Origin: Candidatus Parcubacteria bacterium | Lineage (GTDB): Bacteria; Patescibacteriota; Minisyncoccia; UBA6257; 2-01-FULL-56-20 | Assembly (NCBI GenBank): GCA_027355945.1 | Contig: DAIEHA010000002.1 | Span: 15,071-79,070, forward strand | Length of the DNA: 64,000 nucleotides | Reading direction: 5' to 3' | Part shown: positions 1-64,000 of the stretch, piece after piece | Numbering within the stretch: the stretch's first letter is position 1 | Layout of the letters: every line of letters begins with the position of its first letter | Position numbers and translations under genes: made by a program | The notes under the pieces: generated by a model | The model's database searches: none | The model's input: the letters and a program-made list of their open reading frames with translations, nothing else | Told to the model about the DNA's origin: nothing

Positions 1-1694
1 TGCGCGCGAACGTGAGAACCGCGGAAGCCGCAAAGAAAGGCATGGCTCCCGCGCTCGCCATCGCGTTCGAGGGAGGTTCCGTGACGGGACTCCTTGTGGT
101 GGGTCTTGCACTTCTTTCAGTCGCAGGATTCTATGGCGCAACACATGACATCCCGGCGCTCATCGGCCTTGGATTCGGTGCAAGCTTGATCTCGGTGTTT
201 GCGCGCCTTGGGGGAGGCATCTTCACGAAAGGTGCTGACGTAGGCGCCGATCTCGTGGGGAAGGTGGAGGCGGGCATCCCGGAGGACGATCCGAGGAATC
301 CTGCAGTGATCGCCGATAACGTCGGTGACAATGTGGGGGATTGCGCCGGCATGGCAGCCGATCTTTTTGAGACGTATGCAGTGACGGCCATCGCCGCAAT
401 CATCCTTGGGAATCTCGTGTTCCCGGGCGTCACCGCGATGCTCGGCCTGCCTCTTATGATTGGAGGCATTTCGATCATCTCCTCGATCATCGGCGTGTTC
501 TTTGTCCGTCTCGGGAAGAACGGCTCTATCATGGGAGCTCTGTATAAGGGGCTCATCGCCTCGAGCGTTCTTTCGCTCATCGGCTTCTGGTTCCTTGCAG
601 AGAGCTACTCCGGTACGACGATCGTGGCATCCCATCTTTTCTGGCCCATGTTCATCGGCATCGTAGTGACCGCGCTCATCGTGCTCATCACCGAATACTA
701 CACCTCCAAGAGCTTCCGTCCCGTTCGTTCGATCGCGCAGGCGTCGACCACCGGGCATGGAACGAACATCATCACGGGTCTTTCGGTCGGCATGGAATCC
801 ACCGCGCTTCCCGTCATCGTCATTGTTGCGGGTATCTTCTCGGCCTATGCGATAACGGGGATCTACGGTGTCGCGCTTGCCACGATGAGCATGCTTTCGA
901 TGGCGGGGATCGTGGTGGCGATCGATGCATTCGGTCCCATCACCGATAACGCGGGAGGAATCGCCGAGATGGCGGGTCTTCCTGAGGACGTGAGGAAGGT
1001 GACCGATGCCCTTGATGCGGTGGGCAATACCACGAAAGCGGTGACCAAGGGATATGCCATCGGTTCCGCCGGACTTGCTGCGGTGGTGCTCTTCTCGTCG
1101 TATGTCCAATCGCTGCAGAATCATCTCGGCGGCAAAACGATCAATTTCGATCTTAGCAACCCCCGCGTGATCATCGGACTTCTCATAGGTGGGATGATTC
1201 CGTATCTTTTCGCATCGATCTCCATGCGCGCGGTCGGCAAGGCCGCCGGGAGCGTGGTTGAAGAGGTCCGCCGCCAGTTCCGTGAGATACCGGGTATCAT
1301 GGAGGGAACGGCAAAGCCTGATTATGCGAAGAGCGTCGACCTCGTGACGTCGGCGGCGATCAAAGAGATGATCGTGCCCGCGCTCCTTCCGGTGCTTCTT
1401 CCGATCGCCGTCGGGTTCCTCCTCGGACCTATCGCGCTCGGAGGGCTTCTTGTCGGATCGATCGTCACGGGCATATTCGTTGCGATCTCGATGACGTCCG
1501 GAGGCGCTGCATGGGACAATGCGAAGAAATACGTCGAGGAAGGCAACTTTGGCGGGAAAGGTTCCGAGGCGCATAAAGCTGCAGTGACAGGGGATACGGT
1601 GGGCGATCCCTATAAGGACACTGCTGGCCCCGCGATCAATCCTGTGATCAAGATCATCAACATTATCGCACTGCTCCTCATTCCATTCTTGTAA
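1..1694 (+). CDS. hppA: Membrane-bound H+-translocating pyrophosphatase (V-type PPase), C-terminal ~560 aa; 5' end lies outside the window
   Basis: Frame of ORF 12..1694 is open back to position 1. Carries the [18 protein letters not shown] and [12 protein letters not shown] signature motifs of H+-PPases. Polytopic hydrophobic protein. Confidence 0.9.
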
Positions 1695-1725
1695 TATTGC
1701 AGCACACAAACGCATAATAAAGAAC

Positions 1726-2325
1726 ATGGAATACGAAAACCAATACCTCATCCCGACCGTCATCGAAAAGTCGCAGTATGGCGAGCGTGCATACGATATC
1801 TACTCCCGCCTTCTCAAGGAAAGGATCATCTTCCTCGGAGGCCCGGTGACGGATGCCGTCGCGAATATCGTCATTGCGCAGCTTCTCTTCCTTCAGCATG
1901 AGGATTCCAAGAAGGATATCAATCTCTACATCAACAGTCCGGGCGGTTCGGTGACCGCGGGAATGGCCATTTACGACACAATACAGTTCGTGAAGCCGGA
2001 TGTAGTGACGACATGCGTGGGCATCGCCGCATCGATGGGGGCATTCCTTCTCGCAGCGGGAAAAAAGGGGAAGCGATTTTCCCTTCCGAATTCCGAGATC
2101 CTGCTCCATCAGGTTGCGGTGGATTCCATCGGGGGACAGGCCACTGAGATCGAGATTTCCGCACGCCAGATCATCAAAACCAAGCAGCGTCTCAACCAGA
2201 TCCTTGCAAAGAGCACCGGACAGAGCCTTGCAAAGGTGGAAAAGGACACGGAACGGGATTTCTGGCTTTCCGCCGATGAGGCGAAGGCCTACGGCGTGAT
2301 CGACGAGATAATCAAGAAATCATAG
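1726..2325 (+). CDS. clpP: ATP-dependent Clp protease proteolytic subunit
   Basis: 199 aa. [17 protein letters not shown] and [16 protein letters not shown] motifs around the catalytic Ser and His; typical ClpP length. Confidence 0.95.
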
Positions 2326-2350
2326 CCTTCGAAGGCCGCGAAGTTATCCA

Positions 2351-2381
2351 CAGGCGCCCGTTTTACGCGGGCGCCTGTTTT
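2351..2381 (+). terminator. Rho-independent terminator after clpP
   Basis: GC-rich inverted repeat CAGGCGCCCG...CGGGCGCCTG followed by TTTT. Confidence 0.6.
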
Positions 2382-2971
2382 GGTATACTGAATGCAGTCC
2401 TCTGATAGAAGAATATGAAGTTTACCGCGTGAAACGCGGCGATAATGTGACGAATCTGTCACGTTGATGCGACACTGGATGTCGCGCAGTTGGTTCGGTG
2501 TTATCATGCAAAAGGGCAATCCCTAATTTTTTTACAAAAGGGCATTGCCCTTTGCGAGTTTTTGGGGGTATGGCTGCGATTCCGGAACCTGAGATCTGTG
2601 GCCGAAGATCGGTGCACGACCTCCCTATTTTCATATTGGACCCCAAGAGGAACCCGAAGGTCGCAGTGAATACATATCATAATGCCCCATCGATTGAGCG
2701 TGGTGCGTGTTGCATCACAGCAGCACTCCAGCAAAAGGGATATCTTCCGAACTTGAGCGGGCAACGGGAGTCGGACCCGTGTCTTCACCTTGGAAGGGTG
2801 ACATAATACCGTTATACCATGCCCGCATCGGCCGACCCTGCGGGATTATTGTAGCCTCTCGTCCGGAGAATCTCAATAGCGCCATGGCGGATAAGCCCCA
2901 TTTTCATCGAGGAGACCTCGAAAAATACTTGCTTTTTGACCCTGTTTTTGTTAGAACTATTCATATTGTCC

Positions 2972-3568
2972 ATGGCCAATTTCTCGCGAAAGATCAAGTT
3001 AGTCCTTATATTTGTTGCAATAATCGTAGCGGGTTATGCGCTTGCGTTCTACTGGCAGACGAGGAATAGGGTCCCTCTTGCGTTCGTGAATGCCCGCAAT
3101 CAGGGGGCGATCATCGCCCAGAGCATCGTAAGCACCTCGAACAGCTCCACTGCCACGCTCGAAAAAATAGATCAGTATGACAGGGAGGGGAACTATGCCC
3201 AGGCCCTTGCTCTCACCCAGGGGCTCGTGAGTCAGAGCGTGGATCTTCGCAATCAGGCCATCAACCTTTCCAATCAGATCGAAACGATGACCCAGTCCCT
3301 TTCCGGCATAAAGGACTTCACTGCCCAACAGGATGCCCTCGAAGCGATATCGAGCCATCTTGCGCTCATCAATCAGCTCATCAATTACAGCGGCGATCTT
3401 GGGAAGCTTCTTGATACCCTCCAGATGCGTTTCAGCGGGCAGACGGGGACTTTGGGCGAAGTGACGGGCCAGGTTGCCCAGATAAACATCGACATCAACG
3501 CCATCAACAATTTCAACAATCAGGCTCAGCAATCCATGCAGGCATTTGATAAAATAGAGAACAAGTGA
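2972..3568 (+). CDS. Hypothetical signal-anchored coiled-coil protein
   Basis: ORF 2936..3568. The internal start at MANFSRKIKLVLIFVAIIVAGYALAF gives a charged N-terminus plus TM anchor. The rest is Q/N/L-rich predicted coiled coil. No recognisable family. Confidence 0.45.
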   Translation: MANFSRKIKLVLIFVAIIVAGYALAFYWQTRNRVPLAFVNARNQGAIIAQSIVSTSNSSTATLEKIDQYDREGNYAQALALTQGLVSQSVDLRNQAINLSNQIETMTQSLSGIKDFTAQQDALEAISSHLALINQLINYSGDLGKLLDTLQMRFSGQTGTLGEVTGQVAQINIDINAINNFNNQAQQSMQAFDKIENK

Positions 3569-3588
3569 GACCCTGTCCGGAGTATGAT

Positions 3589-3660
3589 GGGCACATAGCT
3601 CAACGGTAGAGCAGACGTCTTATACACGTCCGGTTCTAGGTTCGAATCCTAGTGTGCCCA
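3589..3660 (+). tRNA. tRNA-Ile with anticodon UAU (reads AUA)
   Basis: Manual cloverleaf: acceptor GGGCACA/TGTGCCC, D stem GCTC/GAGC, anticodon stem GACGT/ACGTC, loop CTTATAC (U33, anticodon TAT, A37), T arm CTAGG-TTCGAAT-CCTAG, discriminator A. CCA not encoded. Confidence 0.75.
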
Positions 3661-3664
3661 CAAA

Positions 3665-3690
3665 AATCCCCGCATGTGCGGGGATTCTTT
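3665..3690. terminator. Bidirectional rho-independent terminator between the tRNA (+) and ftsH (-)
   Basis: Perfect hairpin AATCCCCGCA-TGT-GCGGGGATT, flanked by an A-run upstream and TCTTTT downstream. Confidence 0.6.
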
Positions 3691-5519
3691 TATGCAGTGA
3701 TCGGCTTTATTTTGAACGGTCTTAGGACGGCGTTGAAATCATCCTGTTCGAGCACCTCCTTTTCCATGAGCGTGTCCGCGACCTTCTTGAGGGCCGCTTT
3801 ATGGGACTTGAGCACTTTTTCGGCGACATCGTAGGCGTGCATGAGGAACTTCTTCACTTCCTCATCGATCTCCGATGCCACCTTCTCCGAATAGTTCTTT
3901 TCCGAGGAGATCTCCCTTCCAAGGAACATCATCTCCTCCGTTTTTCCGAACGTCATGGGGCCCAGTTCGCTCATGCCGTATTTCGTCACAAGCTTCCTTG
4001 CAAGGTCGGATGCCTCTTTTAGATCGTTCGACGCCCCAGTGGAGATATCCCCGAACGTAAGCTTTTCCGAGGCATAGCCTCCCATCATCATGGCAAGATC
4101 CGCGAGGAATTGCGCCCTTGTTTTGAGGTGCACATCCTCATTGGGGAGTTTCATGGTATATCCTCCCGCAAAACCGCGGCTTATGATGGAGACCTTTTGC
4201 ACGGGATCGGCATCCTTCAGAGATGCAGCCACGAGCGCGTGCCCGCCTTCGTGATATGCGGTTATCTCTTTCTCGTGCTGGGAAATGACACGACTCCGGC
4301 GCTCCGGCCCCATAATCACCTTCTCCGCTGCTTCAAGAAGGTCCGCCTGACCGATCATCTTCTGTCCGTGCCTCGCGGCGGCGATGGCCGCCTCGTTCAT
4401 GAGATTCGCGAGATCCGCTCCCGAAAAGCCCGGTGTGCGTTGCGCCACCCTCCGAAAGTCCACGTCCTTCCCGATGGTCTTCCCTTCGGCATGGATCCTG
4501 AGGATCGCTTCCCGATCCTTCATGTCGGGAAGATCGAGGATGATGCGACGATCGAAACGGCCCGGGCGGAGAAGCGCCGGATCGAGGACGTCCGGACGAT
4601 TCGTCGCCGCGAGGACGATGACCCGCGTATCCCTATCAAAGCCGTCCATTTCCACGAGGATCTGGTTCAGCGTCTGTTCGCGCTCATCGTTGCCTCCGCC
4701 CATGCCTGCGCCGCGCTGGCGTCCCACCGCGTCGATCTCATCGATGAAGAGGATCGCAGGAGCCGCCCGTTTCGCGGTAAGGAATGCATCTCTTGTGCGC
4801 GAGGCGCCTACCCCCACGAACATCTCCACGAACTCGGATGCGGAGATGAAGAAGAAAGGAACATTGCTTTCGCCTGCAATCGCCCTTGCGACGAGGGTTT
4901 TTCCGGTTCCCGGGGGTCCCATGAGCAGGATCCCGCGGGGGATCCTTGCCCCAAGATCGAGGAATTTCTTGGGGGTTTTAAGGAAATCAACGACCTCGAT
5001 GAGCTCCTCTTTTGCCTCCTTGAGCCCGGCCACGTCCTTGAACATGACACGATCCTTGAATGAGGAGACTTTGAGGTTGGAACGGCCGAAATTGAAGGCC
5101 TGGTTCACCCCTGATCGCGCCTGTCGGAACATAAGCCAGAAAAGGACGCCGACCAGAAGCAGTTCGAGAAGGGGAGGAAGGAGTAGGCTTGCCCAATATT
5201 GCGCCCCGCTCTGATTGACCACCTGGAGGTCCATATTTTGAAGCGCCTGATCGTTCACGCCGAGATTCTTGAGGGTGCTCGTGATGTCGGCGCCATCCTC
5301 CTTCTGCGATACCGCAGCACTGCCGTCGGTCATCGTAATATCAAGCTCGGACCCATTCACCTTTATCTGTTTTACCTGTCCTGCGTTGATGTCGCTTGCG
5401 AGCTGGCTCAGGCTGAGCGTCTTTGCCGAGGGAGCGGGAGTGAAAAAGAACGAGAATATGAGCGATATCACGATGAGCGTGATGACGGCCCATATGATGT
5501 TTTTTGAGAGGTTTGACAT
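3690..5519 (-). CDS. ftsH: ATP-dependent zinc metalloprotease FtsH
   Basis: Walker [21 protein letters not shown] region, and HEGGHAL zinc-binding motif. N-terminal [19 protein letters not shown]. The ORF extends to 5543, but the MSN start at 5519 matches FtsH N-termini better. Confidence 0.93.
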
Positions 5520-5595
5520 ATGGAATATTATAAAAAGTTTCAATTAAATCGTCAAAATAAGCGAGGAATACCCCTGCGCGACCTTGCACGAACGC

Positions 5596-5952
5596 TTATT
5601 CTCCGAACCAATGATAGTGATACACGATAAGGAGATAGATCGCCGCAAGCACGAAGAATCCCGCAAGGCCGGCACCGATAGCGATCCTCGACCCGTATCG
5701 AGGGGCGACGTAGGCGACGATCGCCATATAGGGGACCCACGAAACGAGTGTTCCGACAAGCACGAACCAGGCATTTTCGCTCACCGCTTTGGGCCCGCTC
5801 GTTTCGCCTATGAATGCATACGCCACAAGCGTGAATACAGGCATGAGCGTCGCAAACCCCGAGAGCATTCGATATCCGCTTTCCTCCGCGGCAACGATGA
5901 GCGTTGTGAATATGCCACCGGTGAGAAAATAGAGTACGTAACTTTTGAGCAT
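5596..5952 (-). CDS. Small polytopic membrane protein, hypothetical
   Basis: 118 aa with four hydrophobic helices. No family recognised. Confidence 0.45.
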   Translation of the reverse strand: MLKSYVLYFLTGGIFTTLIVAAEESGYRMLSGFATLMPVFTLVAYAFIGETSGPKAVSENAWFVLVGTLVSWVPYMAIVAYVAPRYGSRIAIGAGLAGFFVLAAIYLLIVYHYHWFGE

Positions 5953-6152
5953 CGAGGGAATGCGGATTATTCCATGAAGGGATGCACTTATAATACCACG
6001 TTTTCAGGAAAAAAAGTCCTTTTCGGAGGCATTTCCTGGGGGTATCGGTGTTATGCGGAGGTATCTTGCTGGGAGGTGGGAAGGCGGCACTAATGGGATA
6101 TCCCCCATGGCGTCTCTGGAATATTTTACGCTCAAGATTTACCATATAGTTC

Positions 6153-6788
6153 ATGGCATCATCCTATAGGACGTTTTTCACGAAAGATCGGATCCGCTCC
6201 CTCCTTGTGGCGCTCGTCCTTTTCGGGCTTGCGGTCATATTCCAATTCTATGCGTCGGCATATTCGAGCCGCGTGCCGAGCAATGCCGTTCCCGATCTCA
6301 TCCTGGGAGCCCTTCCCGTGATCAATTTGAATGCCATCATCGTGGAAGGTGCGCTTACGGCCATCGCCGGTTCCATCGCCCTTCTCCTTACCAAACCCAA
6401 ATATCTCATCTTCGCCCTTAAAGCCGCCGCGATATTCATTGCCACTCGCGCAGTGTTCGTCTCGGTCACGCACCTCGGCATTTATCCCGGACAAGCGGGA
6501 CCGGATCCCACGGGATTCTTCGACGGGATCTATACGGGGCTCGGCCTCGAGGCAGGATTCTTCTTTTCGGGACATACCGGCCTTACATTCCTCATGGCCC
6601 TCGTATTCTGGGATGAGAAATTCTGGCGCTATCTCTACCTCGGACTTTCGATGCTCTTCGGCATCTCCGTGCTCTTTGCGCACGTGCATTATTCGATAGA
6701 TGTCCTTGCGGCCCCTTATATCACCTATACCATTTTCAAAATATCCCAGTATTTCTTCAAGGAGGACTACGCGTTGATATCGGGGTAG
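6153..6788 (+). CDS. PAP2-superfamily-like integral membrane protein (inferred)
   Basis: 211 aa polytopic protein. FFSGHTG and HVHYSIDVLAAP resemble PAP2 motifs 2 and 3 (SGH, and H-x3-D). Confidence 0.5.
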   Translation: MASSYRTFFTKDRIRSLLVALVLFGLAVIFQFYASAYSSRVPSNAVPDLILGALPVINLNAIIVEGALTAIAGSIALLLTKPKYLIFALKAAAIFIATRAVFVSVTHLGIYPGQAGPDPTGFFDGIYTGLGLEAGFFFSGHTGLTFLMALVFWDEKFWRYLYLGLSMLFGISVLFAHVHYSIDVLAAPYITYTIFKISQYFFKEDYALISG

Positions 6789-6910
6789 GTCCCCAATGCC
6801 GGTTTTTGCATCCCGTGTTGCGCATCGCGCATCACGTATTTCGTATCCTGCATCCTGTATCCTGTATGGGATCCCTGGATATCACCGGCTCTCTGAAATG
6901 CGCGATGATG

Positions 6911-7411
6911 TCATCCCGTTCCCTTGATCGCGTTGCGATGACGGAAGATGGATCCATAAATAAGACTTGCAGCAATGACCATGGCGATACTGCCCGCAAT
7001 ATCCGCAGCGTGATGAACGCCAACGTAGATACGCGCCCATCCTATGAGGAGCGCGAGGATCCAAAGCGCGACACTCCATTTTTTATCATAGAACCAGATG
7101 ATCATCGCCACCGCTCCCGTGAGAAGGACATGATCCGAGGGGAAGCCGTTGTCGGCGGCATGCGCGATGAGCGGTACGAAATGGCCTACGACGAATGGGC
7201 GGGGATCGTAGTAGAAATAGGAGGATATCCTCGAGATCAAAAATGCGATGGGTGCAATGATCGCGCCGCAGATCGCCATGCTTTTTTTTATGGTCCATGG
7301 CTGCAGGAGGAAGAAGACGATTGCGAGGAGAAGTACGAAAAGATAGAGATATTGTGCGATGAAGATCGCGACGCCATTGATGATCATGCCTTTCACTATA
7401 GTACGTTTCAT
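6911..7411 (-). CDS. PAP2 family phosphatase (undecaprenyl-diphosphatase / PgpB-like)
   Basis: 166 aa. YDPRPF, FPSDH and ARIYVGVHHAADIAG match the three PAP2 motifs. Confidence 0.8.
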   Translation of the reverse strand: MKRTIVKGMIINGVAIFIAQYLYLFVLLLAIVFFLLQPWTIKKSMAICGAIIAPIAFLISRISSYFYYDPRPFVVGHFVPLIAHAADNGFPSDHVLLTGAVAMIIWFYDKKWSVALWILALLIGWARIYVGVHHAADIAGSIAMVIAASLIYGSIFRHRNAIKGTG

Positions 7412-7673
7412 TCAATAGTTTAAATCCACCCCTTAAAACCGACGCCGTATTCGGCGTCGTTCATTGCAGGTGATCATATGTCTTGAAGCGGCCCTCCCTG
7501 CGCATTGCCTTGAAAAACATCGAGTTTATCCTGTTCGATATTCCTTTCGCATATTTATCTCCCCAGTCCTTTGTTTTGCCATTTTCCCGTAATGAATATC
7601 CGGTGTGAGGGTAATAGGATATGGATGGTTTTGAGGGATAGTGCGGAACGATTGCCAAAGTAATACCAAAAAC

Positions 7674-8609
7674 ATGAAAAAGAACATACCTCTTCTTATC
7701 CTTGCCTCGTTTTTCATCTCTCTCTGCACGCCATTCGATGGCGCGTTCGCTGCGAGCCAAGGTGCGGGTGGCGGAGGCAATGCGGGGGGTGGCGGGTCGG
7801 GCGGCGGAGGGAGCAGCGGTATGGGCGGTCTTGCGGTGAGCAATACCGCAGGGGTTGCTGCTCCAAGCGGCACATTGCTGCAGGATCAGGATCGTCTTCG
7901 TTTGCAGATCCACGTAACCTCGACGGCAACTGCGGCCACATCGGCATCATTCCTGCCGACCTCCACCTCTTCGACTTCTGCGGGATATGGCGATCAGCTT
8001 CAGGATCGCGATAGGACCCAGGATCAACAGAGGCTTCGGGATGGCAGCGGACTCGGGGATCAGAACCAATATCAGGTTCGGGCGCAGTATCAATCCCAGA
8101 ATTCCACCACGGGTTCCGGACAAAATCAGGGTCAGGGATACGGCTCTCAGTTCATGAACCAGGAGCAGATTGCTCAGGGTACGGGAACCCTTATGCAGAT
8201 ACGGATGCAGGTGCAGACCGCGGCGCGAGCCCTCATTCAGGCGGGTGCGAACGCGACGACAAGCGGGCTCGGGGAACAGATAAGGATGATTGCGCAGAAT
8301 CAGGTTGAAAACCAGGCGCGCATCCAATCTTCCATAGAAAAGATCCAGCAGCGTTCTGGGTTGGCGAAGCTTTTCATCGGTCCGAATTACGGCGAGGTGA
8401 ATAACGCCCAGAGGCTCATCACGCAGAACACCCAGCAGATCCGACAGCTTGAGCAGGTCGCCGCGCAAGTCTCCGGTTCAGGGGATCGACAGGCTATCAC
8501 TACACAGGTCAAAACCCTTCAGGAGGCGAACAACCAGCTTGGAAATTCATTGGACGAGGCGCGCGGAGGATTCAGTCTTTTCGGTTGGATCATCAAGTTG
8601 TTCAGCTGA
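7674..8609 (+). CDS. Secreted low-complexity Gly/Gln-rich protein, hypothetical
   Basis: Signal peptide MKKNIPLLILASFFISLCTPFDGAFA, then a poly-G/S tract and Q/D/R-rich repeats. ORF track start is 7641; the internal Met at 7674 is preferred. Confidence 0.5.
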   Translation: MKKNIPLLILASFFISLCTPFDGAFAASQGAGGGGNAGGGGSGGGGSSGMGGLAVSNTAGVAAPSGTLLQDQDRLRLQIHVTSTATAATSASFLPTSTSSTSAGYGDQLQDRDRTQDQQRLRDGSGLGDQNQYQVRAQYQSQNSTTGSGQNQGQGYGSQFMNQEQIAQGTGTLMQIRMQVQTAARALIQAGANATTSGLGEQIRMIAQNQVENQARIQSSIEKIQQRSGLAKLFIGPNYGEVNNAQRLITQNTQQIRQLEQVAAQVSGSGDRQAITTQVKTLQEANNQLGNSLDEARGGFSLFGWIIKLFS

Positions 8610-8669
8610 TGCATCCGCATCCCTTCCGAGAGGCGCATGGATCGTTCCTGTTGCGGAACGATCTTTGTG

Positions 8670-9755
8670 TCATTGTGCGATCACCGAAACGGAGTCGATG
8701 ATCATCTTTGCTGTCGCGGCAGTGGTGCCATATATCGAGAATCCGATACCCCCGTTCTGCGGGGAGGTCATTGCGGTCTTTCCTGCACCGACACCCTCGT
8801 TCGAAACGGAGCCCCCATTCAGCGAGCAGGTGACATAGACGCCCCGTATCGAGATCCCCGTATCCATCGGTCCCGCAGTCGAGCTCCCTTTTCCTATCGT
8901 GATCGCGGGCGATAGCGGGATCCTGTAGCCATTGATGTATTGAAGCGCCCGTACGGACACCCCGTTTCCCGAAGGGGTGTATTCGCACATCACATAATTG
9001 CTTGCGTTCCGATAGGCGGCCATCAATCCGAATGATGATCCGCTGGCCCACTCTATTGGGGCGGTCATGGAGTAGTCGTTCCACTCAAAGGAATTTTTCA
9101 GATATACGCCCGCGCCAAGGCTGTTTGGTCCGGCGGCAAGAAGGAGGCCGCCTCCGTTCGAGGGAGTCGCGGTGCCCCACGTCGTTTGCCACGCTACGTC
9201 ATTCGAGAAATTCGTTTCTTCATATGGCAGAAGCAGCGCGCTTCCCGAGGAGGACAGCGTGGGAGATCCGGCGGTCAGCAATCCTGGCGGAGCAGGGATC
9301 TTCGGCGTTACCGTGATCGTTGCGGTGGCGACCGGAAGAAGGGAGGGTGGCGGCGGCGTAAGGACGGTTTGGGCCGGTTGTATCGTTGAAGTTTTCGCGG
9401 ATGTCGTTGCGGGTGCGGACGCGTGTATCGGTGAAGAAGGCGTCAAAGGTGCGGATGTCGTTGCGGACGCGGATATAGATGTGGATGCAGATGCGGATAC
9501 GGATGAAGGGAGGGGAGCAGACAGGGATCCCGATGGCGTGGCTGTTGCGACTGCGGCTCCCTGTGGCTCTTGCGCGGTCCCTTGTGCGATCCCCGAAAGA
9601 TTTTGCGCAATATCCGCCGTGAATCCGTTCGCCTGCGATCCTTGGGTAAGGAGCGCAAGGATATCCTTCGGCGGCGACATGGCGAAAAAGAGCACAAGGG
9701 TGCTGAGCGCCATGAACCCAAGGATGGTGGCGATCGTACCGAACACCTTTTTCAT
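8670..9755 (-). CDS. Secreted protein with Ser/Thr/Pro-rich linker and C-terminal beta-rich domain, hypothetical
   Basis: 361 aa. N-terminal signal anchor MKKVFGTIATILGFMALSTLVLFF, a long S/T/P/A low-complexity tract, and a globular C-terminus. Confidence 0.55.
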   Translation of the reverse strand: MKKVFGTIATILGFMALSTLVLFFAMSPPKDILALLTQGSQANGFTADIAQNLSGIAQGTAQEPQGAAVATATPSGSLSAPLPSSVSASASTSISASATTSAPLTPSSPIHASAPATTSAKTSTIQPAQTVLTPPPPSLLPVATATITVTPKIPAPPGLLTAGSPTLSSSGSALLLPYEETNFSNDVAWQTTWGTATPSNGGGLLLAAGPNSLGAGVYLKNSFEWNDYSMTAPIEWASGSSFGLMAAYRNASNYVMCEYTPSGNGVSVRALQYINGYRIPLSPAITIGKGSSTAGPMDTGISIRGVYVTCSLNGGSVSNEGVGAGKTAMTSPQNGGIGFSIYGTTAATAKMIIDSVSVIAQ

Positions 9756-9953
9756 GGTTCTATACTACCATACCGCATATGCGATTTTGCGGGGTGCGAG
9801 AGATGTGATTCTGCGTTATACGTTGATGCGCGTACCTTGAGATGCGTACCTTCCATGCCGTGCATGGGAATGCCATCGACGCGCATGCCCGAGGATTTCT
9901 ATGGAAAAGCCGATCGGCCTGGAGTATACTCCCACACAGAAAGGAGGCACGCC

Positions 9954-10667
9954 ATGGACGCGCGCTTCGTCAGGTTTTGGAAACCTATCGCGGAAGCCGT
10001 CGCGATCCTATTCCTCTTTCTCGTCTTTTTCGGGAAATTCCAGATCGCGGAGCGGTTATTCTTGTCGTTTGTGAACGGTGAATCTTCGGTGGCGTTCTGG
10101 GTCGCTGCGGGGACCCCTTTCGTGCCTGCGGTGGCCATTGCCATTGCGTGCAGCAGCTTCGATATATTCTCCTATTATTGCGGGTTTGCCCTCCTCAAGC
10201 GTTTTTATAAGGAGATGGCAAAACCGTTGTATGAGGAGATCGACAGCAGGACCGATCTTTCCGCCATCGATGGAAACGCCGAATGGGCAAGGAACGCATA
10301 TCGCTGGGGGATCGGGATCTATCGGTTTGCGGTGCCTCAGCCATCGGAGGATGAGCGTGAAGGATCGCGTTCTTCGCGGAGGATGCTGTGGCATTACGCC
10401 CAGCTATATCGCTACGGTCTTACTCCCGGATCCATCTGGACGGGTGTGGGATACAGCTTCGCGTTCAAAATGGACCTTCTTGCCTCGGGTATCGTCGTGG
10501 GTATCGGAAATATCACGAAGATGCTCCTTTGCGGATATTTCTCCATAAAGATACCCCTCTGGAGCGTGATCCCCGTATTCGTCCTTGGACCTATGTGTTT
10601 GCGACATGCCATAGGTCGGCTACGAAGGCACTGTTCCGTGGCACACCCTTTTCCTGCAAAGGAATAA
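9954..10667 (+). CDS. Hypothetical polytopic membrane protein
   Basis: ORF 9570..10667 overlaps the converging gene. The internal ATG at 9954 is preceded by AAAGGAGG at good spacing. Hydrophobic helices downstream. Confidence 0.5.
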   Translation: MDARFVRFWKPIAEAVAILFLFLVFFGKFQIAERLFLSFVNGESSVAFWVAAGTPFVPAVAIAIACSSFDIFSYYCGFALLKRFYKEMAKPLYEEIDSRTDLSAIDGNAEWARNAYRWGIGIYRFAVPQPSEDEREGSRSSRRMLWHYAQLYRYGLTPGSIWTGVGYSFAFKMDLLASGIVVGIGNITKMLLCGYFSIKIPLWSVIPVFVLGPMCLRHAIGRLRRHCSVAHPFPAKE

Positions 10668-10702
10668 GGGTGTTTTTTATGCGAAAGTCCCGCGTATGCC
10701 GG

Positions 10703-11575
10703 TTAAGAAGTTTCGCGAGCTGTTTCCGCGATTCGTTCTGCGGCAAGTACTTCGCGCGCGGTGAAGATGAACGCGGGCACTGCGACGAGTAGCATGAAAA
10801 AGGTGATAAGCACGTATCCTGCATCCACTGGAAGATTGCGATCGAGGCCGAGAAGCGTGATGATGCCAAACACGCCGAAGAGGATCCCTCCGAAGAACAG
10901 CGTGCGTCCGCCGGTCTTCGCACCGATCTGCTGGATGGCGCGCTCGCTCAGGCGGAACCATCGGAGTGATGCGCCAAAGAGGTATCCTATGACGACGAGT
11001 GCGATCATGGTCCCGATCCCGAAAACGAGCCCCGGCAGAAATCCAAGCCATGGGCTTCGCATCGCCGGCGCAGCGATGGTGTTCACGAAAAGCGAGAATC
11101 CGCCGAGACCGAACCCGGCGATGAAACCGTGGATCATCGTCCAGCGGATGGGGGGCACGCCCTTATCGCCGGATGGCGTTTCGTGATGGTGCGCTGAGAG
11201 CAATCCGCTGACCGATCTTCCCATCTCCGCTTCGCTCTTATGATGATGGCCGAGAAGATGCAAATGGATGTACCGATTCTTGCCGATGACGAAGAAGCCC
11301 GCAGCGGACATCGCGATGCCCACCACGAGATATACGATACCGTTAATATCCGGGTTGAGGAGGAACGGGGCGAGCGCAAGATAGGCGATCTCCGAGAGGA
11401 GCATCCGTTGTACCGTGAATGCGGCGGAAAAGAAAAGACCCGCCTTCATTCCCTCGCGTCCGCTTGCCCCCCCGACCGCATAGCTGAACGTGATCGGCCA
11501 TGTGTGCTCGTCCGGCAGCACGCCATGGAGGATGCCGAAGAAGAAGGAATAGATTACCGCAGTGAGGGGGGTCAT
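10703..11575 (-). CDS. Putative NicO/RcnA-like metal (Ni/Co) transporter with His-rich loop
   Basis: 290 aa polytopic protein with the loop HLHLLGHHHKSEAEMGRSVSGLLSAHHHE between TM bundles. N-terminal GILHGVLPDEH segment. Family assignment is inferred. Confidence 0.5.
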   Translation of the reverse strand: MTPLTAVIYSFFFGILHGVLPDEHTWPITFSYAVGGASGREGMKAGLFFSAAFTVQRMLLSEIAYLALAPFLLNPDINGIVYLVVGIAMSAAGFFVIGKNRYIHLHLLGHHHKSEAEMGRSVSGLLSAHHHETPSGDKGVPPIRWTMIHGFIAGFGLGGFSLFVNTIAAPAMRSPWLGFLPGLVFGIGTMIALVVIGYLFGASLRWFRLSERAIQQIGAKTGGRTLFFGGILFGVFGIITLLGLDRNLPVDAGYVLITFFMLLVAVPAFIFTAREVLAAERIAETARETS

Positions 11576-11802
11576 ATCGTATGTGTATCGGTGCGAAGGA
11601 AGGTGATGCGATTCTCTCGCCGACCTACGCGGGACATATGCTTATGGTAGTCTCGCAGAGTGCAAAGTCAAATAATCGTACTCATAAGGATACAAGGAAG
11701 GAACTTCGCCTTGATCGGCGCGCAACCTTTTAATCGCAATGCGCTCTGCGGATGATATCGCACGGCTCTTTTCCTTTGAAAACGATCACGATCTTTTATA
11801 TG

Positions 11803-11836
11803 AAAAAACGGCGATCGCGTTGTGAGCAAATCGCCG
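11803..11836 (-). terminator. Rho-independent terminator for the PDZ-protein gene
   Basis: Stem CGGCGA...TCGCCG with a T-run on the minus strand, immediately 3' of the stop at 11867. Confidence 0.4.
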
Positions 11837-11866
11837 CCGATGATGACGCATCTTCGAAAGATCCCG

Positions 11867-12262
11867 TTAGTCGACGGGGATCTCCAGGAAGTGCAGGCGC
11901 CTTCTCCGGAAGGAATATGCAATGGATCTGCCGCTCCTGTCGATGGTGATATTGGTCAGCGTGCCTTCCCGACCGCTTATCAGGTTTCTGAGCCGAGCAG
12001 CTTTCTGCTCCGAGGGCGCAATGATGGCGACCCCGTCCACTTCAAGGATCCTGTCCCCAGCTTCGATGATGCCCGCAGCCGGAGTGTTGGGCTGGACCTT
12101 GGTTACGAAGAGGCCGTATCCATGGTCAACCGGACGAATATCGATGAAGACACCGATGCCCATCTGATCGAGCAGGCCGACTTTCGCAGCAACGAGGATC
12201 AAGGGTATTGCGATGTACGCAAGTACGCATGCGCCAATGATATACGGAACTGCGCTGTTCAT
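11867..12262 (-). CDS. PDZ-domain membrane protein
   Basis: ORF 11867..12370. The internal start MNSAVPYII follows AAAGGGG. TM helix, then a PDZ-like GLFVTKVQPNTPAAGIIEAGDRILEVDGVAI segment. Confidence 0.6.
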   Translation of the reverse strand: MNSAVPYIIGACVLAYIAIPLILVAAKVGLLDQMGIGVFIDIRPVDHGYGLFVTKVQPNTPAAGIIEAGDRILEVDGVAIIAPSEQKAARLRNLISGREGTLTNITIDRSGRSIAYSFRRRRLHFLEIPVD

Positions 12263-12559
12263 GAGATCCCCTTTCTTTGGGTTGCGATTTTTCCGAGGCT
12301 TCGGGAAGCATAGCAATGTTTTTCTTGTTTGAAAAGCCGTCAATGTCGGCAAAATAGGCGTTCGTATCATATCCGCACCTTTATCCGCAGATGGCGATCC
12401 GCGCCCTCCTTCTCGGCGAACGAAGCGTCGGGCGCAACCATATCCTCGGCAGCACCGCTCGTCGCGACCGGACCGCTCGCGCCATAAGTACGGTCCATGA
12501 ATGGGAGGTTTTTACTCGCAGAGAATGCGGAAGATATAAAGGGATTGAGAGTGCGGTAT

Positions 12560-12583
12560 GCTCAAAACCCAACAAGGGGTGCC
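12560..12583. repeat. Direct repeat copy of the tRNA-His 3' end plus trailer (left copy)
   Basis: gctcaaaacccaacaaggggtgcc matches 24629..24653 gctcaaaatccaacaggggggtgcc (2 mismatches, 1 indel), same orientation. Confidence 0.6.
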
Positions 12584-12616
12584 CGGGTGGAGGAAGTCAG
12601 GACCTGTTTCAGAGAG
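12577..12616. repeat. Conserved intergenic motif, copy A (GGGTGCC-N3-GTGGAGGAAG-YCRGGAC-YTGTY)
   Basis: Aligns with copies at 13201..13240 and 14316..14354. All lie between consecutive minus-strand genes. Confidence 0.55.
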
Positions 12617-12617
12617 T

Positions 12618-13073
12618 TTAGCGCAATTGTTCCCAATATCCTTTTTCCCTAACCTTCGCTTCTATTTTCGCTTTCAGTACTGTGATATCCATAGAATCCG
12701 GAGACGGAGATGCCTCCTGTTCTGCGAGAGATGCCCGAAGAGAATCAATTTCTTTTTCAAGCGCTTCAAATTTATTACGCCGGGATGCGTCGCGATCCTC
12801 CCTCTCTTTACGAGACGCCAACCATTGATTGACTTCGAGATCCGTTTCAAGTGCTTTTTCGTGCGCGACATCAACTGGGGAGATTTTTCTCTCGAAGAGC
12901 TTTCCGGAGAGTGCTCTATCGAGAAATCCGCTGCCGTTCTTGAGATCGGCACGGAATTTGAATTCCTCATCGGATTCTTTGCGTGAACGCTGCATGCGGG
13001 CTTGCCAGGACTCCTCGCTTTCGTTGGTATGTTTCCAACTTTCCGATCCGCCCATAGGAAAATTTTGGGACAT
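12618..13073 (-). CDS. Hypothetical charged coiled-coil protein
   Basis: 151 aa, E/K/R-rich, no TM. Codon pattern consistent with coding. Confidence 0.45.
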   Translation of the reverse strand: MSQNFPMGGSESWKHTNESEESWQARMQRSRKESDEEFKFRADLKNGSGFLDRALSGKLFERKISPVDVAHEKALETDLEVNQWLASRKEREDRDASRRNKFEALEKEIDSLRASLAEQEASPSPDSMDITVLKAKIEAKVREKGYWEQLR

Positions 13074-13200
13074 AATAAAATCATATCATAAGGTCAAACT
13101 TCCTTTAGGGATATATCAAATCAGCCCCATAAAATTTATCCAAAAAATCGCTGGATCAGAGGGGTGTGCCCGAACCATCGGTTCAAATAAGAACCACTTT

Positions 13201-13240
13201 GGGTGCCTTAGTGGAGGAAGCCGGGACTTGTCTGATGAGT
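13201..13240. repeat. Conserved intergenic motif, copy B
   Basis: GGGTGCCTTAGTGGAGGAAGCCGGGACTTGTCTGATGAG; same orientation and core as copies A and C. Confidence 0.55.
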
Positions 13241-13273
13241 GGATGACGAAAAGGAGGACCTCAAGCAGGAGTT

Positions 13274-14194
13274 CTATGGGGTGATGCTAAACGGAGAGCT
13301 GAATGCGTTTGTAGCGCCATAGCCAACCACCACTTCATAGTTATTACCAGGGGGAACATTGGACGGCACTGTCCAGAGATAATTTCCTACATAGCTCCCC
13401 GTCGATGCCGGAGCATCGCTCACTATTCCGTATTGGTCGCCACTCGACGCATTTATGAGATTGATCGAAACAGTGGTCAGGCCGGAGGAGTTCCATGAGA
13501 TTCTTTCCTTTTCCCCCACCCTCCATAGCGACCCCTGGATCGGCGAGACTATCTGGATCGAGGCCTTTGATTGTGACGCATTCTTTGTGGAACCGGAGGG
13601 CGTTGTTACCGCAGGGAGGGTTGTCGAAGAAGAGGTGGCAATACTCGGTAGGATACCTCCCGAACTCGTTGTGTTTGTGGAAGATGTCGCGAGGGGATTC
13701 GCATATTCTTGAGCGATTTTTTGCTCTTGTTGCTGTGCGTATTGATTTTGTTGTCCAGTTACATAGAAACTTATCGCAAAATAAAGGGCGCACAGAACGA
13801 ATGTCGCTATGATTTTGAAGGCAACACTACTGCCGAGACGATCGGAAAAATCATCATGATTTTTCTCCGGTGGCAACGGATCGTCGCCGTATTGATTTGG
13901 GCCCGCTGTCCCAGACCGAAGGAGAAGGCCCAGAAGGAGATAGACATTGAAGACAGGGACGAGCATGGCGAGCACATACAAGCCTGATTTCCCGAGGTCG
14001 TGGAAGCGTCGGAAGGTTATAAAGATCGTAAAAATAAAAACGACGATATAAAAAAGGGATGCAACAAGCCCCGCTACAATAAAATTGGGAATAAGAACGG
14101 AAGAAATCAAATAAATACCGCCTGTAGCAACAACGGCCAATGCGACGCTCCAAATAAGGAAACGCAAACGGCCGATTCGACCTCCAATTTCCAT
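13274..14194 (-). CDS. DUF805-like membrane protein with Ser/Thr-rich linker and C-terminal extracytoplasmic beta-sandwich-like domain
   Basis: 306 aa. N-terminal RRFHDLGKSGLYVLAMLVP resembles the DUF805 (YhaH-like) family. Several TM helices, an S/T tract, and a C-terminal IQIVSPIQGSLWRVGE...YEVVVGYG domain. Confidence 0.55.
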   Translation of the reverse strand: MEIGGRIGRLRFLIWSVALAVVATGGIYLISSVLIPNFIVAGLVASLFYIVVFIFTIFITFRRFHDLGKSGLYVLAMLVPVFNVYLLLGLLLRSGTAGPNQYGDDPLPPEKNHDDFSDRLGSSVAFKIIATFVLCALYFAISFYVTGQQNQYAQQQEQKIAQEYANPLATSSTNTTSSGGILPSIATSSSTTLPAVTTPSGSTKNASQSKASIQIVSPIQGSLWRVGEKERISWNSSGLTTVSINLINASSGDQYGIVSDAPASTGSYVGNYLWTVPSNVPPGNNYEVVVGYGATNAFSSPFSITP

Positions 14195-14315
14195 GTTTTT
14201 ATTATAGCAAACGCCCTCGCCGAAAATTTTGCCCTACGCCGCATTTTTACTTATCGGTCCAAACTTGCATCAGGGTCCTCCCTGTAAGTCCCCTACAACC
14301 CATCGAATTTTGGGT

Positions 14316-14354
14316 GGGTGCCTTGATGAAGGAGGTCAGAACCTGTTCGGTGAG
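14316..14354. repeat. Conserved intergenic motif, copy C
   Basis: GGGTGCCTTGATGAAGGAGGTCAGAACCTGTTCGGTGAG. Confidence 0.5.
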
Positions 14355-14377
14355 ATAAATCCCTCTTTTGGAGAAAA

Positions 14378-14406
14378 TAAAATACCCGCCAAGCGGGTAT
14401 TTTATT
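14378..14406. terminator. Bidirectional rho-independent terminator
   Basis: AAAATACCCGC-CAA-GCGGGTATTTT perfect hairpin flanked by A and T runs, directly 3' of the stop of the minus gene at 14412. Confidence 0.55.
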
Positions 14407-14411
14407 GCTTA

Positions 14412-14753
14412 TTACTTTGTGCTCGTTGCTTGCGGGGCATTTTGATAATATCCTCGCATCATGCCGCCGGGCCCGTAATAATAGGTCGGGGCTCCCGCAG
14501 ACTGGGTGGGAGCCGCGTTTTGGCTCTGATAGTAATATCCACCCATCATCGGCATATAGCCGTAGGGATAAGGAGAGCCGCCATAATAGCCATTTTCCAT
14601 CATGCCGGGCCACATGCCATATCCGTAATAGCCAAGGGTAGTTTTGAACTCACCCACTTTGACGCCCATACAGAAGACCACGATCAAGATAAGAATGCCG
14701 AGGACCCAGCGAAGCAATTTATGATGACCGTCTTCGTGCGTATGTTCTTCCAT
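14412..14753 (-). CDS. Small Met/Tyr/Gly-rich membrane-anchored protein with His-rich N-terminus (possible metal-binding)
   Basis: ORF to 14873. The internal start MEEHTHEDGHHKLL precedes one TM, then a GYYGYGMWPGMMENGYYGG...MPMMGGYYY tail. Divergent from csoR. Confidence 0.5.
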   Translation of the reverse strand: MEEHTHEDGHHKLLRWVLGILILIVVFCMGVKVGEFKTTLGYYGYGMWPGMMENGYYGGSPYPYGYMPMMGGYYYQSQNAAPTQSAGAPTYYYGPGGMMRGYYQNAPQATSTK

Positions 14754-14810
14754 AGTAATTAATTTTTTGTTGGCGACCTTTATCCTAAGACGACAGTACA
14801 TTATGTATAA

Positions 14811-14825
14811 TACCCCTATAGGGTA
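14811..14825. promoter_or_regulatory. CsoR-type operator box 1 (TACCC-N5-GGGTA)
   Basis: Inverted repeat TACCCCTATAGGGTA overlapping a TATAAT hexamer (14806..14811). Resembles the B. subtilis CsoR box. Confidence 0.55.
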
Positions 14826-14843
14826 TACTGTCAAATACTCAAT

Positions 14844-14873
14844 TTGACACGCGATACCCAGTGGGGGTATCAT
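14844..14873 (+). promoter_or_regulatory. csoR promoter: TTGACA-N18-TATCAT with operator box 2 (14855..14869) in the spacer
   Basis: TTGACA at 14844..14849, TACCCAGTGGGGGTA inverted repeat, TATCAT at 14868..14873. Identical architecture to 21275..21304. Confidence 0.6.
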
Positions 14874-14879
14874 AAGGAT

Positions 14880-15149
14880 ATGGATAAGGTAATAAAGAAA
14901 AAAGCCTTACGAAGGCTTCAGATCGTAAAGGGGCAGATCAAAGGCCTCGAAAAAATGATCGACGATGAAAAGTATTGCATCGACGTTATTACACAATCAT
15001 CCGCTATCAAGCAGGCTCTTTCTGGCGTTGAAGATCTTTTATTAGAGAACCATCTTGCTACACATGTGGCGATGCAAATGAAGAGCGGAGAAAGTAAGAA
15101 GGCGACCGCAGAGATGGTAAAAGTATATAAGCTATCAAAGCGAATATAA
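14880..15149 (+). CDS. csoR: CsoR/RcnR-family (DUF156) metal-sensing transcriptional repressor
   Basis: RLQIVKGQIKGLEKMIDDEKYCIDVITQSSAIKQALSGVEDLLLENHLATHV matches the CsoR-family core with conserved Cys and His ligands. ORF track start is 14844; 14880 chosen (near-leaderless from the TATCAT -10). Confidence 0.8.
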   Translation: MDKVIKKKALRRLQIVKGQIKGLEKMIDDEKYCIDVITQSSAIKQALSGVEDLLLENHLATHVAMQMKSGESKKATAEMVKVYKLSKRI

Positions 15150-15150
15150 T

Positions 15151-15564
15151 ATGAGATCAGTGCTTGCGATCGTGATTATGGTGGCTGCGATCTTCGCTCT
15201 CGTGGCGGGTAGTTTCGCCATGGTCAATATGGGATCCGGCAGTCATACAAACTGTCTTGCGGCGATTCCCGGGAGTCCAAAATGTCTTGGAAGGATGGAT
15301 CTGTTTCAATTCGCAATAACGCATATTAGTACACTCCTCGGCATATCGCTCGGGATCGTCAGTCCAATAACAGCTTTTCTCTTGGCTGCGTTCGCAGTGC
15401 TCGTATGGATCGCAGTTTCTAATTCGTTCAACTTACTGTTGGGTTCCTTGGGCTATTCAAGGGTTTTTATTGAGGCAGAAATAGGTAGCGCTCGTAAGCA
15501 ACACCACTGGATCTCCCTTCTTGAGAAACGCGATCCGTCTTCGTCTTGCGCTATGAACGTCTAA
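15151..15564 (+). CDS. Hypothetical membrane protein co-transcribed with csoR
   Basis: Starts 1 nt after the csoR stop. 137 aa, three TM helices, a Cys pair (HTNCLAAIPGSPKC), and C-terminal SSSCAMNV. Confidence 0.5.
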   Translation: MRSVLAIVIMVAAIFALVAGSFAMVNMGSGSHTNCLAAIPGSPKCLGRMDLFQFAITHISTLLGISLGIVSPITAFLLAAFAVLVWIAVSNSFNLLLGSLGYSRVFIEAEIGSARKQHHWISLLEKRDPSSSCAMNV

Positions 15565-15599
15565 GCGAATCAATCTCGCCGCGTCGTTTATAGCGCCCC

Positions 15600-15622
15600 A
15601 AACCGCATCCCTGCGGTTTTTT
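15600..15622 (+). terminator. Rho-independent terminator
   Basis: AACCGCA-TCCC-TGCGGTT followed by TTTTT. Confidence 0.55.
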
Positions 15623-15822
15623 CGTTGCACATAAATTCATCGGTCTATTGCCATGCATAAAAGCAAAAAGGTCGTTATCAGTAAAACAGAGCCATTCTTC
15701 ATCATCCTGACACTTGTCGGTGCGTTCGCGTTGTTTACATAGCAAACGTTGCGGATGGCGCAATATCACATGAGTGCGCCCCCTCTCCAGTAAAGCACTA
15801 CCACTATAATCTCCCAATCCAA

Positions 15823-16314
15823 ATGAATAGAAAACCAACGTTAGAAGAGTTCCTTAAAAAAATTGAATCAACAAAAGAAAAGGCGGGCGTTGATCTGTCG
15901 ACGGCTGAAGATCTGAGCATCGCAGTCATGAACCTCATAAGCCTCGAAGAGCATTTTTTCTTCACGGGAATAAAAACGAAAAAAGATGAGTACTTCGACA
16001 CAGTGCAAGAGATCCGGGAGTTGCGTAAACAATTTCTCACGCAATTAATGCCTAAGCACGAAGGGGAAACGTGGTGCATCTCAAAACATCTTCTTTCCGC
16101 CACGATGCGCCTTATTGAAGTGGGCAATAAGTTGCAATCGGAAGGCATAAAAGAAAAAGCGAAGCAAACATTTGAAGGAGCCTATAAGGTCTACTCGATC
16201 TTTTGGGCCCTCAAATTGGATCTCGTTAATGGCAGCGAGATTAAGGAAGCGGCAAGGGGCGGCTCCGACTTAGAAACAATTATCGCTAAGATGGCCGATT
16301 GCTGCAATGAATAG
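15823..16314 (+). CDS. Hypothetical cytoplasmic protein ending in DCCNE
   Basis: 163 aa, helical and charged, no TM. C-terminal vicinal cysteines. Confidence 0.45.
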   Translation: MNRKPTLEEFLKKIESTKEKAGVDLSTAEDLSIAVMNLISLEEHFFFTGIKTKKDEYFDTVQEIRELRKQFLTQLMPKHEGETWCISKHLLSATMRLIEVGNKLQSEGIKEKAKQTFEGAYKVYSIFWALKLDLVNGSEIKEAARGGSDLETIIAKMADCCNE

Positions 16315-16331
16315 TAACAACGATAAATAAA

Positions 16332-17297
16332 ATGGAACACGAAACACATCATCACGAACAAGAAACAGAGTTAATGGAAGAGCTTCTTCCGGAGACGGTG
16401 GTAAAAAGCCATAAAAAAGACTTGTTCTTACCACTCAGTATTCTTGCAGTAGCACTGCTTATCGCTTCAGCATTCGTCTATCTTGGCAATCAGAGAACGG
16501 CATCGGGGCGCAGCACTCCTATACAAAATATCTCAGCCGCTACATTGCAGGAAAAGGTAATTCCGGCAAACGGCGTGATATTGCCGGTTCGCTGGGGCGA
16601 TCTCGGGAGGCAGCTTGTATCGGCGGGTGTCATTAATGAGCCGCAATTCCTCGCGCTCTATGCGCAGCGCGGGGGGTTATCGCCCGACATGAAGGCGCTT
16701 CTTGATAATGCAGATAATGGGAATCTCATTATTACATTGCAAAATTCCGGCACCATATTAAATCTTTTATGGGCGCTTGGCCTTGGGAACAATAATCCAA
16801 TCCTTACGAGCGGGCCCATGGAGAATCCTCAATACGGAGGCGCAAAGAACTTTGCTTCGACTGGCGGTTGGACGCTTTCAGTCGGCAATGCGATGAACCA
16901 TTATAGCGCTCATTCGTTCGTAACGCTTACCGCCGATCAGCAAGCACGTGTGGTGCGTGTCGCACAAAACATCTATCGCCCGTGCTGCGGAAACTCCACG
17001 TTATTCCCGGATTGCAATCATGGCATGGCGATGCTTGGACTCCTTGAGCTCATGGCATCGCAGGGCGTTTCGGAAGCGGACATGTACAAGGCCGCGCTCG
17101 CGGTGAATTCGTATTGGTTCCCTGATACCTATCTCACACTTGCAACCTACTTCCAAAGCCAGGGCGTCGATTGGAGTGCTGTCGACTCAAAGACGGTGCT
17201 TGGTGCTGGATATTCAAGTGCTCAAGGATACCAGCAGATAGTAAATAAAATAACTCCAGTGCAGGCGCAATCGTCGGGCGGCTGCGGGGTGCAATAA
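16332..17297 (+). CDS. Membrane-anchored extracytoplasmic protein with His-rich N-terminus and C-terminal SGGCGVQ tail
   Basis: 321 aa. MEHETHHHEQETE N-terminus, single TM, Cys-rich PCCGNSTLFPDCNHG motif. The C-terminal tail is shared with the next ORF. Confidence 0.55.
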   Translation: MEHETHHHEQETELMEELLPETVVKSHKKDLFLPLSILAVALLIASAFVYLGNQRTASGRSTPIQNISAATLQEKVIPANGVILPVRWGDLGRQLVSAGVINEPQFLALYAQRGGLSPDMKALLDNADNGNLIITLQNSGTILNLLWALGLGNNNPILTSGPMENPQYGGAKNFASTGGWTLSVGNAMNHYSAHSFVTLTADQQARVVRVAQNIYRPCCGNSTLFPDCNHGMAMLGLLELMASQGVSEADMYKAALAVNSYWFPDTYLTLATYFQSQGVDWSAVDSKTVLGAGYSSAQGYQQIVNKITPVQAQSSGGCGVQ

Positions 17298-17313
17298 CCA
17301 AAATTGAAATCTT

Positions 17314-17505
17314 ATGAAATCAACGAATGACAATTTCTGGTTATTCATAAGCATCGGATTGTTTGTAATCATCGTCGGAACTGCGGGAGCTTATGCATTT
17401 CGGTCATTCAGTACGAATGCCGTATCACAAGAGAACGCCACTGTCGTTGCGCCATCACAAACCCAAACACCTTCATCCGGCCAAAGCGGCGGATGTGGGG
17501 TCTAA
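17314..17505 (+). CDS. Small membrane-anchored peptide ending in SGGCGV
   Basis: 63 aa with one TM (FWLFISIGLFVIIVGTAGAYAF). Its C-terminus QSGGCGV parallels the upstream protein's SSGGCGVQ although encoded by different codons. Confidence 0.45.
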   Translation: MKSTNDNFWLFISIGLFVIIVGTAGAYAFRSFSTNAVSQENATVVAPSQTQTPSSGQSGGCGV

Positions 17506-17510
17506 TCGCT

Positions 17511-18374
17511 ATGGAAACAATAATCAGTACATCACTCATTGCGGCATTTATCGCAGGCATCGCGGCCTTGTTCGCGCCATGCTGCGTTACGGTGCTTCTG
17601 CCCGCATACTTCGGTTCGATCTTTCGCACGAGGCGGAAGGTGTTCCTCATGACATTCATTTTCTTCCTCGGCATCTTGACCGTATTCCTTCCGTTAGGAC
17701 TCGGTTTCTCGATGCTTGGACAGGTGTTCAGTCGTTATCATCGCGAGATCTTCACGGTCATTGGTATGGTACTTTTCGCTTTGGGAATCTCACTTCTCTT
17801 AGGAAAGAGGCTCCCTATGCCGAAATCAATGCGCCTCAAACCGGAACTCACTGGAAATGAGAACGCTGGATCAGTGTATCTTCTTGGCATCTTCTCCGGC
17901 ATCGCAACCACTTGTTGTGCGCCGGTACTCGCGGGAGCGCTCGCGCTTTCGGTGTTGCCGGGTTCGTTCATCTGGGGAATTATCTACACACTCGCCTACG
18001 TGCTCGGCATGGTGACCCCACTCTTTGTCCTTGCGGCAGCACTTGACCGGACCAAGATGTCCGAACGTCTCCTTGGCGTGCGGAAGCCGTTGGAATTCAC
18101 GCTATTCGGAAAGGCCATTCGCATGAGGATCTCCGACCTCCTTGCGGGACTGACTTTCTCGATCATGGGAGCACTCACGCTCTACTGGGCATCGATGAAT
18201 CAGGTTGCCGTGCATTCGATGTTGCAAGTGAATATCAACATCTATCTCACGCAGCTGAATAATTTCCTTACCCCCTATATCGGGTGGGTGCCGCAATACG
18301 CGTGGGCGGTCATGTTCGTCGGACTCCTCGTAGCGCTCGTGGTGCTTGCTCTCAAGCAATTCAAAAAGGACTGA
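17511..18374 (+). CDS. CcdA/DsbD-superfamily thiol-disulfide transporter-like membrane protein with vicinal Cys pairs
   Basis: FIAGIAALFAPCCVTVLLPAYF parallels the CcdA TM1 motif (SPC-x3-LLP-x-Y). GIATTCCAPVLAGAL parallels the TM4 motif. Both carry CC instead of a single Cys, as in MerT TM1. ORF track start is 17493. Confidence 0.7.
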   Translation: METIISTSLIAAFIAGIAALFAPCCVTVLLPAYFGSIFRTRRKVFLMTFIFFLGILTVFLPLGLGFSMLGQVFSRYHREIFTVIGMVLFALGISLLLGKRLPMPKSMRLKPELTGNENAGSVYLLGIFSGIATTCCAPVLAGALALSVLPGSFIWGIIYTLAYVLGMVTPLFVLAAALDRTKMSERLLGVRKPLEFTLFGKAIRMRISDLLAGLTFSIMGALTLYWASMNQVAVHSMLQVNINIYLTQLNNFLTPYIGWVPQYAWAVMFVGLLVALVVLALKQFKKD

Positions 18375-18392
18375 TTAAAAAAACATAAAACC

Positions 18393-19013
18393 ATGAAAAA
18401 AAATACATCAAACGGTACTATGGCGGTTAAAGTGATCGGCATTTTTGCTATCTCGATATTTATCCTCGGAGGTATCGCTCTACTCAGTTATGAGAACAGC
18501 GACGCAGCACCTCAGGCGGGCGCCACAGGGTCTGGTAGCTTCGGCAGTGCACTCATCGGCAAGCCCGCGCCGCAATTTTCGCTGAAAGATCGCAACGAAG
18601 TCACATACACCCCAGATAGTTTGAAAGGAAAGAATGTGATTCTTTTCTTTAACGAGGGAATTATGTGCTATCCCGCATGCTGGAATCAGATGGTCGCGCT
18701 CGCGACGGATCCTCGGTTTCAAACATCCGATACGATCGCGCTTTCCATCGTGATCGACTCTCCGGATCAATGGCAGTCGGCGATCCAGAAAATGCCGGAC
18801 CTTGGGAAGGCAACCGTTCTCTTTGACACCGATAAATCCATTTCGCAGGAATACGGGATGCTCACCGCACTATCTTCGATGCATTACGGTTCCTACCCAG
18901 GTCATTCGTTCGTGATCCTCGACAAACAAGGGATCGTCCGCTTCGTCTATGATGACCCAGCTATGGGCATTGATGACGATCGTATCGCGGCCGATCTCCA
19001 AACGTTGAAATAG
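18393..19013 (+). CDS. SCO1/SenC-like copper-binding thioredoxin-fold protein
   Basis: Signal anchor. KNVILFFNEGIMCYPACW gives a CxxxC motif after a beta strand, as in SCO proteins. Downstream HSFVILDKQGIVRFVY matches the conserved SCO His region. Confidence 0.65.
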   Translation: MKKNTSNGTMAVKVIGIFAISIFILGGIALLSYENSDAAPQAGATGSGSFGSALIGKPAPQFSLKDRNEVTYTPDSLKGKNVILFFNEGIMCYPACWNQMVALATDPRFQTSDTIALSIVIDSPDQWQSAIQKMPDLGKATVLFDTDKSISQEYGMLTALSSMHYGSYPGHSFVILDKQGIVRFVYDDPAMGIDDDRIAADLQTLK

Positions 19014-19014
19014 C

Positions 19015-19464
19015 ATGCATAGACCGATCACGAAATCCTTTATCGGAGGGTCTATTGCGACGGGCACGCTCATCGCGGCATATTTCGCAATCGTTTCCCT
19101 CATATCGGGATTTGCATTCGCCGGAAGTCAGTTTGTGGAATTCTGGTTCTACTTCGTGGGATTGGCACTCGGCTTCGGCATTCAGATCGGGCTTTACATC
19201 TATCTGAAGCAACTGGTCCGTGGCGCAAGCGGCGGGCCAGTGGTGGCGGTGACGGGGATGACCTCGACCGCCGCCATGGTTGCGTGCTGCACCCACTATC
19301 TCGTGAACATTCTGCCAATTCTTGGAATAAGCGCCTTCGCCTCATTTGTCGGCGAATATCAGGTTCAGTTCTTTTGGGTTGGTATCGCATTCAATCTTGT
19401 GGGTATCGTCTATATTGCAAGTCGAGTTATAAAAGTCAGGGGGAATATGCAGCACATTGCATGA
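19015..19464 (+). CDS. Hypothetical four-TM membrane protein, possibly the N-terminal half of a split ICMT-like methyltransferase
   Basis: 149 aa, hydrophobic. Ends 4 nt into the next ORF, in a different frame. Contains ACCTHY. Confidence 0.45.
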   Translation: MHRPITKSFIGGSIATGTLIAAYFAIVSLISGFAFAGSQFVEFWFYFVGLALGFGIQIGLYIYLKQLVRGASGGPVVAVTGMTSTAAMVACCTHYLVNILPILGISAFASFVGEYQVQFFWVGIAFNLVGIVYIASRVIKVRGNMQHIA

Positions 19465-19748
19465 ACAAATCAAATCTTGCATGGACTGTCCTCTGTGAAG
19501 CACAGAAAGAACATACGCTTGCAATCGCGGGGCCGTATGCCCGCATTCGTCATCCACAATACATGGCATTCATACTTGTTATGCTTGGGTTCCTGTTTCA
19601 GTGGCCGACCATTCTCACGCTTGCTATGTTTCCGGTACTTCTGTGGATGTATGTGCATCTCGCGCGAACCGAAGAGAGAGAAGCGCAAGCGATCTTTGGC
19701 GTGGAATGGAATGCATATGCGGCGCAAACACCCGCGTTCATTCCCTAA
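19461..19748 (+). CDS. Isoprenylcysteine carboxyl methyltransferase (ICMT/PEMT) family C-terminal catalytic fragment
   Basis: AGPYARIRHPQYMAF (the RHPxY motif) and EEREAQAIFGVEWNAYAAQTPAFIP (C-terminal EE...FG..Y..Y motif). Only ~95 aa from the ATG at 19461. Confidence 0.5.
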   Translation: MNKSNLAWTVLCEAQKEHTLAIAGPYARIRHPQYMAFILVMLGFLFQWPTILTLAMFPVLLWMYVHLARTEEREAQAIFGVEWNAYAAQTPAFIP

Positions 19749-19790
19749 TGGAAACGAAACAATAAATCATTGAAATAAAAATCAACACCT

Positions 19791-19966
19791 ATGTTCAGAA
19801 TCTTTAAGAAAAAGTGTCCGATTTGCAGGATGGCACTCGAAGAAGGAAAACAATATCCTGAGGAATTCGGTAAACAATTCTGTTCGGAAAGATGCAAGAC
19901 ACAGTATCAAGAATTAACAAATAAAAAGAAGCAATCGCAACATTCCAGCCATGGTGGGTGTTGTTA
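19791..19966 (+). CDS. YHS/TRASH-domain small metal-binding protein ending in GGCC
   Basis: Hand translation: MFRIFKKKCPICRMALEEGKQYPEEFGKQFCSERCKTQYQELTNKKKQSQHSSHGGCC. C-x2-C...C-x3-C matches the TRASH/YHS pattern. Shorter than 60 aa, so absent from the ORF track. Confidence 0.55.
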
Positions 19967-19979
19967 AGAGTTCAACGCT

Positions 19980-21278
19980 ATGCGGTTATCGTTTCTTTTG
20001 ATCGGACTCGGATTTGTCGCGGTTTTGGCCGTCGGGGGTATTTCGAGTTCTCGTGCAGTAGCTGCAACGGTGGTAGCTACGAGTACTGGCGGCAATGCTT
20101 CGCAAGTCCAGATCAATACGGATAACCAACAGATCGCAGACCTCAACCAAAAAATAGCATCCTACCAAGCGCAACTTCGGAAAGTAGGTGCGGATAAGAA
20201 AACGCTCCAAGCGGCTATTCACGCGCTCGATTTGCAACGCAGCAACGCACAAGTGCAGGTTGCCGTTACCCAACTGCAGATCAACGCAACCCAGGCCCAG
20301 ATCAAACAGTTGGGCGGAGAGATATTGGGAGCGAAGCAGACGATAGCAGGGGATCAGGCGGCGCTCGGAGAATATCTTCAAAGTCTTCAAAAAGCCGACG
20401 ATAAGCCGTTGATCGTGCAGATGCTTTCATCGGGCGGTCTTGTTCAAGCATGGGATGATATTAATGCGACAGTAAAGATGCAAACCGCCGTCCAAAATCA
20501 AATGCAGGCGCTTCGTGTCCAGGAAGACAGCCTTGCCAACTCGCAGACAGTTTCAAAACAGAAACAGGAAGCACTCACATCGCAAAAACAGGCATTGGCA
20601 TCACGGCAGCAATCGCTTATCGCGACGGAACAATCTAAAAGTCAGCTGCTCGCCGAAACCAAGTCGCAAGAATCTGCTTATCAAAAATTGCTTGCCGCGG
20701 CGCACGCGGAGCTCAGTAGCTTCTCGACGTTTACAGAGAACGCGGGCGGATCAAAACTGCTTGCCAATCAGACCAGTTGCGACTCGTGGGGCTGCTATTA
20801 TAATCAGCGTGATTCGGCATGGGGCGCTACTCCTCTTGATGGGACAAAATATACGCTTGCACGCGCAGGGTGCCTCATTGCATCCGTGGCGATGGTGCTC
20901 ACGCATTACGGGTATAAGGATGTGACGCCTGCGACCATCAACTCGAACCCCGATAACTTCGCGGGGTATTCACCCGATCTGCTGCTCGCGTCGATCGACG
21001 TTGACGGTGTGACCGTTATGCGAAAGGCCATCAGGGTGAAAGGTGCCACTGCCGCACGAAAAATTTCAGTTATTGATGCGATGCTTGCGACTGGCCATCC
21101 GGCAATCGTCGGCATGAATGCCCTCGGCGGCACGCATTTTGTCGTACTCACGAGCGGGAGCAATGGTGATTACCTCATGCGCGATCCGTATGTAGCGAAT
21201 GGTAACGGTATCAGCTTCACCTCCTATTATTCATTGAAGGAGATATATAGCATTGCGAAGATCGTGATCGGGAGTTGA
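19980..21278 (+). CDS. Secreted coiled-coil protein with C-terminal C39-like (papain-fold) cysteine peptidase domain
   Basis: Signal peptide, ~250 aa Q/A-rich coiled coil, then SCDSWGCYYNQ...AGCLIASVAMVLTHYGY...GGTHFVVL resembling Peptidase_C39_2 with its Cys and His. PcsB-like architecture. Confidence 0.55.
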   Translation: MRLSFLLIGLGFVAVLAVGGISSSRAVAATVVATSTGGNASQVQINTDNQQIADLNQKIASYQAQLRKVGADKKTLQAAIHALDLQRSNAQVQVAVTQLQINATQAQIKQLGGEILGAKQTIAGDQAALGEYLQSLQKADDKPLIVQMLSSGGLVQAWDDINATVKMQTAVQNQMQALRVQEDSLANSQTVSKQKQEALTSQKQALASRQQSLIATEQSKSQLLAETKSQESAYQKLLAAAHAELSSFSTFTENAGGSKLLANQTSCDSWGCYYNQRDSAWGATPLDGTKYTLARAGCLIASVAMVLTHYGYKDVTPATINSNPDNFAGYSPDLLLASIDVDGVTVMRKAIRVKGATAARKISVIDAMLATGHPAIVGMNALGGTHFVVLTSGSNGDYLMRDPYVANGNGISFTSYYSLKEIYSIAKIVIGS

Positions 21279-21304
21279 CAGTAAATACCCCCTAGGGGTA
21301 TCAT
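21275..21304 (+). promoter_or_regulatory. ATPase promoter: TTGACA-N18-TATCAT with CsoR-type box TACCCCCTAGGGGTA (21286..21300) in the spacer
   Basis: Same hexamers, same 18 nt spacer and same box offset as the csoR promoter. ATG lies 13 nt after the -10. Confidence 0.6.
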
Positions 21305-21316
21305 TAAGAAAATAAT

Positions 21317-23689
21317 ATGAGCCACGACCATATGCATCACAACGAAGGGGCTGTTCGGCAACCGAATTGTGCCTGCGGCAAGAAGTGTTCCGGGTGCTCT
21401 GCGGAAAAACTAGCTGTTAATTGTGGTTGTGATATGGAAGCAAAACAGTTTGAATCCGATATGGATCATTCTTGCTGCCACAATACGCATAATAAAAAGA
21501 CGAGCGCTCCGGCCGTCGCAATGAGTGCGGAGGGAGGATCATATTATACCTGCCCAATGCATCCGGACGTGAGATCGAAAGTGCCCGGTAAGTGTCCGGG
21601 GTGCGGCATGGACCTTATCCTTAAAAAGGGCGAAGTTGCTTCGCAAGGTGATCATGCAAATCATGATATGCAGGCCATGAGCCATATGGATCATGAGGCG
21701 GCGATGACGAGCCCGCAATTGGCGAAGCAGATGGAGCGGGATATGCGTCGCCGATTTTGGATTTCATTCATACTCTCGATCCCGATCTTTCTTTATTCGC
21801 CGGTCGGCACAGCAGTGTTCAAGGTCGCGCTTTGGAGCCCCATCCCAATCAATTGGCTATTATTGATCCTCACCACGCCGATCGTATTTTGGACGGGCTC
21901 GATCTTCATCACAGGGACATACTATTCCCTGAAAGCAAAAAAGCTGAACATGGCGGTGCTTATTGCGACAGGGGTGTTGGCCGCCTATCTTTTTAGCGTT
22001 CTTCTCACCGTTATCGGAAGCCCCGATACTTTTTATGAGGCAGCAGCACTTTTGGTTACCTTCGTGCTCTTTGGCCATTGGATGGAGATGAAGTCTCGGC
22101 GTGGCACTTCGGAATCTTTGCGGGCCCTATTTGATCTTGTGCCGCCAAAGGCAACGGTTATCCGCGATGGTAGGGAGATCTCGATCCCAAGCGCCGAGAT
22201 TATGCATGATGACATTGTAGTAGTGCGGCCCGGCGACAAATTACCGGTGGACGGCGTTGTGACCGAAGGCGAGAGCGCGGTTGACGAGTCGCTCGTTACG
22301 GGAGAATCAATCCCAGTCACAAAAATGATCGGCGACAAAGTCACCGGTGGATCGGTCAACCAAACAGGGACCCTTAAGTTCAAGGCGACGCAGGTGGGTG
22401 CGGAAACCGTCCTCGCGCAGATCATTAAGCTCGTTGAGACGGCCCAGAATTCCAAAGCGCCGGGTCAGCGCCTTGCCGATCGCGCTGCTGGCTGGCTCGT
22501 TATCTTGGCCGTTGGTTCGGGTATCGTGACATTTCTTGGCTGGTATTTTTGGGGCCACACAGGATTCATCACTGCGCTGACATTCGCCATTTCAGCAGTG
22601 GTGATCGCGTGTCCGGATGCTTTGGGGCTTGCGACGCCGACCGCCGTGGCGGTGGGTACTGGTATCGGGGCAAAACATAATATCCTCATTAAAGATGCCG
22701 CGACACTAGAGAACACTTCCAAGTTGAATGCGGTTGTGCTCGATAAAACAGGGACGTTGACGGAAGGGAAGCCAAAGGTAACCGATATTGTTCCACTGAA
22801 TGGTTTTAACGAAGAAGATGTCTTGCGGTATGAGGCGAGCATTGAAAACAATTCCAATCATCCGGTTGCAAAGGCTATCGTGGACGAGGCCGCCAAGCGT
22901 GGCGTTTCTCTCGTGGAGTCTTCGCAATTCGAATCTATCCCTGGCTATGGCATAAAGGCGACCATCCTTGGCAAGCGGGTACTCGCGGGGAATGAACGAT
23001 TGATGACAACGAATGGCGTGGATGTGGTGTCGGCGAGGATGACCATCGACAAGCTTGCGAACGAAGGGAAGACGATCAGCCTGCTTTCCATCGATGAGAA
23101 GATCGCAGGGGTTACCGCCGTCGCCGATACCGTGCGCCCAAGCGCGAAACAGGCGATCAAACGACTCCAAGACCTCGGTATCGAAGTGGCGATGATAACG
23201 GGTGATCATAAAGTCGTCGCGGAAGCGGTCGGAAAGGAGCTTGGCATCAATCGTGTTTTTGCAGAAGTGCTCCCTAAAGATAAAGCGAGTTATGTGAAGA
23301 AACTGCAGGACGAAGGAAAATTTGTTGCGATGGTGGGCGATGGTGTGAATGACGCTCCGGCGTTGGCGCAATCGGACATCGGTATCGCGATCGGCGCGGG
23401 TACTGATGTAGCGATCGAGACCGGTAACATAGTGCTTATGAAATCCGATCCGAACGATATTGCCTCGGCAATCATCCTGAGCAAAGCAACGGTTGCTAAA
23501 ATGAAGCAGAATCTTTTCTGGGCGGCAATCTATAACGTGTCCGCGATTCCCGTTGCGGCAGGCGTATTCGCAGGGATCGGTATCACGCTCCGTCCGGAGA
23601 TTTCGGCGCTCCTAATGTCCGCGTCATCTATTATTGTTGCCACCAATGCGGTGCTCTTAAAGAGAGTCGAAAGTAAGCTTAAAAGCTAA
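21317..23689 (+). CDS. copA: Heavy-metal (Cu+-type) P1B ATPase with N-terminal His/Cys-rich metal-binding region
   Basis: DKTGT phosphorylation site, GDGVNDAP hinge, TM7 YN and TM8 MSASS (P1B-1 Cu+ signature). TM6 motif is CPD rather than CPC. N-terminal [10 protein letters not shown]...GKCPGCGM metal-binding domain plus His-rich stretches. Confidence 0.92.
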
Positions 23690-23723
23690 AAGGTCGCGAG
23701 GTAAATAATTAATTACTATTACA

Positions 23724-23972
23724 TTGCTTTCACTTAAACGGTATGGATGGCTCTGCGTGCTTGGTATCGAAGTGGCCTATGTTGGCTGCATGATCTATCG
23801 CTTTTTCCTGAACGGCGCGGCTCTTAGCTTGCATGCATCACTCTTTGAACTCCTTCCAGGATTTTCATGGGGAATTGGCGGCATGGTCATCGGTGCAATA
23901 GACCTCTTTATCTTTGCATGGATTTTTGCGTGGTACATGGTCTGGATGCACAATACGAGCATCCAGAAATAG
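23724..23972 (+). CDS. Small hydrophobic protein, hypothetical
   Basis: 82 aa, two TM segments. Weak. Confidence 0.3.
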   Translation: MLSLKRYGWLCVLGIEVAYVGCMIYRFFLNGAALSLHASLFELLPGFSWGIGGMVIGAIDLFIFAWIFAWYMVWMHNTSIQK

Positions 23973-24025
23973 TGGTGGATTTCTCCCACATGTCCACACT
24001 TATAAAATGCCCTTTCGGGGGCATT

Positions 24026-24496
24026 TTAATTTGCAGGCACTATTTTTTCATTACGCCAATTTCTAATACATAAATCTCCCCATCCGTGGCCGAACCACAG
24101 GGCGAGGAATACAAGAACATAAATGACTGCCGCTCCGATGTCCGTCGACCCCGCAGTGTACGGGCCACCGAATCCTTCGGCGGTGGACCAGATGACGAGA
24201 CTCATTGCGATACCACCCCACGTTGCGACGCGTGACGCGATGCCGAAGATGAGCGCAAGAGCAATTGCTGTTTCTGCAGTTGCAACGAGTAGTGCAAAAA
24301 GCCCCGGGTTTACTCCTATTATATGAATCCAAAGTGTGATCCAATTTTTAACGAGCAGTGGCTGGCCGTCGAGGTTCCCCGAGAGATAACTCGTAAAGTT
24401 TGTGAAGAAATCTGGCTGCCATTTGAAATAAGCGTCAATTCCCCAAATGGCGCCGAAAGCGATTCGGAGCCATGCGAACTTACGCTGGTCGGTCAT
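24026..24496 (-). CDS. DoxX-like small membrane protein (inferred)
   Basis: 156 aa, four TM, Trp-rich. Family assignment is tentative. Confidence 0.4.
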   Translation of the reverse strand: MTDQRKFAWLRIAFGAIWGIDAYFKWQPDFFTNFTSYLSGNLDGQPLLVKNWITLWIHIIGVNPGLFALLVATAETAIALALIFGIASRVATWGGIAMSLVIWSTAEGFGGPYTAGSTDIGAAVIYVLVFLALWFGHGWGDLCIRNWRNEKIVPAN

Positions 24497-24628
24497 GATT
24501 TTATTTTACCTTATCCGGAGGTGCATTAAAATCAATATGCATTCATGCTTAAACCAGCCCATTATTTTAAATGAGAGGCTTGGACCTGCAAAAACGCAGA
24601 TGATATAAAGGAATCAAGAACGTTGTAC

Positions 24629-24653
24629 GCTCAAAATCCAACAGGGGGGTGCC
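24629..24653. repeat. tRNA-His 3' end plus trailer; right copy of the direct repeat
   Basis: Matches 12560..12583. Confidence 0.6.
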
Positions 24654-24719
24654 TAACGGGAATCGAACCCGTATCATCGGAGCCACAATCCGAGGCTCTA
24701 CCATTAAGCTATAGGCACC
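24648..24719 (-). tRNA. tRNA-His (GUG) with encoded G-1
   Basis: Manual fold: G-1 plus acceptor GTGCCTA/TAGGCAC, D stem GCTT/GAGC, anticodon stem TCGGA/TCCGA, loop TTGTGGC (anticodon GTG), T arm ACGGG-TTCGATT-CCCGT, discriminator C. Confidence 0.85.
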
Positions 24720-24813
24720 ATCATGGATGCCGCGTCCTGCGCCGCGAGTATCCGCATACATAATCTACACGGAATCGGCTGTTTTTTCAACATTTTTGGA
24801 GTATGATTGACCC

Positions 24814-26064
24814 ATGATCTATCCTGAGCTGGAAAAAGAGGATTCGCAGGTCTATGAGATCGTGAAGCGGGAGGAGCGGCGGCAAAAGGAGGGTATCGAG
24901 CTCATTGCGAGCGAGAATTATGCCTCTCGCGCGGTCCTCGAAGCGATGGGGTCCGTGCTTACGAATAAATACAGTGAAGGGTATCCCGGAAAGCGGTATT
25001 ACGGCGGGAACGGAGTGATCGACGAGGCGGAAGCACTTGCCATTTCCCGGGCAAAGGAGCTTTTTGGCGCTGAACACGTGAACGTGCAACCGCTTTCCGG
25101 TTCTCCCGCGAATCTCGCCGTCTATATGGCGCTTCTCCAGCCAGGCGACAAAGTGCTGGGATTCTCGCTCGATCAGGGCGGACATCTTTCCCATGGCCAT
25201 CCACTGAACTTCTCCGGGAAACTCTATTCCATCATCCCGTACTTCGTGGATAAAGAACGGGAGGTCATCGATATGGACGAAGTGGAATCGATCGCACTCC
25301 GCGAAAAGCCGAAGATGATCCTTGCGGGATTCTCCGCATATTCGCGCTCCCTTGATTGGAAGCGCTTCCGGGAGATCGCAGACGCATGCGGCGCATATCT
25401 CTTCGCGGACATCGCCCACATCGCAGGGCTCATTGCGGGCAAACAACTTGAAAACCCCGTGCCATATTGTGACGTGGTTTCCACGACGACGCATAAGACC
25501 CTCCGGGGTCCTCGCGGTGCGATGATCATGTCAAAGGAGCGCTTTGCGGCTGCGATCGATAAAGCGGTGTTCCCGGGCGTGCAGGGAGGTCCTCATGACC
25601 ATATCACCGCGGCAAAAGCGGTGGCATACGGAGAGGCGCTCAGGCCGGAGTTCGCCGAGTATGCCGCGCACGTGATCGCGAACGCCCGTGCGCTCGCCGC
25701 GGCGCTCGCCGCCAAAGGGTACCGCATCATATCCGGAGGTACGGACAACCATCTCATGCTTGTGGATGTGGCGGGGAGCAAAGGCATCACCGGAAAAGAG
25801 GCGGAAAAAGCGCTGGAACAGGTGGGCATATCCGTCAATAAAAATATGATCCCATTCGATCCCCGAAAACCTCTCGATCCCTCGGGTATCCGTCTCGGCA
25901 CCCCCGCACTCACTACCCGCGGATGCGGCGAAGAGGATATGCGGACCGTCGCAAGCCTTATCGATGAGGCTCTTGCGGCACGCAATGACGATGCGGCGCT
26001 CGGCCGCATACAGGAAAAGGTCAGGGAGTTCGCGCTCAAGTTCCCCGTCCCGGGGATCGAGTGA
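24814..26064 (+). CDS. glyA: Serine hydroxymethyltransferase
   Basis: 416 aa. ELIASENY, TNKYSEGYPGKRYYGG and TTTHKTLRGPRG (PLP-lysine region) motifs. Confidence 0.95.
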   Translation: MIYPELEKEDSQVYEIVKREERRQKEGIELIASENYASRAVLEAMGSVLTNKYSEGYPGKRYYGGNGVIDEAEALAISRAKELFGAEHVNVQPLSGSPANLAVYMALLQPGDKVLGFSLDQGGHLSHGHPLNFSGKLYSIIPYFVDKEREVIDMDEVESIALREKPKMILAGFSAYSRSLDWKRFREIADACGAYLFADIAHIAGLIAGKQLENPVPYCDVVSTTTHKTLRGPRGAMIMSKERFAAAIDKAVFPGVQGGPHDHITAAKAVAYGEALRPEFAEYAAHVIANARALAAALAAKGYRIISGGTDNHLMLVDVAGSKGITGKEAEKALEQVGISVNKNMIPFDPRKPLDPSGIRLGTPALTTRGCGEEDMRTVASLIDEALAARNDDAALGRIQEKVREFALKFPVPGIE

Positions 26065-26107
26065 TCGCATTGCTATCGCGTCCGTTCTGCGGCACAATAT
26101 TCCGGAT

Positions 26108-26947
26108 ATGATCATCGATGGGAAGGCCATTGCGGCCGAAATCATGGAACGACTGAAGGCCCTTCCGAAACAGGACCGCTTCTTCGGCGCGGTTCTCGTC
26201 GGACGCGATCCCGCGTCGGTGAACTTTCTTGCACAGAAGGAGCGCGTTGCGCGCGAACTCGGCATCGATTTCCGCCTCTATGAATTCCCTGAAGCGACGA
26301 CGACCGATGTCCTTCGCGCGGAGATCGGACGTCTTGCCGCCCCCAAGGCTTGCGGCGCCCTCATCGTCCAACTTCCTCTCCCGGAACATGTGAACCGGCA
26401 TTATGTCCTTAATGCGATCCCGAAAGGCAAGGATGCCGACTGTCTCGGCGAGTCCGCGCTCGGTGCGTTTTATACCGGAAGGGGGGCGATCGTCCCTCCC
26501 TCTGTTGCCGTGGTGGAGGAGGTCATTCGGAGGGAGATTCGAGGAGACCTTCGCACGCTCAATGCGGCGGTGGTGGGCGCCGGGTTCCTCATCGGCAAAC
26601 CGGTGGGATTCTGGCTCCAGAACCGCGTAGGGGAGCTCGTCGTGCTCGATATCTCCGTACGGGACGTGCACGCGAAGCTTGGCGAAGCCGATATCGTGGT
26701 GAGCGGCACCGGACACGCGCACCTTTTCAACGCAGCCCATCTGAAGCCCGGCGCGCTTGTGATCGATTTCGGGTTTGCCCGTGACGCTTCCGGAAAGATC
26801 GCGGGCGATTTCGATCCCGCCGGGGCCGAAGAAAAGGGGATACGCTACACGAGGACCCCCGGCGGCACCGGCCCCCTGCTCGTTGCAAAGCTCTATGAGA
26901 ATTTCTATAGCCTCAATTCCCCATCATCCGTCTTTGGTGCGCGCTGA
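26108..26947 (+). CDS. folD: Bifunctional methylenetetrahydrofolate dehydrogenase/cyclohydrolase
   Basis: MIIDGKAIAAEI start and typical FolD core (VVVGAGFLIGKP-like NAD(P) binding). ORF track start 25964 lies inside glyA; start at 26108 preferred. Confidence 0.88.
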   Translation: MIIDGKAIAAEIMERLKALPKQDRFFGAVLVGRDPASVNFLAQKERVARELGIDFRLYEFPEATTTDVLRAEIGRLAAPKACGALIVQLPLPEHVNRHYVLNAIPKGKDADCLGESALGAFYTGRGAIVPPSVAVVEEVIRREIRGDLRTLNAAVVGAGFLIGKPVGFWLQNRVGELVVLDISVRDVHAKLGEADIVVSGTGHAHLFNAAHLKPGALVIDFGFARDASGKIAGDFDPAGAEEKGIRYTRTPGGTGPLLVAKLYENFYSLNSPSSVFGAR

Positions 26948-27009
26948 GGGATTTGAACCCCCGACCCACTCCGTGTAAAGGAGTTGCTCTACCCCTGAGC
27001 TAAGCGCGC
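26935..27009 (-). tRNA. tRNA-Val (UAC) with encoded CCA
   Basis: Manual fold: acceptor GCGCGCT/AGCGCGC, D stem GCTC/GAGC, anticodon stem ACTCC/GGAGT, loop TTTACAC, T loop TTCAAAT, 3' ACCA. Overlaps the folD stop by ~13 nt. Confidence 0.85.
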
Positions 27010-27121
27010 ATGCCCATTCATCCTATAGGGATTTATGAAAAAGTAAACCTTTCGGGGGAGCGGTCCGCGGAACGGTGCCGGAATCCCGATGGAATGGGGG
27101 AGGGAGGGGCATGCGACCGGT

Positions 27122-27150
27122 AAAAAAATCCCCACGGCATGCCGTGGGGA
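27122..27150. terminator. Bidirectional terminator 3' of PhoH2
   Basis: TCCCCACGGC-AT-GCCGTGGGGA hairpin with an A-run on + and a T-run on -. Confidence 0.55.
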
Positions 27151-27184
27151 GCGGTCCGGGGACCGGACCATTTCCTATCTGCGA

Positions 27185-28699
27185 TCAAAGGAGCTTTGCG
27201 GCGATCTCTGCAAGGATCGAACGTTCGCTCCTTGAGAACGTGATGTGTCCGAAGAGCGGTTGGCCCTTCATCCGTTCCGTCACGTGTGAGAGTCCGTTCG
27301 TCACCGGATCGAGGTAGATGTTGTCGATCTGATCGATGTCGCCCGTGAGGACGATCTTCGACCCCTTGCCGATGCGGGTGATCACCTTCTTGATGTCGGG
27401 AGCCGTGAAGTTCTGCGTCTCATCGACGATCACGAACTTGTGGTGCAGCGACCGTCCTCGCACGAAGTTGATGGGTTGGATCTGGATGCTCGGATTCTTC
27501 CCGTTGATCATCGCTTCGAGATCGTAATTCTTGCGGCGGGTTTCGTCCGAGGGCTTCGTTTCGTATTGTTCAAGCTCCCTTCCGATGGAGAGAAGCTCCA
27601 GCGAGTCGAGGATGGGCTGCGCCCATGGGCCCCATTTCGCCACCATATCCCCCTTGAGGAATCCCAGAGGGGTCCCTATCTCGGAGTTCGCCCGGTACAC
27701 GAGGATCTGTTCATAGATCCCCTTCCCGGTCTTCGGTGTCGTCTGGTTGGTTCCCGCGAGGAGCGCCATCAGTGTTTTGCCTCCGCCGGCGATGCCGGAG
27801 AGGGAGATGATCTGGATCTCCGGGTCCATGAGCAGGGCATATGCGAACGCCTGTTCGATGTTGCGGGGCCTTATCTCCCTACCCTTCTCTTCGGAAGGTT
27901 TCGCTACCGGAGAGAAGTACGGAACGGTTCCGGGGGTCGCTTTCGAAAGGGCGAGGACGTGCTTGCCCTTACCGTCATCGGAACGGAACACGCAGCACTG
28001 GTTCGGAAAAAGTTCGGGGATATCCGCGAAGCGGCGTGCATCCTCTGCCTCAAGACGTCCCGAACCATTGGCTTCGAAAAGCCTCGTTGCGATCTCCCGG
28101 AGTCCTCCGGGATCGTGCGTTACGATCTCTGCGATGCCGGAATAGAGCTTGTCCGGAGTATCGACGAGACGGTCCTTTTTGTAGTCCTCGGCCCTTATCT
28201 TCAGAGCGTCAGCCTTGATCCTCAGGTTGATGTCCTTCGTGACGACCATGACGTCCCCGATCGGGCCGAACCTCGAGTAGAGATTCGCGCCTTTCCGGTT
28301 GTCGTCATTCTTCTTCTGCTTTTTGTTCTCCGTGCGAAGGGATTTCTGGTGCTTCCATCGAAGTGCGACGCCGAGGATGAAATCATCGGCCTTCGTCATA
28401 TCGAGGAGGTTTCCGCTTATACCCTGGGGTATGTAGACCTGCGTGCTTACCAGCAGGAATCCTCCCCCGGGGGTGGGAACGCCTTCGCACAGCGATCCGC
28501 GTTTCTGGAAATCGTCGAGCAGTCGTATCACTTGGCGTGCTGCCGCTGCAGTGCCATTCCCTCCTCTTTCTTTGTGGTGGTCCAGTTCCTGCAGTACGGC
28601 AAAGGGGATATCCACGATATTGTCCTGAAAGGACAATATCGCCTTGGGGTCATGCAAGAGAAGCGATGTGTCGACGATGATCGTTTTTCGAACGTTCAT
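27185..28699 (-). CDS. PhoH2-type protein (N-terminal PIN domain fused to PhoH-like ATPase)
   Basis: IIVDTSLLLHD (PIN Asp) at the N-terminus. GIAGGGKTLMALLAG Walker A in the C-terminal PhoH domain. Confidence 0.88.
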   Translation of the reverse strand: MNVRKTIIVDTSLLLHDPKAILSFQDNIVDIPFAVLQELDHHKERGGNGTAAAARQVIRLLDDFQKRGSLCEGVPTPGGGFLLVSTQVYIPQGISGNLLDMTKADDFILGVALRWKHQKSLRTENKKQKKNDDNRKGANLYSRFGPIGDVMVVTKDINLRIKADALKIRAEDYKKDRLVDTPDKLYSGIAEIVTHDPGGLREIATRLFEANGSGRLEAEDARRFADIPELFPNQCCVFRSDDGKGKHVLALSKATPGTVPYFSPVAKPSEEKGREIRPRNIEQAFAYALLMDPEIQIISLSGIAGGGKTLMALLAGTNQTTPKTGKGIYEQILVYRANSEIGTPLGFLKGDMVAKWGPWAQPILDSLELLSIGRELEQYETKPSDETRRKNYDLEAMINGKNPSIQIQPINFVRGRSLHHKFVIVDETQNFTAPDIKKVITRIGKGSKIVLTGDIDQIDNIYLDPVTNGLSHVTERMKGQPLFGHITFSRSERSILAEIAAKLL

Positions 28700-28965
28700 A
28701 AAGCCCTTTCTGCCCGGGCATCATGCGTGATGTCTGGCGGCGGGTTGGGGTTGATGGTTGTAAAGCTTCCTATCCGCATTCTATAACCTTCCTCGCCCGA
28801 TGCGCAATGCGCTACCAGGAAAAGTTTTCCACATTTTTTCCAGTGTTGCACGGGGCGGGATCGCGATATGGATCCCTCATTCTTTTGTAGACGCCTTGCC
28901 CGCAGTATTCTGCGTCCGGTTTGAGGGTGGGGAAGGGATGAGCGGCGGGTGCGTACCGCCATTCG

Positions 28966-30264
28966 TCATTGTTCCGCGTTATAAAGCGCAAGCACCTCTG
29001 CCGGTGAGAGCGCTCTATTATAAAGACGGATATCCTCTATCGTCCCATCCAGATACATGGAGCTGCCGTTATACATATCCCATCGTCCCAGGTAAAGCGG
29101 ATCCCCGGCTCCCGGATCGGGGATCGCGGAATTGTAATAGTTGCTGCTCGCAAGCTGCCCGTTTATGTAAAGATATGCCGTATCCGAGGCATAAACGCCG
29201 GTGACGAGATACCATGAGTTTGCATTGAATTGCAGCGAACCAAAATCGGCATCGTTCCATCCGTTGTTGTCGTAATACGTCGACCAGCCGAGCGATGCTA
29301 TATAGATGTTGTTGTTGACCATCCCAAGAAAATAATCCGTTCCGGTAGCGACGGTCCCGTTCCTTGAGATGAATGGATAGGCGACCCCCGACGCGGGCAC
29401 GGTCGGTAGATTCGCCCATGCGGATACGGTCCATGGCCCTGGGAGATCGAGCGAGGCTGCATCCGCCACGTTCACATATTGATTCGTGCCATTGAACGAG
29501 AGGGCGTTTCCGAATAATCCGGCGGTCCATCCGGGGCCGTTCACGAGGGTTCCATTGTTCCCGTTCCCCGACTGGTCGAGGGCGGCGGTGCCGGTGCCCT
29601 CGTTGAGCGGCCAGTAGCCTACGAGGCCCTGGGTGTTCCAGAGCGGGGAGATCGTGAGTGCGGACCCTTGCGCTAAGACGCCTGGATATCCGGAGATCAT
29701 AGGATTCGCCTCAAGGGCCGCTTTCTGCTTGTTCGACTCCGGAATGGCGGTCGTCATATAGAAGGATCCCGAAGGGGAATATGTGTAATAGAGGCCGGAG
29801 GAGGAGGCGTTCACGGGGTCCACGGGAAGGGATCCAAAGGGGCTTCCCGAGGAGATTATTTTGAAATCGACGGGGATCCATCCTGTACCATCGGTATTCC
29901 TGAGAGACGTCCCGGAGTCGCATTGATAGGTATATCCCGAAGGAAGTGCAGGAAGGCCGAGGGATGCGCAGGTAGAGGTCTGTGTTCCCGTAAGCGTGGG
30001 ATCGGGGAGGGAGACATAGACGGAGGAGGCGTTGCCAAGAGAGAACGTCGATGCGCCCGATTGATCGGCCTCATAGATGCCAAGGGCAGAATGCAACGTT
30101 GCCGCATCGGACGCCCGGTTCGCATCCCGTGATTGCGCAAGCAATTGGGCGGGATTCAGCACAAGCACCACGACGACCGCGAGGATCGCGATGATCGCGA
30201 TCACGACGAGAAGCTCGATGAGGGTGAAGGCATTCTCCGGCTCATTCCAAGGGATTTCTTTCAT
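28966..30264 (-). CDS. Type IV pilin / pseudopilin-like protein with C-terminal LamG (concanavalin-like) domain
   Basis: The internal start MKEIPWNEPENAFTLIELLVVIAIIAIL is the prepilin cleavage/methylation motif. C-terminal ...DIRLYNRALSPAEVLALY is typical of LamG domain ends. ORF track extends to 30408. Confidence 0.7.
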   Translation of the reverse strand: MKEIPWNEPENAFTLIELLVVIAIIAILAVVVVLVLNPAQLLAQSRDANRASDAATLHSALGIYEADQSGASTFSLGNASSVYVSLPDPTLTGTQTSTCASLGLPALPSGYTYQCDSGTSLRNTDGTGWIPVDFKIISSGSPFGSLPVDPVNASSSGLYYTYSPSGSFYMTTAIPESNKQKAALEANPMISGYPGVLAQGSALTISPLWNTQGLVGYWPLNEGTGTAALDQSGNGNNGTLVNGPGWTAGLFGNALSFNGTNQYVNVADAASLDLPGPWTVSAWANLPTVPASGVAYPFISRNGTVATGTDYFLGMVNNNIYIASLGWSTYYDNNGWNDADFGSLQFNANSWYLVTGVYASDTAYLYINGQLASSNYYNSAIPDPGAGDPLYLGRWDMYNGSSMYLDGTIEDIRLYNRALSPAEVLALYNAEQ

Positions 30265-30363
30265 ACGGTGCGTATAATATATTATATAATTTTTTGATTC
30301 ATATATTCTATACGCATGGCAAAACAGCCCTACGCTCGGGATTTTCCATTGGGGAAAACGATG

Positions 30364-30437
30364 ATTGGTCGGGCCGCCGGGAATCGAACCCGGTCTATCT
30401 GCTCCCAAAGCAGACGTACTACCGGTATACTACGGCC
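30364..30437 (-). tRNA. tRNA-Pro (UGG) with encoded CCA
   Basis: Manual fold: acceptor CGGGCCG/CGGCCCG, anticodon stem TCTGC/GCAGA, loop TTTGGGA (G37), T arm CCGGG-TTCGATT-CCCGG, 3' ACCA. Confidence 0.85.
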
Positions 30438-30553
30438 CGAGATCAAGGGAATCGCCCCGCACGATACGGGGGGCGATGACCGCGACGCGGCCAGACGGCC
30501 GTTCGCATCCCTTTAAATTATCTTACTTTTGGTCTATTATCAATGCGCGATAC

Positions 30554-30626
30554 GCCCCCGTAGCTCAATGGATCAGAGCAGGACTCTTCTAAGGTCTCGA
30601 TGTGGGTTCGATTCCTACCGGGGGTA
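30554..30626 (+). tRNA. tRNA-Arg (UCU)
   Basis: Manual fold: acceptor GCCCCCG/CGGGGGT (G1-U72), D stem GCTC/GAGC with a 9 nt loop, anticodon stem GGACT/GGTCT (two GU pairs), loop CTTCTAA, T arm GTGGG-TTCGATT-CCTAC, discriminator A. Confidence 0.75.
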
Positions 30627-30751
30627 CAACCGAGAAAAAGCATTTCGAGAGAGCGGTATTCCGGTCTCCCGGGTCGCGCCGCCGGGATGCGGCATTTTCC
30701 CCCGGGAAGGATCGGTCGGCGTGCGAGGGGATCGTGCGCGATCCCCGGATA

Positions 30752-31081
30752 TCACTCCGGGTCTTTCCGGAATATGCTGGCCCTCATCTCTTCGAGTCCC
30801 TGCTCCTTCTTCAATGAGCGCTCCTCGTTCTCAAGCTCCTTATATTTCTTTATGGCAGCCGTTTGGAATTTTCCGACCTCCTCATCTTCCTGCGATACGG
30901 CCCCCATTGAGAGCGTTTTCTCCAGGAATCCCATCACGATCCCATCCCTGACCTCCGGAGGGAATTCTTTGATATGGTCCACAAGGAACCGTTCGGCCTC
31001 ACGCTCGTCGTTCTTTTCGAGTATGACGAGAAATTCGCCGATCAATTTTTGGAACGGTGTCTCTGCCGTGAATGGGATCAT
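30752..31081 (-). CDS. Hypothetical acidic protein (second gene of a two-gene operon)
   Basis: The internal start MIPFTAE overlaps the upstream stop in an ATGA arrangement. E/K-rich. Confidence 0.4.
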   Translation of the reverse strand: MIPFTAETPFQKLIGEFLVILEKNDEREAERFLVDHIKEFPPEVRDGIVMGFLEKTLSMGAVSQEDEEVGKFQTAAIKKYKELENEERSLKKEQGLEEMRASIFRKDPE

Positions 31082-32172
31082 GGTTTCAAAATTTCCATGA
31101 AGGCCTGTTTGAGCATCGGGAAAAGGATGGTGGCCCAATGGCCCTTTTTGTCGCCCATCTTCTTCTTCACCTCCTCGTCGTACCATTGCGAGTCGAAATC
31201 CTTTTCATCGAATGACTGGTTGTTCCTTTGAGCCTCTGCGCGCGCTTGGTCAAGCGACGTTCTATATCTCCTTCTCAGGTCGGCCTGCTCCTCGTTCCCA
31301 AACGACCCCCCCAACATGTTCCGTATCTCAGGAAGGGATATATCCTCAGGTTCGCTTTCGTGGGTATTGATGCTCAGATTCTTGGTGAGTTCCGTATGCA
31401 TCATGCTGTTCTTCGAAAGCGTATCGCGAAGCGCGAGTCCCACCATTTTTCTCGCTCCTTCGACGTCCTTGAGCCGGGTCTTCATATCGTCCGCAACATC
31501 CATGAGGTCGTTGGTCGCCTCTTGGATGAAGTCCCCCCGATAAAGCGCCGCACGCTGCCAGATACCCCTGAAACGGGTGCTCCCCGCGATCATCTTCTCG
31601 AGTTTCTTGCGATCGCCGTCCCACATCGCCTTGAAGATCTCCGATTCCGTGAATTTCCCCTCGAGGCCGGCATTTTTTATGACGTTCTTCACCTCTTCGT
31701 TCGACGAGGTGAATTTTTCATACTTCTTTTCGACTTCGGCGAACTCGGACTCCATCTTTTTGAAGGAGGCTTCATCGGTGATGGCAAGTTCGTGGAGCTT
31801 TCTCGCGAATATCCCCTTTACATTGTCCGCGCCAAAACTGTCGACGAGCCTTTTGAATTCGGGCGAGTGTACGAGGACCTTTTCAAGGTCGCCGGATATC
31901 TTTTGATTGAGCTTTTCCGCACGGGTCCCGAGCTTCAGATACTCCTCCCTGCTTTTCATGAGCGCCTCCGTCTCATGCTCTTGGAGCTTTCCTTTGAGCA
32001 TATTCTCCGATACAGCCTTATCCACCCCTTTTTCTTGAAGGTATTTTCCAAAAAGGAGGGATTGTTCCCGATCCCCTCTGATTTCATTGAGGGTCGGTCC
32101 TTGCGGTTCTTCCGGAGCGTTCCTTGCTGCCGTCTCTTCGCTTTTTCTTTCCCATTGCTCGGCGATTCCCAT
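31078..32172 (-). CDS. Hypothetical charged alpha-helical protein
   Basis: 364 aa, E/K/R-rich, coiled-coil-like. No family recognised. Confidence 0.5.
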   Translation of the reverse strand: MGIAEQWERKSEETAARNAPEEPQGPTLNEIRGDREQSLLFGKYLQEKGVDKAVSENMLKGKLQEHETEALMKSREEYLKLGTRAEKLNQKISGDLEKVLVHSPEFKRLVDSFGADNVKGIFARKLHELAITDEASFKKMESEFAEVEKKYEKFTSSNEEVKNVIKNAGLEGKFTESEIFKAMWDGDRKKLEKMIAGSTRFRGIWQRAALYRGDFIQEATNDLMDVADDMKTRLKDVEGARKMVGLALRDTLSKNSMMHTELTKNLSINTHESEPEDISLPEIRNMLGGSFGNEEQADLRRRYRTSLDQARAEAQRNNQSFDEKDFDSQWYDEEVKKKMGDKKGHWATILFPMLKQAFMEILKP

Positions 32173-32239
32173 GTATATATATAATCACAAACATCCCGTT
32201 GATACAACGTGGATAGCGGGGGAACATGACCTCTTTTTG

Positions 32240-32310
32240 TGCCGCGGGGTAGAATCGAACTGCCGTACTCCGCTCTTCAGGCGGATGCTCTACCATTGAG
32301 CTACCGCGGC
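32240..32310 (-). tRNA. tRNA-Phe (GAA)
   Basis: Manual fold: acceptor GCCGCGG/CCGCGGC, D stem GCTC/GAGC, anticodon stem TCCGC/GCGGA, loop CTGAAGA. T arm GGCAG-TTCGATT-CTACC has one C-A mismatch. Discriminator A. Confidence 0.75.
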
Positions 32311-32465
32311 GTGAACAAGGATTAGAATACGGCATTCTTCCTGAAAATGAAAGTATTGACAATATACAATTTATATATTATCATATATGCTTAGTAGCAC
32401 CATTACGTCCGCGGAGACGGAAAACCCGCATATGATGCCGCCGCAAGCGCATCGCGAGGAGGAGT

Positions 32466-32900
32466 ATGCACAATCGGTCGTTTTTCCATTTCATCGCGAT
32501 CGCGATGGTAGCGGTCGTCATGGTTCTTTTTGCGGGATGCTCCCGCAAAAGTGAATGCAATCTTTCCAACCTAAGGATACGCAGCGTGGAGCTCGACGGA
32601 AGCGACAGCGCGTACATTGCCGACGCGTTGAAAGCAGAACTTTATTCTCGAGGTGCACGATACGATCCCTCGGGGGGCGTAGTGAAAGGGATTATTTACT
32701 CTAACGAGAACGGCGTTCCTTACGCCGTATCAATAGAGGTCCAGTCGACGTCGTATGCCGGCACCGCCACAGCAACGGAGCAGCCCGCCGACCCCCCGTT
32801 CCACGGAAAGGCCCCAGACGGATCCGCAGAAAGGAGGATCGCAGTGGTGGCAGCAGTGGATTTGTGCCGCTGTGCGCAAGAGACGGATCGGAAACCTTAG
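32466..32900 (+). CDS. Putative lipoprotein, hypothetical
   Basis: Signal peptide ending in lipobox-like LFAGC. 144 aa. Confidence 0.45.
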   Translation: MHNRSFFHFIAIAMVAVVMVLFAGCSRKSECNLSNLRIRSVELDGSDSAYIADALKAELYSRGARYDPSGGVVKGIIYSNENGVPYAVSIEVQSTSYAGTATATEQPADPPFHGKAPDGSAERRIAVVAAVDLCRCAQETDRKP

Positions 32901-32928
32901 ATAGATAGGTATTTCAAATCGAGGGAGG

Positions 32929-32954
32929 CCGCGAGAGAATCTCGCGGCTTTTTC
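32929..32954 (+). terminator. Rho-independent terminator
   Basis: GCCGCGAG-AGAAT-CTCGCGGC followed by TTTTT. Confidence 0.55.
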
Positions 32955-32990
32955 TATTCATATCACGCCACTCCGAATGCGGGCCAAATG

Positions 32991-33017
32991 AAAAAGCCCC
33001 TTGCGGGGCTTTTTTTA
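32991..33017. terminator. Bidirectional terminator 3' of rpsA
   Basis: AAAAAGCCCC-TTGC-GGGGCTTTTTTT. Confidence 0.6.
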
Positions 33018-34109
33018 TTTCTTCATCTTCAATGTGATGCGCTTCTCCTCGGTCCTTACCTGATCGATGACGAAAGAATAGGTCTGGCCCACTGCGAGCG
33101 CTTTCTTCATCTCTTCCTGTCCTCCGAATTCTGAGATATGCACCATGCCCTGGAGATCGCCTTCAAGCGCGATCACCGCTCCGAATGGATTGAATTTGTA
33201 TACCCGTCCCTGGACTGCGGCGCCGGGCTTTATCTCGGGGGAGAGTTTTGCCCACGGATCCTCCTTGAGGGCTTTGAGGGAAAGGAATACGCGGCCCTCC
33301 TTGATATCGATGATCTTCGCCTTGAGAGGGTCGTTCACTTTCACGAGCTCTTTGGGGTTGTCGATGAGTTTGTAATCGAGCTCCGAGATGTGGATCATGC
33401 CTTCGATCTGAGGATTGTCAGCGAAGCGGACGAAGACGCCGAAATCGGCGACGCCCGAGACGATGCAGTCGACCACCTGGCCGACGGTATACGATGCGAG
33501 AAGCTCCTTCACGTTTGCCGTGAGCGTTTCGCGCTCGGAGACGATCACTTTGTTCGTACGAGGATTCGCGTCGATGATCTTCACGTTGAGTTCCTGGCCC
33601 ACGAACTTCTTGAGCTCCTCCGCGATCTTCGTGCGGTCCCCATCCGGGACTTTGGGATAATGTTCGAGGGAAAGCTGGGATACGGGGAGGAATGCTTTGA
33701 GGTCTTCGATGACCGTCGTCATAAGACCGCCCGCATTCGCTGCCACGATCTTCGCCTTGATGACCTCTCCCGCCTCCACGAGGTCCTTTACCTGTGCCCA
33801 AAGTTTCTGCTTGCCCGCCTCTGCGAGGGAAAGTTCAATGAGACCCTCTTCGCCATCAAGCGCCACGATCTTCGCCTGCACTTTTTCACCGGGATTGAGG
33901 TTTCGGAGCGCTTCGCGCGCGTTCGATACTTCGACGCCATACACGATGCCCGTTCCGAAACGGCCCATATCGAAGTAGGCCTTCCGTGGGAATTTCTTCA
34001 TAAGCTCCACGTCGAGGATCATTCCTTCCTTGGGCCATGCGGCCGAGGAGAGCTCCGTCTTGATCGCCTGCGCGATCGCCGATGCTTTGGGTTCTTCTGT
34101 TTGCGGCAT
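33015..34109 (-). CDS. rpsA: 30S ribosomal protein S1 (short form, four S1 domains)
   Basis: Four repeats of the S1 fold (for example GEVIKAKIVAANAGGLMT, GQELNVKIIDANPRTNKVIVSE, GQVVDCIVSGVADFGVFVRF, GAAVQGRVYKFNPFGAVIAL). The start at MPQTEEP is chosen over the 591 aa ORF extension, which overlaps the MBL gene. Confidence 0.82.
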   Translation of the reverse strand: MPQTEEPKASAIAQAIKTELSSAAWPKEGMILDVELMKKFPRKAYFDMGRFGTGIVYGVEVSNAREALRNLNPGEKVQAKIVALDGEEGLIELSLAEAGKQKLWAQVKDLVEAGEVIKAKIVAANAGGLMTTVIEDLKAFLPVSQLSLEHYPKVPDGDRTKIAEELKKFVGQELNVKIIDANPRTNKVIVSERETLTANVKELLASYTVGQVVDCIVSGVADFGVFVRFADNPQIEGMIHISELDYKLIDNPKELVKVNDPLKAKIIDIKEGRVFLSLKALKEDPWAKLSPEIKPGAAVQGRVYKFNPFGAVIALEGDLQGMVHISEFGGQEEMKKALAVGQTYSFVIDQVRTEEKRITLKMKK

Positions 34110-34251
34110 GAGGATGATTATAGAGGAAATCTTCGTTTTTGCAAGGGCTTCCGCATGTGATGCGTCCCCCGGCATCCTTGTGTGGCTTTTTTCGAAAACA
34201 GGCCGAAAATGGGCTGGAAATCGATGCTCGCTTCTGGTAAAATATACGCAT

Positions 34252-34833
34252 ATGGTGATCACGTATTTCGGCAACGGCTGTTTCCGCCTCCAGAGCGGGG
34301 AGACATCCGTGCTCGTCAATCCTGAGAATTCCCGTTTGAAGGCCGATATAATCCTCAAGACCCTTACTTCGACCGCTTCGGCCGATGCTTCGGCCGATGC
34401 CGATGCCGCCGGGCTCACGATCCCCTTTCCGGGGGAGTATGAGGAGAAGGATATCGAGGTCCTCGGATATTCCATCTCGGCCGAATCGACCGATACATTC
34501 GTCAAAACGGCATATACGGTCCTTTGGGAGGGTATGAAGTTCGTGTTCCTCGGCCATCTTTCCGCCCCCCTCGATGCGAATCTCATGGAAGAGCTTGCCG
34601 AACCGGATGTGCTCATCCTTCCGGTCGGAGGCGGGCATTTCCTCGAGCCCGAGGTTGCGGCGAAGATCGCGAAGCAGCTCGAGGCGCGCATCATCATCCC
34701 CTCGTTCTTCAAGGATGCCGCACCGTTCTTGAAAGCGCTTGGTACGAAGGGGGAGGAGGCCGACAAGTTCGTGTTCAAGCAGAAGGACATTGCCGAGGAT
34801 AAAGGCCGCGCGATCGTGCTGCGCGTCGATTGA
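34252..34833 (+). CDS. MBL-fold metal-dependent hydrolase (UPF0173-like)
   Basis: Start MVITYFGNGCFRLQSGETSVLVNPE is characteristic of the small MBL-fold hydrolase family. ORF track start 34030 overlaps rpsA. Confidence 0.65.
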   Translation: MVITYFGNGCFRLQSGETSVLVNPENSRLKADIILKTLTSTASADASADADAAGLTIPFPGEYEEKDIEVLGYSISAESTDTFVKTAYTVLWEGMKFVFLGHLSAPLDANLMEELAEPDVLILPVGGGHFLEPEVAAKIAKQLEARIIIPSFFKDAAPFLKALGTKGEEADKFVFKQKDIAEDKGRAIVLRVD

Positions 34834-34860
34834 GCGCGTCACGATCCTTCGGATACGGCC

Positions 34861-35256
34861 ATGGAGTGGAACACGACGGACCTGCTCGAAAAGATTCGTT
34901 CCCTCGATGAGACGAGGAAGCGGAACGTGCTCATCGCGACAAGCGCGTTCATCATGATCATCATCGTGTTCGTGTGGATCCAGTATTTCAATGCGATGCT
35001 CATGGTTCCGGCCCGGAATTCTGCGGCCCAAATGGCCGCTGTCGGATCGGGATCCGATGCGGCGGGCGCCACTCCCGCCTTTGTATCTGCGTCTGCATCT
35101 GCATCTGCGACAGCCCCCTCCTCTTCCTCTGTTTCCCCGGCTCCTACGGCTTCCGCCGGCTCCGGCCAGGGCTTCTGGCATGTTCTTGGAAACGATCTTT
35201 CCGGGATCGGACAGATCTTCGCTGGCGGTACGCAATATATACGGCCCTCGCAATGA
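34861..35256 (+). CDS. Hypothetical membrane-anchored Ala/Ser-rich protein
   Basis: 131 aa. One TM (VLIATSAFIMIIIVFVWI), then an A/S low-complexity region. Confidence 0.35.
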   Translation: MEWNTTDLLEKIRSLDETRKRNVLIATSAFIMIIIVFVWIQYFNAMLMVPARNSAAQMAAVGSGSDAAGATPAFVSASASASATAPSSSSVSPAPTASAGSGQGFWHVLGNDLSGIGQIFAGGTQYIRPSQ

Positions 35257-35287
35257 TGCCGTTCTCCATATATAATCAACCAGTATT

Positions 35288-37717
35288 ATGGCCGAAATCG
35301 AACCACGTGAGATAACCTCCGAACTCGGACAGTCGTATCTCGACTACGCAATGTCGGTGATTGTTTCGCGCGCCCTTCCCGATGTGCGCGACGGATTGAA
35401 GCCCGTCCATCGCCGCATCCTTTGGGACATGTGGGATAGCGGTCTTATTGCGAGCGCGAAGTTCCGCAAGTCCGCCAACGTGATCGGACAGGTGCTTGCC
35501 CGATACCATCCCCACGGAGATGCATCGGTATACGATGCCATGGTCCGCATGGCGCAGGATTTCTCCATGCGCTATCCGCTCGTGCATGGGCAGGGAAACT
35601 TCGGATCCATCGACGGCGATTCTCCCGCAGCCTACCGCTATACCGAAGCGAAGCTCGCCAAGATCGCCGAGGAGATGCTCTTCGATATCGAAAAGGAGAC
35701 GGTCGAGTGGATGCCCAACTATGACGCCACCCGCAATGAGCCTAAAACCCTTCCCGCCAAGCTCCCGAACCTTCTTTTGAATGGTACGCTCGGTATCGCT
35801 GTCGGCATGGCGACGAGCATCCCACCCCACAATCTGAGCGAGATCATCGATGCCGTCCTTCATCTTGCGGACAATCCTGATGCGACGAGCGAGGACCTCA
35901 CCGAGTTCATCAAAGGCCCCGATTTCCCTACCGGAGGCATCATCTATGATACGAAAGCGATCCGCGCGGCATACATGTCCGGCAAGGGGGCGATCCTCGC
36001 CCGGGCAAAAGCGGAGATCATCGAGAAGAAGAACAGCCGGCAGTTCGATATCATCGTCACGGAAATCCCGTACCAAGTGAACAAGTCCGAGCTCATCAAG
36101 ACGATCGCCGAGCTCGCGCAGGATAAGAAGATCGAGGGCATCCGCGATCTCCGCGATGAATCCGATCGCGAAGGCCTTCGCATCGTGATCGAGCTCAAGA
36201 ACGACGTGGCGCCCCAGAAGGTGCTCAATTGGCTCTACAAGCACACCGATCTCGAGAAGAATTTCAATATGAACATGATCGCGCTGGTATCCGAGAACGG
36301 GGGCCTTGTCCCGCGGCTTCTTGCGCTGAAGGATATCCTGAGCGAATATCTCGCCTATCGCAAAGAGGTCATCAAGCGGCGCACGCAGTTCGATCTGCGC
36401 AAGGCGGAAGAGCGCGCGCATATCCTCGAAGGGTTGATGATCGCACTCGATGCGATCGACCGCGTGATCGCGACGATCCGGAAATCAAAGGACCGGGACG
36501 AGGCGCACAGCCAGCTCATGAAGCTTTTCAAATTGAGCGACGTACAGGCTACCGCGATCCTTGAGATGCGCCTCCAATCGCTTGCCGCGCTCGAACGCCT
36601 CAGGATCGAGACGGAACTCAAGGAGAAAAGGGCCCTCATCGAGGACCTCAAGGCCATTCTGAAGAGCTCTGCGAGGATCATGCAGATCATCAAGGATGAG
36701 GTGGGAGCGATCCGTGCCAAATACGGCGACGAGCGGCGCACGCGCGTCGTGTCCCGCGCGCCGGAAGCGGTCTCCGACGAGGATCTCGTGCCGGAAGAGG
36801 AGGCGATGGTGACGGTCTCCGCGGGGGGGTATATCAAGCGTCTCCCGCCCGATACGTTCAAGGTCCAGCGCCGTGGGGGCAAAGGCCTCATCGGTTCGGA
36901 TGTCGCGGATGAGGATTTCCTCTCTCACTTCTTCAGTGCGAACACCCACGATAACGTTCTTTTCTTCACGGATAAGGGGCGCGTGTTCCAGACGAAGATC
37001 TACGAGATCCCTCAGGCAACGCGTACATCCAAAGGGAGGGCGATCCAGAACTTCCTCGAACTTCCCTCCGACGAGCACGTGAATGCGATCGTCAATTATT
37101 CCTCGAAGAAGGAACCGAAGAAATATCTCATGATGGTGACGAAGCACGGGATCATCAAAAAGACGCCTCTCGCGGATTTCGAGAACATCCGCCGCAATGG
37201 CATCATCGCAATGAAGCTGAAAAAGGGCGATCAGCTCAAGTGGGCGAAACTCACCACGGGGTCCGATCAGGTCGTTCTCGCCACCCGACAGGGCCAGTCG
37301 ATCAGGTTCGATGAGAAGCAGGCCCGTCCCATGGGGCGCACCGCTGCCGGGGTCCGGGCCATCAAACTGAAGAAGCAGAACGACGAGGTCGCGGGATTTG
37401 ATATAATCAAAGGAGACGATGCAGTGCTCCTTATCGTCATGGAACACGGTTTCGCAAAACAGACCTCCCTCAAGGAATATAAGAAGCAGGCCCGAGGAGG
37501 TTCCGGCATCAAGACCGCAGAGGTCACTCCGAAGACCGGACTCGTCATTTCCGCGCATATCGTCTCCGGTGAAAAGGAGATATTCGCCCTTTCCGCCAAG
37601 GGACAGATGATCCGTACGGAGCTTGCGACCGTTCGCAAGACCGGTCGTTCCGCCCAGGGCGTCCGGATCATGAACCTCAACTCCGGCGATCGCCTTGCGG
37701 GCACGGTCATAGTCTGA
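35288..37717 (+). CDS. gyrA: DNA gyrase subunit A
   Basis: [10 protein letters not shown], the active-site Tyr region AAMRYTEAKL, YHPHGD, and the GyrA box QRRGGKG in the C-terminal domain. Confidence 0.95.
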
Positions 37718-37772
37718 TCCCTTCCCTCGGAATCCCGCGGAAGGGAATCGCCCGCACTTCTCTCCCTTCCCC

Positions 37773-39083
37773 ATGCCCAAAAAGCTCACCCAACGCCAAG
37801 CAGCCATCCTCATTGCCGTCGTGGTCATCGTGATCGGCGGACTTGCATTGTTCGTCCTCAATCTTCGTACCGGAAGCAGCGGCGGCGCATCAGCGAACCT
37901 CACGGTGTGGGGTACCGACAGCCCCAAAGCGTTCAATGATATGATCTCCAAATATGCGGGGCCGGGTTCGGGGTCGCAGGCCAGCATCAAATACACCCAG
38001 ATCGATCCGGCGAATTACGGCAGCCAGGTGCTTCAAGCCATCGCTGCGGGCACCGGACCCGATGTCTTCGAGATAGGGAATAGGGACCTTCCCCAGTGGA
38101 GGAGCGTCCTTATGCCCCTCCATTCCGCATTTGCCTCCACATTCAATCTTTCGATGCTCCAGCAGGATTTCCCCGATGTGGTCTCACGGGATTTCGTTTC
38201 CGGAGGATATATCTACGCCCTCCCTCTTTCCATCGATACGATGGCCATGATCTATAACAGGGATCTTTTCAATACGGCGGGAATCGTGACCCCTCCGAAG
38301 ACGTGGAGCCAGCTTGATGCGGACATCGCCCTTCTCCGGCAAGAGAATTCCTCGGGCCAGATCACCCAAGCGGCGTTCGCACTCGGAGGATCCGAGGCTT
38401 CGATCTCCGATGCTCCCGATATCGTCTTCCTCATGATGATCCAGAACGGTAGCCAGATGATCTCAAGCGACGGCTCTTCGGTGACATTCGCGAGCACAGG
38501 AGGAGCTTCCGGTACGGCCGGTCAGAACGCTTTCAATTTCTACCTCCAATTCTCCAATGCGGCATCGCAATATTACACGTGGAATGACAGCATGGGAGAT
38601 GCTCTCGATGCGTTCGCACAGGGGAAGGTGGCTGCTATTTTCGATTATTCTTCGGCGCTTCCCACCATCCGGGCAAAAGCCCCATTCCTTAATTACGGCG
38701 TCGCACCGATGCCTCAGGCCGATAATGCGCAGACCGCCGTGGCATATGCCGATTATCGCGGCCTTGCGGTGAACAAGAACAGTCCGAATGCGGCGGCGGC
38801 ATGGCAATTCATCATTGGCTTGACCACAAACCCCACGGATGCGAGTATTTATACATCGGATACCGGTGCCCCTCCGGCGCTTCGGAGCTTGATTTCCGCA
38901 GGTATGACCGACCCGGTGATGGCGGTGTTCGCGTCCCAGGCGCTCGAGGCGAAGTCGTGGTATGAGGCGAACAGTGTGAACATCGATACCGCAGTGAACG
39001 CTGCCATCACGAGCGTATTGCAGGGGTCCGCCGATTCGACGACCGCCCTCAACGAAGCCCAGTCACAGATAAACGGAGGATAG
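37773..39083 (+). CDS. Extracellular solute-binding protein (ABC-type, family 1-like), orphan
   Basis: Signal anchor. LTVWGTD...AAGTGPDVFEIG pattern typical of sugar-type SBPs. No permease or ATPase nearby. Confidence 0.6.
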   Translation: MPKKLTQRQAAILIAVVVIVIGGLALFVLNLRTGSSGGASANLTVWGTDSPKAFNDMISKYAGPGSGSQASIKYTQIDPANYGSQVLQAIAAGTGPDVFEIGNRDLPQWRSVLMPLHSAFASTFNLSMLQQDFPDVVSRDFVSGGYIYALPLSIDTMAMIYNRDLFNTAGIVTPPKTWSQLDADIALLRQENSSGQITQAAFALGGSEASISDAPDIVFLMMIQNGSQMISSDGSSVTFASTGGASGTAGQNAFNFYLQFSNAASQYYTWNDSMGDALDAFAQGKVAAIFDYSSALPTIRAKAPFLNYGVAPMPQADNAQTAVAYADYRGLAVNKNSPNAAAAWQFIIGLTTNPTDASIYTSDTGAPPALRSLISAGMTDPVMAVFASQALEAKSWYEANSVNIDTAVNAAITSVLQGSADSTTALNEAQSQINGG

Positions 39084-39103
39084 GCGAATCATCAATCGAG
39101 GCA

Positions 39104-39676
39104 ATGCCAAAGACATTCCGCAGATCATCGCTTCTCAGGACACTCCCCATCCTTGCGATCCTTGCATCCATGGCGTTTCCTTTTGCTGCGTCCGCGGCGA
39201 CGATGCCGTCGATCTGGCCTACGGGATGGTGGGGGCCCATCGTCTCGTGCACCGGGAACTACATTCCCAATTCCCCGCAGATACCGGTGAATGGATCGCA
39301 GCCCAAACCTTGCACCAGCCTTGATGATCTCGTGCAGACCCTGCTGAATGCGCTTTCGCTCCTTATGTCCATCGCGCTCTTCATCATCGCCCCTATCCTT
39401 GTCGCGGTAGGGGGTATCATGCTTATGATGGGTGGCGCGAATCCCGAGATGTTGGGAAGAGGGAAGAGCATCCTTACGGGGACCGTCATCGGTGCCGTTA
39501 TCATCTTGTCCTCGTATCTCATCATCAGCACCGTCCTTACCGCGTTCGGCGTCGTGCAATGCTTCGGAGGATTCGGTCCCGGATGCGCCACTGCGGGATC
39601 CTCATTCATATATCCGATGAAAGGTCTTGGGGAAACGGCGTTCGCCGCCGCACTTTTCAAAAATGCGATTCTTTGA
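39104..39676 (+). CDS. VirB2/TrbC-like pilin paralog 1 (inferred)
   Basis: Signal peptide plus two hydrophobic helices separated by the GGANPEMLGRGKSILTG loop. Paralogous to 41260, 41741 and 42274. Confidence 0.5.
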   Translation: MPKTFRRSSLLRTLPILAILASMAFPFAASAATMPSIWPTGWWGPIVSCTGNYIPNSPQIPVNGSQPKPCTSLDDLVQTLLNALSLLMSIALFIIAPILVAVGGIMLMMGGANPEMLGRGKSILTGTVIGAVIILSSYLIISTVLTAFGVVQCFGGFGPGCATAGSSFIYPMKGLGETAFAAALFKNAIL

Positions 39677-40517
39677 GAAGACCTCTTCCTTCTTTGCGCT
39701 CGCCGCATCCGCGGCCGCATTCATCGTCCCCTCGATCTCCTTTGCCGCGGTTCAGATTTCCACATCCATCCCCGGCGGGGTATATAGCACCTCAAGCGTG
39801 GGTATCGGGGCCTATGTGGGCAATTTCTACGCATTCGCGCTCTGGGCAGGGGGTATCCTCGCTTTTGCGGTCGTCGTCTTTGGAGGGGTGAAGTACATGG
39901 TATCCGTGGGGAATCCCTCGAACCAGGAGGATGCGAAGGAATGGATCAAATCCGCGCTTCTGGGGGTCCTCCTCCTTGCAGGCGCCTACTTCATCCTCAA
40001 TCTCGTCAATCCCCAACTCACCAACCTCACCCCTCCCGCCCTTGCTCCTGTGAATCTGCAGCAGTCATTGCAGAACTCCTTCAGTGCGGTCTCGCCGCTC
40101 AATAGCACGCAATATCCGCAATCCTATAATGCCAGCCGTCTTTCTCAAGCCGGCGTGGGAGTGTTCAGCTCCGGAAATTGCAGCACGCAGAGCAATGCCG
40201 CCTGCACCAGCCTGCAGGGCATGCGCACGGATACTGTGAATGAGGTGGTGACCCTGAAAAAGGATTGCGGATGCACCGTTACCGTCACCGGAGGCACGGA
40301 AGCGGGTCATGCCGTATCCGCGAACGGTATCGATCACGCCGATGGATATAAAGCCGATCTTGCGGCGAACAGCGGGCTTACCAATTATATCGAGAGTACA
40401 TTCGCGCCCGTGGGATATCGGGGAAGCGACGGAGCCCAGCAATGGAAGGACAATACCACCGGGGCGATCTATGCATACGAACCCTGGAGCAACCATTGGG
40501 ATATCACCGTGCCATAA
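39663..40517 (+). CDS. Pilin-like paralog 2 with ~190 aa Cys-containing C-terminal extension
   Basis: Same signal, TM, GNPSNQEDAKEWIKSALLG loop, TM architecture. Then a Q/S/N-rich region with CSTQSNAAC and CGC. The internal MRFFEK start is preferred (ORF track 39627). Confidence 0.5.
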   Translation: MRFFEKTSSFFALAASAAAFIVPSISFAAVQISTSIPGGVYSTSSVGIGAYVGNFYAFALWAGGILAFAVVVFGGVKYMVSVGNPSNQEDAKEWIKSALLGVLLLAGAYFILNLVNPQLTNLTPPALAPVNLQQSLQNSFSAVSPLNSTQYPQSYNASRLSQAGVGVFSSGNCSTQSNAACTSLQGMRTDTVNEVVTLKKDCGCTVTVTGGTEAGHAVSANGIDHADGYKADLAANSGLTNYIESTFAPVGYRGSDGAQQWKDNTTGAIYAYEPWSNHWDITVP

Positions 40518-40526
40518 ATCCGATCG

Positions 40527-41228
40527 ATGCAAACAATCATGAAAAAATTATTCATTGTTCTCGGAGTGCTCGCGGCGGGCGTGGCGGTATGGTTCATTGC
40601 ACGGGGTGCGGCTCCTGCGTCCGCGCAGGGACTTCCTCCTCCTTCTGCCGCCCCCACTCCCACTCCTGTTCCCGCTCCTGTTCCCGTAAGCGCGGTGCCG
40701 ATCTATCAGACATCCACGGCTGGCGCGAATGGGGGAGGATCTTCTTCAGGGTCCCCCGTGCATGCGGTGCCGATCTATCAGACATCCACGGCTGGCGCGA
40801 ATGGGGGAGGCCTTTTGGGTACGGCAGCGCCGGTTGCGGGAGCTTCGGGAGGAGGGGCGCTCGGTCTCGTTCCCGTCTATAAGGTTCCCAGTTCTTCCGT
40901 GATCACGATCCAAACCCAATCGGGCGGCATTCCGTTGAATAATTTCTATTCTTCCGCGCTCGGAGCCCAGGATGAATTCGTGGTGCTCGCGCGAACGGGT
41001 TCTTATGAGATAGATTACGATACCTATACCAGCGGATTCGACATCGATATCCTCGGCGGCTCGCTCAGTGCGGATCAACCCCCCGCAGAGGCCGCGTTCC
41101 TTGCCATGCTTGGCATTGCTAAGACAAACGCCTGTCGTCTTACGGTTGCGGTGAGCGAGACGGCGGTAAGCAGTACCATGCGGCTCCCCCTGAGTTTCTG
41201 CGCCTCATCGTCGGCCTTTTCGCAATAA
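40527..41228 (+). CDS. Secreted Pro/Ala-rich protein with duplicated AVPIYQTSTAGANGGG segment
   Basis: Signal peptide, PTPTPVPAPVPV linker, and an exact 46 nt direct repeat (40693..40738 and 40765..40810). Confidence 0.5.
   Translation: MQTIMKKLFIVLGVLAAGVAVWFIARGAAPASAQGLPPPSAAPTPTPVPAPVPVSAVPIYQTSTAGANGGGSSSGSPVHAVPIYQTSTAGANGGGLLGTAAPVAGASGGGALGLVPVYKVPSSSVITIQTQSGGIPLNNFYSSALGAQDEFVVLARTGSYEIDYDTYTSGFDIDILGGSLSADQPPAEAAFLAMLGIAKTNACRLTVAVSETAVSSTMRLPLSFCASSSAFSQ
40693..40810 (+). repeat. Two exact 46 nt direct repeats, 72 nt period, inside a CDS
   Basis: gcggtgccgatctatcagacatccacggctggcgcgaatgggggagg occurs twice. Confidence 0.8.
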
Positions 41229-41259
41229 CATCCATTTGCTGGTGGTGTATAATTAAGCC

Positions 41260-41703
41260 ATGGCCCCAAAAAAGAGAAACAACTGGAGAAGGAATATCAT
41301 GCTGGGGGCGGCTTTGCTTTCATTGGGCATTCTCCTGGCCGCATCGGGGGGGGTTGTGCATGCGCAAACCAACGATAGCAATGTGAATAATCTTATGAAT
41401 ACTCTCCGGGGTCATCCCAGCTCGGGAGGGTCCTCCCAGGTCACGCTCTTCGACCCTCTCCAGGGCCAGGGTTTCAGCGCCATTCTTGCGAGCGTAGTGA
41501 ATTTTCTCGTTGTCGATATCGCCATTCCGCTCACCTCCATTATGGTGCTCGTCGGGGCGTTCCAGATGATCACCTCCTCCGGCGATCCCGAGAAGTACGG
41601 CAAGGGAAGGAAGACGCTTCTCTGGGCCGCGATCGGGTTCGTGGTCTCCCTCGTTGCCACAAGCGTCGTGACGCTTATCAGGGGGATCTTCGGGGTGGGG
41701 TAG
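41260..41703 (+). CDS. VirB2/TrbC-like pilin paralog 3 (inferred)
   Basis: Signal peptide. TM1 ...MVLVGAFQMITSSGDPEKYGKGRKTLLWAAIGFVVSL... TM2. Confidence 0.5.
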   Translation: MAPKKRNNWRRNIMLGAALLSLGILLAASGGVVHAQTNDSNVNNLMNTLRGHPSSGGSSQVTLFDPLQGQGFSAILASVVNFLVVDIAIPLTSIMVLVGAFQMITSSGDPEKYGKGRKTLLWAAIGFVVSLVATSVVTLIRGIFGVG

Positions 41704-41740
41704 GTTCGATCGGATAACAGGTCGTCATCCAAGAAAACAA

Positions 41741-42205
41741 ATGAACAAACATATTTTACAGATAAGATCATCGGTGCAGAGGGCAACTTCGTTCCTGATC
41801 ATACTCGGAGGGGTTGCGGCGGCACCTCTCGCATTCGCCCAGGGTGCCGGAGGCCTTGGCGGATTGGACACGAGCGTGTTCAATAGCGGTCAGCCGACCG
41901 TGACGTACGGGGGAGCCGCCCCATCCCTTTCTTTGAGCAGTGCAAGCGATGTGGTGAACAAGATATTATGTCCCACCTTCAGCCTGATGTTCTGGATACT
42001 GATGGCGGTTTCCATGATCATGGTCCTCATGGCGGGATTCCAATATGCCACGGCCGGGGATGATACCGAAAAGACCACGAAGGGAAGGAAGACGCTTACC
42101 TGGGCCGCCGTCGGCATCGTAGTGGCGCTTTCCGCCAAGGCATTCCCCGTGCTCGTAGCAAGCATCTATGGAGTGACTGGTGTTCTTCAGTGCGCAGCCT
42201 TCTAG
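41741..42205 (+). CDS. VirB2/TrbC-like pilin paralog 4 (inferred)
   Basis: ...MVLMAGFQYATAGDDTEKTTKGRKTLTWAAVGIVVAL... Confidence 0.5.
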   Translation: MNKHILQIRSSVQRATSFLIILGGVAAAPLAFAQGAGGLGGLDTSVFNSGQPTVTYGGAAPSLSLSSASDVVNKILCPTFSLMFWILMAVSMIMVLMAGFQYATAGDDTEKTTKGRKTLTWAAVGIVVALSAKAFPVLVASIYGVTGVLQCAAF

Positions 42206-42273
42206 TTTGCCCGTATCTCTAAATGGAGTATACTGGAAGGGTAACGTGAAAGGTCGAGTTATCGAACAAGCTT

Positions 42274-42669
42274 ATGGATAAAGCGATCAGTTTTGCGAAA
42301 AAAGTTGGCCCCACCATGATTTCTTTCGTGGTGCCTGCCCTTGCGTTTGCGCAGGGCATTCAGAATCCGCTGCCCGGTACGGGGGTGAGCAATGTTCCTG
42401 TTGCCAATATCACGAGCCTGCAGTCCATCCTCAACGATCTCTGCGTCGTGTTTGCCTGGATGTTCTACTTCTTGATCGTGGTGGCAATCATCTTCGTCGT
42501 CGTTGCGGCATTCAAGTATCTGACCGCAGGAGGCGATCCGGAGAAGGTGAAGAGCGCAGGAGCAACCCTCCTCTATGCCGCGGTCGCGATCGGTGTTGCG
42601 CTTCTCGCGAAGGCAATCCCGCTCGTCGTCGGAAACTTCCTCGGAGCAGGTACGGTCACGTCCTGCTAG
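42274..42669 (+). CDS. VirB2/TrbC-like pilin paralog 5 (inferred)
   Basis: ...VVVAAFKYLTAGGDPEKVKSAGATLLYAAVAIGVAL... Confidence 0.5.
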   Translation: MDKAISFAKKVGPTMISFVVPALAFAQGIQNPLPGTGVSNVPVANITSLQSILNDLCVVFAWMFYFLIVVAIIFVVVAAFKYLTAGGDPEKVKSAGATLLYAAVAIGVALLAKAIPLVVGNFLGAGTVTSC

Positions 42670-42697
42670 GCGGAAAGTTCCATCGTGGAATCATGCG

Positions 42698-42727
42698 AAA
42701 TCCCGCAGCAATGCGGGATTTTGTTTT
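42698..42727 (+). terminator. Rho-independent terminator closing the pilin-like cluster
   Basis: AATCCCGCA-GCAA-TGCGGGATT followed by TTGTTTT. Confidence 0.6.
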
Positions 42728-42799
42728 GCATCCTATTAAGACAAAAATTTACCCCGCATGCGTCGACGTTGTGCGTCATTGCATGCGGGGCTGATGATC

Positions 42800-43279
42800 T
42801 CATTGGGCGGCGCTCCATACTGCCACCCAGACGATCGCTGCCGCGAGAAGCAATACTATCATGATCCCGCCTTCCACTTCGACATTTTTATTCCTGTACC
42901 AGGGCCGTGTAGCCCTGGGAGCGGACGGGGCAGGAATCATCGGGATCGGCAGTTTTGCGACGTGGTATCTTGCCGCAATCTTGCGCCGTTCATCCCACCG
43001 CGATGACTCCATCTGATGAGGGTCATTCTTTCCGCCAACCCTCACCGACATTACATGGAACTGCTGCTTCTCCTCGGTCACCTTCACGGCGACCGAAGCG
43101 GGGACGTAGATCCCCTCTTCTTTTAGATGGATGAGGACTTTCATTGTGAATTCCCCATCCTCCGTCATTTTGAATACTTTTTTCGCACGCTTCTCGAGCG
43201 CGCTCGAGAGAGGGTCTACCAATGGCCCTCCCAGTTTTTCTGCGACTTTTCGCCGCAGAAGTTCCAACCAAGAGAACAT
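42800..43279 (-). CDS. Hypothetical protein with C-terminal TM anchor
   Basis: The internal start MFSWLELLRR is chosen. C-terminal IMIVLLLAAAIVWVAVWSAA helix. Confidence 0.4.
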   Translation of the reverse strand: MFSWLELLRRKVAEKLGGPLVDPLSSALEKRAKKVFKMTEDGEFTMKVLIHLKEEGIYVPASVAVKVTEEKQQFHVMSVRVGGKNDPHQMESSRWDERRKIAARYHVAKLPIPMIPAPSAPRATRPWYRNKNVEVEGGIMIVLLLAAAIVWVAVWSAAQ

Positions 43280-43393
43280 GGTTCCTCCTCTGTTCTTCGC
43301 GCCGTCGTGCTGCGCTACTACATTATATATCATATATAATATATTTTGTCAAATATCACGGTATGGGTTAGGATAAAGGTCGTGGTACTGTCT

Positions 43394-43474
43394 GCTGGGG
43401 TGGCGAAATGGCAGACGCACCGGCTTTAGGAGCCGGCGCCGCAAGGCATGTGGGTTCAAGTCCCACCCCCAGCA
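43394..43474 (+). tRNA. tRNA-Leu (UAG), class II with long variable arm
   Basis: Manual fold: acceptor GCTGGGG/CCCCAGC, anticodon stem CCGGC/GCCGG, loop TTTAGGA, variable arm GCCGCAAGGC, T arm GTGGG-TTCAAGT-CCCAC, discriminator A. Confidence 0.82.
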
Positions 43475-43596
43475 CATCGAAGTCCGGCGAGCGCGAGCAG
43501 AGCAACACGGGCGAGTATCTGCTTCACTGTATCTTCCGATAGCGTGACGATTAAAAAATAGACCCCCGTCCACGGATTTTCGTGGAGGGGGGTCTC

Positions 43597-43974
43597 TCAT
43601 GCGTCCAGCGCGGTACGCAATTTGTTCAACATCTGCTTGATCGATCTTCCCGCCGCCTTCTGAAGCAGCGGGTTTTCCATCACCGACGCAATCTCTTCTT
43701 CGGTAAGGCCCAACTTCTTCGAAAGGAATTCGGTCGCAGTATTTCCATTGGATTTGCTGCGATCGTCAAACTCGATGCCTTCTCCGAGAAGTGATTGTAT
43801 CGCACCCCGATATTTCAGGGTGACGGTTCGATCTCCCGATTCCCACCGGGAGATCAGGCTTGCAAAGCTCACCACCGATGTTTTCGAGCGCATGTTGGGG
43901 ATCAGTGGAAAGAGCTTTTCCGCGAATTCACGTATTCCCCATCCTTTTGCAACGCGTGCTTCCTTGAGAAGCAT
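43597..43974 (-). CDS. XRE-family helix-turn-helix transcriptional regulator
   Basis: LLKEARVAKGWGIREFAEKL is HTH_3-like. 125 aa. Confidence 0.55.
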   Translation of the reverse strand: MLLKEARVAKGWGIREFAEKLFPLIPNMRSKTSVVSFASLISRWESGDRTVTLKYRGAIQSLLGEGIEFDDRSKSNGNTATEFLSKKLGLTEEEIASVMENPLLQKAAGRSIKQMLNKLRTALDA

Positions 43975-44181
43975 AGTGCTCCTTTCGTCGAGAGAGGCCC
44001 GACGACAGATTTTATTATATTACATAATCAGTATTTTGTCTATATATTCTCCTGGATGCAGGAGTTTTGATCGAGGCGTATCGCGGTGCACTCAGCGTTC
44101 CTGCGTCATTCTTTCATCGATCGTGATGACTCCCGCGGTGCTGCATGCCGCGATCGGCGCCGCGGCACATCCTTTTTCATG

Positions 44182-45132
44182 CTATTGCTGCCTGCCGTGG
44201 AACTTCTCATGCACCTCGCGAAGCTGTTTGTTCGTGAGATGGGTATAGATCTGCGTGGTTGCAATGTTCGCATGGCCGAGCAGTTCCTGGACGGAACGGA
44301 GGTCGGCGCCGTTTATGAGAAGGTCGGTCGCAAAGCTGTGGCGGAGGAGATGGGCGTGGATGCGTTCGGGGATGCCCGCTTCCTTTGCGCGGCGTTCCAC
44401 GATCCGCTGGACGGCGCGATGGGTGATCGGGCCGATCGCTTTGTCCATCCTGTCCAGGCTCACGAACAATCTTTCTTCCGGATCGGTGCGCATATCGAGA
44501 TAGGTTTTTATCGCATCGCGTGCGCGGTCGGAGATGAATACGACGCGCAGCTTGTCGCCTTTGCCCCGCACGGAGATCTCGCCGCGCTTCCAGTCGGCAT
44601 ACCGCGAGAGCGCACAAAGCTCGGCGAGGCGAAGTCCCGTCGAAAAGAACGTTTCAAGGATCGCGCGGTCCCGCAGATCGCGGAGCGAGGGGGCGCGTTT
44701 TTTTGCGGCTGCCGATGCGAGCGGTGCCTCGAGGAGCCGGACGAGGTCCTCTGGTCGTATCGTCTCGATCTGGCGCGAACCGATCTTCGGCAATTCGATC
44801 TTTTCCGCGGCGAGCGTCTCGATGTCGCGCTTGCGCAGGAATTTGAGAAAGTTGCGGATCGCGATCACGTAATAGCCCTGTGTCACTTTTTTGAGCCCTT
44901 GTTCGTCGAGTGAGTTGCGGAAACCGCTTACGAGATCGATCGTGATGTCGGAGGGGGATGATATCCCCGTAAATTCAACGAATTTGCCGAGGCAGCGTCC
45001 GTAGTTTTCACGCGTCTTCCTTGAGCGGTTCTTTTCGACGGTAAGATAGTTGAGATAGGTGCGGACCCATCGTTCGAGTTCTGTGCGCGGTGCAGGCTCT
45101 TTTTCGGGCATTCGTTCCTTTGGCGGAGGCAT
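44182..45132 (-). CDS. Tyrosine recombinase (XerC/XerD-like integrase)
   Basis: Catalytic-domain motifs HLLRHSFATDLL and LLGHANIATTQIYTHL. N-terminal SAM-like core-binding region. Start MPPPKE preceded by GGAGG. Confidence 0.85.
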   Translation of the reverse strand: MPPPKERMPEKEPAPRTELERWVRTYLNYLTVEKNRSRKTRENYGRCLGKFVEFTGISSPSDITIDLVSGFRNSLDEQGLKKVTQGYYVIAIRNFLKFLRKRDIETLAAEKIELPKIGSRQIETIRPEDLVRLLEAPLASAAAKKRAPSLRDLRDRAILETFFSTGLRLAELCALSRYADWKRGEISVRGKGDKLRVVFISDRARDAIKTYLDMRTDPEERLFVSLDRMDKAIGPITHRAVQRIVERRAKEAGIPERIHAHLLRHSFATDLLINGADLRSVQELLGHANIATTQIYTHLTNKQLREVHEKFHGRQQ

Positions 45133-45243
45133 GATTTCATTATACCTCCATCTGTCGCACAATGTGATAGCGTCGTATCGGTACGACGGGGATATGACGC
45201 GGACCCCTTGCTAAATTTTCCGGAATAGGTTATCATATCATCA

Positions 45244-45510
45244 ATGCTTACCAAAAGAGTTAAATCCCGCATCGTCGGGGAAAATAAGACCCACGATAAG
45301 GATACGGGTTCCGCCCAGGTTCAGATCGCGATGACGAGCCGTCAGATCGACGAGCTTGCGGCCCATCTCAAAAAGAATCCGAAGGACAATCACTCGCGCC
45401 GCGGTCTTTTGAAGATGGTTTCACGAAGGCGCAAGCTTCTTGCATATCTGAAGAAGCATGAACCTTCCTCCTACGAAAAGTTGATCAAGAAGCTCGAACT
45501 TAAGAAATAA
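45244..45510 (+). CDS. rpsO: 30S ribosomal protein S15
   Basis: 88 aa. GSAQVQIAMTSRQIDELAAHLKKNPKDNHSRRGLLKMVSRRRKLLAYL is canonical S15. Confidence 0.95.
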   Translation: MLTKRVKSRIVGENKTHDKDTGSAQVQIAMTSRQIDELAAHLKKNPKDNHSRRGLLKMVSRRRKLLAYLKKHEPSSYEKLIKKLELKK

Positions 45511-46166
45511 TGAGACAGCGTGCGGCCAATTCCAACCAGCGGGTTGGAATTTTCGTTGATGTGTCGAATCTCTACCATTCGGCGAAGAATCTCTATCAAG
45601 GCAGGGTGAACTATGCCGAGCTTATCAAGCATCTTGTGGCTGATCGGCAGCTCATCCGGGCAATGGCGTATGTCGTGAAAAGCGAGGGCATCGAGCCTCA
45701 GCATTCCGCGCGCGATGAAAAGGGACAGCAAGGGAGGGGGCGGTCCCTCCATTCCACAGGATCCTTTGCGGCCCCTTCGGCATCCGCCGATGCGAGCGCG
45801 GGCGGCGGATCCTCCGAGGCAAGCTTCTTTGAGGCTCTTGAGAAGGCGGGATTCGAGCTCCGGATGAAGGACCTTCAGATCTTTGCGGGAGGTATGAAGA
45901 AGGGCGATTGGGACGTTGGCATCGCGGTGGATGCCATTCGGATGATGCCGTCGCTCGACGTCGTCATTCTTGTGACGGGCGACGGCGATTTCGTGCCGCT
46001 CGTCAACTATCTGAAATGGGCGGGAGGGTGCGTGGTCGAGGTCGCCTCATTCAGGCGGAGCGCATCATCGAAGATCGTGGAGGCGGCGGACGAGTTCATC
46101 AACATCGAGACGATCCCGCGCGCGGTCATGAAGACGCGGTATCGGCGGACTCCGGTGGAGAGGTAG
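45510..46166 (+). CDS. NYN-domain (LabA-like, PIN-fold) protein
   Basis: VGIFVDVSNLY...DVGIAVDAIRMMPSLDVVILVTGDGDFVPLV matches the NYN/LabA catalytic core. Start overlaps the rpsO stop (TAATG). Confidence 0.7.
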   Translation: MRQRAANSNQRVGIFVDVSNLYHSAKNLYQGRVNYAELIKHLVADRQLIRAMAYVVKSEGIEPQHSARDEKGQQGRGRSLHSTGSFAAPSASADASAGGGSSEASFFEALEKAGFELRMKDLQIFAGGMKKGDWDVGIAVDAIRMMPSLDVVILVTGDGDFVPLVNYLKWAGGCVVEVASFRRSASSKIVEAADEFINIETIPRAVMKTRYRRTPVER

Positions 46167-46301
46167 ATCAAAAAAATAACCGAGGTGCGATAAAGGGAGG
46201 TCATTCCGAGCGGTGTGTGCGATCCGCGGCAGGTGCTGCGAGGGATCGTACCCAGCGCTCAGGATGACATTGCTCCCGAGGTTCGCGCTTCATACTGCAT
46301 A

Positions 46302-48455
46302 ATGCTGCAAGGAAAGGAATTTTCGACGGAGATTGCGGGAAAGAAACTTACGATCGAGGTGTCCTCCCTCGCCGAACAGGCGAATGCCGCGGTCATCGCG
46401 AGATACGGCGACACGGTGGTGCTTGCGACGGCCGTCATGGGGCGCAAGGACGTGGACCTCGATTATATGCCCCTCAAAGTGGATTATGAGGAGCGTTTCT
46501 ATGCTGCGGGGAAGATCATCGGAAGCCGATACGTACGCCGCGAGGGGCGCGCCTCAGAGGAGGCGATCCTTGCCGGCCGTCTCGTGGACCGCACGATCCG
46601 TCCTCTGTTCGACGGGCGCATGCGCCGCGACATCCAGGTCGTCGTGACTGTTTTACAGATCGATGAAGAGAACGATCCGGAGTTCGTGGGGCTTCTCGGC
46701 GTCTCGACCGCGCTCTTCATCTCGGACATCCCGTGGAATGGTCCGGTCGCAGGCCTGCGCGTGGCGCAGTTCCCCGCGGATGATACGAATCCGGCCCCTT
46801 ATTTCAGGATCAACCCCGACAATTCCTACGTGAAATCCCATGAGCCCATCTTCGATGCGTTCGTGTCCGGTTCGCGCGACAGGATCAATATGATCGAGCT
46901 CGGCGGTCTCGATGCCCAGGAGAAGGACATGGTCGCCGGCTTTACGCTCGCGCAGCAGGATATCAACACGTTGATCGCATTCCAGGAGGGGATCCGCAAG
47001 GAGATCGGCAAGCCGAAAACGGAGGTGGCATATGCGGAGCCGGATGCGGAACTGAAGGCCGCCATCCAATCCTATCTTTCCGAGGGCGACAAGCTTGAAA
47101 AGGCGGTCTATCAGCCTACGAAGATGGAGCACGCAAGCGCGATCGGAGCGCTTAAGACGGCGATGTTCATTCATCTGAGGGATACCTTCGAAGCGAACGG
47201 CAAACCGGTGAACTGGAAGGCCGCAGACATGATGTTCGAGGACGAGATCAACGATCTCGTGCACAAGAACGTCATTGAGCGCGATCTCCGCCCCGACGGC
47301 CGCAAACTCGATGAGGTGCGGCAGCTTACGACCGAGGCGGGCGTCCTTTCGAGGACGCACGGTTCAGGCGTCTTCGTGCGCGGCAATACGCAAGCGCTTG
47401 CGGTCGTGACCCTCGCCCCTCCGGGCGCGGAACAGATAATCGAAACGATGGAGACCGACGCCAAACGGCGTTTCATGCTCCATTATAACTTCCCGCCGTT
47501 TTCCGTGGGCGAGATAGGGAACTTCCGAGGTCCCGGCCGCCGCGAGATCGGGCACGGCAATCTTGCGCGCAAATCGCTCGAACGCCTCATTCCCACGAAA
47601 GAGGAGTTCCCGTACACGATCCGCGTGGTATCCGAGATCATGTCTTCGAATGGATCGTCCTCCCAGGCGACGGTCTGTGCGGCATCGCTCGCACTCATGG
47701 ATGCGGGCGTGCCCCTCAAGAAGCCGGCTGCTGGCATCGCGATGGGCCTTATGATGGCCTTCAATGCGGATGGCATCGCCGACGTCGGACACTATAAGGT
47801 ACTCACCGACATCCAGGGTCCGGAGGACCATCATGGCGATATGGACCTCAAGGTTGCCGGTACTGCGGACGGCGTGACGGGAATGCAGATGGATGTGAAG
47901 GTGGATGGTCTTACGATAGAGATCCTCGGCAAGGCGTTCGCCCAGGCCCGTGATGCACGCCTCCATATCCTCAATGCCATCGTTGCCACGCTTCCGAAAC
48001 ACCGCGATCGGCTTTCGCCGTTCGTGCCGACCATCCGCCAGTTCAAGATCGATCCTTTGAAGATCGGCATGGTGATCGGCCCCGGTGGTAAAATGATCAA
48101 CGGGCTCATCGCGAAGTACGAGCTCGCCGGCATCGATATCGAGGAGGACGGAGGAGTGTTCGTATCCGGCACCAAGCTCGAGAACGTCGAGGCTGCGGTC
48201 GCGGAGATCATGGGGATGACCCGCGAGTACAAAGTGGGCGAGATCGTGGAGGGCAACGTGGTGAAGATCCTCGAGTTCGGCGCCATCGTCGATATCGGCG
48301 GCGGCCGCGACGGCATGATCCACGTATCGGAGCTCAAACCCGGTTTCGTGAAGAAGGTTGAGGACGTGGTGAAGCTCGGCGATTTCGTCCGCGCAAAGAT
48401 CATCAAGGCGGAAGACGGCAAGATCGGTCTTTCACTCAAGCAGATGCAGGAATAG
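46302..48455 (+). CDS. pnp: Polyribonucleotide nucleotidyltransferase (PNPase)
   Basis: Two RNase PH-like domains, a KH domain, and a C-terminal S1 domain (GEIVEGNVVKILEFGAIVDIGGGRDGMIHVSEL). Start MLQGKEF chosen within ORF 46215..48455. Confidence 0.93.
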   Translation: MLQGKEFSTEIAGKKLTIEVSSLAEQANAAVIARYGDTVVLATAVMGRKDVDLDYMPLKVDYEERFYAAGKIIGSRYVRREGRASEEAILAGRLVDRTIRPLFDGRMRRDIQVVVTVLQIDEENDPEFVGLLGVSTALFISDIPWNGPVAGLRVAQFPADDTNPAPYFRINPDNSYVKSHEPIFDAFVSGSRDRINMIELGGLDAQEKDMVAGFTLAQQDINTLIAFQEGIRKEIGKPKTEVAYAEPDAELKAAIQSYLSEGDKLEKAVYQPTKMEHASAIGALKTAMFIHLRDTFEANGKPVNWKAADMMFEDEINDLVHKNVIERDLRPDGRKLDEVRQLTTEAGVLSRTHGSGVFVRGNTQALAVVTLAPPGAEQIIETMETDAKRRFMLHYNFPPFSVGEIGNFRGPGRREIGHGNLARKSLERLIPTKEEFPYTIRVVSEIMSSNGSSSQATVCAASLALMDAGVPLKKPAAGIAMGLMMAFNADGIADVGHYKVLTDIQGPEDHHGDMDLKVAGTADGVTGMQMDVKVDGLTIEILGKAFAQARDARLHILNAIVATLPKHRDRLSPFVPTIRQFKIDPLKIGMVIGPGGKMINGLIAKYELAGIDIEEDGGVFVSGTKLENVEAAVAEIMGMTREYKVGEIVEGNVVKILEFGAIVDIGGGRDGMIHVSELKPGFVKKVEDVVKLGDFVRAKIIKAEDGKIGLSLKQMQE

Positions 48456-48546
48456 CCCGGAAGAGCCGTGCAAGCATCCCTTTCGGGGATGCGTAAAAAG
48501 GACCCTCGTTATACAAGGGTCCTTTTTCTTATGAGATCAGATCGGG

Positions 48547-49875
48547 TTATTTCGAGATCAGGAACGATTTCAGGGAAAACCCTGCAGTGCTTGTGGCGAC
48601 AAGCGTCGGGGGAGCGTCCACCCCCTGGAGATACAGGGATGATGAACCCGTGCGTGTGATGATATGGCCGGCTTGGCTTGTGCCGGAGAATGGCACGGCA
48701 GTCGCTTCATATACGAGGTGATCCTTATCAAGCGCGCCGAGAAGCGTGAGAATCGCGATCGGCTGCTGCGGTGCGGGGAGAGGATAGTAATTCCTCTCTT
48801 CGGCGATGTCGTAGTAGCCCAGGGCGTATCCTGAGGGGCTTGTACCGCCGCCGGCGTTTACCGCATACGAGGAGGTGTAATAGAAGACCCCCTTGCCGTC
48901 ATTGCTGAACACCGCGCCTCCCACCGTGTCTGTCGCGGAGAAGGTCGCATCCCCCAGTATCTTTAGAGAGCCGAGGGAACCCGGGTTGTCGTAGACCGGA
49001 TTTCCCGCGCTTCCGATAAGCTGTCGCACGGTGAATCCTCCGTATTGGAGATAGGCATATTCCGTACCATCCGGGCTTACGCGGGAGCGCATCGGAGGCA
49101 CCGTGAGCCACGAGCTCCGTGCAGTCGTTCCATTCGCAAGATCGAGCTTCCATATCTGAGGAGACGTAGTTGTATCCGGTCCCTGTTCGGTCATGGGGAT
49201 GGTGACATAGGAGAGCGACGCGCCATCCCTTGAGAAGTAAGGATTGTTCGATTCCTCGCCGGTGTAGCATGCCGGCGTGGGAAGCGAATCGAATACGCTG
49301 CTGCTTCCGGTCTCCGCGTTCAACACCGTGAATTGGCCCTCATCGTCGCAGTAGGCGATGAGTTCCGATGCGGATGAGATCCCCACCGAAGCGTTCGGAT
49401 CGATGATGGGGGAGCGGGTTATGGAAACGTCATTCAGGATATCCTTCTGCGGATCGAAGAATTCCACCTCCGACGTCGAAGGGGTGCCGTCATAGAGCGT
49501 CGAGAGGATTATGGGCGTTCCCTCGGGCGTGTTCCATTGCCAAGGTTGTGTCGAGGTTGCGAAGGACGCGTTGAATGCTTTGAGCGTTTCCGATGTCCCA
49601 TTGTGTGTATCATATACCGCGAACTCGGCATCGTTATAAGGATCGCCGCCTATGAACCGGTCGTTCTCATATATGAATCCCACCGAAGGGGATGATGACG
49701 TTTCCGGACCTGCGGCAGTCGTGAAGGCAGTGGAGGAGGACGATGTCCCTGCAACTGCGGCCGTGCCAGGAGATGCGTGGTTGCTGCGTGCGGCAGAGAG
49801 CCATATTTCCGCCGCGACGGCCGCGATCGCAGCAATGATAAGAAGCGCGATCCACACATATTTCTTTCGTCCCAT
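48547..49875 (-). CDS. Secreted beta-rich (beta-propeller-like) protein, hypothetical
   Basis: Signal anchor MGRKKYVWIALLIIAAIAAVAA, an S/T tract, and repeated YxD/G-rich beta segments. Confidence 0.5.
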   Translation of the reverse strand: MGRKKYVWIALLIIAAIAAVAAEIWLSAARSNHASPGTAAVAGTSSSSTAFTTAAGPETSSSPSVGFIYENDRFIGGDPYNDAEFAVYDTHNGTSETLKAFNASFATSTQPWQWNTPEGTPIILSTLYDGTPSTSEVEFFDPQKDILNDVSITRSPIIDPNASVGISSASELIAYCDDEGQFTVLNAETGSSSVFDSLPTPACYTGEESNNPYFSRDGASLSYVTIPMTEQGPDTTTSPQIWKLDLANGTTARSSWLTVPPMRSRVSPDGTEYAYLQYGGFTVRQLIGSAGNPVYDNPGSLGSLKILGDATFSATDTVGGAVFSNDGKGVFYYTSSYAVNAGGGTSPSGYALGYYDIAEERNYYPLPAPQQPIAILTLLGALDKDHLVYEATAVPFSGTSQAGHIITRTGSSSLYLQGVDAPPTLVATSTAGFSLKSFLISK

Positions 49876-49927
49876 CTTCCCATTATAGCAGAATCACCCC
49901 AGTATCATTCTATGGTAAAATTGCGAT

Positions 49928-50374
49928 ATGGATACGCAAAATGATATTCCCGGGGTCCCTCCGCCGCCCGCGGAAGTGAAGGTGAGAACCATGCGCTCCG
50001 ATATCGAATCGATGACGAAAAGCGGAGGCGGACTCCCTCAATTCCAGAATGTCACAGTGCGAGGCCTTGCCATCGAGCGGGAGATATCGACGGCAGCGGC
50101 CCCGGAAAGCGTGGCGGAGATGGTGCATGCCCAGGCAGGAAGGGGGCCGGCTGCCGTTGCCGCCGCGGCCGCGGCCGAATCCCCATCTTCTGCGGAGGAC
50201 GTTCCCGGAGGGTCCCACAAGATGGCAGGCATCGTTCTTGTTGTGATCGTCGCGCTTGTCGCGGTGCTTGCGGTATCATATTTCGCATACAAAGAGCTTT
50301 GGAGTTCGAGTGCGGGGTCTTCTGCCCCCGCTGCACCCGCCGTTCCTGCCGCAGGGCAGTCCGCCGCAGGATGA
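49928..50374 (+). CDS. Hypothetical membrane-anchored Ala/Pro-rich protein
   Basis: 148 aa with one TM (IVLVVIVALVAVLAV). Weak. Confidence 0.3.
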   Translation: MDTQNDIPGVPPPPAEVKVRTMRSDIESMTKSGGGLPQFQNVTVRGLAIEREISTAAAPESVAEMVHAQAGRGPAAVAAAAAAESPSSAEDVPGGSHKMAGIVLVVIVALVAVLAVSYFAYKELWSSSAGSSAPAAPAVPAAGQSAAG

Positions 50375-50447
50375 TATTCCGGGACTGAAAACGCCGCGGA
50401 TGGCCGCGGCGTTTTTTAATATCCTGCGTTCCTTTCTCCCCGGAGCA

Positions 50448-51533
50448 TCATTCCTCCGTTTCCCCATCGGACCCTTTCGCGTCCGAATTCTCCCCGGAGC
50501 TCGCAACTTTCTCTTTGATCGCATCGAGAACCTTCTTGTCCTCTTTGAGCTTTGCGCGTGCCGCTTCGAACCCCACCCCGAGCCGCTCGCCTTCGAAACT
50601 AAGGCTCGACCCTGATTTTTTCACCACGCCTTTCGCGACGGCAGCGTTCAGCACATCGCCCTCATAGGATATCCCCTCATTGAAAAGGATATCGAATTCC
50701 GCGAATCTGAATGGAGGCGCCACTTTGTTCTTCACGACTTTCGCTTTCACGCGGTTGCCGACCACATTCTCCCCCCTCTTCACCTGGGCGATGCGGCGGA
50801 TATCGATGCGAACCGATGCCGCGAAGGGGAGCGCGCGGCCGCCCGGCGTCGTCTCCGGATTGCCGAACATCACGCCTATCTTCATGCGGATCTGATTTAT
50901 GAAAATGATCATCGTCTGCGTGTTCGCAGCGAGCGCGGTCAGCTTGCGGAGCGCCTGTCCCATCATGCGGGCCTGGCGGCCGACATGCTGCTCTCCGATC
51001 TCCCCTTCAAGCTCCGCTTGCGGGGTGAGCGCTGCCACGGAATCCACGACGACGACCGATATCATCCCTGAACGGACGAGGCTTTCAAGGATGTTGAGCG
51101 CTTCTTCGCCGCTATCCGGCTGCGAGATGAGGAGCTCGTTGACGTTCACGCCGAGCTTCTTCGCATATTCGGGGTCCATGGCGTGCTCCGCATCGATGAA
51201 TGCGCACTTGCCTCCCTTCTTCTGCGCCTGGGCGACGACGTTCAGCGCGAGCGTGGTTTTTCCGCTCGATTCCGGACCGAAGATCTCGACGATCCTTCCG
51301 CGAGGAAGACCTCCCACGCCGAGTGCGAGATCGAGGGAGAATGATCCCGTTGAGACCACGGCGACGTCCACCTTGCTCACTTCGCCGAGCCGCATGATGG
51401 CCCCTTCGCCGAATTTTTCCTGGAGCGATGAAAGAAGGTTCTCGAAGTCCTTTTGAGATCCTGCGGAGCTTTGTTTCGGTTCCGCGTGTTTCATCCTCGG
51501 CGGTGCCGCCTTCGCTTTTTTGTATGGTGTCAT
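50448..51533 (-). CDS. recA: Recombinase RecA
   Basis: [10 protein letters not shown], Walker [16 protein letters not shown], and L2 loop region. Acidic C-terminal tail. Confidence 0.95.
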
Positions 51534-51587
51534 GGGTTCATTATAACAGAACCCGGATAAAGAAACCCCTAAGAAAATAGGGCCGCA

Positions 51588-52361
51588 TCAGGGATGCACG
51601 GGGCTTGATGAGGGGGCGATGCCCGTCTGAGGGCCGCCAGCGTTCGCGGGGGTGCCTGACGCAGTGGACGACGCGGAAAGGGAGGTCGTGCTGCCGAATG
51701 CGGGGGTCCCGGAGGCGGAGCCCGTCGTTTCATAGAAGACGTTTTCCGTGATGACGGCGGTGCCGCCAAGGAATTTCTTGGCCGATATTTTGAACGGATT
51801 GGGACCTGCGCCGAGGAGCACCGTCTCCTGCCATGAACCATCGGGGGCTACGGGTATCTCCTGGGTGTCGTTCAGATAGAGCGTATCGGCATTGGTCACC
51901 GTGCCCGAGAACGTGATCGTGTTCGAGGCTGTCGTATAAGGGTTGCCCGTAGGGAAGGTCACGGTGATGACCGGGGTTCCCAGGATGCGATGCGCCTGGA
52001 AGGCGAAGTAGATCGCGAGGATCACCACGACGACGATCGCCCAGATGTATTTCGGCGGAGTTTGCTTGATGAAGCGGTTGCGGGGAAGTATGTCCCCGGG
52101 ACCGGAATAGTTCTTGACCGCACCGTCCCTTCGGAGGCGCTTCCACCATTCCTCGCCGTCAAAGCCGAGCTCGTCGCCGAGGCGCAAAAGGTAGCCCCTC
52201 AAATAAGGTGCAGAGGGGAGCGCTTCGAAATCCCCCCGCAGGAGGCTTTCGATGTGCATAGGCGCGATCCCCGTCACATCGGCGAGTTTTTTGAGCGAAA
52301 CACCTCTTTCCTTTATCCGTTCGGAGAAGAATTGCTCGAATGAGGAAGTCTCCGTTTCCAT
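51588..52361 (-). CDS. RodZ-like cytoskeleton protein (N-terminal HTH, TM, extracytoplasmic domain)
   Basis: HTH segment LKKLADVTGIAPMHIESLLRGD, then TM IWAIVVVVILAIYFAF, then a T/S-rich C-terminus. Confidence 0.6.
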   Translation of the reverse strand: METETSSFEQFFSERIKERGVSLKKLADVTGIAPMHIESLLRGDFEALPSAPYLRGYLLRLGDELGFDGEEWWKRLRRDGAVKNYSGPGDILPRNRFIKQTPPKYIWAIVVVVILAIYFAFQAHRILGTPVITVTFPTGNPYTTASNTITFSGTVTNADTLYLNDTQEIPVAPDGSWQETVLLGAGPNPFKISAKKFLGGTAVITENVFYETTGSASGTPAFGSTTSLSASSTASGTPANAGGPQTGIAPSSSPVHP

Positions 52362-52405
52362 GCCCTCATTCTAGGCTTTGACGGGGAAATAGTCCACCGC
52401 GGGGC

Positions 52406-54652
52406 CTATGAAAGCCTCTCTTCTATCTTTTCCACATCCACGTCGCGCGGCTTGGCGCCTTCGCCGGGGCCTATGTAACCGGCGGATTCCATGAGATCGA
52501 GCAGTCGCGCCGCGCGTGCGTATCCCACTTTCAAGCGGCGCTGGAGGAGCGATGCGGACGCCTTCTTCGCCTCCGCGACCGTCGCGAGCGCCTCGTCGAA
52601 GAGATCATCCTCCGCCTCATCGCCTTCCGCGCCGCCGCCGCCGTTCAGGAATGCGTCGAGGCCTTGCGGCACGATGGGCCCTGCTTTATCGATGTTCTCT
52701 TGTTCCGCATCCACCTCGGGCTTCCCGTTGCCTTCGGACGATCCATCCATCTGCGGGGTGTTATGCTCTTTGATGAAACTCACGACGGACTTGAGCTCTT
52801 CCTCAGTGATATAGGAACCCTGGATGCGTTTGGGTTTTGAAAGGTCTGCGGAAAGGAAGAGGAGATCGCCGTGTCCGAGAAGTTTCTCCGCGCCGGCGGT
52901 ATCGAGGATGGTCCTCGAATCGATCTGCGATGCGACCTGCAGCGCCACGCGCGAAGGGATGTTCGCTTTGATGAGGCCCGTGATGACCTCTACCGACGGC
53001 CGCTGGGTTGCGAGGAGGAGATGGATCCCTGTCGCGCGCGCCATCTGGGCGAGACGTACGATGGCGCCTTCGACGTCGCGTCCGAAGGAGCTCATGAGAT
53101 CGGCCATCTCGTCGATGCCGATAAGCACGTAGGGGAGCGCCTCCGGACCCTTATGATTCGCATTGTAGCTCTTGATGTCGCGGCTCCCGGCGCGCTGGAG
53201 AAGCTCGTAGCGGCGTTCCATCTCGCTGATCGCCCAGCGGAGCACGCCAAGCGCCTTTTTGTTCTCAGTGATGACCGGCGTGATGAGATGGGGGATCCCG
53301 TCGTACATGGAGAGTTCCACGCGTTTGGGGTCGATGAGCGCGAGCCGGAGCGTCTGCGGCGAGTTCTTATAAAGGAGCGAGGTGATGAGGCCGTGCACGA
53401 GGATGGATTTCCCTGAACCCGTCGCGCCCGCGACGAGCATGTGCGGCATCTTCTCGATGTTCGCGAAGATCGGCTCTCCCGAAACGTCGCGTCCGAGTGC
53501 GAAGCTCAGAGGGCCGGACGACTGGAACTCGGGATAATTCATGAGCGAGCCGAGGCGTACGAGCGCGGCAGCCTTGTTCGGGACCTCGATGCCCACGAGC
53601 GATTTTCCAGGGATCGGCGCTTCGATACGCACCGGATGCGCCGCGAGTGCGAGCGCAAGATCGGGGTTGAGTGCTGTGATGCGCGAGAGCTTCACGCCTT
53701 CCGCGGGTTTCAGTGTATAGCGAGTGACGGCGGGTCCCACGTTGATCTCCCCCATTTCCACGGCGATACCGAATGATTCGAGGGTCCTCTTTATTATGTT
53801 CGCATTCGCGAGAAGGTCGCCCGTGGTCGGTTTGCTGCTGTCCGATTTAAGGAGCGAGAGCGGAGGAGGGACATAGTTCGCAAAAACGGGCGCCTTTCCC
53901 GGCTTTTGGGCCTTCCCTCCGAGCTCATTCCCATCTTTCGCATGTATGACCGGGATCTCATCCTTTCCTGCCGGCGCAGCCTTTTTCTCTTTGTCGCCGT
54001 TCTTTTCCTTCTTCGCATCCGCAGACACCTCCTTCCCGGAGGGTTCCTCTTCATTCTCGCCGGTCACGATGAGCGCCTCCTCCTCTCCGTCCTCATCCTC
54101 ATCGATGTCCGCATCCTTTTCGGGCCATTTTATCTTGAGGGGGATGTTCGCAGTGACGAGGACCGAGATCACAAGTATGAAAATATCGATGATGAGCGCC
54201 GCGATCACGCCGAAGGGTATCCGGAGGGATCCCAATATGAGCCCGAGCCATCCTCCGTTCCCCGGCGAGATCACTTCGATGACGCCCAGGAATGAAAGGA
54301 TGAGGAGGCCCGCACCGAAGGTCGTGATGCCGATTATCTTTTTTCGCCCCGCGACGAGGAGCACGATCCCGTTGAAGACGAGCGCTCCGGGAAGGATGAA
54401 ATAACCCCAGCCGAGCAGCGCATCGAGGCCATTATAGATAGCGGCCCCCGCCGGACCCGCTTTCGCGAATCCTGCAAGCGTGAGCACGATCGCGATGCCG
54501 AAGAATGCGATCGCCCAGATGGAGTTCGCGGTCTCCGGATGGAGGAGCTGTTCCCGGTCCTCTTTGATGCTTCGCGGTGCGGGATCCGCCCCTTTCCCAT
54601 TCTTCCGATTCTTTCCGTTCCTGCCGTTCTTGCTCCGTGTGCGTGGTGCCAT
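52406..54652 (-). CDS. ftsK: DNA translocase FtsK/SpoIIIE
   Basis: N-terminal TM helices, a charged linker, a motor domain with VAGATGSGKS Walker A, and a C-terminal gamma-domain-like wHTH. Confidence 0.9.
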   Translation of the reverse strand: MAPRTRSKNGRNGKNRKNGKGADPAPRSIKEDREQLLHPETANSIWAIAFFGIAIVLTLAGFAKAGPAGAAIYNGLDALLGWGYFILPGALVFNGIVLLVAGRKKIIGITTFGAGLLILSFLGVIEVISPGNGGWLGLILGSLRIPFGVIAALIIDIFILVISVLVTANIPLKIKWPEKDADIDEDEDGEEEALIVTGENEEEPSGKEVSADAKKEKNGDKEKKAAPAGKDEIPVIHAKDGNELGGKAQKPGKAPVFANYVPPPLSLLKSDSSKPTTGDLLANANIIKRTLESFGIAVEMGEINVGPAVTRYTLKPAEGVKLSRITALNPDLALALAAHPVRIEAPIPGKSLVGIEVPNKAAALVRLGSLMNYPEFQSSGPLSFALGRDVSGEPIFANIEKMPHMLVAGATGSGKSILVHGLITSLLYKNSPQTLRLALIDPKRVELSMYDGIPHLITPVITENKKALGVLRWAISEMERRYELLQRAGSRDIKSYNANHKGPEALPYVLIGIDEMADLMSSFGRDVEGAIVRLAQMARATGIHLLLATQRPSVEVITGLIKANIPSRVALQVASQIDSRTILDTAGAEKLLGHGDLLFLSADLSKPKRIQGSYITEEELKSVVSFIKEHNTPQMDGSSEGNGKPEVDAEQENIDKAGPIVPQGLDAFLNGGGGAEGDEAEDDLFDEALATVAEAKKASASLLQRRLKVGYARAARLLDLMESAGYIGPGEGAKPRDVDVEKIEERLS

Positions 54653-54725
54653 GACGAAATTATTTTAGCACCAATCGCGCAATCGTGCATGAGTTCCGGG
54701 AATGGCCCCGGCTCCCTTTCCGGCA

Positions 54726-56555
54726 CTATCCCACGGTGAACGGCGTGTCTGCGAGGATGCGTTCGAAGAGCTCCGCTCCGGCGCGTTCGATGGCCTCCGC
54801 CTCGCGGTCCACCTCCTCCTTCGTCCGTTCCCCGATCGTTCCGCGGACCGCGGTATAGTATTTCATTTTCGGTTCCGTTCCCGAGGGGCGGATATGGAGC
54901 GCCGTCCGTTCGTCCGCGGAAAAGAAGAACGAGAGCATATCCCCGCGATCCCATTCCCTTGATTCGAGGACCGCGCCGGTCGCGCCGTCCCTCACCTCTC
55001 CTGTGAGGCGGTCCATCACTTTGAGCACGGGTATGCCTCCGATCTCCTTCGGGAGCGCGCCGCGGAGCTTTTTCATGGCGAGGTTCATCCTATCGAATGC
55101 GCCGAGTCCTTCGATCTCCCTGCCGTAGAGCCGCTGGGCATAGTATCCGTAGTGCGCGTATACCGATTCCAGGAGGTCCATGACCGTCATGCCTTTCGTC
55201 CTGCACCATGCCGCCATCTCCGCCGCGATGACCGCGGGCGTCTCGGCACCCTTGTCCCGATAGGCGGTGCCGAAGAGATAGCCGCAGCTTTCCTCGCAGC
55301 CCGCGATGAACTGCCGTTCCGGAGGGAGATGCTCGAGACGGTCCCCGATGAACTTGAATCCCACAAGAAGATCGCCGATCACTTCGGCATGGAAACGATC
55401 GGCGATATCCCGCACGAGGTCGGTCGTCACCGAGGTCTTTATGATCACCGGATGGGAGGGCATCGTGCCGGCCTCAGCCCGTCCTTCCATCGCGAAATGC
55501 ACGAGGAGCGCCGCAGTCTGGTTGCCGGTGAGCACGTGCCATTCGCCCTGCATGTCCGGCGCCGCAACGCCAAGCCGGTCCGCATCCGGGTCTGAGACGA
55601 TCGCGATATCCGCCTTCCGTTCCTTTGCGAGCGCGATCACTTGTGCATACACCGCGGGAAACTCCGGATTCGGGAAGTGTCCTTTCACGGTGGGGAACCG
55701 GCCGTCGAGCGTCATCTGTTCTTCCACGACGGCAATATCCTCGAAGCCCGCGCCTTTGAGTGCGGGAAGCACCGATTGCGATCCCACGCCATGGAGCGGC
55801 GAATATGCGATGCGGACGTCCCGCAGCGGGCGCAGGGATACCGCTTTCGCCGCTTCGATGAACGCATCATCCGTCTCCTTTTCGATCGTGCGCACAAGTC
55901 CTTGGGCGACGGCATCCTCGAACGCCATCTTCTTTATGGTCGATGCGCTTGCATTGAACTCCTTTTCAATGAGAAGGCCTTCATCGGGGAGCACTTGGAC
56001 GCCATGTTCGTCATATACTTTATAGCCGTTGAATTGCGGCGGATTATGGCTTGCGGTGATCACGATGCCCCCTCCGAGGGAACGATGACGAACGGTGAAG
56101 GAAAGCTCCGGCGTTGCGCGGTAGTACGGGAACACATACGCGGGGATGCCGTTCGCGGCGAGCACCCGGGCGGTTTCTTTCATGAATCCCTCCGAATTAA
56201 GCCTGCTGTCGTATGCGATGGCGATCCCTTTGCGGGCGGCCTCGCGCTTATATTCAAGGAGATATTGTGCATAGGCCTGGGATGCCCACCGGATCGTGTG
56301 ATTGTTGATGCGGTTCGTGCCGATATCCATGACGCCGCGAATGCCCCCTGTGCCGAAGAGCACCGTCCGGTAGAACGCATCCATCAGGAACTCCCATGCA
56401 CCCTCCGCGACCCTCCTCTCGATCTCCGGAACGAACTCCTCGAACTCCTCCTCTGCAAGCCATCTCCCGATCTCGTCGTAGGCCCTGCGGTCCAGCTCTT
56501 TGCGTGCAAGCGCCTCCTTCAGCCCCGTTTCCGTTGATGCATTCATATCGTCCAT
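54726..56555 (-). CDS. Phosphoglucomutase/phosphomannomutase family protein
   Basis: Active-site TASHNPPQFNGYK and Mg-binding loop DPDADR. Confidence 0.88.
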   Translation of the reverse strand: MDDMNASTETGLKEALARKELDRRAYDEIGRWLAEEEFEEFVPEIERRVAEGAWEFLMDAFYRTVLFGTGGIRGVMDIGTNRINNHTIRWASQAYAQYLLEYKREAARKGIAIAYDSRLNSEGFMKETARVLAANGIPAYVFPYYRATPELSFTVRHRSLGGGIVITASHNPPQFNGYKVYDEHGVQVLPDEGLLIEKEFNASASTIKKMAFEDAVAQGLVRTIEKETDDAFIEAAKAVSLRPLRDVRIAYSPLHGVGSQSVLPALKGAGFEDIAVVEEQMTLDGRFPTVKGHFPNPEFPAVYAQVIALAKERKADIAIVSDPDADRLGVAAPDMQGEWHVLTGNQTAALLVHFAMEGRAEAGTMPSHPVIIKTSVTTDLVRDIADRFHAEVIGDLLVGFKFIGDRLEHLPPERQFIAGCEESCGYLFGTAYRDKGAETPAVIAAEMAAWCRTKGMTVMDLLESVYAHYGYYAQRLYGREIEGLGAFDRMNLAMKKLRGALPKEIGGIPVLKVMDRLTGEVRDGATGAVLESREWDRGDMLSFFFSADERTALHIRPSGTEPKMKYYTAVRGTIGERTKEEVDREAEAIERAGAELFERILADTPFTVG

Positions 56556-56669
56556 TATACCACCCGCATATCGCCCGTCCGCAGTGTGTTTCGCGCGGGC
56601 GGCGCCGGCGCCGGCATGCGCAGCCCGGATTCATTGACACCCTTCGGACAAACACCTATATTCCAGGTG

Positions 56670-57149
56670 ATGACGGAATTCCTCAATGGTTCGAATGGCA
56701 TCCCGCTTACCGTTGACCAGGTGGTCGCGGAGATCGGTGCGTTCATGAGGGCGGCGCCGGAGCGGCGTTATAAAGTGACCCTCGGCACCGACTCCGAACT
56801 TCTCGCCGACAAAGATGCCGATTTCGTCACCGCGATCGTCGTACACCGCGTGGGCAACGGCGGACGCTATTATTGGCGGCGTTTCGAGCTCGGTAAATTC
56901 CACACGCTCCGCGACCGCATGATCCGCGAGGCGCTCATCTCCCTCGAGCTTGCCCGCAAAGTCCTCCTCGAGCTCAAAAAGGAGTCCCTTCCGGATTTCG
57001 AGTTCGAGATCCATGCGGATATCGGCGAACAAGGTCCGACACGGGCCGTGATCCAGGAGATCGTCGGAATGATCCGTGCGAACAATTTCGAGGTCCGCAT
57101 CAAACCCTTCAGCTATGCGGCGACGAACGTCGCCGACAGGCACGTATAG
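56670..57149 (+). CDS. Hypothetical protein (possibly YkuK/DUF458-like RNase H-fold)
   Basis: Start MTEFLNG chosen within ORF 56586..57149. Weak family resemblance only. Confidence 0.35.
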   Translation: MTEFLNGSNGIPLTVDQVVAEIGAFMRAAPERRYKVTLGTDSELLADKDADFVTAIVVHRVGNGGRYYWRRFELGKFHTLRDRMIREALISLELARKVLLELKKESLPDFEFEIHADIGEQGPTRAVIQEIVGMIRANNFEVRIKPFSYAATNVADRHV

Positions 57150-57166
57150 ACCCCTCATCCCATCCC

Positions 57167-57742
57167 ATGGCATTGGACACCATCGTATTCGATATCGAAA
57201 CCCAGAACTTCTTCACCGACCCCGGCGTGGGTCGGGATAATTTCGGCGCACTCAAGATCTCCGTGGTGTGCGCATACTCCTATCTCGAGGATCGCTATCA
57301 CTGCTACGAAGAGCATGAGATGGACAAGCTTGCGGAACTCTTTTCCTCCGCAAAGCGCATCGTCGGGTTCAGCATGAACCGGTACGATATCCCGGTCCTC
57401 ACCCATTATTTCAAAAAGCTCAAAGGTGCTGCCCCGGACCTTTGGAAGATGGACCGTGTGGACCTTCTTGAGGAGATCGAGCTTGCGACCGGGCATCGCA
57501 TCGGCCTTGCGCGTCTCGCGGAGGCGAACCTCGGAGCTACCAAAAGCCATCACGGGTCCGAGGCGGGTACGCTCTATGATGAAGGGAAGATGGATGAACT
57601 CAAGGAATACTGTACGAATGATGTGAAGCTCACCAAAGACCTTTATGACCTTTACCGCACCCGCCACTTCCTTCTCATACCCCGCCGGGACGGCGATCCA
57701 TTGAGGATCGATTTCGCAAAGCCTGCAGGCGCCGCGGCATGA
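57167..57742 (+). CDS. Predicted 3'-5' exonuclease, RNase H-like/DEDD superfamily (YprB-like)
   Basis: IVFDIETQNF (Exo I motif with D and E), then GFSMNRYDIPVL and YCTNDVKLTKDLY segments. Confidence 0.55.
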   Translation: MALDTIVFDIETQNFFTDPGVGRDNFGALKISVVCAYSYLEDRYHCYEEHEMDKLAELFSSAKRIVGFSMNRYDIPVLTHYFKKLKGAAPDLWKMDRVDLLEEIELATGHRIGLARLAEANLGATKSHHGSEAGTLYDEGKMDELKEYCTNDVKLTKDLYDLYRTRHFLLIPRRDGDPLRIDFAKPAGAAA

Positions 57743-58995
57743 TCCCGAACCATTCCCACGCCATGCTCACGCGCACGTATCTCGACCATGCCGCAGGGAC
57801 GCCCGTCGATCCGCAAGTGGAGCGGACGATGCGCCCCTATTTCCTCAAAGAGTTCGGCAATCCCGGATCCCTCCATTCCTTCGGCCAGGAGGCGATCGCG
57901 GCGCTCGATGCCGCGCGCGAATCCTTCGCGGGCCTCATCGGCGCGGATTTCCGCGAGGTCGTGTTCACCGGGTCTGCGACCGAGGCGAACAATCTCGCGC
58001 TCCGCGGCGCGGTGAGGGCGTGGAACGGTGAACCCCGCCATCGCGGCCTTGCGCCGAGGATCATCGTGAGCGCCATCGAACATGAATCAGTGCTCGAGAC
58101 CGCTGCGGATCTTGCGCGGGAAGGAGCGGAAACGGTCTATGCACCCGTCGACGGCCGTGGTGCCGTCGATCCCTCGTGGATCGCGCAGGCGATCGGCGAT
58201 GATGGGCGCACTGCGATCGTCTCCGTGATGCATGTGAACAATGAGACGGGGACCGTTCAGCCTGTGGCCGCCATTGCGGATGCGGTGCGCGAACTACGCA
58301 TACACGCGAACGCGAACGTGAGGGGCGCGGCGGGAGCTTCCGGCAGGGTTCCGGCGCGATGGCCGCTCTTCCATACGGATGCCGTGCAGGCATTCCCCTA
58401 TCTCTCCTGCGACATGCGTCGGATCGCTGCGGATATGATGACGCTTTCGGCGCATAAGATATGCGGGCCGAAGGGGGTGGGAGCCCTTTTCGTGCGTACG
58501 GGAACGCCGCTCGCGCCCATCGTCACCGGAGGGGGACAGGAGTTCGGGTTCCGGTCCGGAACGGAGAACGTACCGCTCATCGCAGGATTCGCCAAAGCAG
58601 CTGCGCTTGCCGCGGCATCGAGGGAGAAGGAGGCGGCGCGCCTCCATTCCCTCAGGGATCATTGCATAAAGGGGATCAAAAAGACCTTAAGGGGTGCGAT
58701 GTTCCATGGGCCGACGCGCAGATCATCCGCGGCGCCACATATCGTGAACTTTTCCGTTCCCGGAAGGGATGCTGCGGACCTTGTCGTGATGCTCGATCTT
58801 GCCGGCATCGCGGTTTCTTCGGGATCCGCATGCCGTGCCCGCGCCGCAGCCCCCTCCTACGTCCTCCGCGCGCTTCATGGGGATGGCCTCGCACCGGGCG
58901 AACATGCGCCATCCGGCGTCCGCGTGAGTTTCGGGAGGACCACCACAAAGGAGGACGTGAACCGTTTCCTCCGCGCGCTCAAGTCCCTTCGCTGA
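57739..58995 (+). CDS. Cysteine desulfurase (NifS/IscS class V aminotransferase)
   Basis: PLP-lysine motif SAHKICGPKGVGALFVR. Active Cys loop SGSACRARAAAPS. Overlaps the upstream stop (ATGA). Confidence 0.88.
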   Translation: MIPNHSHAMLTRTYLDHAAGTPVDPQVERTMRPYFLKEFGNPGSLHSFGQEAIAALDAARESFAGLIGADFREVVFTGSATEANNLALRGAVRAWNGEPRHRGLAPRIIVSAIEHESVLETAADLAREGAETVYAPVDGRGAVDPSWIAQAIGDDGRTAIVSVMHVNNETGTVQPVAAIADAVRELRIHANANVRGAAGASGRVPARWPLFHTDAVQAFPYLSCDMRRIAADMMTLSAHKICGPKGVGALFVRTGTPLAPIVTGGGQEFGFRSGTENVPLIAGFAKAAALAAASREKEAARLHSLRDHCIKGIKKTLRGAMFHGPTRRSSAAPHIVNFSVPGRDAADLVVMLDLAGIAVSSGSACRARAAAPSYVLRALHGDGLAPGEHAPSGVRVSFGRTTTKEDVNRFLRALKSLR

Positions 58996-59067
58996 AACTT
59001 TTTCATCTCTGGGGACGTAGTAAGGGATAAAAGGCCTGACCTCATTTTTTAGTATCAACATATTGCA

Positions 59068-60348
59068 ATGTCCATGAAGAAAAAAGCGGCAGTCATCGCA
59101 GTAGGCATCGTAGCCGCGGGTGCGTTCGGGTTCGCGTTCCGTGGCGCCATCATCGCACGCGCCGCCACAAACCCCTTTTCTACGTTTTGGAGCGATCTCA
59201 CGCGTCCGTTCGCGGGCGGAGGGTCCGGCGCCGTTACGGGAGGAAGCTCCTCGACCTCCGTGCCGCTCTATTCTCCCGTCGACCAATATGAGAGTGACGT
59301 GATGAGCGCGGTGAAGAACGTATCGCCTGCGGTCGTCTCGATCGTCATCTCGGAGAACGTACCCATCACCCAGAACTGCCCCAGCGATTTTTTCTACGGT
59401 TTTCCCCAGGGATTCTCGCAATTCTTCGGGAATCTTCCGACGTCCACTTCGTGTACGACGGGAAAGACCCAGCTTGAACAGGTGGGCGGAGGTTCGGGGG
59501 TCATCATCTCCTCGAGCGGGCTCATCCTCACGAACAAGCATGTCGTCGCAAATGCGAATGCCCAGTATTCCGTGATCATGAGCGACGGGAAGACCTATGC
59601 CGCCAAGGTGCTCGCGCGGGATCCCAATCAGGATCTCGCAGTGATCAAGATCGATGCCACGGGCCTTCCGACGGTCACCCTTGGGGATTCGAACGGCCTC
59701 CAGCTCGGTCAAACGGCGATCGCGATCGGCAATGCACTCGGCCAGTACTCGAACACCGTGTCCGTGGGCGTCGTGTCCGGACTTGAGCGTACCGTGACCG
59801 CGGCATCGCCCGATACGGGCGCTCAGGAGACCCTTACCGGGGTCATCCAGACCGATGCGGCGATCAACCCGGGCAATTCGGGCGGGCCGCTCGTCGACCT
59901 CCGCGGAGACGTGATCGGCATCGATACTGCGATCGCGTCGAACGCCCAGAACATAGGGTTCGCGATCCCCATCGATCAGGCAAAATCGGCGATCGCGTCC
60001 GTGGAGTCTACTGGGCAGATCAAAGTGCCTTATCTCGGCGTCCGCTATGAACCCGTGACCGCCGCCCTTGCCGCCGCGAAGAAGCTCCCCATCTCGTATG
60101 GCGCGCTTGTGACCGCGGGCACCTCGGGCAAGCCGGCCGTCACCGCCAATTCGCCGGCGGAGGCGGCGGGCATCAAAGCGGGGGATATCATAGAGTCCGT
60201 GAACGGGACCCAGATCGATGCCAGTAACGACCTTGCGAATCTCATCGACCAGTATTCGGTGGGTGATACCGTGACGCTCGTCATCGATCGCGCCGGCAAG
60301 ACGCTCACGCTCACACTCACGCTCGCGGAGCGTCCTGCGGGTGTCTGA
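59068..60348 (+). CDS. HtrA/DegP-family serine protease with C-terminal PDZ domain
   Basis: Catalytic triad context TNKHVV (His), NQDLAVIKI (Asp), GNSGGPLV (Ser). PDZ segment VTAGTSGKPAVTANSPAEAAGIKAGDIIESVNGTQI. Confidence 0.9.
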   Translation: MSMKKKAAVIAVGIVAAGAFGFAFRGAIIARAATNPFSTFWSDLTRPFAGGGSGAVTGGSSSTSVPLYSPVDQYESDVMSAVKNVSPAVVSIVISENVPITQNCPSDFFYGFPQGFSQFFGNLPTSTSCTTGKTQLEQVGGGSGVIISSSGLILTNKHVVANANAQYSVIMSDGKTYAAKVLARDPNQDLAVIKIDATGLPTVTLGDSNGLQLGQTAIAIGNALGQYSNTVSVGVVSGLERTVTAASPDTGAQETLTGVIQTDAAINPGNSGGPLVDLRGDVIGIDTAIASNAQNIGFAIPIDQAKSAIASVESTGQIKVPYLGVRYEPVTAALAAAKKLPISYGALVTAGTSGKPAVTANSPAEAAGIKAGDIIESVNGTQIDASNDLANLIDQYSVGDTVTLVIDRAGKTLTLTLTLAERPAGV

Positions 60349-60476
60349 TACGCCATTAGCAATCCCTCCGCTTGATTGACAATCCCGATCACGAAGGAGT
60401 ATAATGAAAACAAAGTGAGGAGGGTTGGCCCCGCAATCCGCCGCCTCCGATCCATCATCATCACTATCAATATCCA

Positions 60477-63188
60477 ATGCCCAACTTCCATCGTTTCACC
60501 ATCAAAGCCCAGGAGGCGCTCCAGAACGCCCAGGAGATCGCCGCAAAGAAAAATCATGGGGAGCTCAAATCGCTCCACCTTCTCGCTGCGCTTCTCGAGG
60601 ATGAACAGTCACTCGTGATCCCCGTGCTTGAGCGTTCCGGCGTGGATATCGAACGGCTCGATGAGCAGGTGGAAGAGGAGCTGGACCGCATCCCGCCCAT
60701 CCTCTCGAATTCCGCGGTCGGCCAGCTGTACCTCTCGCAGGAGCTCATGCGCGTGCTCGACCAGGCCGCGAAGATCGCGGCGCAGCAGAAGGACGAGTTC
60801 GTTTCGTGCGAGCACTTCCTTCTCGCGCTCCTCGATATCCCCGGTGCAGCGAAATCGCTCCTCGAGAAGTTCGGCATACGGCGCGAACAGGCGTTCCGCG
60901 TCCTTGCCCAGCTCCGCGGTTCGGTCCGCGTGACGGACGAGACGCCGGAGACCAAATTCCAGGTGCTTGAAAAATATGCCATCAATCTGAGCGAGAAGGC
61001 CAAGGCCGGCCAGCTCGATCCCGTCATCGGACGCGAAGAAGAGCTCCGGCGCCTCATGCAGGTGCTCTCCCGCCGCACCAAGAACAATCCGTGCCTCATC
61101 GGCGAGCCGGGCGTCGGCAAGACCGCCATCGTGGAAGGCCTCGCCCAGCGCATCGCGTCGGGCGACGTACCCGAGCTTCTCAAGGGCAAGCAGGTGCTCA
61201 TGCTCGATCTCGGATCGCTCATCGCGGGCACCAAGTTCCGCGGCGAGTTCGAGGACCGTCTGAAGGCCTTCGTAAAGGAAATCAAGAATTCCGCGGGCCA
61301 GATCATCCTTTTTATCGACGAGATCCATACGATCGTGGGCGCAGGCGCCGCCGAAGGCGCCATCGATGCATCGAATCTCCTGAAGCCGGCGCTCGCCCGG
61401 GGCGAGCTCCACGCGATCGGTGCGACGACCATCCGCGAATATCAGAAATATATAGAGAAGGATCCCGCACTCGAACGGCGCTTCCAGCCCATCACGGTGG
61501 AGGAGCCTTCCATCGAGGATTCCATTTCCATCCTCCGGGGGCTCAAGGAGAAGTACGAGATCCATCACGGGATGCGCATCAGCGACGAAGCGATCGTGGA
61601 AGCCGTGAACCTTTCCGCCCGCTATATCACCGACCGGTTCCTTCCCGACAAGGCGGTGGATCTCATCGATGAGGCCGCCGCCGCGCGGCGCCTCGAATCG
61701 GAGAGCCTTCCGAAGGAAATCGACGGCATCCGCAGGGACATCACGCGCCTCGAAGTGGAGAAGCAGGCGCTTCTTCAGGAAGGGGAGAGCCCGCGCACCG
61801 CGGAGCGCCTCAAGGAGATCGAGGTCCAGCTTGCCAAGCGCAAGGAGGATAACGACGAGCTTTCGAGCAAGTGGCATTCGGAGAAGATCAAATTCGAAAC
61901 GCTCCATCAGCTGCGGCAGAAAGTGGAGAACCTGAAGCGAGAGGCGGAGGTCGCCGAACGCGAGGGGAATCTCGAGCGCGTGGCGCAGATCATCTACGGC
62001 GAACTTCCCGTGGCGGAAAAGGACTTCCAGATGTTCGAAAAGAAGAACTTCGGCGCGCCGTCCGCCGCCGCGCGTCGCCGCGCCGCCGCACATAAGGCGG
62101 CCGCAGGCACCGACGCCGATGCGCCGTCCGCCGCCCGCACCGCCGCATCCGCGGACCGTTTCCTTAAAGAGGCCGTGGACAAGGAAGATGTGGCCGCGGT
62201 TGTGTCCGTGTGGACCGGCATTCCCCTCAAGCGCATGCTCGAGACCGAGACCGATAAGCTGATCCGCATCGAGGACGTGCTTCGCGAACGGGTGATCGGC
62301 CAGGAGGAGGGGATCACCGCCATCGCGTCCGCGCTTCGCCGCGCCCGCGCCGGCCTTTCGGACGCCAACCGCCCCATCGGATCGTTCATGTTCCTCGGTC
62401 CCACGGGCGTCGGCAAGACCGAGCTTGCCCGCGCGCTCGCCGAGTTCATGTTCAATGACGAAAAGGCGCTCATCCGGGTGGATATGTCCGAATACATGGA
62501 GCGCCATGCGACGAGCCGCCTCGTGGGATCGCCCCCGGGCTACGTGGGCCACGAAGAGGGCGGCCAGCTCACCGAGAAGATCCGTCATCGTCCCTACAGC
62601 GTCATTCTGTTCGACGAGATCGAAAAAGCGCACCCCGAGGTGTTCAATCTCCTCCTTCAGGTTCTCGACGAAGGGCGCCTTACCGACAGCAAAGGCAAGA
62701 CGGTGAATTTCAAGAACTCGATCATCATCATGACCTCGAACGTCGGAAGCCAGTATCTCCGCGCAATGTCCCGCATCGGGTTCAGCGCGGAAGGCGCGGC
62801 GGGATCCGCCGAGGAAGTGGATTACAAGGACAAGGTCATGGAATCCCTCCGCCAGAGCTTCCGGCCCGAGTTTCTCAACCGTATCGACGAGATCGTCGTT
62901 TTTAATCCGCTCCATAAGGCGGATATCGAGAAGATCGTGGACATCCAGCTCGGCCGCATCGGGCAGCAGATTGCCGACCGGAATATCCGTCTCGATATCG
63001 GTCCCGATGCCCGCGCATATCTCGCAAAAGAGGGATTCAGTCCGGAATTCGGCGCGCGGCCCCTCAAACGCCTCATCCAGAAGGTCATCCTCGACAGACT
63101 TGCGGACAAACTCATCCGTGGGGAGGTGAAGGAGGGCGGAAAGATCAAGGTGGGATTCAAGGCAAACGCGCTTACCTTCACGCCGTAA
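60477..63188 (+). CDS. clpB: Chaperone ClpB
   Basis: N domain. NBD1 [16 protein letters not shown]-domain coiled coil. NBD2 [15 protein letters not shown]. Sensor-2 GARPLKR. 903 aa including an Ala-rich insertion. Confidence 0.95.
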
Positions 63189-63278
63189 CGCGGGAAGGAT
63201 CCCCTTGCGGACCCTTCGCTATTCCAAAGGCCCTTCCTTCCGGAAGGGCCTTTGCGATATGGTATAGTCTACTTATAT

Positions 63279-64000
63279 ATGTTCGATACGCTCATAGAAC
63301 GTCTCCGGCCTTTGCGGGGAACGATGGTTCGTGCGCTCGCTTTCGGGCTTGCGTGGGCCATTCTCCCTTCCTGGCTTTTTGTCATCCTTGCCCTCTATCT
63401 CTTCTTCGTGCCTCCCGCGCAGGCGGGCACGGTCATCGTTCCCTTTATCGTCCTCCTCGGTCTTGCGCTTCTCACGCCGGGAGGATCCCTCCTTGCCGTC
63501 GTATTCGGCCTCCTTTTCTGGTATATCCTTCTTATCAAGGAGTTGTACCTCATCGACAGGAAGACCGCCTATGAGGTCCTTTCCTTCGTGCTCGTGTTCC
63601 TCGTGTTCCGCCTTTTCTATGACCGGCTCGGCGGCGGGGCCGATGCGGCGACCTTCTTCTTCGCCGCACTTGCCGCAATCGTCACCGGGATGCTTTTTTC
63701 GAGCTTCATTGCCGCATTCATGCCGGATCGTCCCGCGGAGGAATCCGGCAATGCCGCTTCCGCCGTCCGCCGGTTGCGGAGGGTCGCCTCGGCAACCATC
63801 GCATTTCTCGTGTTCGAGATCCTTCTTGCCGGACTTTTCCTTCCTCTCGATTTCATCTATCAGACGGCGGTGACCTTTCTTATCGCGCTCCTTCTCATGG
63901 ACCTTGCCGCGCGGCATCTCCTTGAGGGGCCCCTCTCCCGGGAGAGGATCCTTATTGTTTCGGGTACGGTAGGCGCCCTCCTCGTCATTCTCCTCGGTTC
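63279..64000 (+). CDS. Polytopic membrane protein, 3' end outside window
   Basis: Hand translation from ATG 63279 (MFDTLIERLRPLRGTMVRALAFGLAWAILPSW...) runs stop-free to the window end with hydrophobic helices. Absent from the ORF track because no stop is inside the window. The minus-strand ORF 63273..63917 is its antisense. Confidence 0.5.
   Translation, partial: MFDTLIERLRPLRGTMVRALAFGLAWAILPSWLFVILALYLFFVPPAQAGTVIVPFIVLLGLALLTPGGSLLAVVFGLLFWYILLIKELYLIDRKTAYEVLSFVLVFLVFRLFYDRLGGGADAATFFFAALAAIVTGMLFSSFIAAFMPDRPAEESGNAASAVRRLRRVASATIAFLVFEILLAGLFLPLDFIYQTAVTFLIALLLMDLAARHLLEGPLSRERILIVSGTVGALLVILLG

Follow-up and report, generated by a model that had tools for sequence, protein, structure and literature searches.

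A Patescibacteria array of VirB2-like pilin genes that includes a pilin with a putative cell-wall hydrolase head

[quoted passage not shown] Our best explanation, to which as a whole we give a probability of about 0.6, is that the six genes form an operon on the chromosome of a Patescibacteria (Paceibacteria-type) bacterium, probably transcribed together with gyrA and an orphan solute-binding protein (SBP) gene and ending at a terminator at 42697-42728, and that it supplies VirB2-like pilin subunits and g3 for a T4SS-made pilus or conduit, with g2 bringing in an enzyme head. This type of array is already known, having been described in 2023-2025. What is new is a pilin with a probable cell-wall-cutting head from a family that has no annotation and counts about 1,300 cluster representatives, six genes that are positional orthologues in distant relatives, and an array most of which differs sharply between near-identical genomes. 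The features, in window coordinates, are as follows.

37773-39083, plus strand: solute-binding protein gene (SBP_bac_1; Pfam 1.6e-28), membrane-anchored, orphan
39084-42272, plus strand: hypervariable block g1-g5, from blastn against L020
39104-39676, plus strand: g1, VirB2-like pilin-family protein of 190 aa, extended at the N-terminus by a Cys-containing segment and at the C-terminus by a tail
39627/39663-40517, plus strand: g2, 296 aa from a TTG or 284 aa from an ATG
39627-40040, plus strand: N-terminal part of g2, signal peptide and VirB2-like helical hairpin (PF18895, 33.4 bits)
40104-40517, plus strand: C-terminal globular domain of g2, aa 160-296, unannotated family
40527/40539-41228, plus strand: g3, 233/229 aa, non-pilin, secreted or anchored
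40683-40810, plus strand: tandem duplication within the linker of g3, in frame and with a period of 72 nt (24 codons)
41260/41299-41703, plus strand: g4, VirB2-like pilin of 147/134 aa, the shorter form from an ATG at 41299
41741-42205, plus strand: g5, VirB2-like pilin of 154 aa
42274-42669, plus strand: g6, VirB2-like pilin of 131 aa
42697-42728, plus strand: intrinsic terminator, from sequence and fold

A preliminary description of this DNA had reported six open reading frames here, and all six are found in the ORF list. It had spoken of five consecutive pilin genes; the number holds, but g3 stands between g2 and g4. Public gene calls start g2 at the ATG at 39663. The SBP gene lies upstream, 20 nt from g1, and is probably co-transcribed with the array, while Pfam scans found no ABC permease or ATPase partner for it within the 64-kb window. 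At the other end, the strong terminator that had been proposed is a canonical hairpin with a T-rich tail: AAATCCCGCA-gcaa-TGCGGGATTT followed by TGTTTTG, that is, a 10-bp GC-rich stem, a GCAA loop and the T-rich run. The 171-nt region that contains it has a folding z of -4.47, and it is kept along with g6 in the close relative L020; a simple pattern scan did not pick up a terminator at 42697-42728. The gene content of the window is a reduced housekeeping set. Its sequence agrees fully (100%) with an ENA metagenome contig and to 99.98% with the MAG GCA_021834505.1. Among named organisms, the nearest homologues and syntenic loci come from Liptonbacteria, Paceibacterota, Zambryskibacteria and Wolfebacteria, and judged by sequence the host genome belongs to the Patescibacteria, an origin that the preliminary description had not recognised.

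The five array proteins belong to the VirB2/TrbC superfamily, as had been proposed. All of them exceed the gathering cutoff of PF18895 (T4SS_pilin, VirB2-like; 26.6 bits), with scores of 27.5 (g1), 33.4 (g2), 45.0 (g4, the best match to the family), 43.1 (g5) and 33.2 bits (g6); g3 has no match to this profile. None of the array reaches the 27.9-bit cutoff of PF04956 (TrbC/VirB2), the two best matches, g4 at 23.9 and g1 at 18.9 bits, both being sub-threshold, and a VirB2 match in the PDB was insignificant (E = 0.8). Read directly from the sequence, each of the five has an N-terminal hydrophobic leader with an AxA-type end, and a Kyte-Doolittle scan gives each two strongly hydrophobic segments. 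A cleavable leader and a pair of hydrophobic helices with a short polar or basic loop between them are thus present by hydropathy and AxA sites and, for g2, in an AlphaFold model with helices at 60-92 and 97-127 (pLDDT > 90). A conserved loop motif had also been claimed. It is well kept in g4-g6, as (S/A)GGDPEK..KGRKTL.WAA.G, which takes in a 62-nt DNA repeat family of 61-77% identity, but is loose in g1 (GGANPEM..RGKSIL) and in g2 (VGNPSNQEDAKEWI). The paralogs are 20-28% identical over their full length and up to 48% locally, and their BLASTP similarity is far beyond chance (g5-g6 3.6e-20, g4-g5 6.9e-15, g1-g5 7.9e-10).

Like the VirB2/TrbC pilins of diderm T4SSs (Agrobacterium VirB2, RP4 TrbC, F TraA; PF04956), the array proteins have a long signal peptide and two hydrophobic helices with a short basic loop between, are small when mature and fall in the same Pfam superfamily. 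In contrast to those pilins, they stay below the PF04956 cutoff, occur in a monoderm host without adjacent VirB3 or VirB4, and are multiple fixed paralogs, one of which has a 137 aa globular head; they show no sign of cyclisation or acetylation. The closer likeness is to the VirB2 arrays of Patescibacteria (Quinonero-Coronel et al. 2025, PMC12102498; PMC10633639). The former records 441 such arrays, each with 2-11 genes that stand in tandem or are parted by a non-pilin gene, with paralog identities averaging 25% and reaching 54%; often they lie far from virB4. The present array likewise has five tandem copies with one interposed non-pilin, low paralog identity, small PF18895/VirB2-like hairpins with Sec leaders, and a chromosomal location in a Patescibacteria genome without a relaxase. 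It differs from the published arrays in its distance from any virB4, at least 36 kb in one direction and 21 kb in the other, in being fixed downstream of gyrA and the orphan SBP gene, and in having at position 2 a pilin that carries an enzyme-like domain without annotation. Neither positional orthology nor a hypervariable g1-g5 block is mentioned in the sections of PMC12102498 and PMC10633639 available to us.

The distance from T4SS genes raises the question of whether these hairpins make a pilus at all. That no secretion machinery is in view, as had been noted, was confirmed both in the window and in the 8 kb leftward: practically every ORF of the 64-kb window was scanned against Pfam and no VirB4, VirD4, VirB6 or relaxase came up, the 8 kb to the left of it hold no VirB4, VirD4 or VirB6, and there is no VirB4, VirB3, VirB6 or VirD4 within about 72 kb. 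The homologous arrays that were inspected likewise have no T4SS genes closer than 10 kb. It could therefore be argued that the PF18895 hairpins are membrane anchors or oligomeric membrane proteins of a T4SS-independent envelope module which forms no pilus, and which keeps g3, the SBP and enzymes that remodel the wall (the g2 head) at the surface, for instance for wall turnover, division or nutrient capture. The constant chromosomal place beside gyrA and the SBP gene, the tight linkage of the SBP gene to the array and the repeated fusion of pilin hairpins to peptidoglycan-hydrolase-type domains also speak for such a role. We consider both the anchoring and the role built on it doubtful, since the family sits in the VirB2/TrbC superfamily and the small unfused g4-g6, about 90-110 aa when mature, have no cargo to anchor. 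In addition, Southlakia epibionticum has a homologous, essential six-pilin array inside its T4SS cluster (Wang et al. 2023, PMC10633639), whose single-gene knockouts are reported to be lethal or defective in each case; the array is covered as essential in PMC12857230 too. Many Patescibacteria pilin genes adjoin virB4, moreover. PMC12102498 gives VirB4 in 2,417 of 3,035 assemblies, and pilins near virB4 in only 1,135 of 1,948.

On the pilus or conduit reading, which we favour, the pilin-like proteins would be exported through their Sec leaders and inserted as two-helix hairpins, with the short positively charged loop in the cytoplasm and both termini facing outward. If VirB2 is a guide, the hairpins would then be pulled out of the membrane by a VirB4-type T4SS whose genes lie elsewhere in the genome, and would be polymerised by it into a pilus or envelope-spanning conduit serving an epibiotic lifestyle. 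Filament formation and dependence on a T4SS are thus proposed by analogy, and a T4SS pilus of Patescibacteria has never been visualised (PMC12857230). The g2 hairpin would be an anchor or a filament subunit that presents an extracytoplasmic enzyme head, and the head may be carried on the filament surface.

The g2 head is well modelled by AlphaFold (pLDDT 93, pTM 0.88) and defines a family of 1,324 cluster representatives at E<=1e-3. Its conserved residues are T221, G223, T224, H228, H237, G240, K242, D244, E285, H290, W291 and D292, together with two Cys pairs; H237 and D244 are invariant in the family, and H228, E285, H290 and D292 are conserved in at least 90%. The head belongs to no Pfam family and matches none of the SLT, CHAP, M23, M15 or amidase profiles, and when 54 family members were compared with Pfam at E<=1 nothing was matched beyond PG_binding and pilin domains. 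Neither PHROG nor a PDB sequence search gave a match, and a PDB fold search gave no significant one. In Actinomycetota and Herpetosiphon the head is fused to PG_binding_1/3, in Patescibacteria it occurs in the orders pilin+head+SLT and pilin+SLT+head, and in L095/P0013 a pilin domain 80% identical to that of g2 has its head swapped for a lysozyme-like SLT_3. The preliminary description had suggested that this module could be a tip adhesin. The conserved His, Asp and Glu residues, the fusions to PG_binding_1/3 and SLT and the SLT_3 swap argue against this, and make a putative extracytoplasmic cell-wall hydrolase more likely than an adhesin.

A BFVD fold search gave weak matches, the best being to phage Peptidase M15 and M15A proteins or endolysins (prob 0.87-0.98, TMq 0.41-0.47; none at E<=0.001). 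The H-x6-D (H237...D244), late H-x-D (H290-W-D292) and conserved Glu of the head recall the LAS/Peptidase M15 zinc peptidases (VanY, phage M15A endolysins). Having no BFVD match at E<=0.001 and no PDB fold, Pfam or PHROG match, the head is a candidate member of that group. Gram-positive T4SSs have VirB1-type wall hydrolases, SLT and CHAP proteins such as pIP501 TraG and pCF10 PrgK. These, also treated in section 13 of PMC12102498, resemble g2 in having a membrane-anchored N-terminus followed by one or more extracytoplasmic wall-degrading domains, and relatives of g2 put the same head and SLT on one chain. Unlike them, g2 is anchored by a VirB2-like hairpin and not by a single TM helix, and its putative head matches no SLT, CHAP or M23 model. 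Most likely the head would be a peptidoglycan hydrolase, opening the wall in a VirB1-like manner or acting on the wall of the host.

The order gyrA-SBP-g1 to g6 is common to four other lineages (L002, L003, L017 and L020) with GyrA identities of 72-95%, and the SBP gene precedes the array in every syntenic relative. The best match of each array gene is its positional counterpart in other genomes and not a paralog in its own genome, with identities of 36-45% for g1, 54-55% for g4 and 48-52% for g5. These positional best matches are reciprocal, which supports orthology, and their presence in distant relatives means that the paralogs are old, distinct subunits of fixed order and not recent antigenic copies. 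The six genes are anciently separated parts, such as major and minor pilins and accessory components.

Within this conserved order, however, the block g1-g5 is hypervariable or replaced between close relatives, as seen in one genome pair and one mosaic fragment. Against L020, protein identity is 95% for GyrA and 89% for the SBP, falls to 45, 46, 27, 55 and 58% for g1 to g5, and returns to 89% for g6, the only array member that stays conserved. At the DNA level blastn gives 86% identity up to 39083, short patches of 66-79% inside the block and 80% from 42273, so that similarity collapses exactly between the stop codon of the SBP gene and the start codon of g6. The pilin domain of g2 is itself mosaic, with alternative heads. 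The genes g1-g5 are probably exchanged or fast-diversifying, as expected of exposed surface parts that meet hosts or phages, and selection would then be the cause of their variability.

Such variability invites the view, also speculated on in PMC12102498, that the tandem paralogs are alternative, interchangeable major pilins which vary the filament surface for antigenic or host-range purposes. The paralogs are divergent (20-48% identical), and in the same paper the VirB2 arrays of Bartonella and Anaplasma, where several divergent virB2 copies also lie side by side, are given as an analogy. Those copies are thought to be alternative antigenic variants, whereas here we see ancient positional orthologues in one operon. 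Even in genomes with GyrA identities as low as 72%, the positional orthologue of each gene resembles it more than any paralog of its own genome does, which implies that every copy is old and has been maintained individually. Nor do the paralogs share long DNA repeats that could drive cassette recombination, the 62-nt element (61-77%) being all they have in common; two members are structurally distinct, g2 by its enzyme-like head and g1 by its extensions; and a single operon with a single terminator serves all six genes, which suggests co-expression. An interchangeable set is thus distinctly unlikely. Of the diversification of a surface filament proposed in the preliminary description, the variability between close relatives is upheld, but recent antigenic copying is not.

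It is also conceivable that the pilins are leftovers of a mobile T4SS, that is, a remnant of an integrated conjugative element. A tRNA-Leu gene (43394-43475) and a Phage_integrase-family tyrosine recombinase gene (44182-45162) lie just downstream, and from g6 to the recombinase the window and L020 do not have the same content. This origin seems highly improbable, as several lineages keep the array in synteny with housekeeping genes, array and flank G+C are equal (0.567-0.568), and relaxase, coupling protein and VirB4 are absent from the window. The recombinase is moreover 92% conserved in L020, and the variable g1-g5 lie on the far side of the conserved g6 from it.

The protein encoded by the interposed gene g3 combines a hydrophobic leader at its N-terminus with a linker rich in Pro, Ala and Gly and a conserved domain of some 115 aa in which two Cys are invariant, and has no match in Pfam or the PDB. 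All taxonomically named members among its 116 homologues are Patescibacteria, to which the family is, on these sequences, specific. It is always found at array position 3, with positional orthologues in L002, L003, L014, L017 and L020. An internal duplication of 46 nt had been described in g3. The duplication is real, but the exact run is 47 nt (40692-40738 = 40764-40810), within a 56-nt repeat of 93% identity. A protein otherwise identical to g3 (P0122) lacks one 24-aa unit, and the duplication is therefore polymorphic between near-identical genomes.

The six genes at 39104-42669 (g1 to g6) all run in one direction, beginning 20 nt after a gene for a solute-binding protein (SBP_bac_1, here SBP), and the spacing within the cluster ranges from overlap up to 68 nt. 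Five of the products, those of g1, g2, g4, g5 and g6, exceed the Pfam gathering score of the T4SS_pilin model PF18895 (27.5-45 bits against 26.6), which upholds the preliminary description of VirB2/TrbC-like pilins, and their membership of this PF18895/VirB2-like family is close to certain. The TrbC/VirB2 Pfam model gave sub-threshold matches in two of the five, and the NCBIfam model "Mbov_0395 pilin-like conjugal transfer protein" was matched below its cutoff. A hydrophobic leader with an AxA-type end and two strongly hydrophobic segments are present in all five, and AlphaFold predicts a helix-loop-helix in g2 (helices 60-92 and 97-127, pLDDT >90). The loop motif that was said to be shared is strongly kept in g4 to g6, but g1 and g2 retain it only loosely. 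With a custom HMM built for that domain, no further copies were found in the window; a weak match at 15121-15561 (E = 0.003), considered as a sixth pilin, was rejected, having no Pfam support and lying inside a metal-resistance cluster. Separately, a minus-strand gene at 28966-30408 encodes a type IV pilin-like protein in which an N-terminal methylation motif (N_methyl) is joined to a Laminin_G_3/concanavalin-like lectin domain. It suggests that a second pilus system (T4P), unrelated to the first, is present, with this protein as a possible adhesive subunit.

A large part of bacterial diversity falls within the Patescibacteria, whose cells live attached to other microbes. Within the 64-kb window, and for 8 kb beyond its left end, no VirB4, VirD4, VirB6, VirB3 or relaxase was found, in agreement with the earlier remark that no secretion machinery was in view. 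Quinonero-Coronel et al. (2025; PMC12102498) applied PF18895, PF04956 and other profiles to 3,035 Patescibacteria assemblies. VirB4 was present in 2,417; of the VirB4-positive assemblies 1,948 had VirB2-like pilins, and just 1,135 of those had them near virB4. This locus is very probably a further example of the published kind, for which absence of the machinery nearby is common; MAG assemblies of this locus do not appear in the supplementary tables of that paper. The same paper reports that most pilin-bearing genomes are missing a recognisable VirB1. In Southlakia epibionticum a pilin series within the T4SS cluster is essential, according to Wang et al. (2023; PMC10633639), and a 2025 review (PMC12857230) treats the possible pilus of monoderm T4SSs as an open question. 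Southlakia is the single species in which the T4SS and its unusual arrays have been tested for essentiality. The locus provides three testable handles on their role. The kind of locus has thus been published already; what is new here is the conserved six-gene kit, the hypervariable block formed by g1 to g5 and the C-terminal domain, or head, of g2.

The gene order S1 - (metallo-hydrolase) - gyrA - SBP_bac_1 - g1 to g6 also occurs in four further lineages, with GyrA identities to the window of 72-95%. In all-against-all BLASTP comparisons the positional counterparts of every array gene in the window scored better than its paralogs within the genome; g4, for example, scored 84 bits with its orthologues and 58 with g5. 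The duplications are therefore older than these lineages, with each copy individually kept, and sequence comparison of this kind argues for distinct structural roles of the paralogs, as major, minor or accessory subunits. The alternative offered previously, that multiple tandem paralogs reflect antigenic diversification, fits poorly with copies that are each old and closest to their positional counterparts elsewhere, and a pool of antigenic cassettes or interchangeable variants is rated low for the same reason. The array is a fixed kit of six parts rather than a stock of spare antigenic copies. It was also considered as the remnant of an ICE, a reading likewise rated low. In every syntenic genome the SBP gene (37773-39083, +) stands ahead of the pilin array. 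Its product is anchored in the membrane at the N terminus and is an orphan, neither an ABC permease nor an ATPase having been found across ~72 kb; the gene may be functionally part of the pilin operon.

Comparison with a close relative (contig JAJYDL010000018.1) revealed that most of this kit is not conserved evenly. DNA identity is 86% through gyrA and SBP until the SBP stop codon (39083), is confined to short patches of 66-79% at 39084-42272, and returns to 80% from 42273, one base before the g6 start, continuing through the terminator, a tRNA-Leu and a recombinase gene. The encoded proteins follow the same course.

Protein identity between the window and JAJYDL010000018.1
GyrA: 95%
SBP: 89%
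g1: 45%
g2: 46% (pilin part only)
g3: 27%
g4: 55%
g5: 58%
g6: 89%
Xer: 92%

For g1 to g5 these identities are not above those to genomes whose GyrA is just 72-77% identical. In a 1.5-kb fragment (L095) the g2 pilin domain is 80% identical, the upstream gene is a different one and the C-terminal domain is a lysozyme-like SLT_3. Either the block has been replaced by recombination through its conserved flanks, or it has evolved much faster than g6 and those flanks. Judging from one genome pair and one fragment, we favour replacement, because the edges are sharp and members of the same family contrast so strongly (g5, 58%; g6, 89%). Under replacement or rapid divergence alike, most of the kit differs between near-identical genomes, as expected of parts that touch a host.

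One part of the array, g2, appears to bear a wall-cutting enzyme of an undescribed domain family. Residues 160-296 fold confidently alone (AlphaFold pLDDT 93, pTM 0.88) and have no Pfam model. Among 54 sequences from two phyla H237, G240 and D244 are invariant, and T221, G223, T224, H228, K242, E285, H290, W291 and D292 are at least 90% conserved. A library of 1.84 billion proteins yielded 1,324 cluster representatives of the family at E<=1e-3. Outside Patescibacteria the domain is carried by secreted proteins from Streptomyces, Kitasatospora, Kutzneria, Amycolatopsis, Herpetosiphon, Deinococcus and myxobacterial (Myxococcales) MAGs, often with PG_binding_1 and PG_binding_3 repeats N-terminal to the head. 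In Patescibacteria it shares a chain with a pilin and an SLT domain in either order, pilin + head + SLT or pilin + SLT + head. For the search of genome contigs an alignment of 12 sequences was productive, whereas a single protein gave nothing and an alignment of 26 was too diverse. Streptomyces sp. CB01881 and Kitasatospora purpeofusca each have two homologues on the chromosome, towards its opposite ends (in one case of 11.3 Mb they lie at 2.25 Mb and 10.90 Mb), which suggests a location in chromosome arms or terminal repeats for the actinobacterial copies.

Foldseek with the head alone returned no significant fold match in the PDB, and a search with full-length g2 was uninformative, being dominated by the helical hairpin. 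The best BFVD matches of the head were a multi-domain phage "glycoside hydrolase family 19" protein, Peptidase M15A, Peptidase M15 and a "cell wall hydrolase", all weak (E = 0.013-0.9, prob up to 0.98, TMq 0.40-0.47). The head gave nothing in tblastn against phage genomes, nor did it or the alternative head of JAJYDL010000018.1 in PHROGs and PDB sequence searches; that alternative, in the same slot, is a different Cys-rich domain with the pattern H-x2-G-x-A-x-D ... H-I-D. A literature search found no mention of PF18896, and on fusions of pilin and peptidoglycan hydrolase in Patescibacteria it gave nothing beyond two T4SS papers. We infer that the head is most likely a peptidoglycan hydrolase acting outside the cytoplasm, with a probability of roughly 0.6. 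The suggestion that this module acts as a tip adhesin is the less likely one, given the conserved residues, the PG_binding and SLT context and the weak fold matches. A LAS/M15-like zinc peptidase is a lead for the hydrolase, taken from the BFVD matches and the H-x6-D / H-x-D pattern. In VirB2 both termini face outward, with the loop toward the cytoplasm or pilus lumen; the C-terminal head should therefore lie beyond the membrane, or on the outward side of a filament.

The product of g3 is not a pilin. Its leader is followed by a Pro/Ala/Gly-rich linker and by a conserved domain of ~115 aa in which two cysteines are invariant. Profile searches gave no Pfam or PDB match; a VirB8-like nature is a tentative idea for it. 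Homologues were collected with an alignment of the C-domain, as whole g3 was swamped by its low-complexity linker (2 matches). The exact internal duplication reported for this gene was borne out:

40683-40810, in the g3 linker: in-frame 72-nt tandem duplication with a 47-nt exact core

It is a recent, polymorphic length difference in the linker, since the database protein P0122 is identical to g3 except for the absence of one 24-aa unit.

In the mechanism we propose, subunits would leave through the Sec pathway and enter the membrane as hairpins, and a distally encoded VirB4-type T4SS would polymerise them into a pilus or conduit. g2 would supply wall hydrolysis, g3 would be an accessory surface protein, and relatives would exchange the exposed parts. 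Whether the array forms a T4SS-dependent filament we judge to be an even matter. A wider proposal is doubtful when taken as a whole, namely that the head represents a new, unannotated peptidoglycan hydrolase family (~1,300 cluster representatives); that on a VirB2-like pilin in Patescibacteria it is the "missing VirB1" of the T4SS, or is displayed along the pilus or at its tip to breach the host wall; and that g1 to g5, head included, form a swappable host-specificity cassette exchanged among closely related epibionts, with gyrA-SBP and g6 as recombination anchors. Most such genomes may seem to be without VirB1 because they have pilin-fused heads from a family that goes unrecognised.

Two hairpins lie downstream of the array, and the coding sequence near the left end of the window includes a ClpP-family gene.

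42697-42728, +: intrinsic terminator AAATCCCGCA-gcaa-TGCGGGATTT then TGTTTTG, ~30 nt past the g6 stop codon
42752-42790: second strong hairpin, CCCCGCATGC...GCATGCGGGG, between convergent genes
1726-2325: ClpP-family gene

The second hairpin is followed by a T-run on the minus strand, and so probably terminates the convergent minus-strand gene at 42800-43333. Gene content at 42800-44180, between g6 and an Xer-like tyrosine recombinase, differs among close relatives: this stretch holds the tRNA-Leu and two small genes in the window, and four unrelated ORFs of 227-429 aa, none with a Pfam match, in JAJYDL010000018.1 (6661-11460). It is likely to be an integration hotspot.

Housekeeping neighbours include H+-PPase, FtsH, SHMT, FolD, PhoH, S1, GyrA, PNPase, RecA, FtsK, ClpB and eight tRNAs. 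A PIN-PhoH fusion protein (27185-28699, -) and an NYN-domain RNase (45510-46166, +), which adjoin rpsO and pnp, are ordinary in CPR genomes. The window is 100% identical to the 107.8-kb ENA metagenome contig ERZ27236853:k141_2093859 and 99.98% to MAG GCA_021834505.1. The nearest named homologues and syntenic loci come from Liptonbacteria, Paceibacterota, Zambryskibacteria and Wolfebacteria, which makes the host a Patescibacteria (CPR) bacterium of Paceibacteria type.

A region of lower G+C at ~14000-23700 (0.45-0.52 against ~0.57) contains a metal and redox cluster:

14844-15149: CsoR-type metal-sensitive repressor
21317-23689: heavy-metal P-type ATPase with an HMBD domain

DsbD-like proteins, a redoxin, an ICMT-family methyltransferase and a Peptidase_C39_2 protein are also encoded there, and the region is possibly an acquired island.
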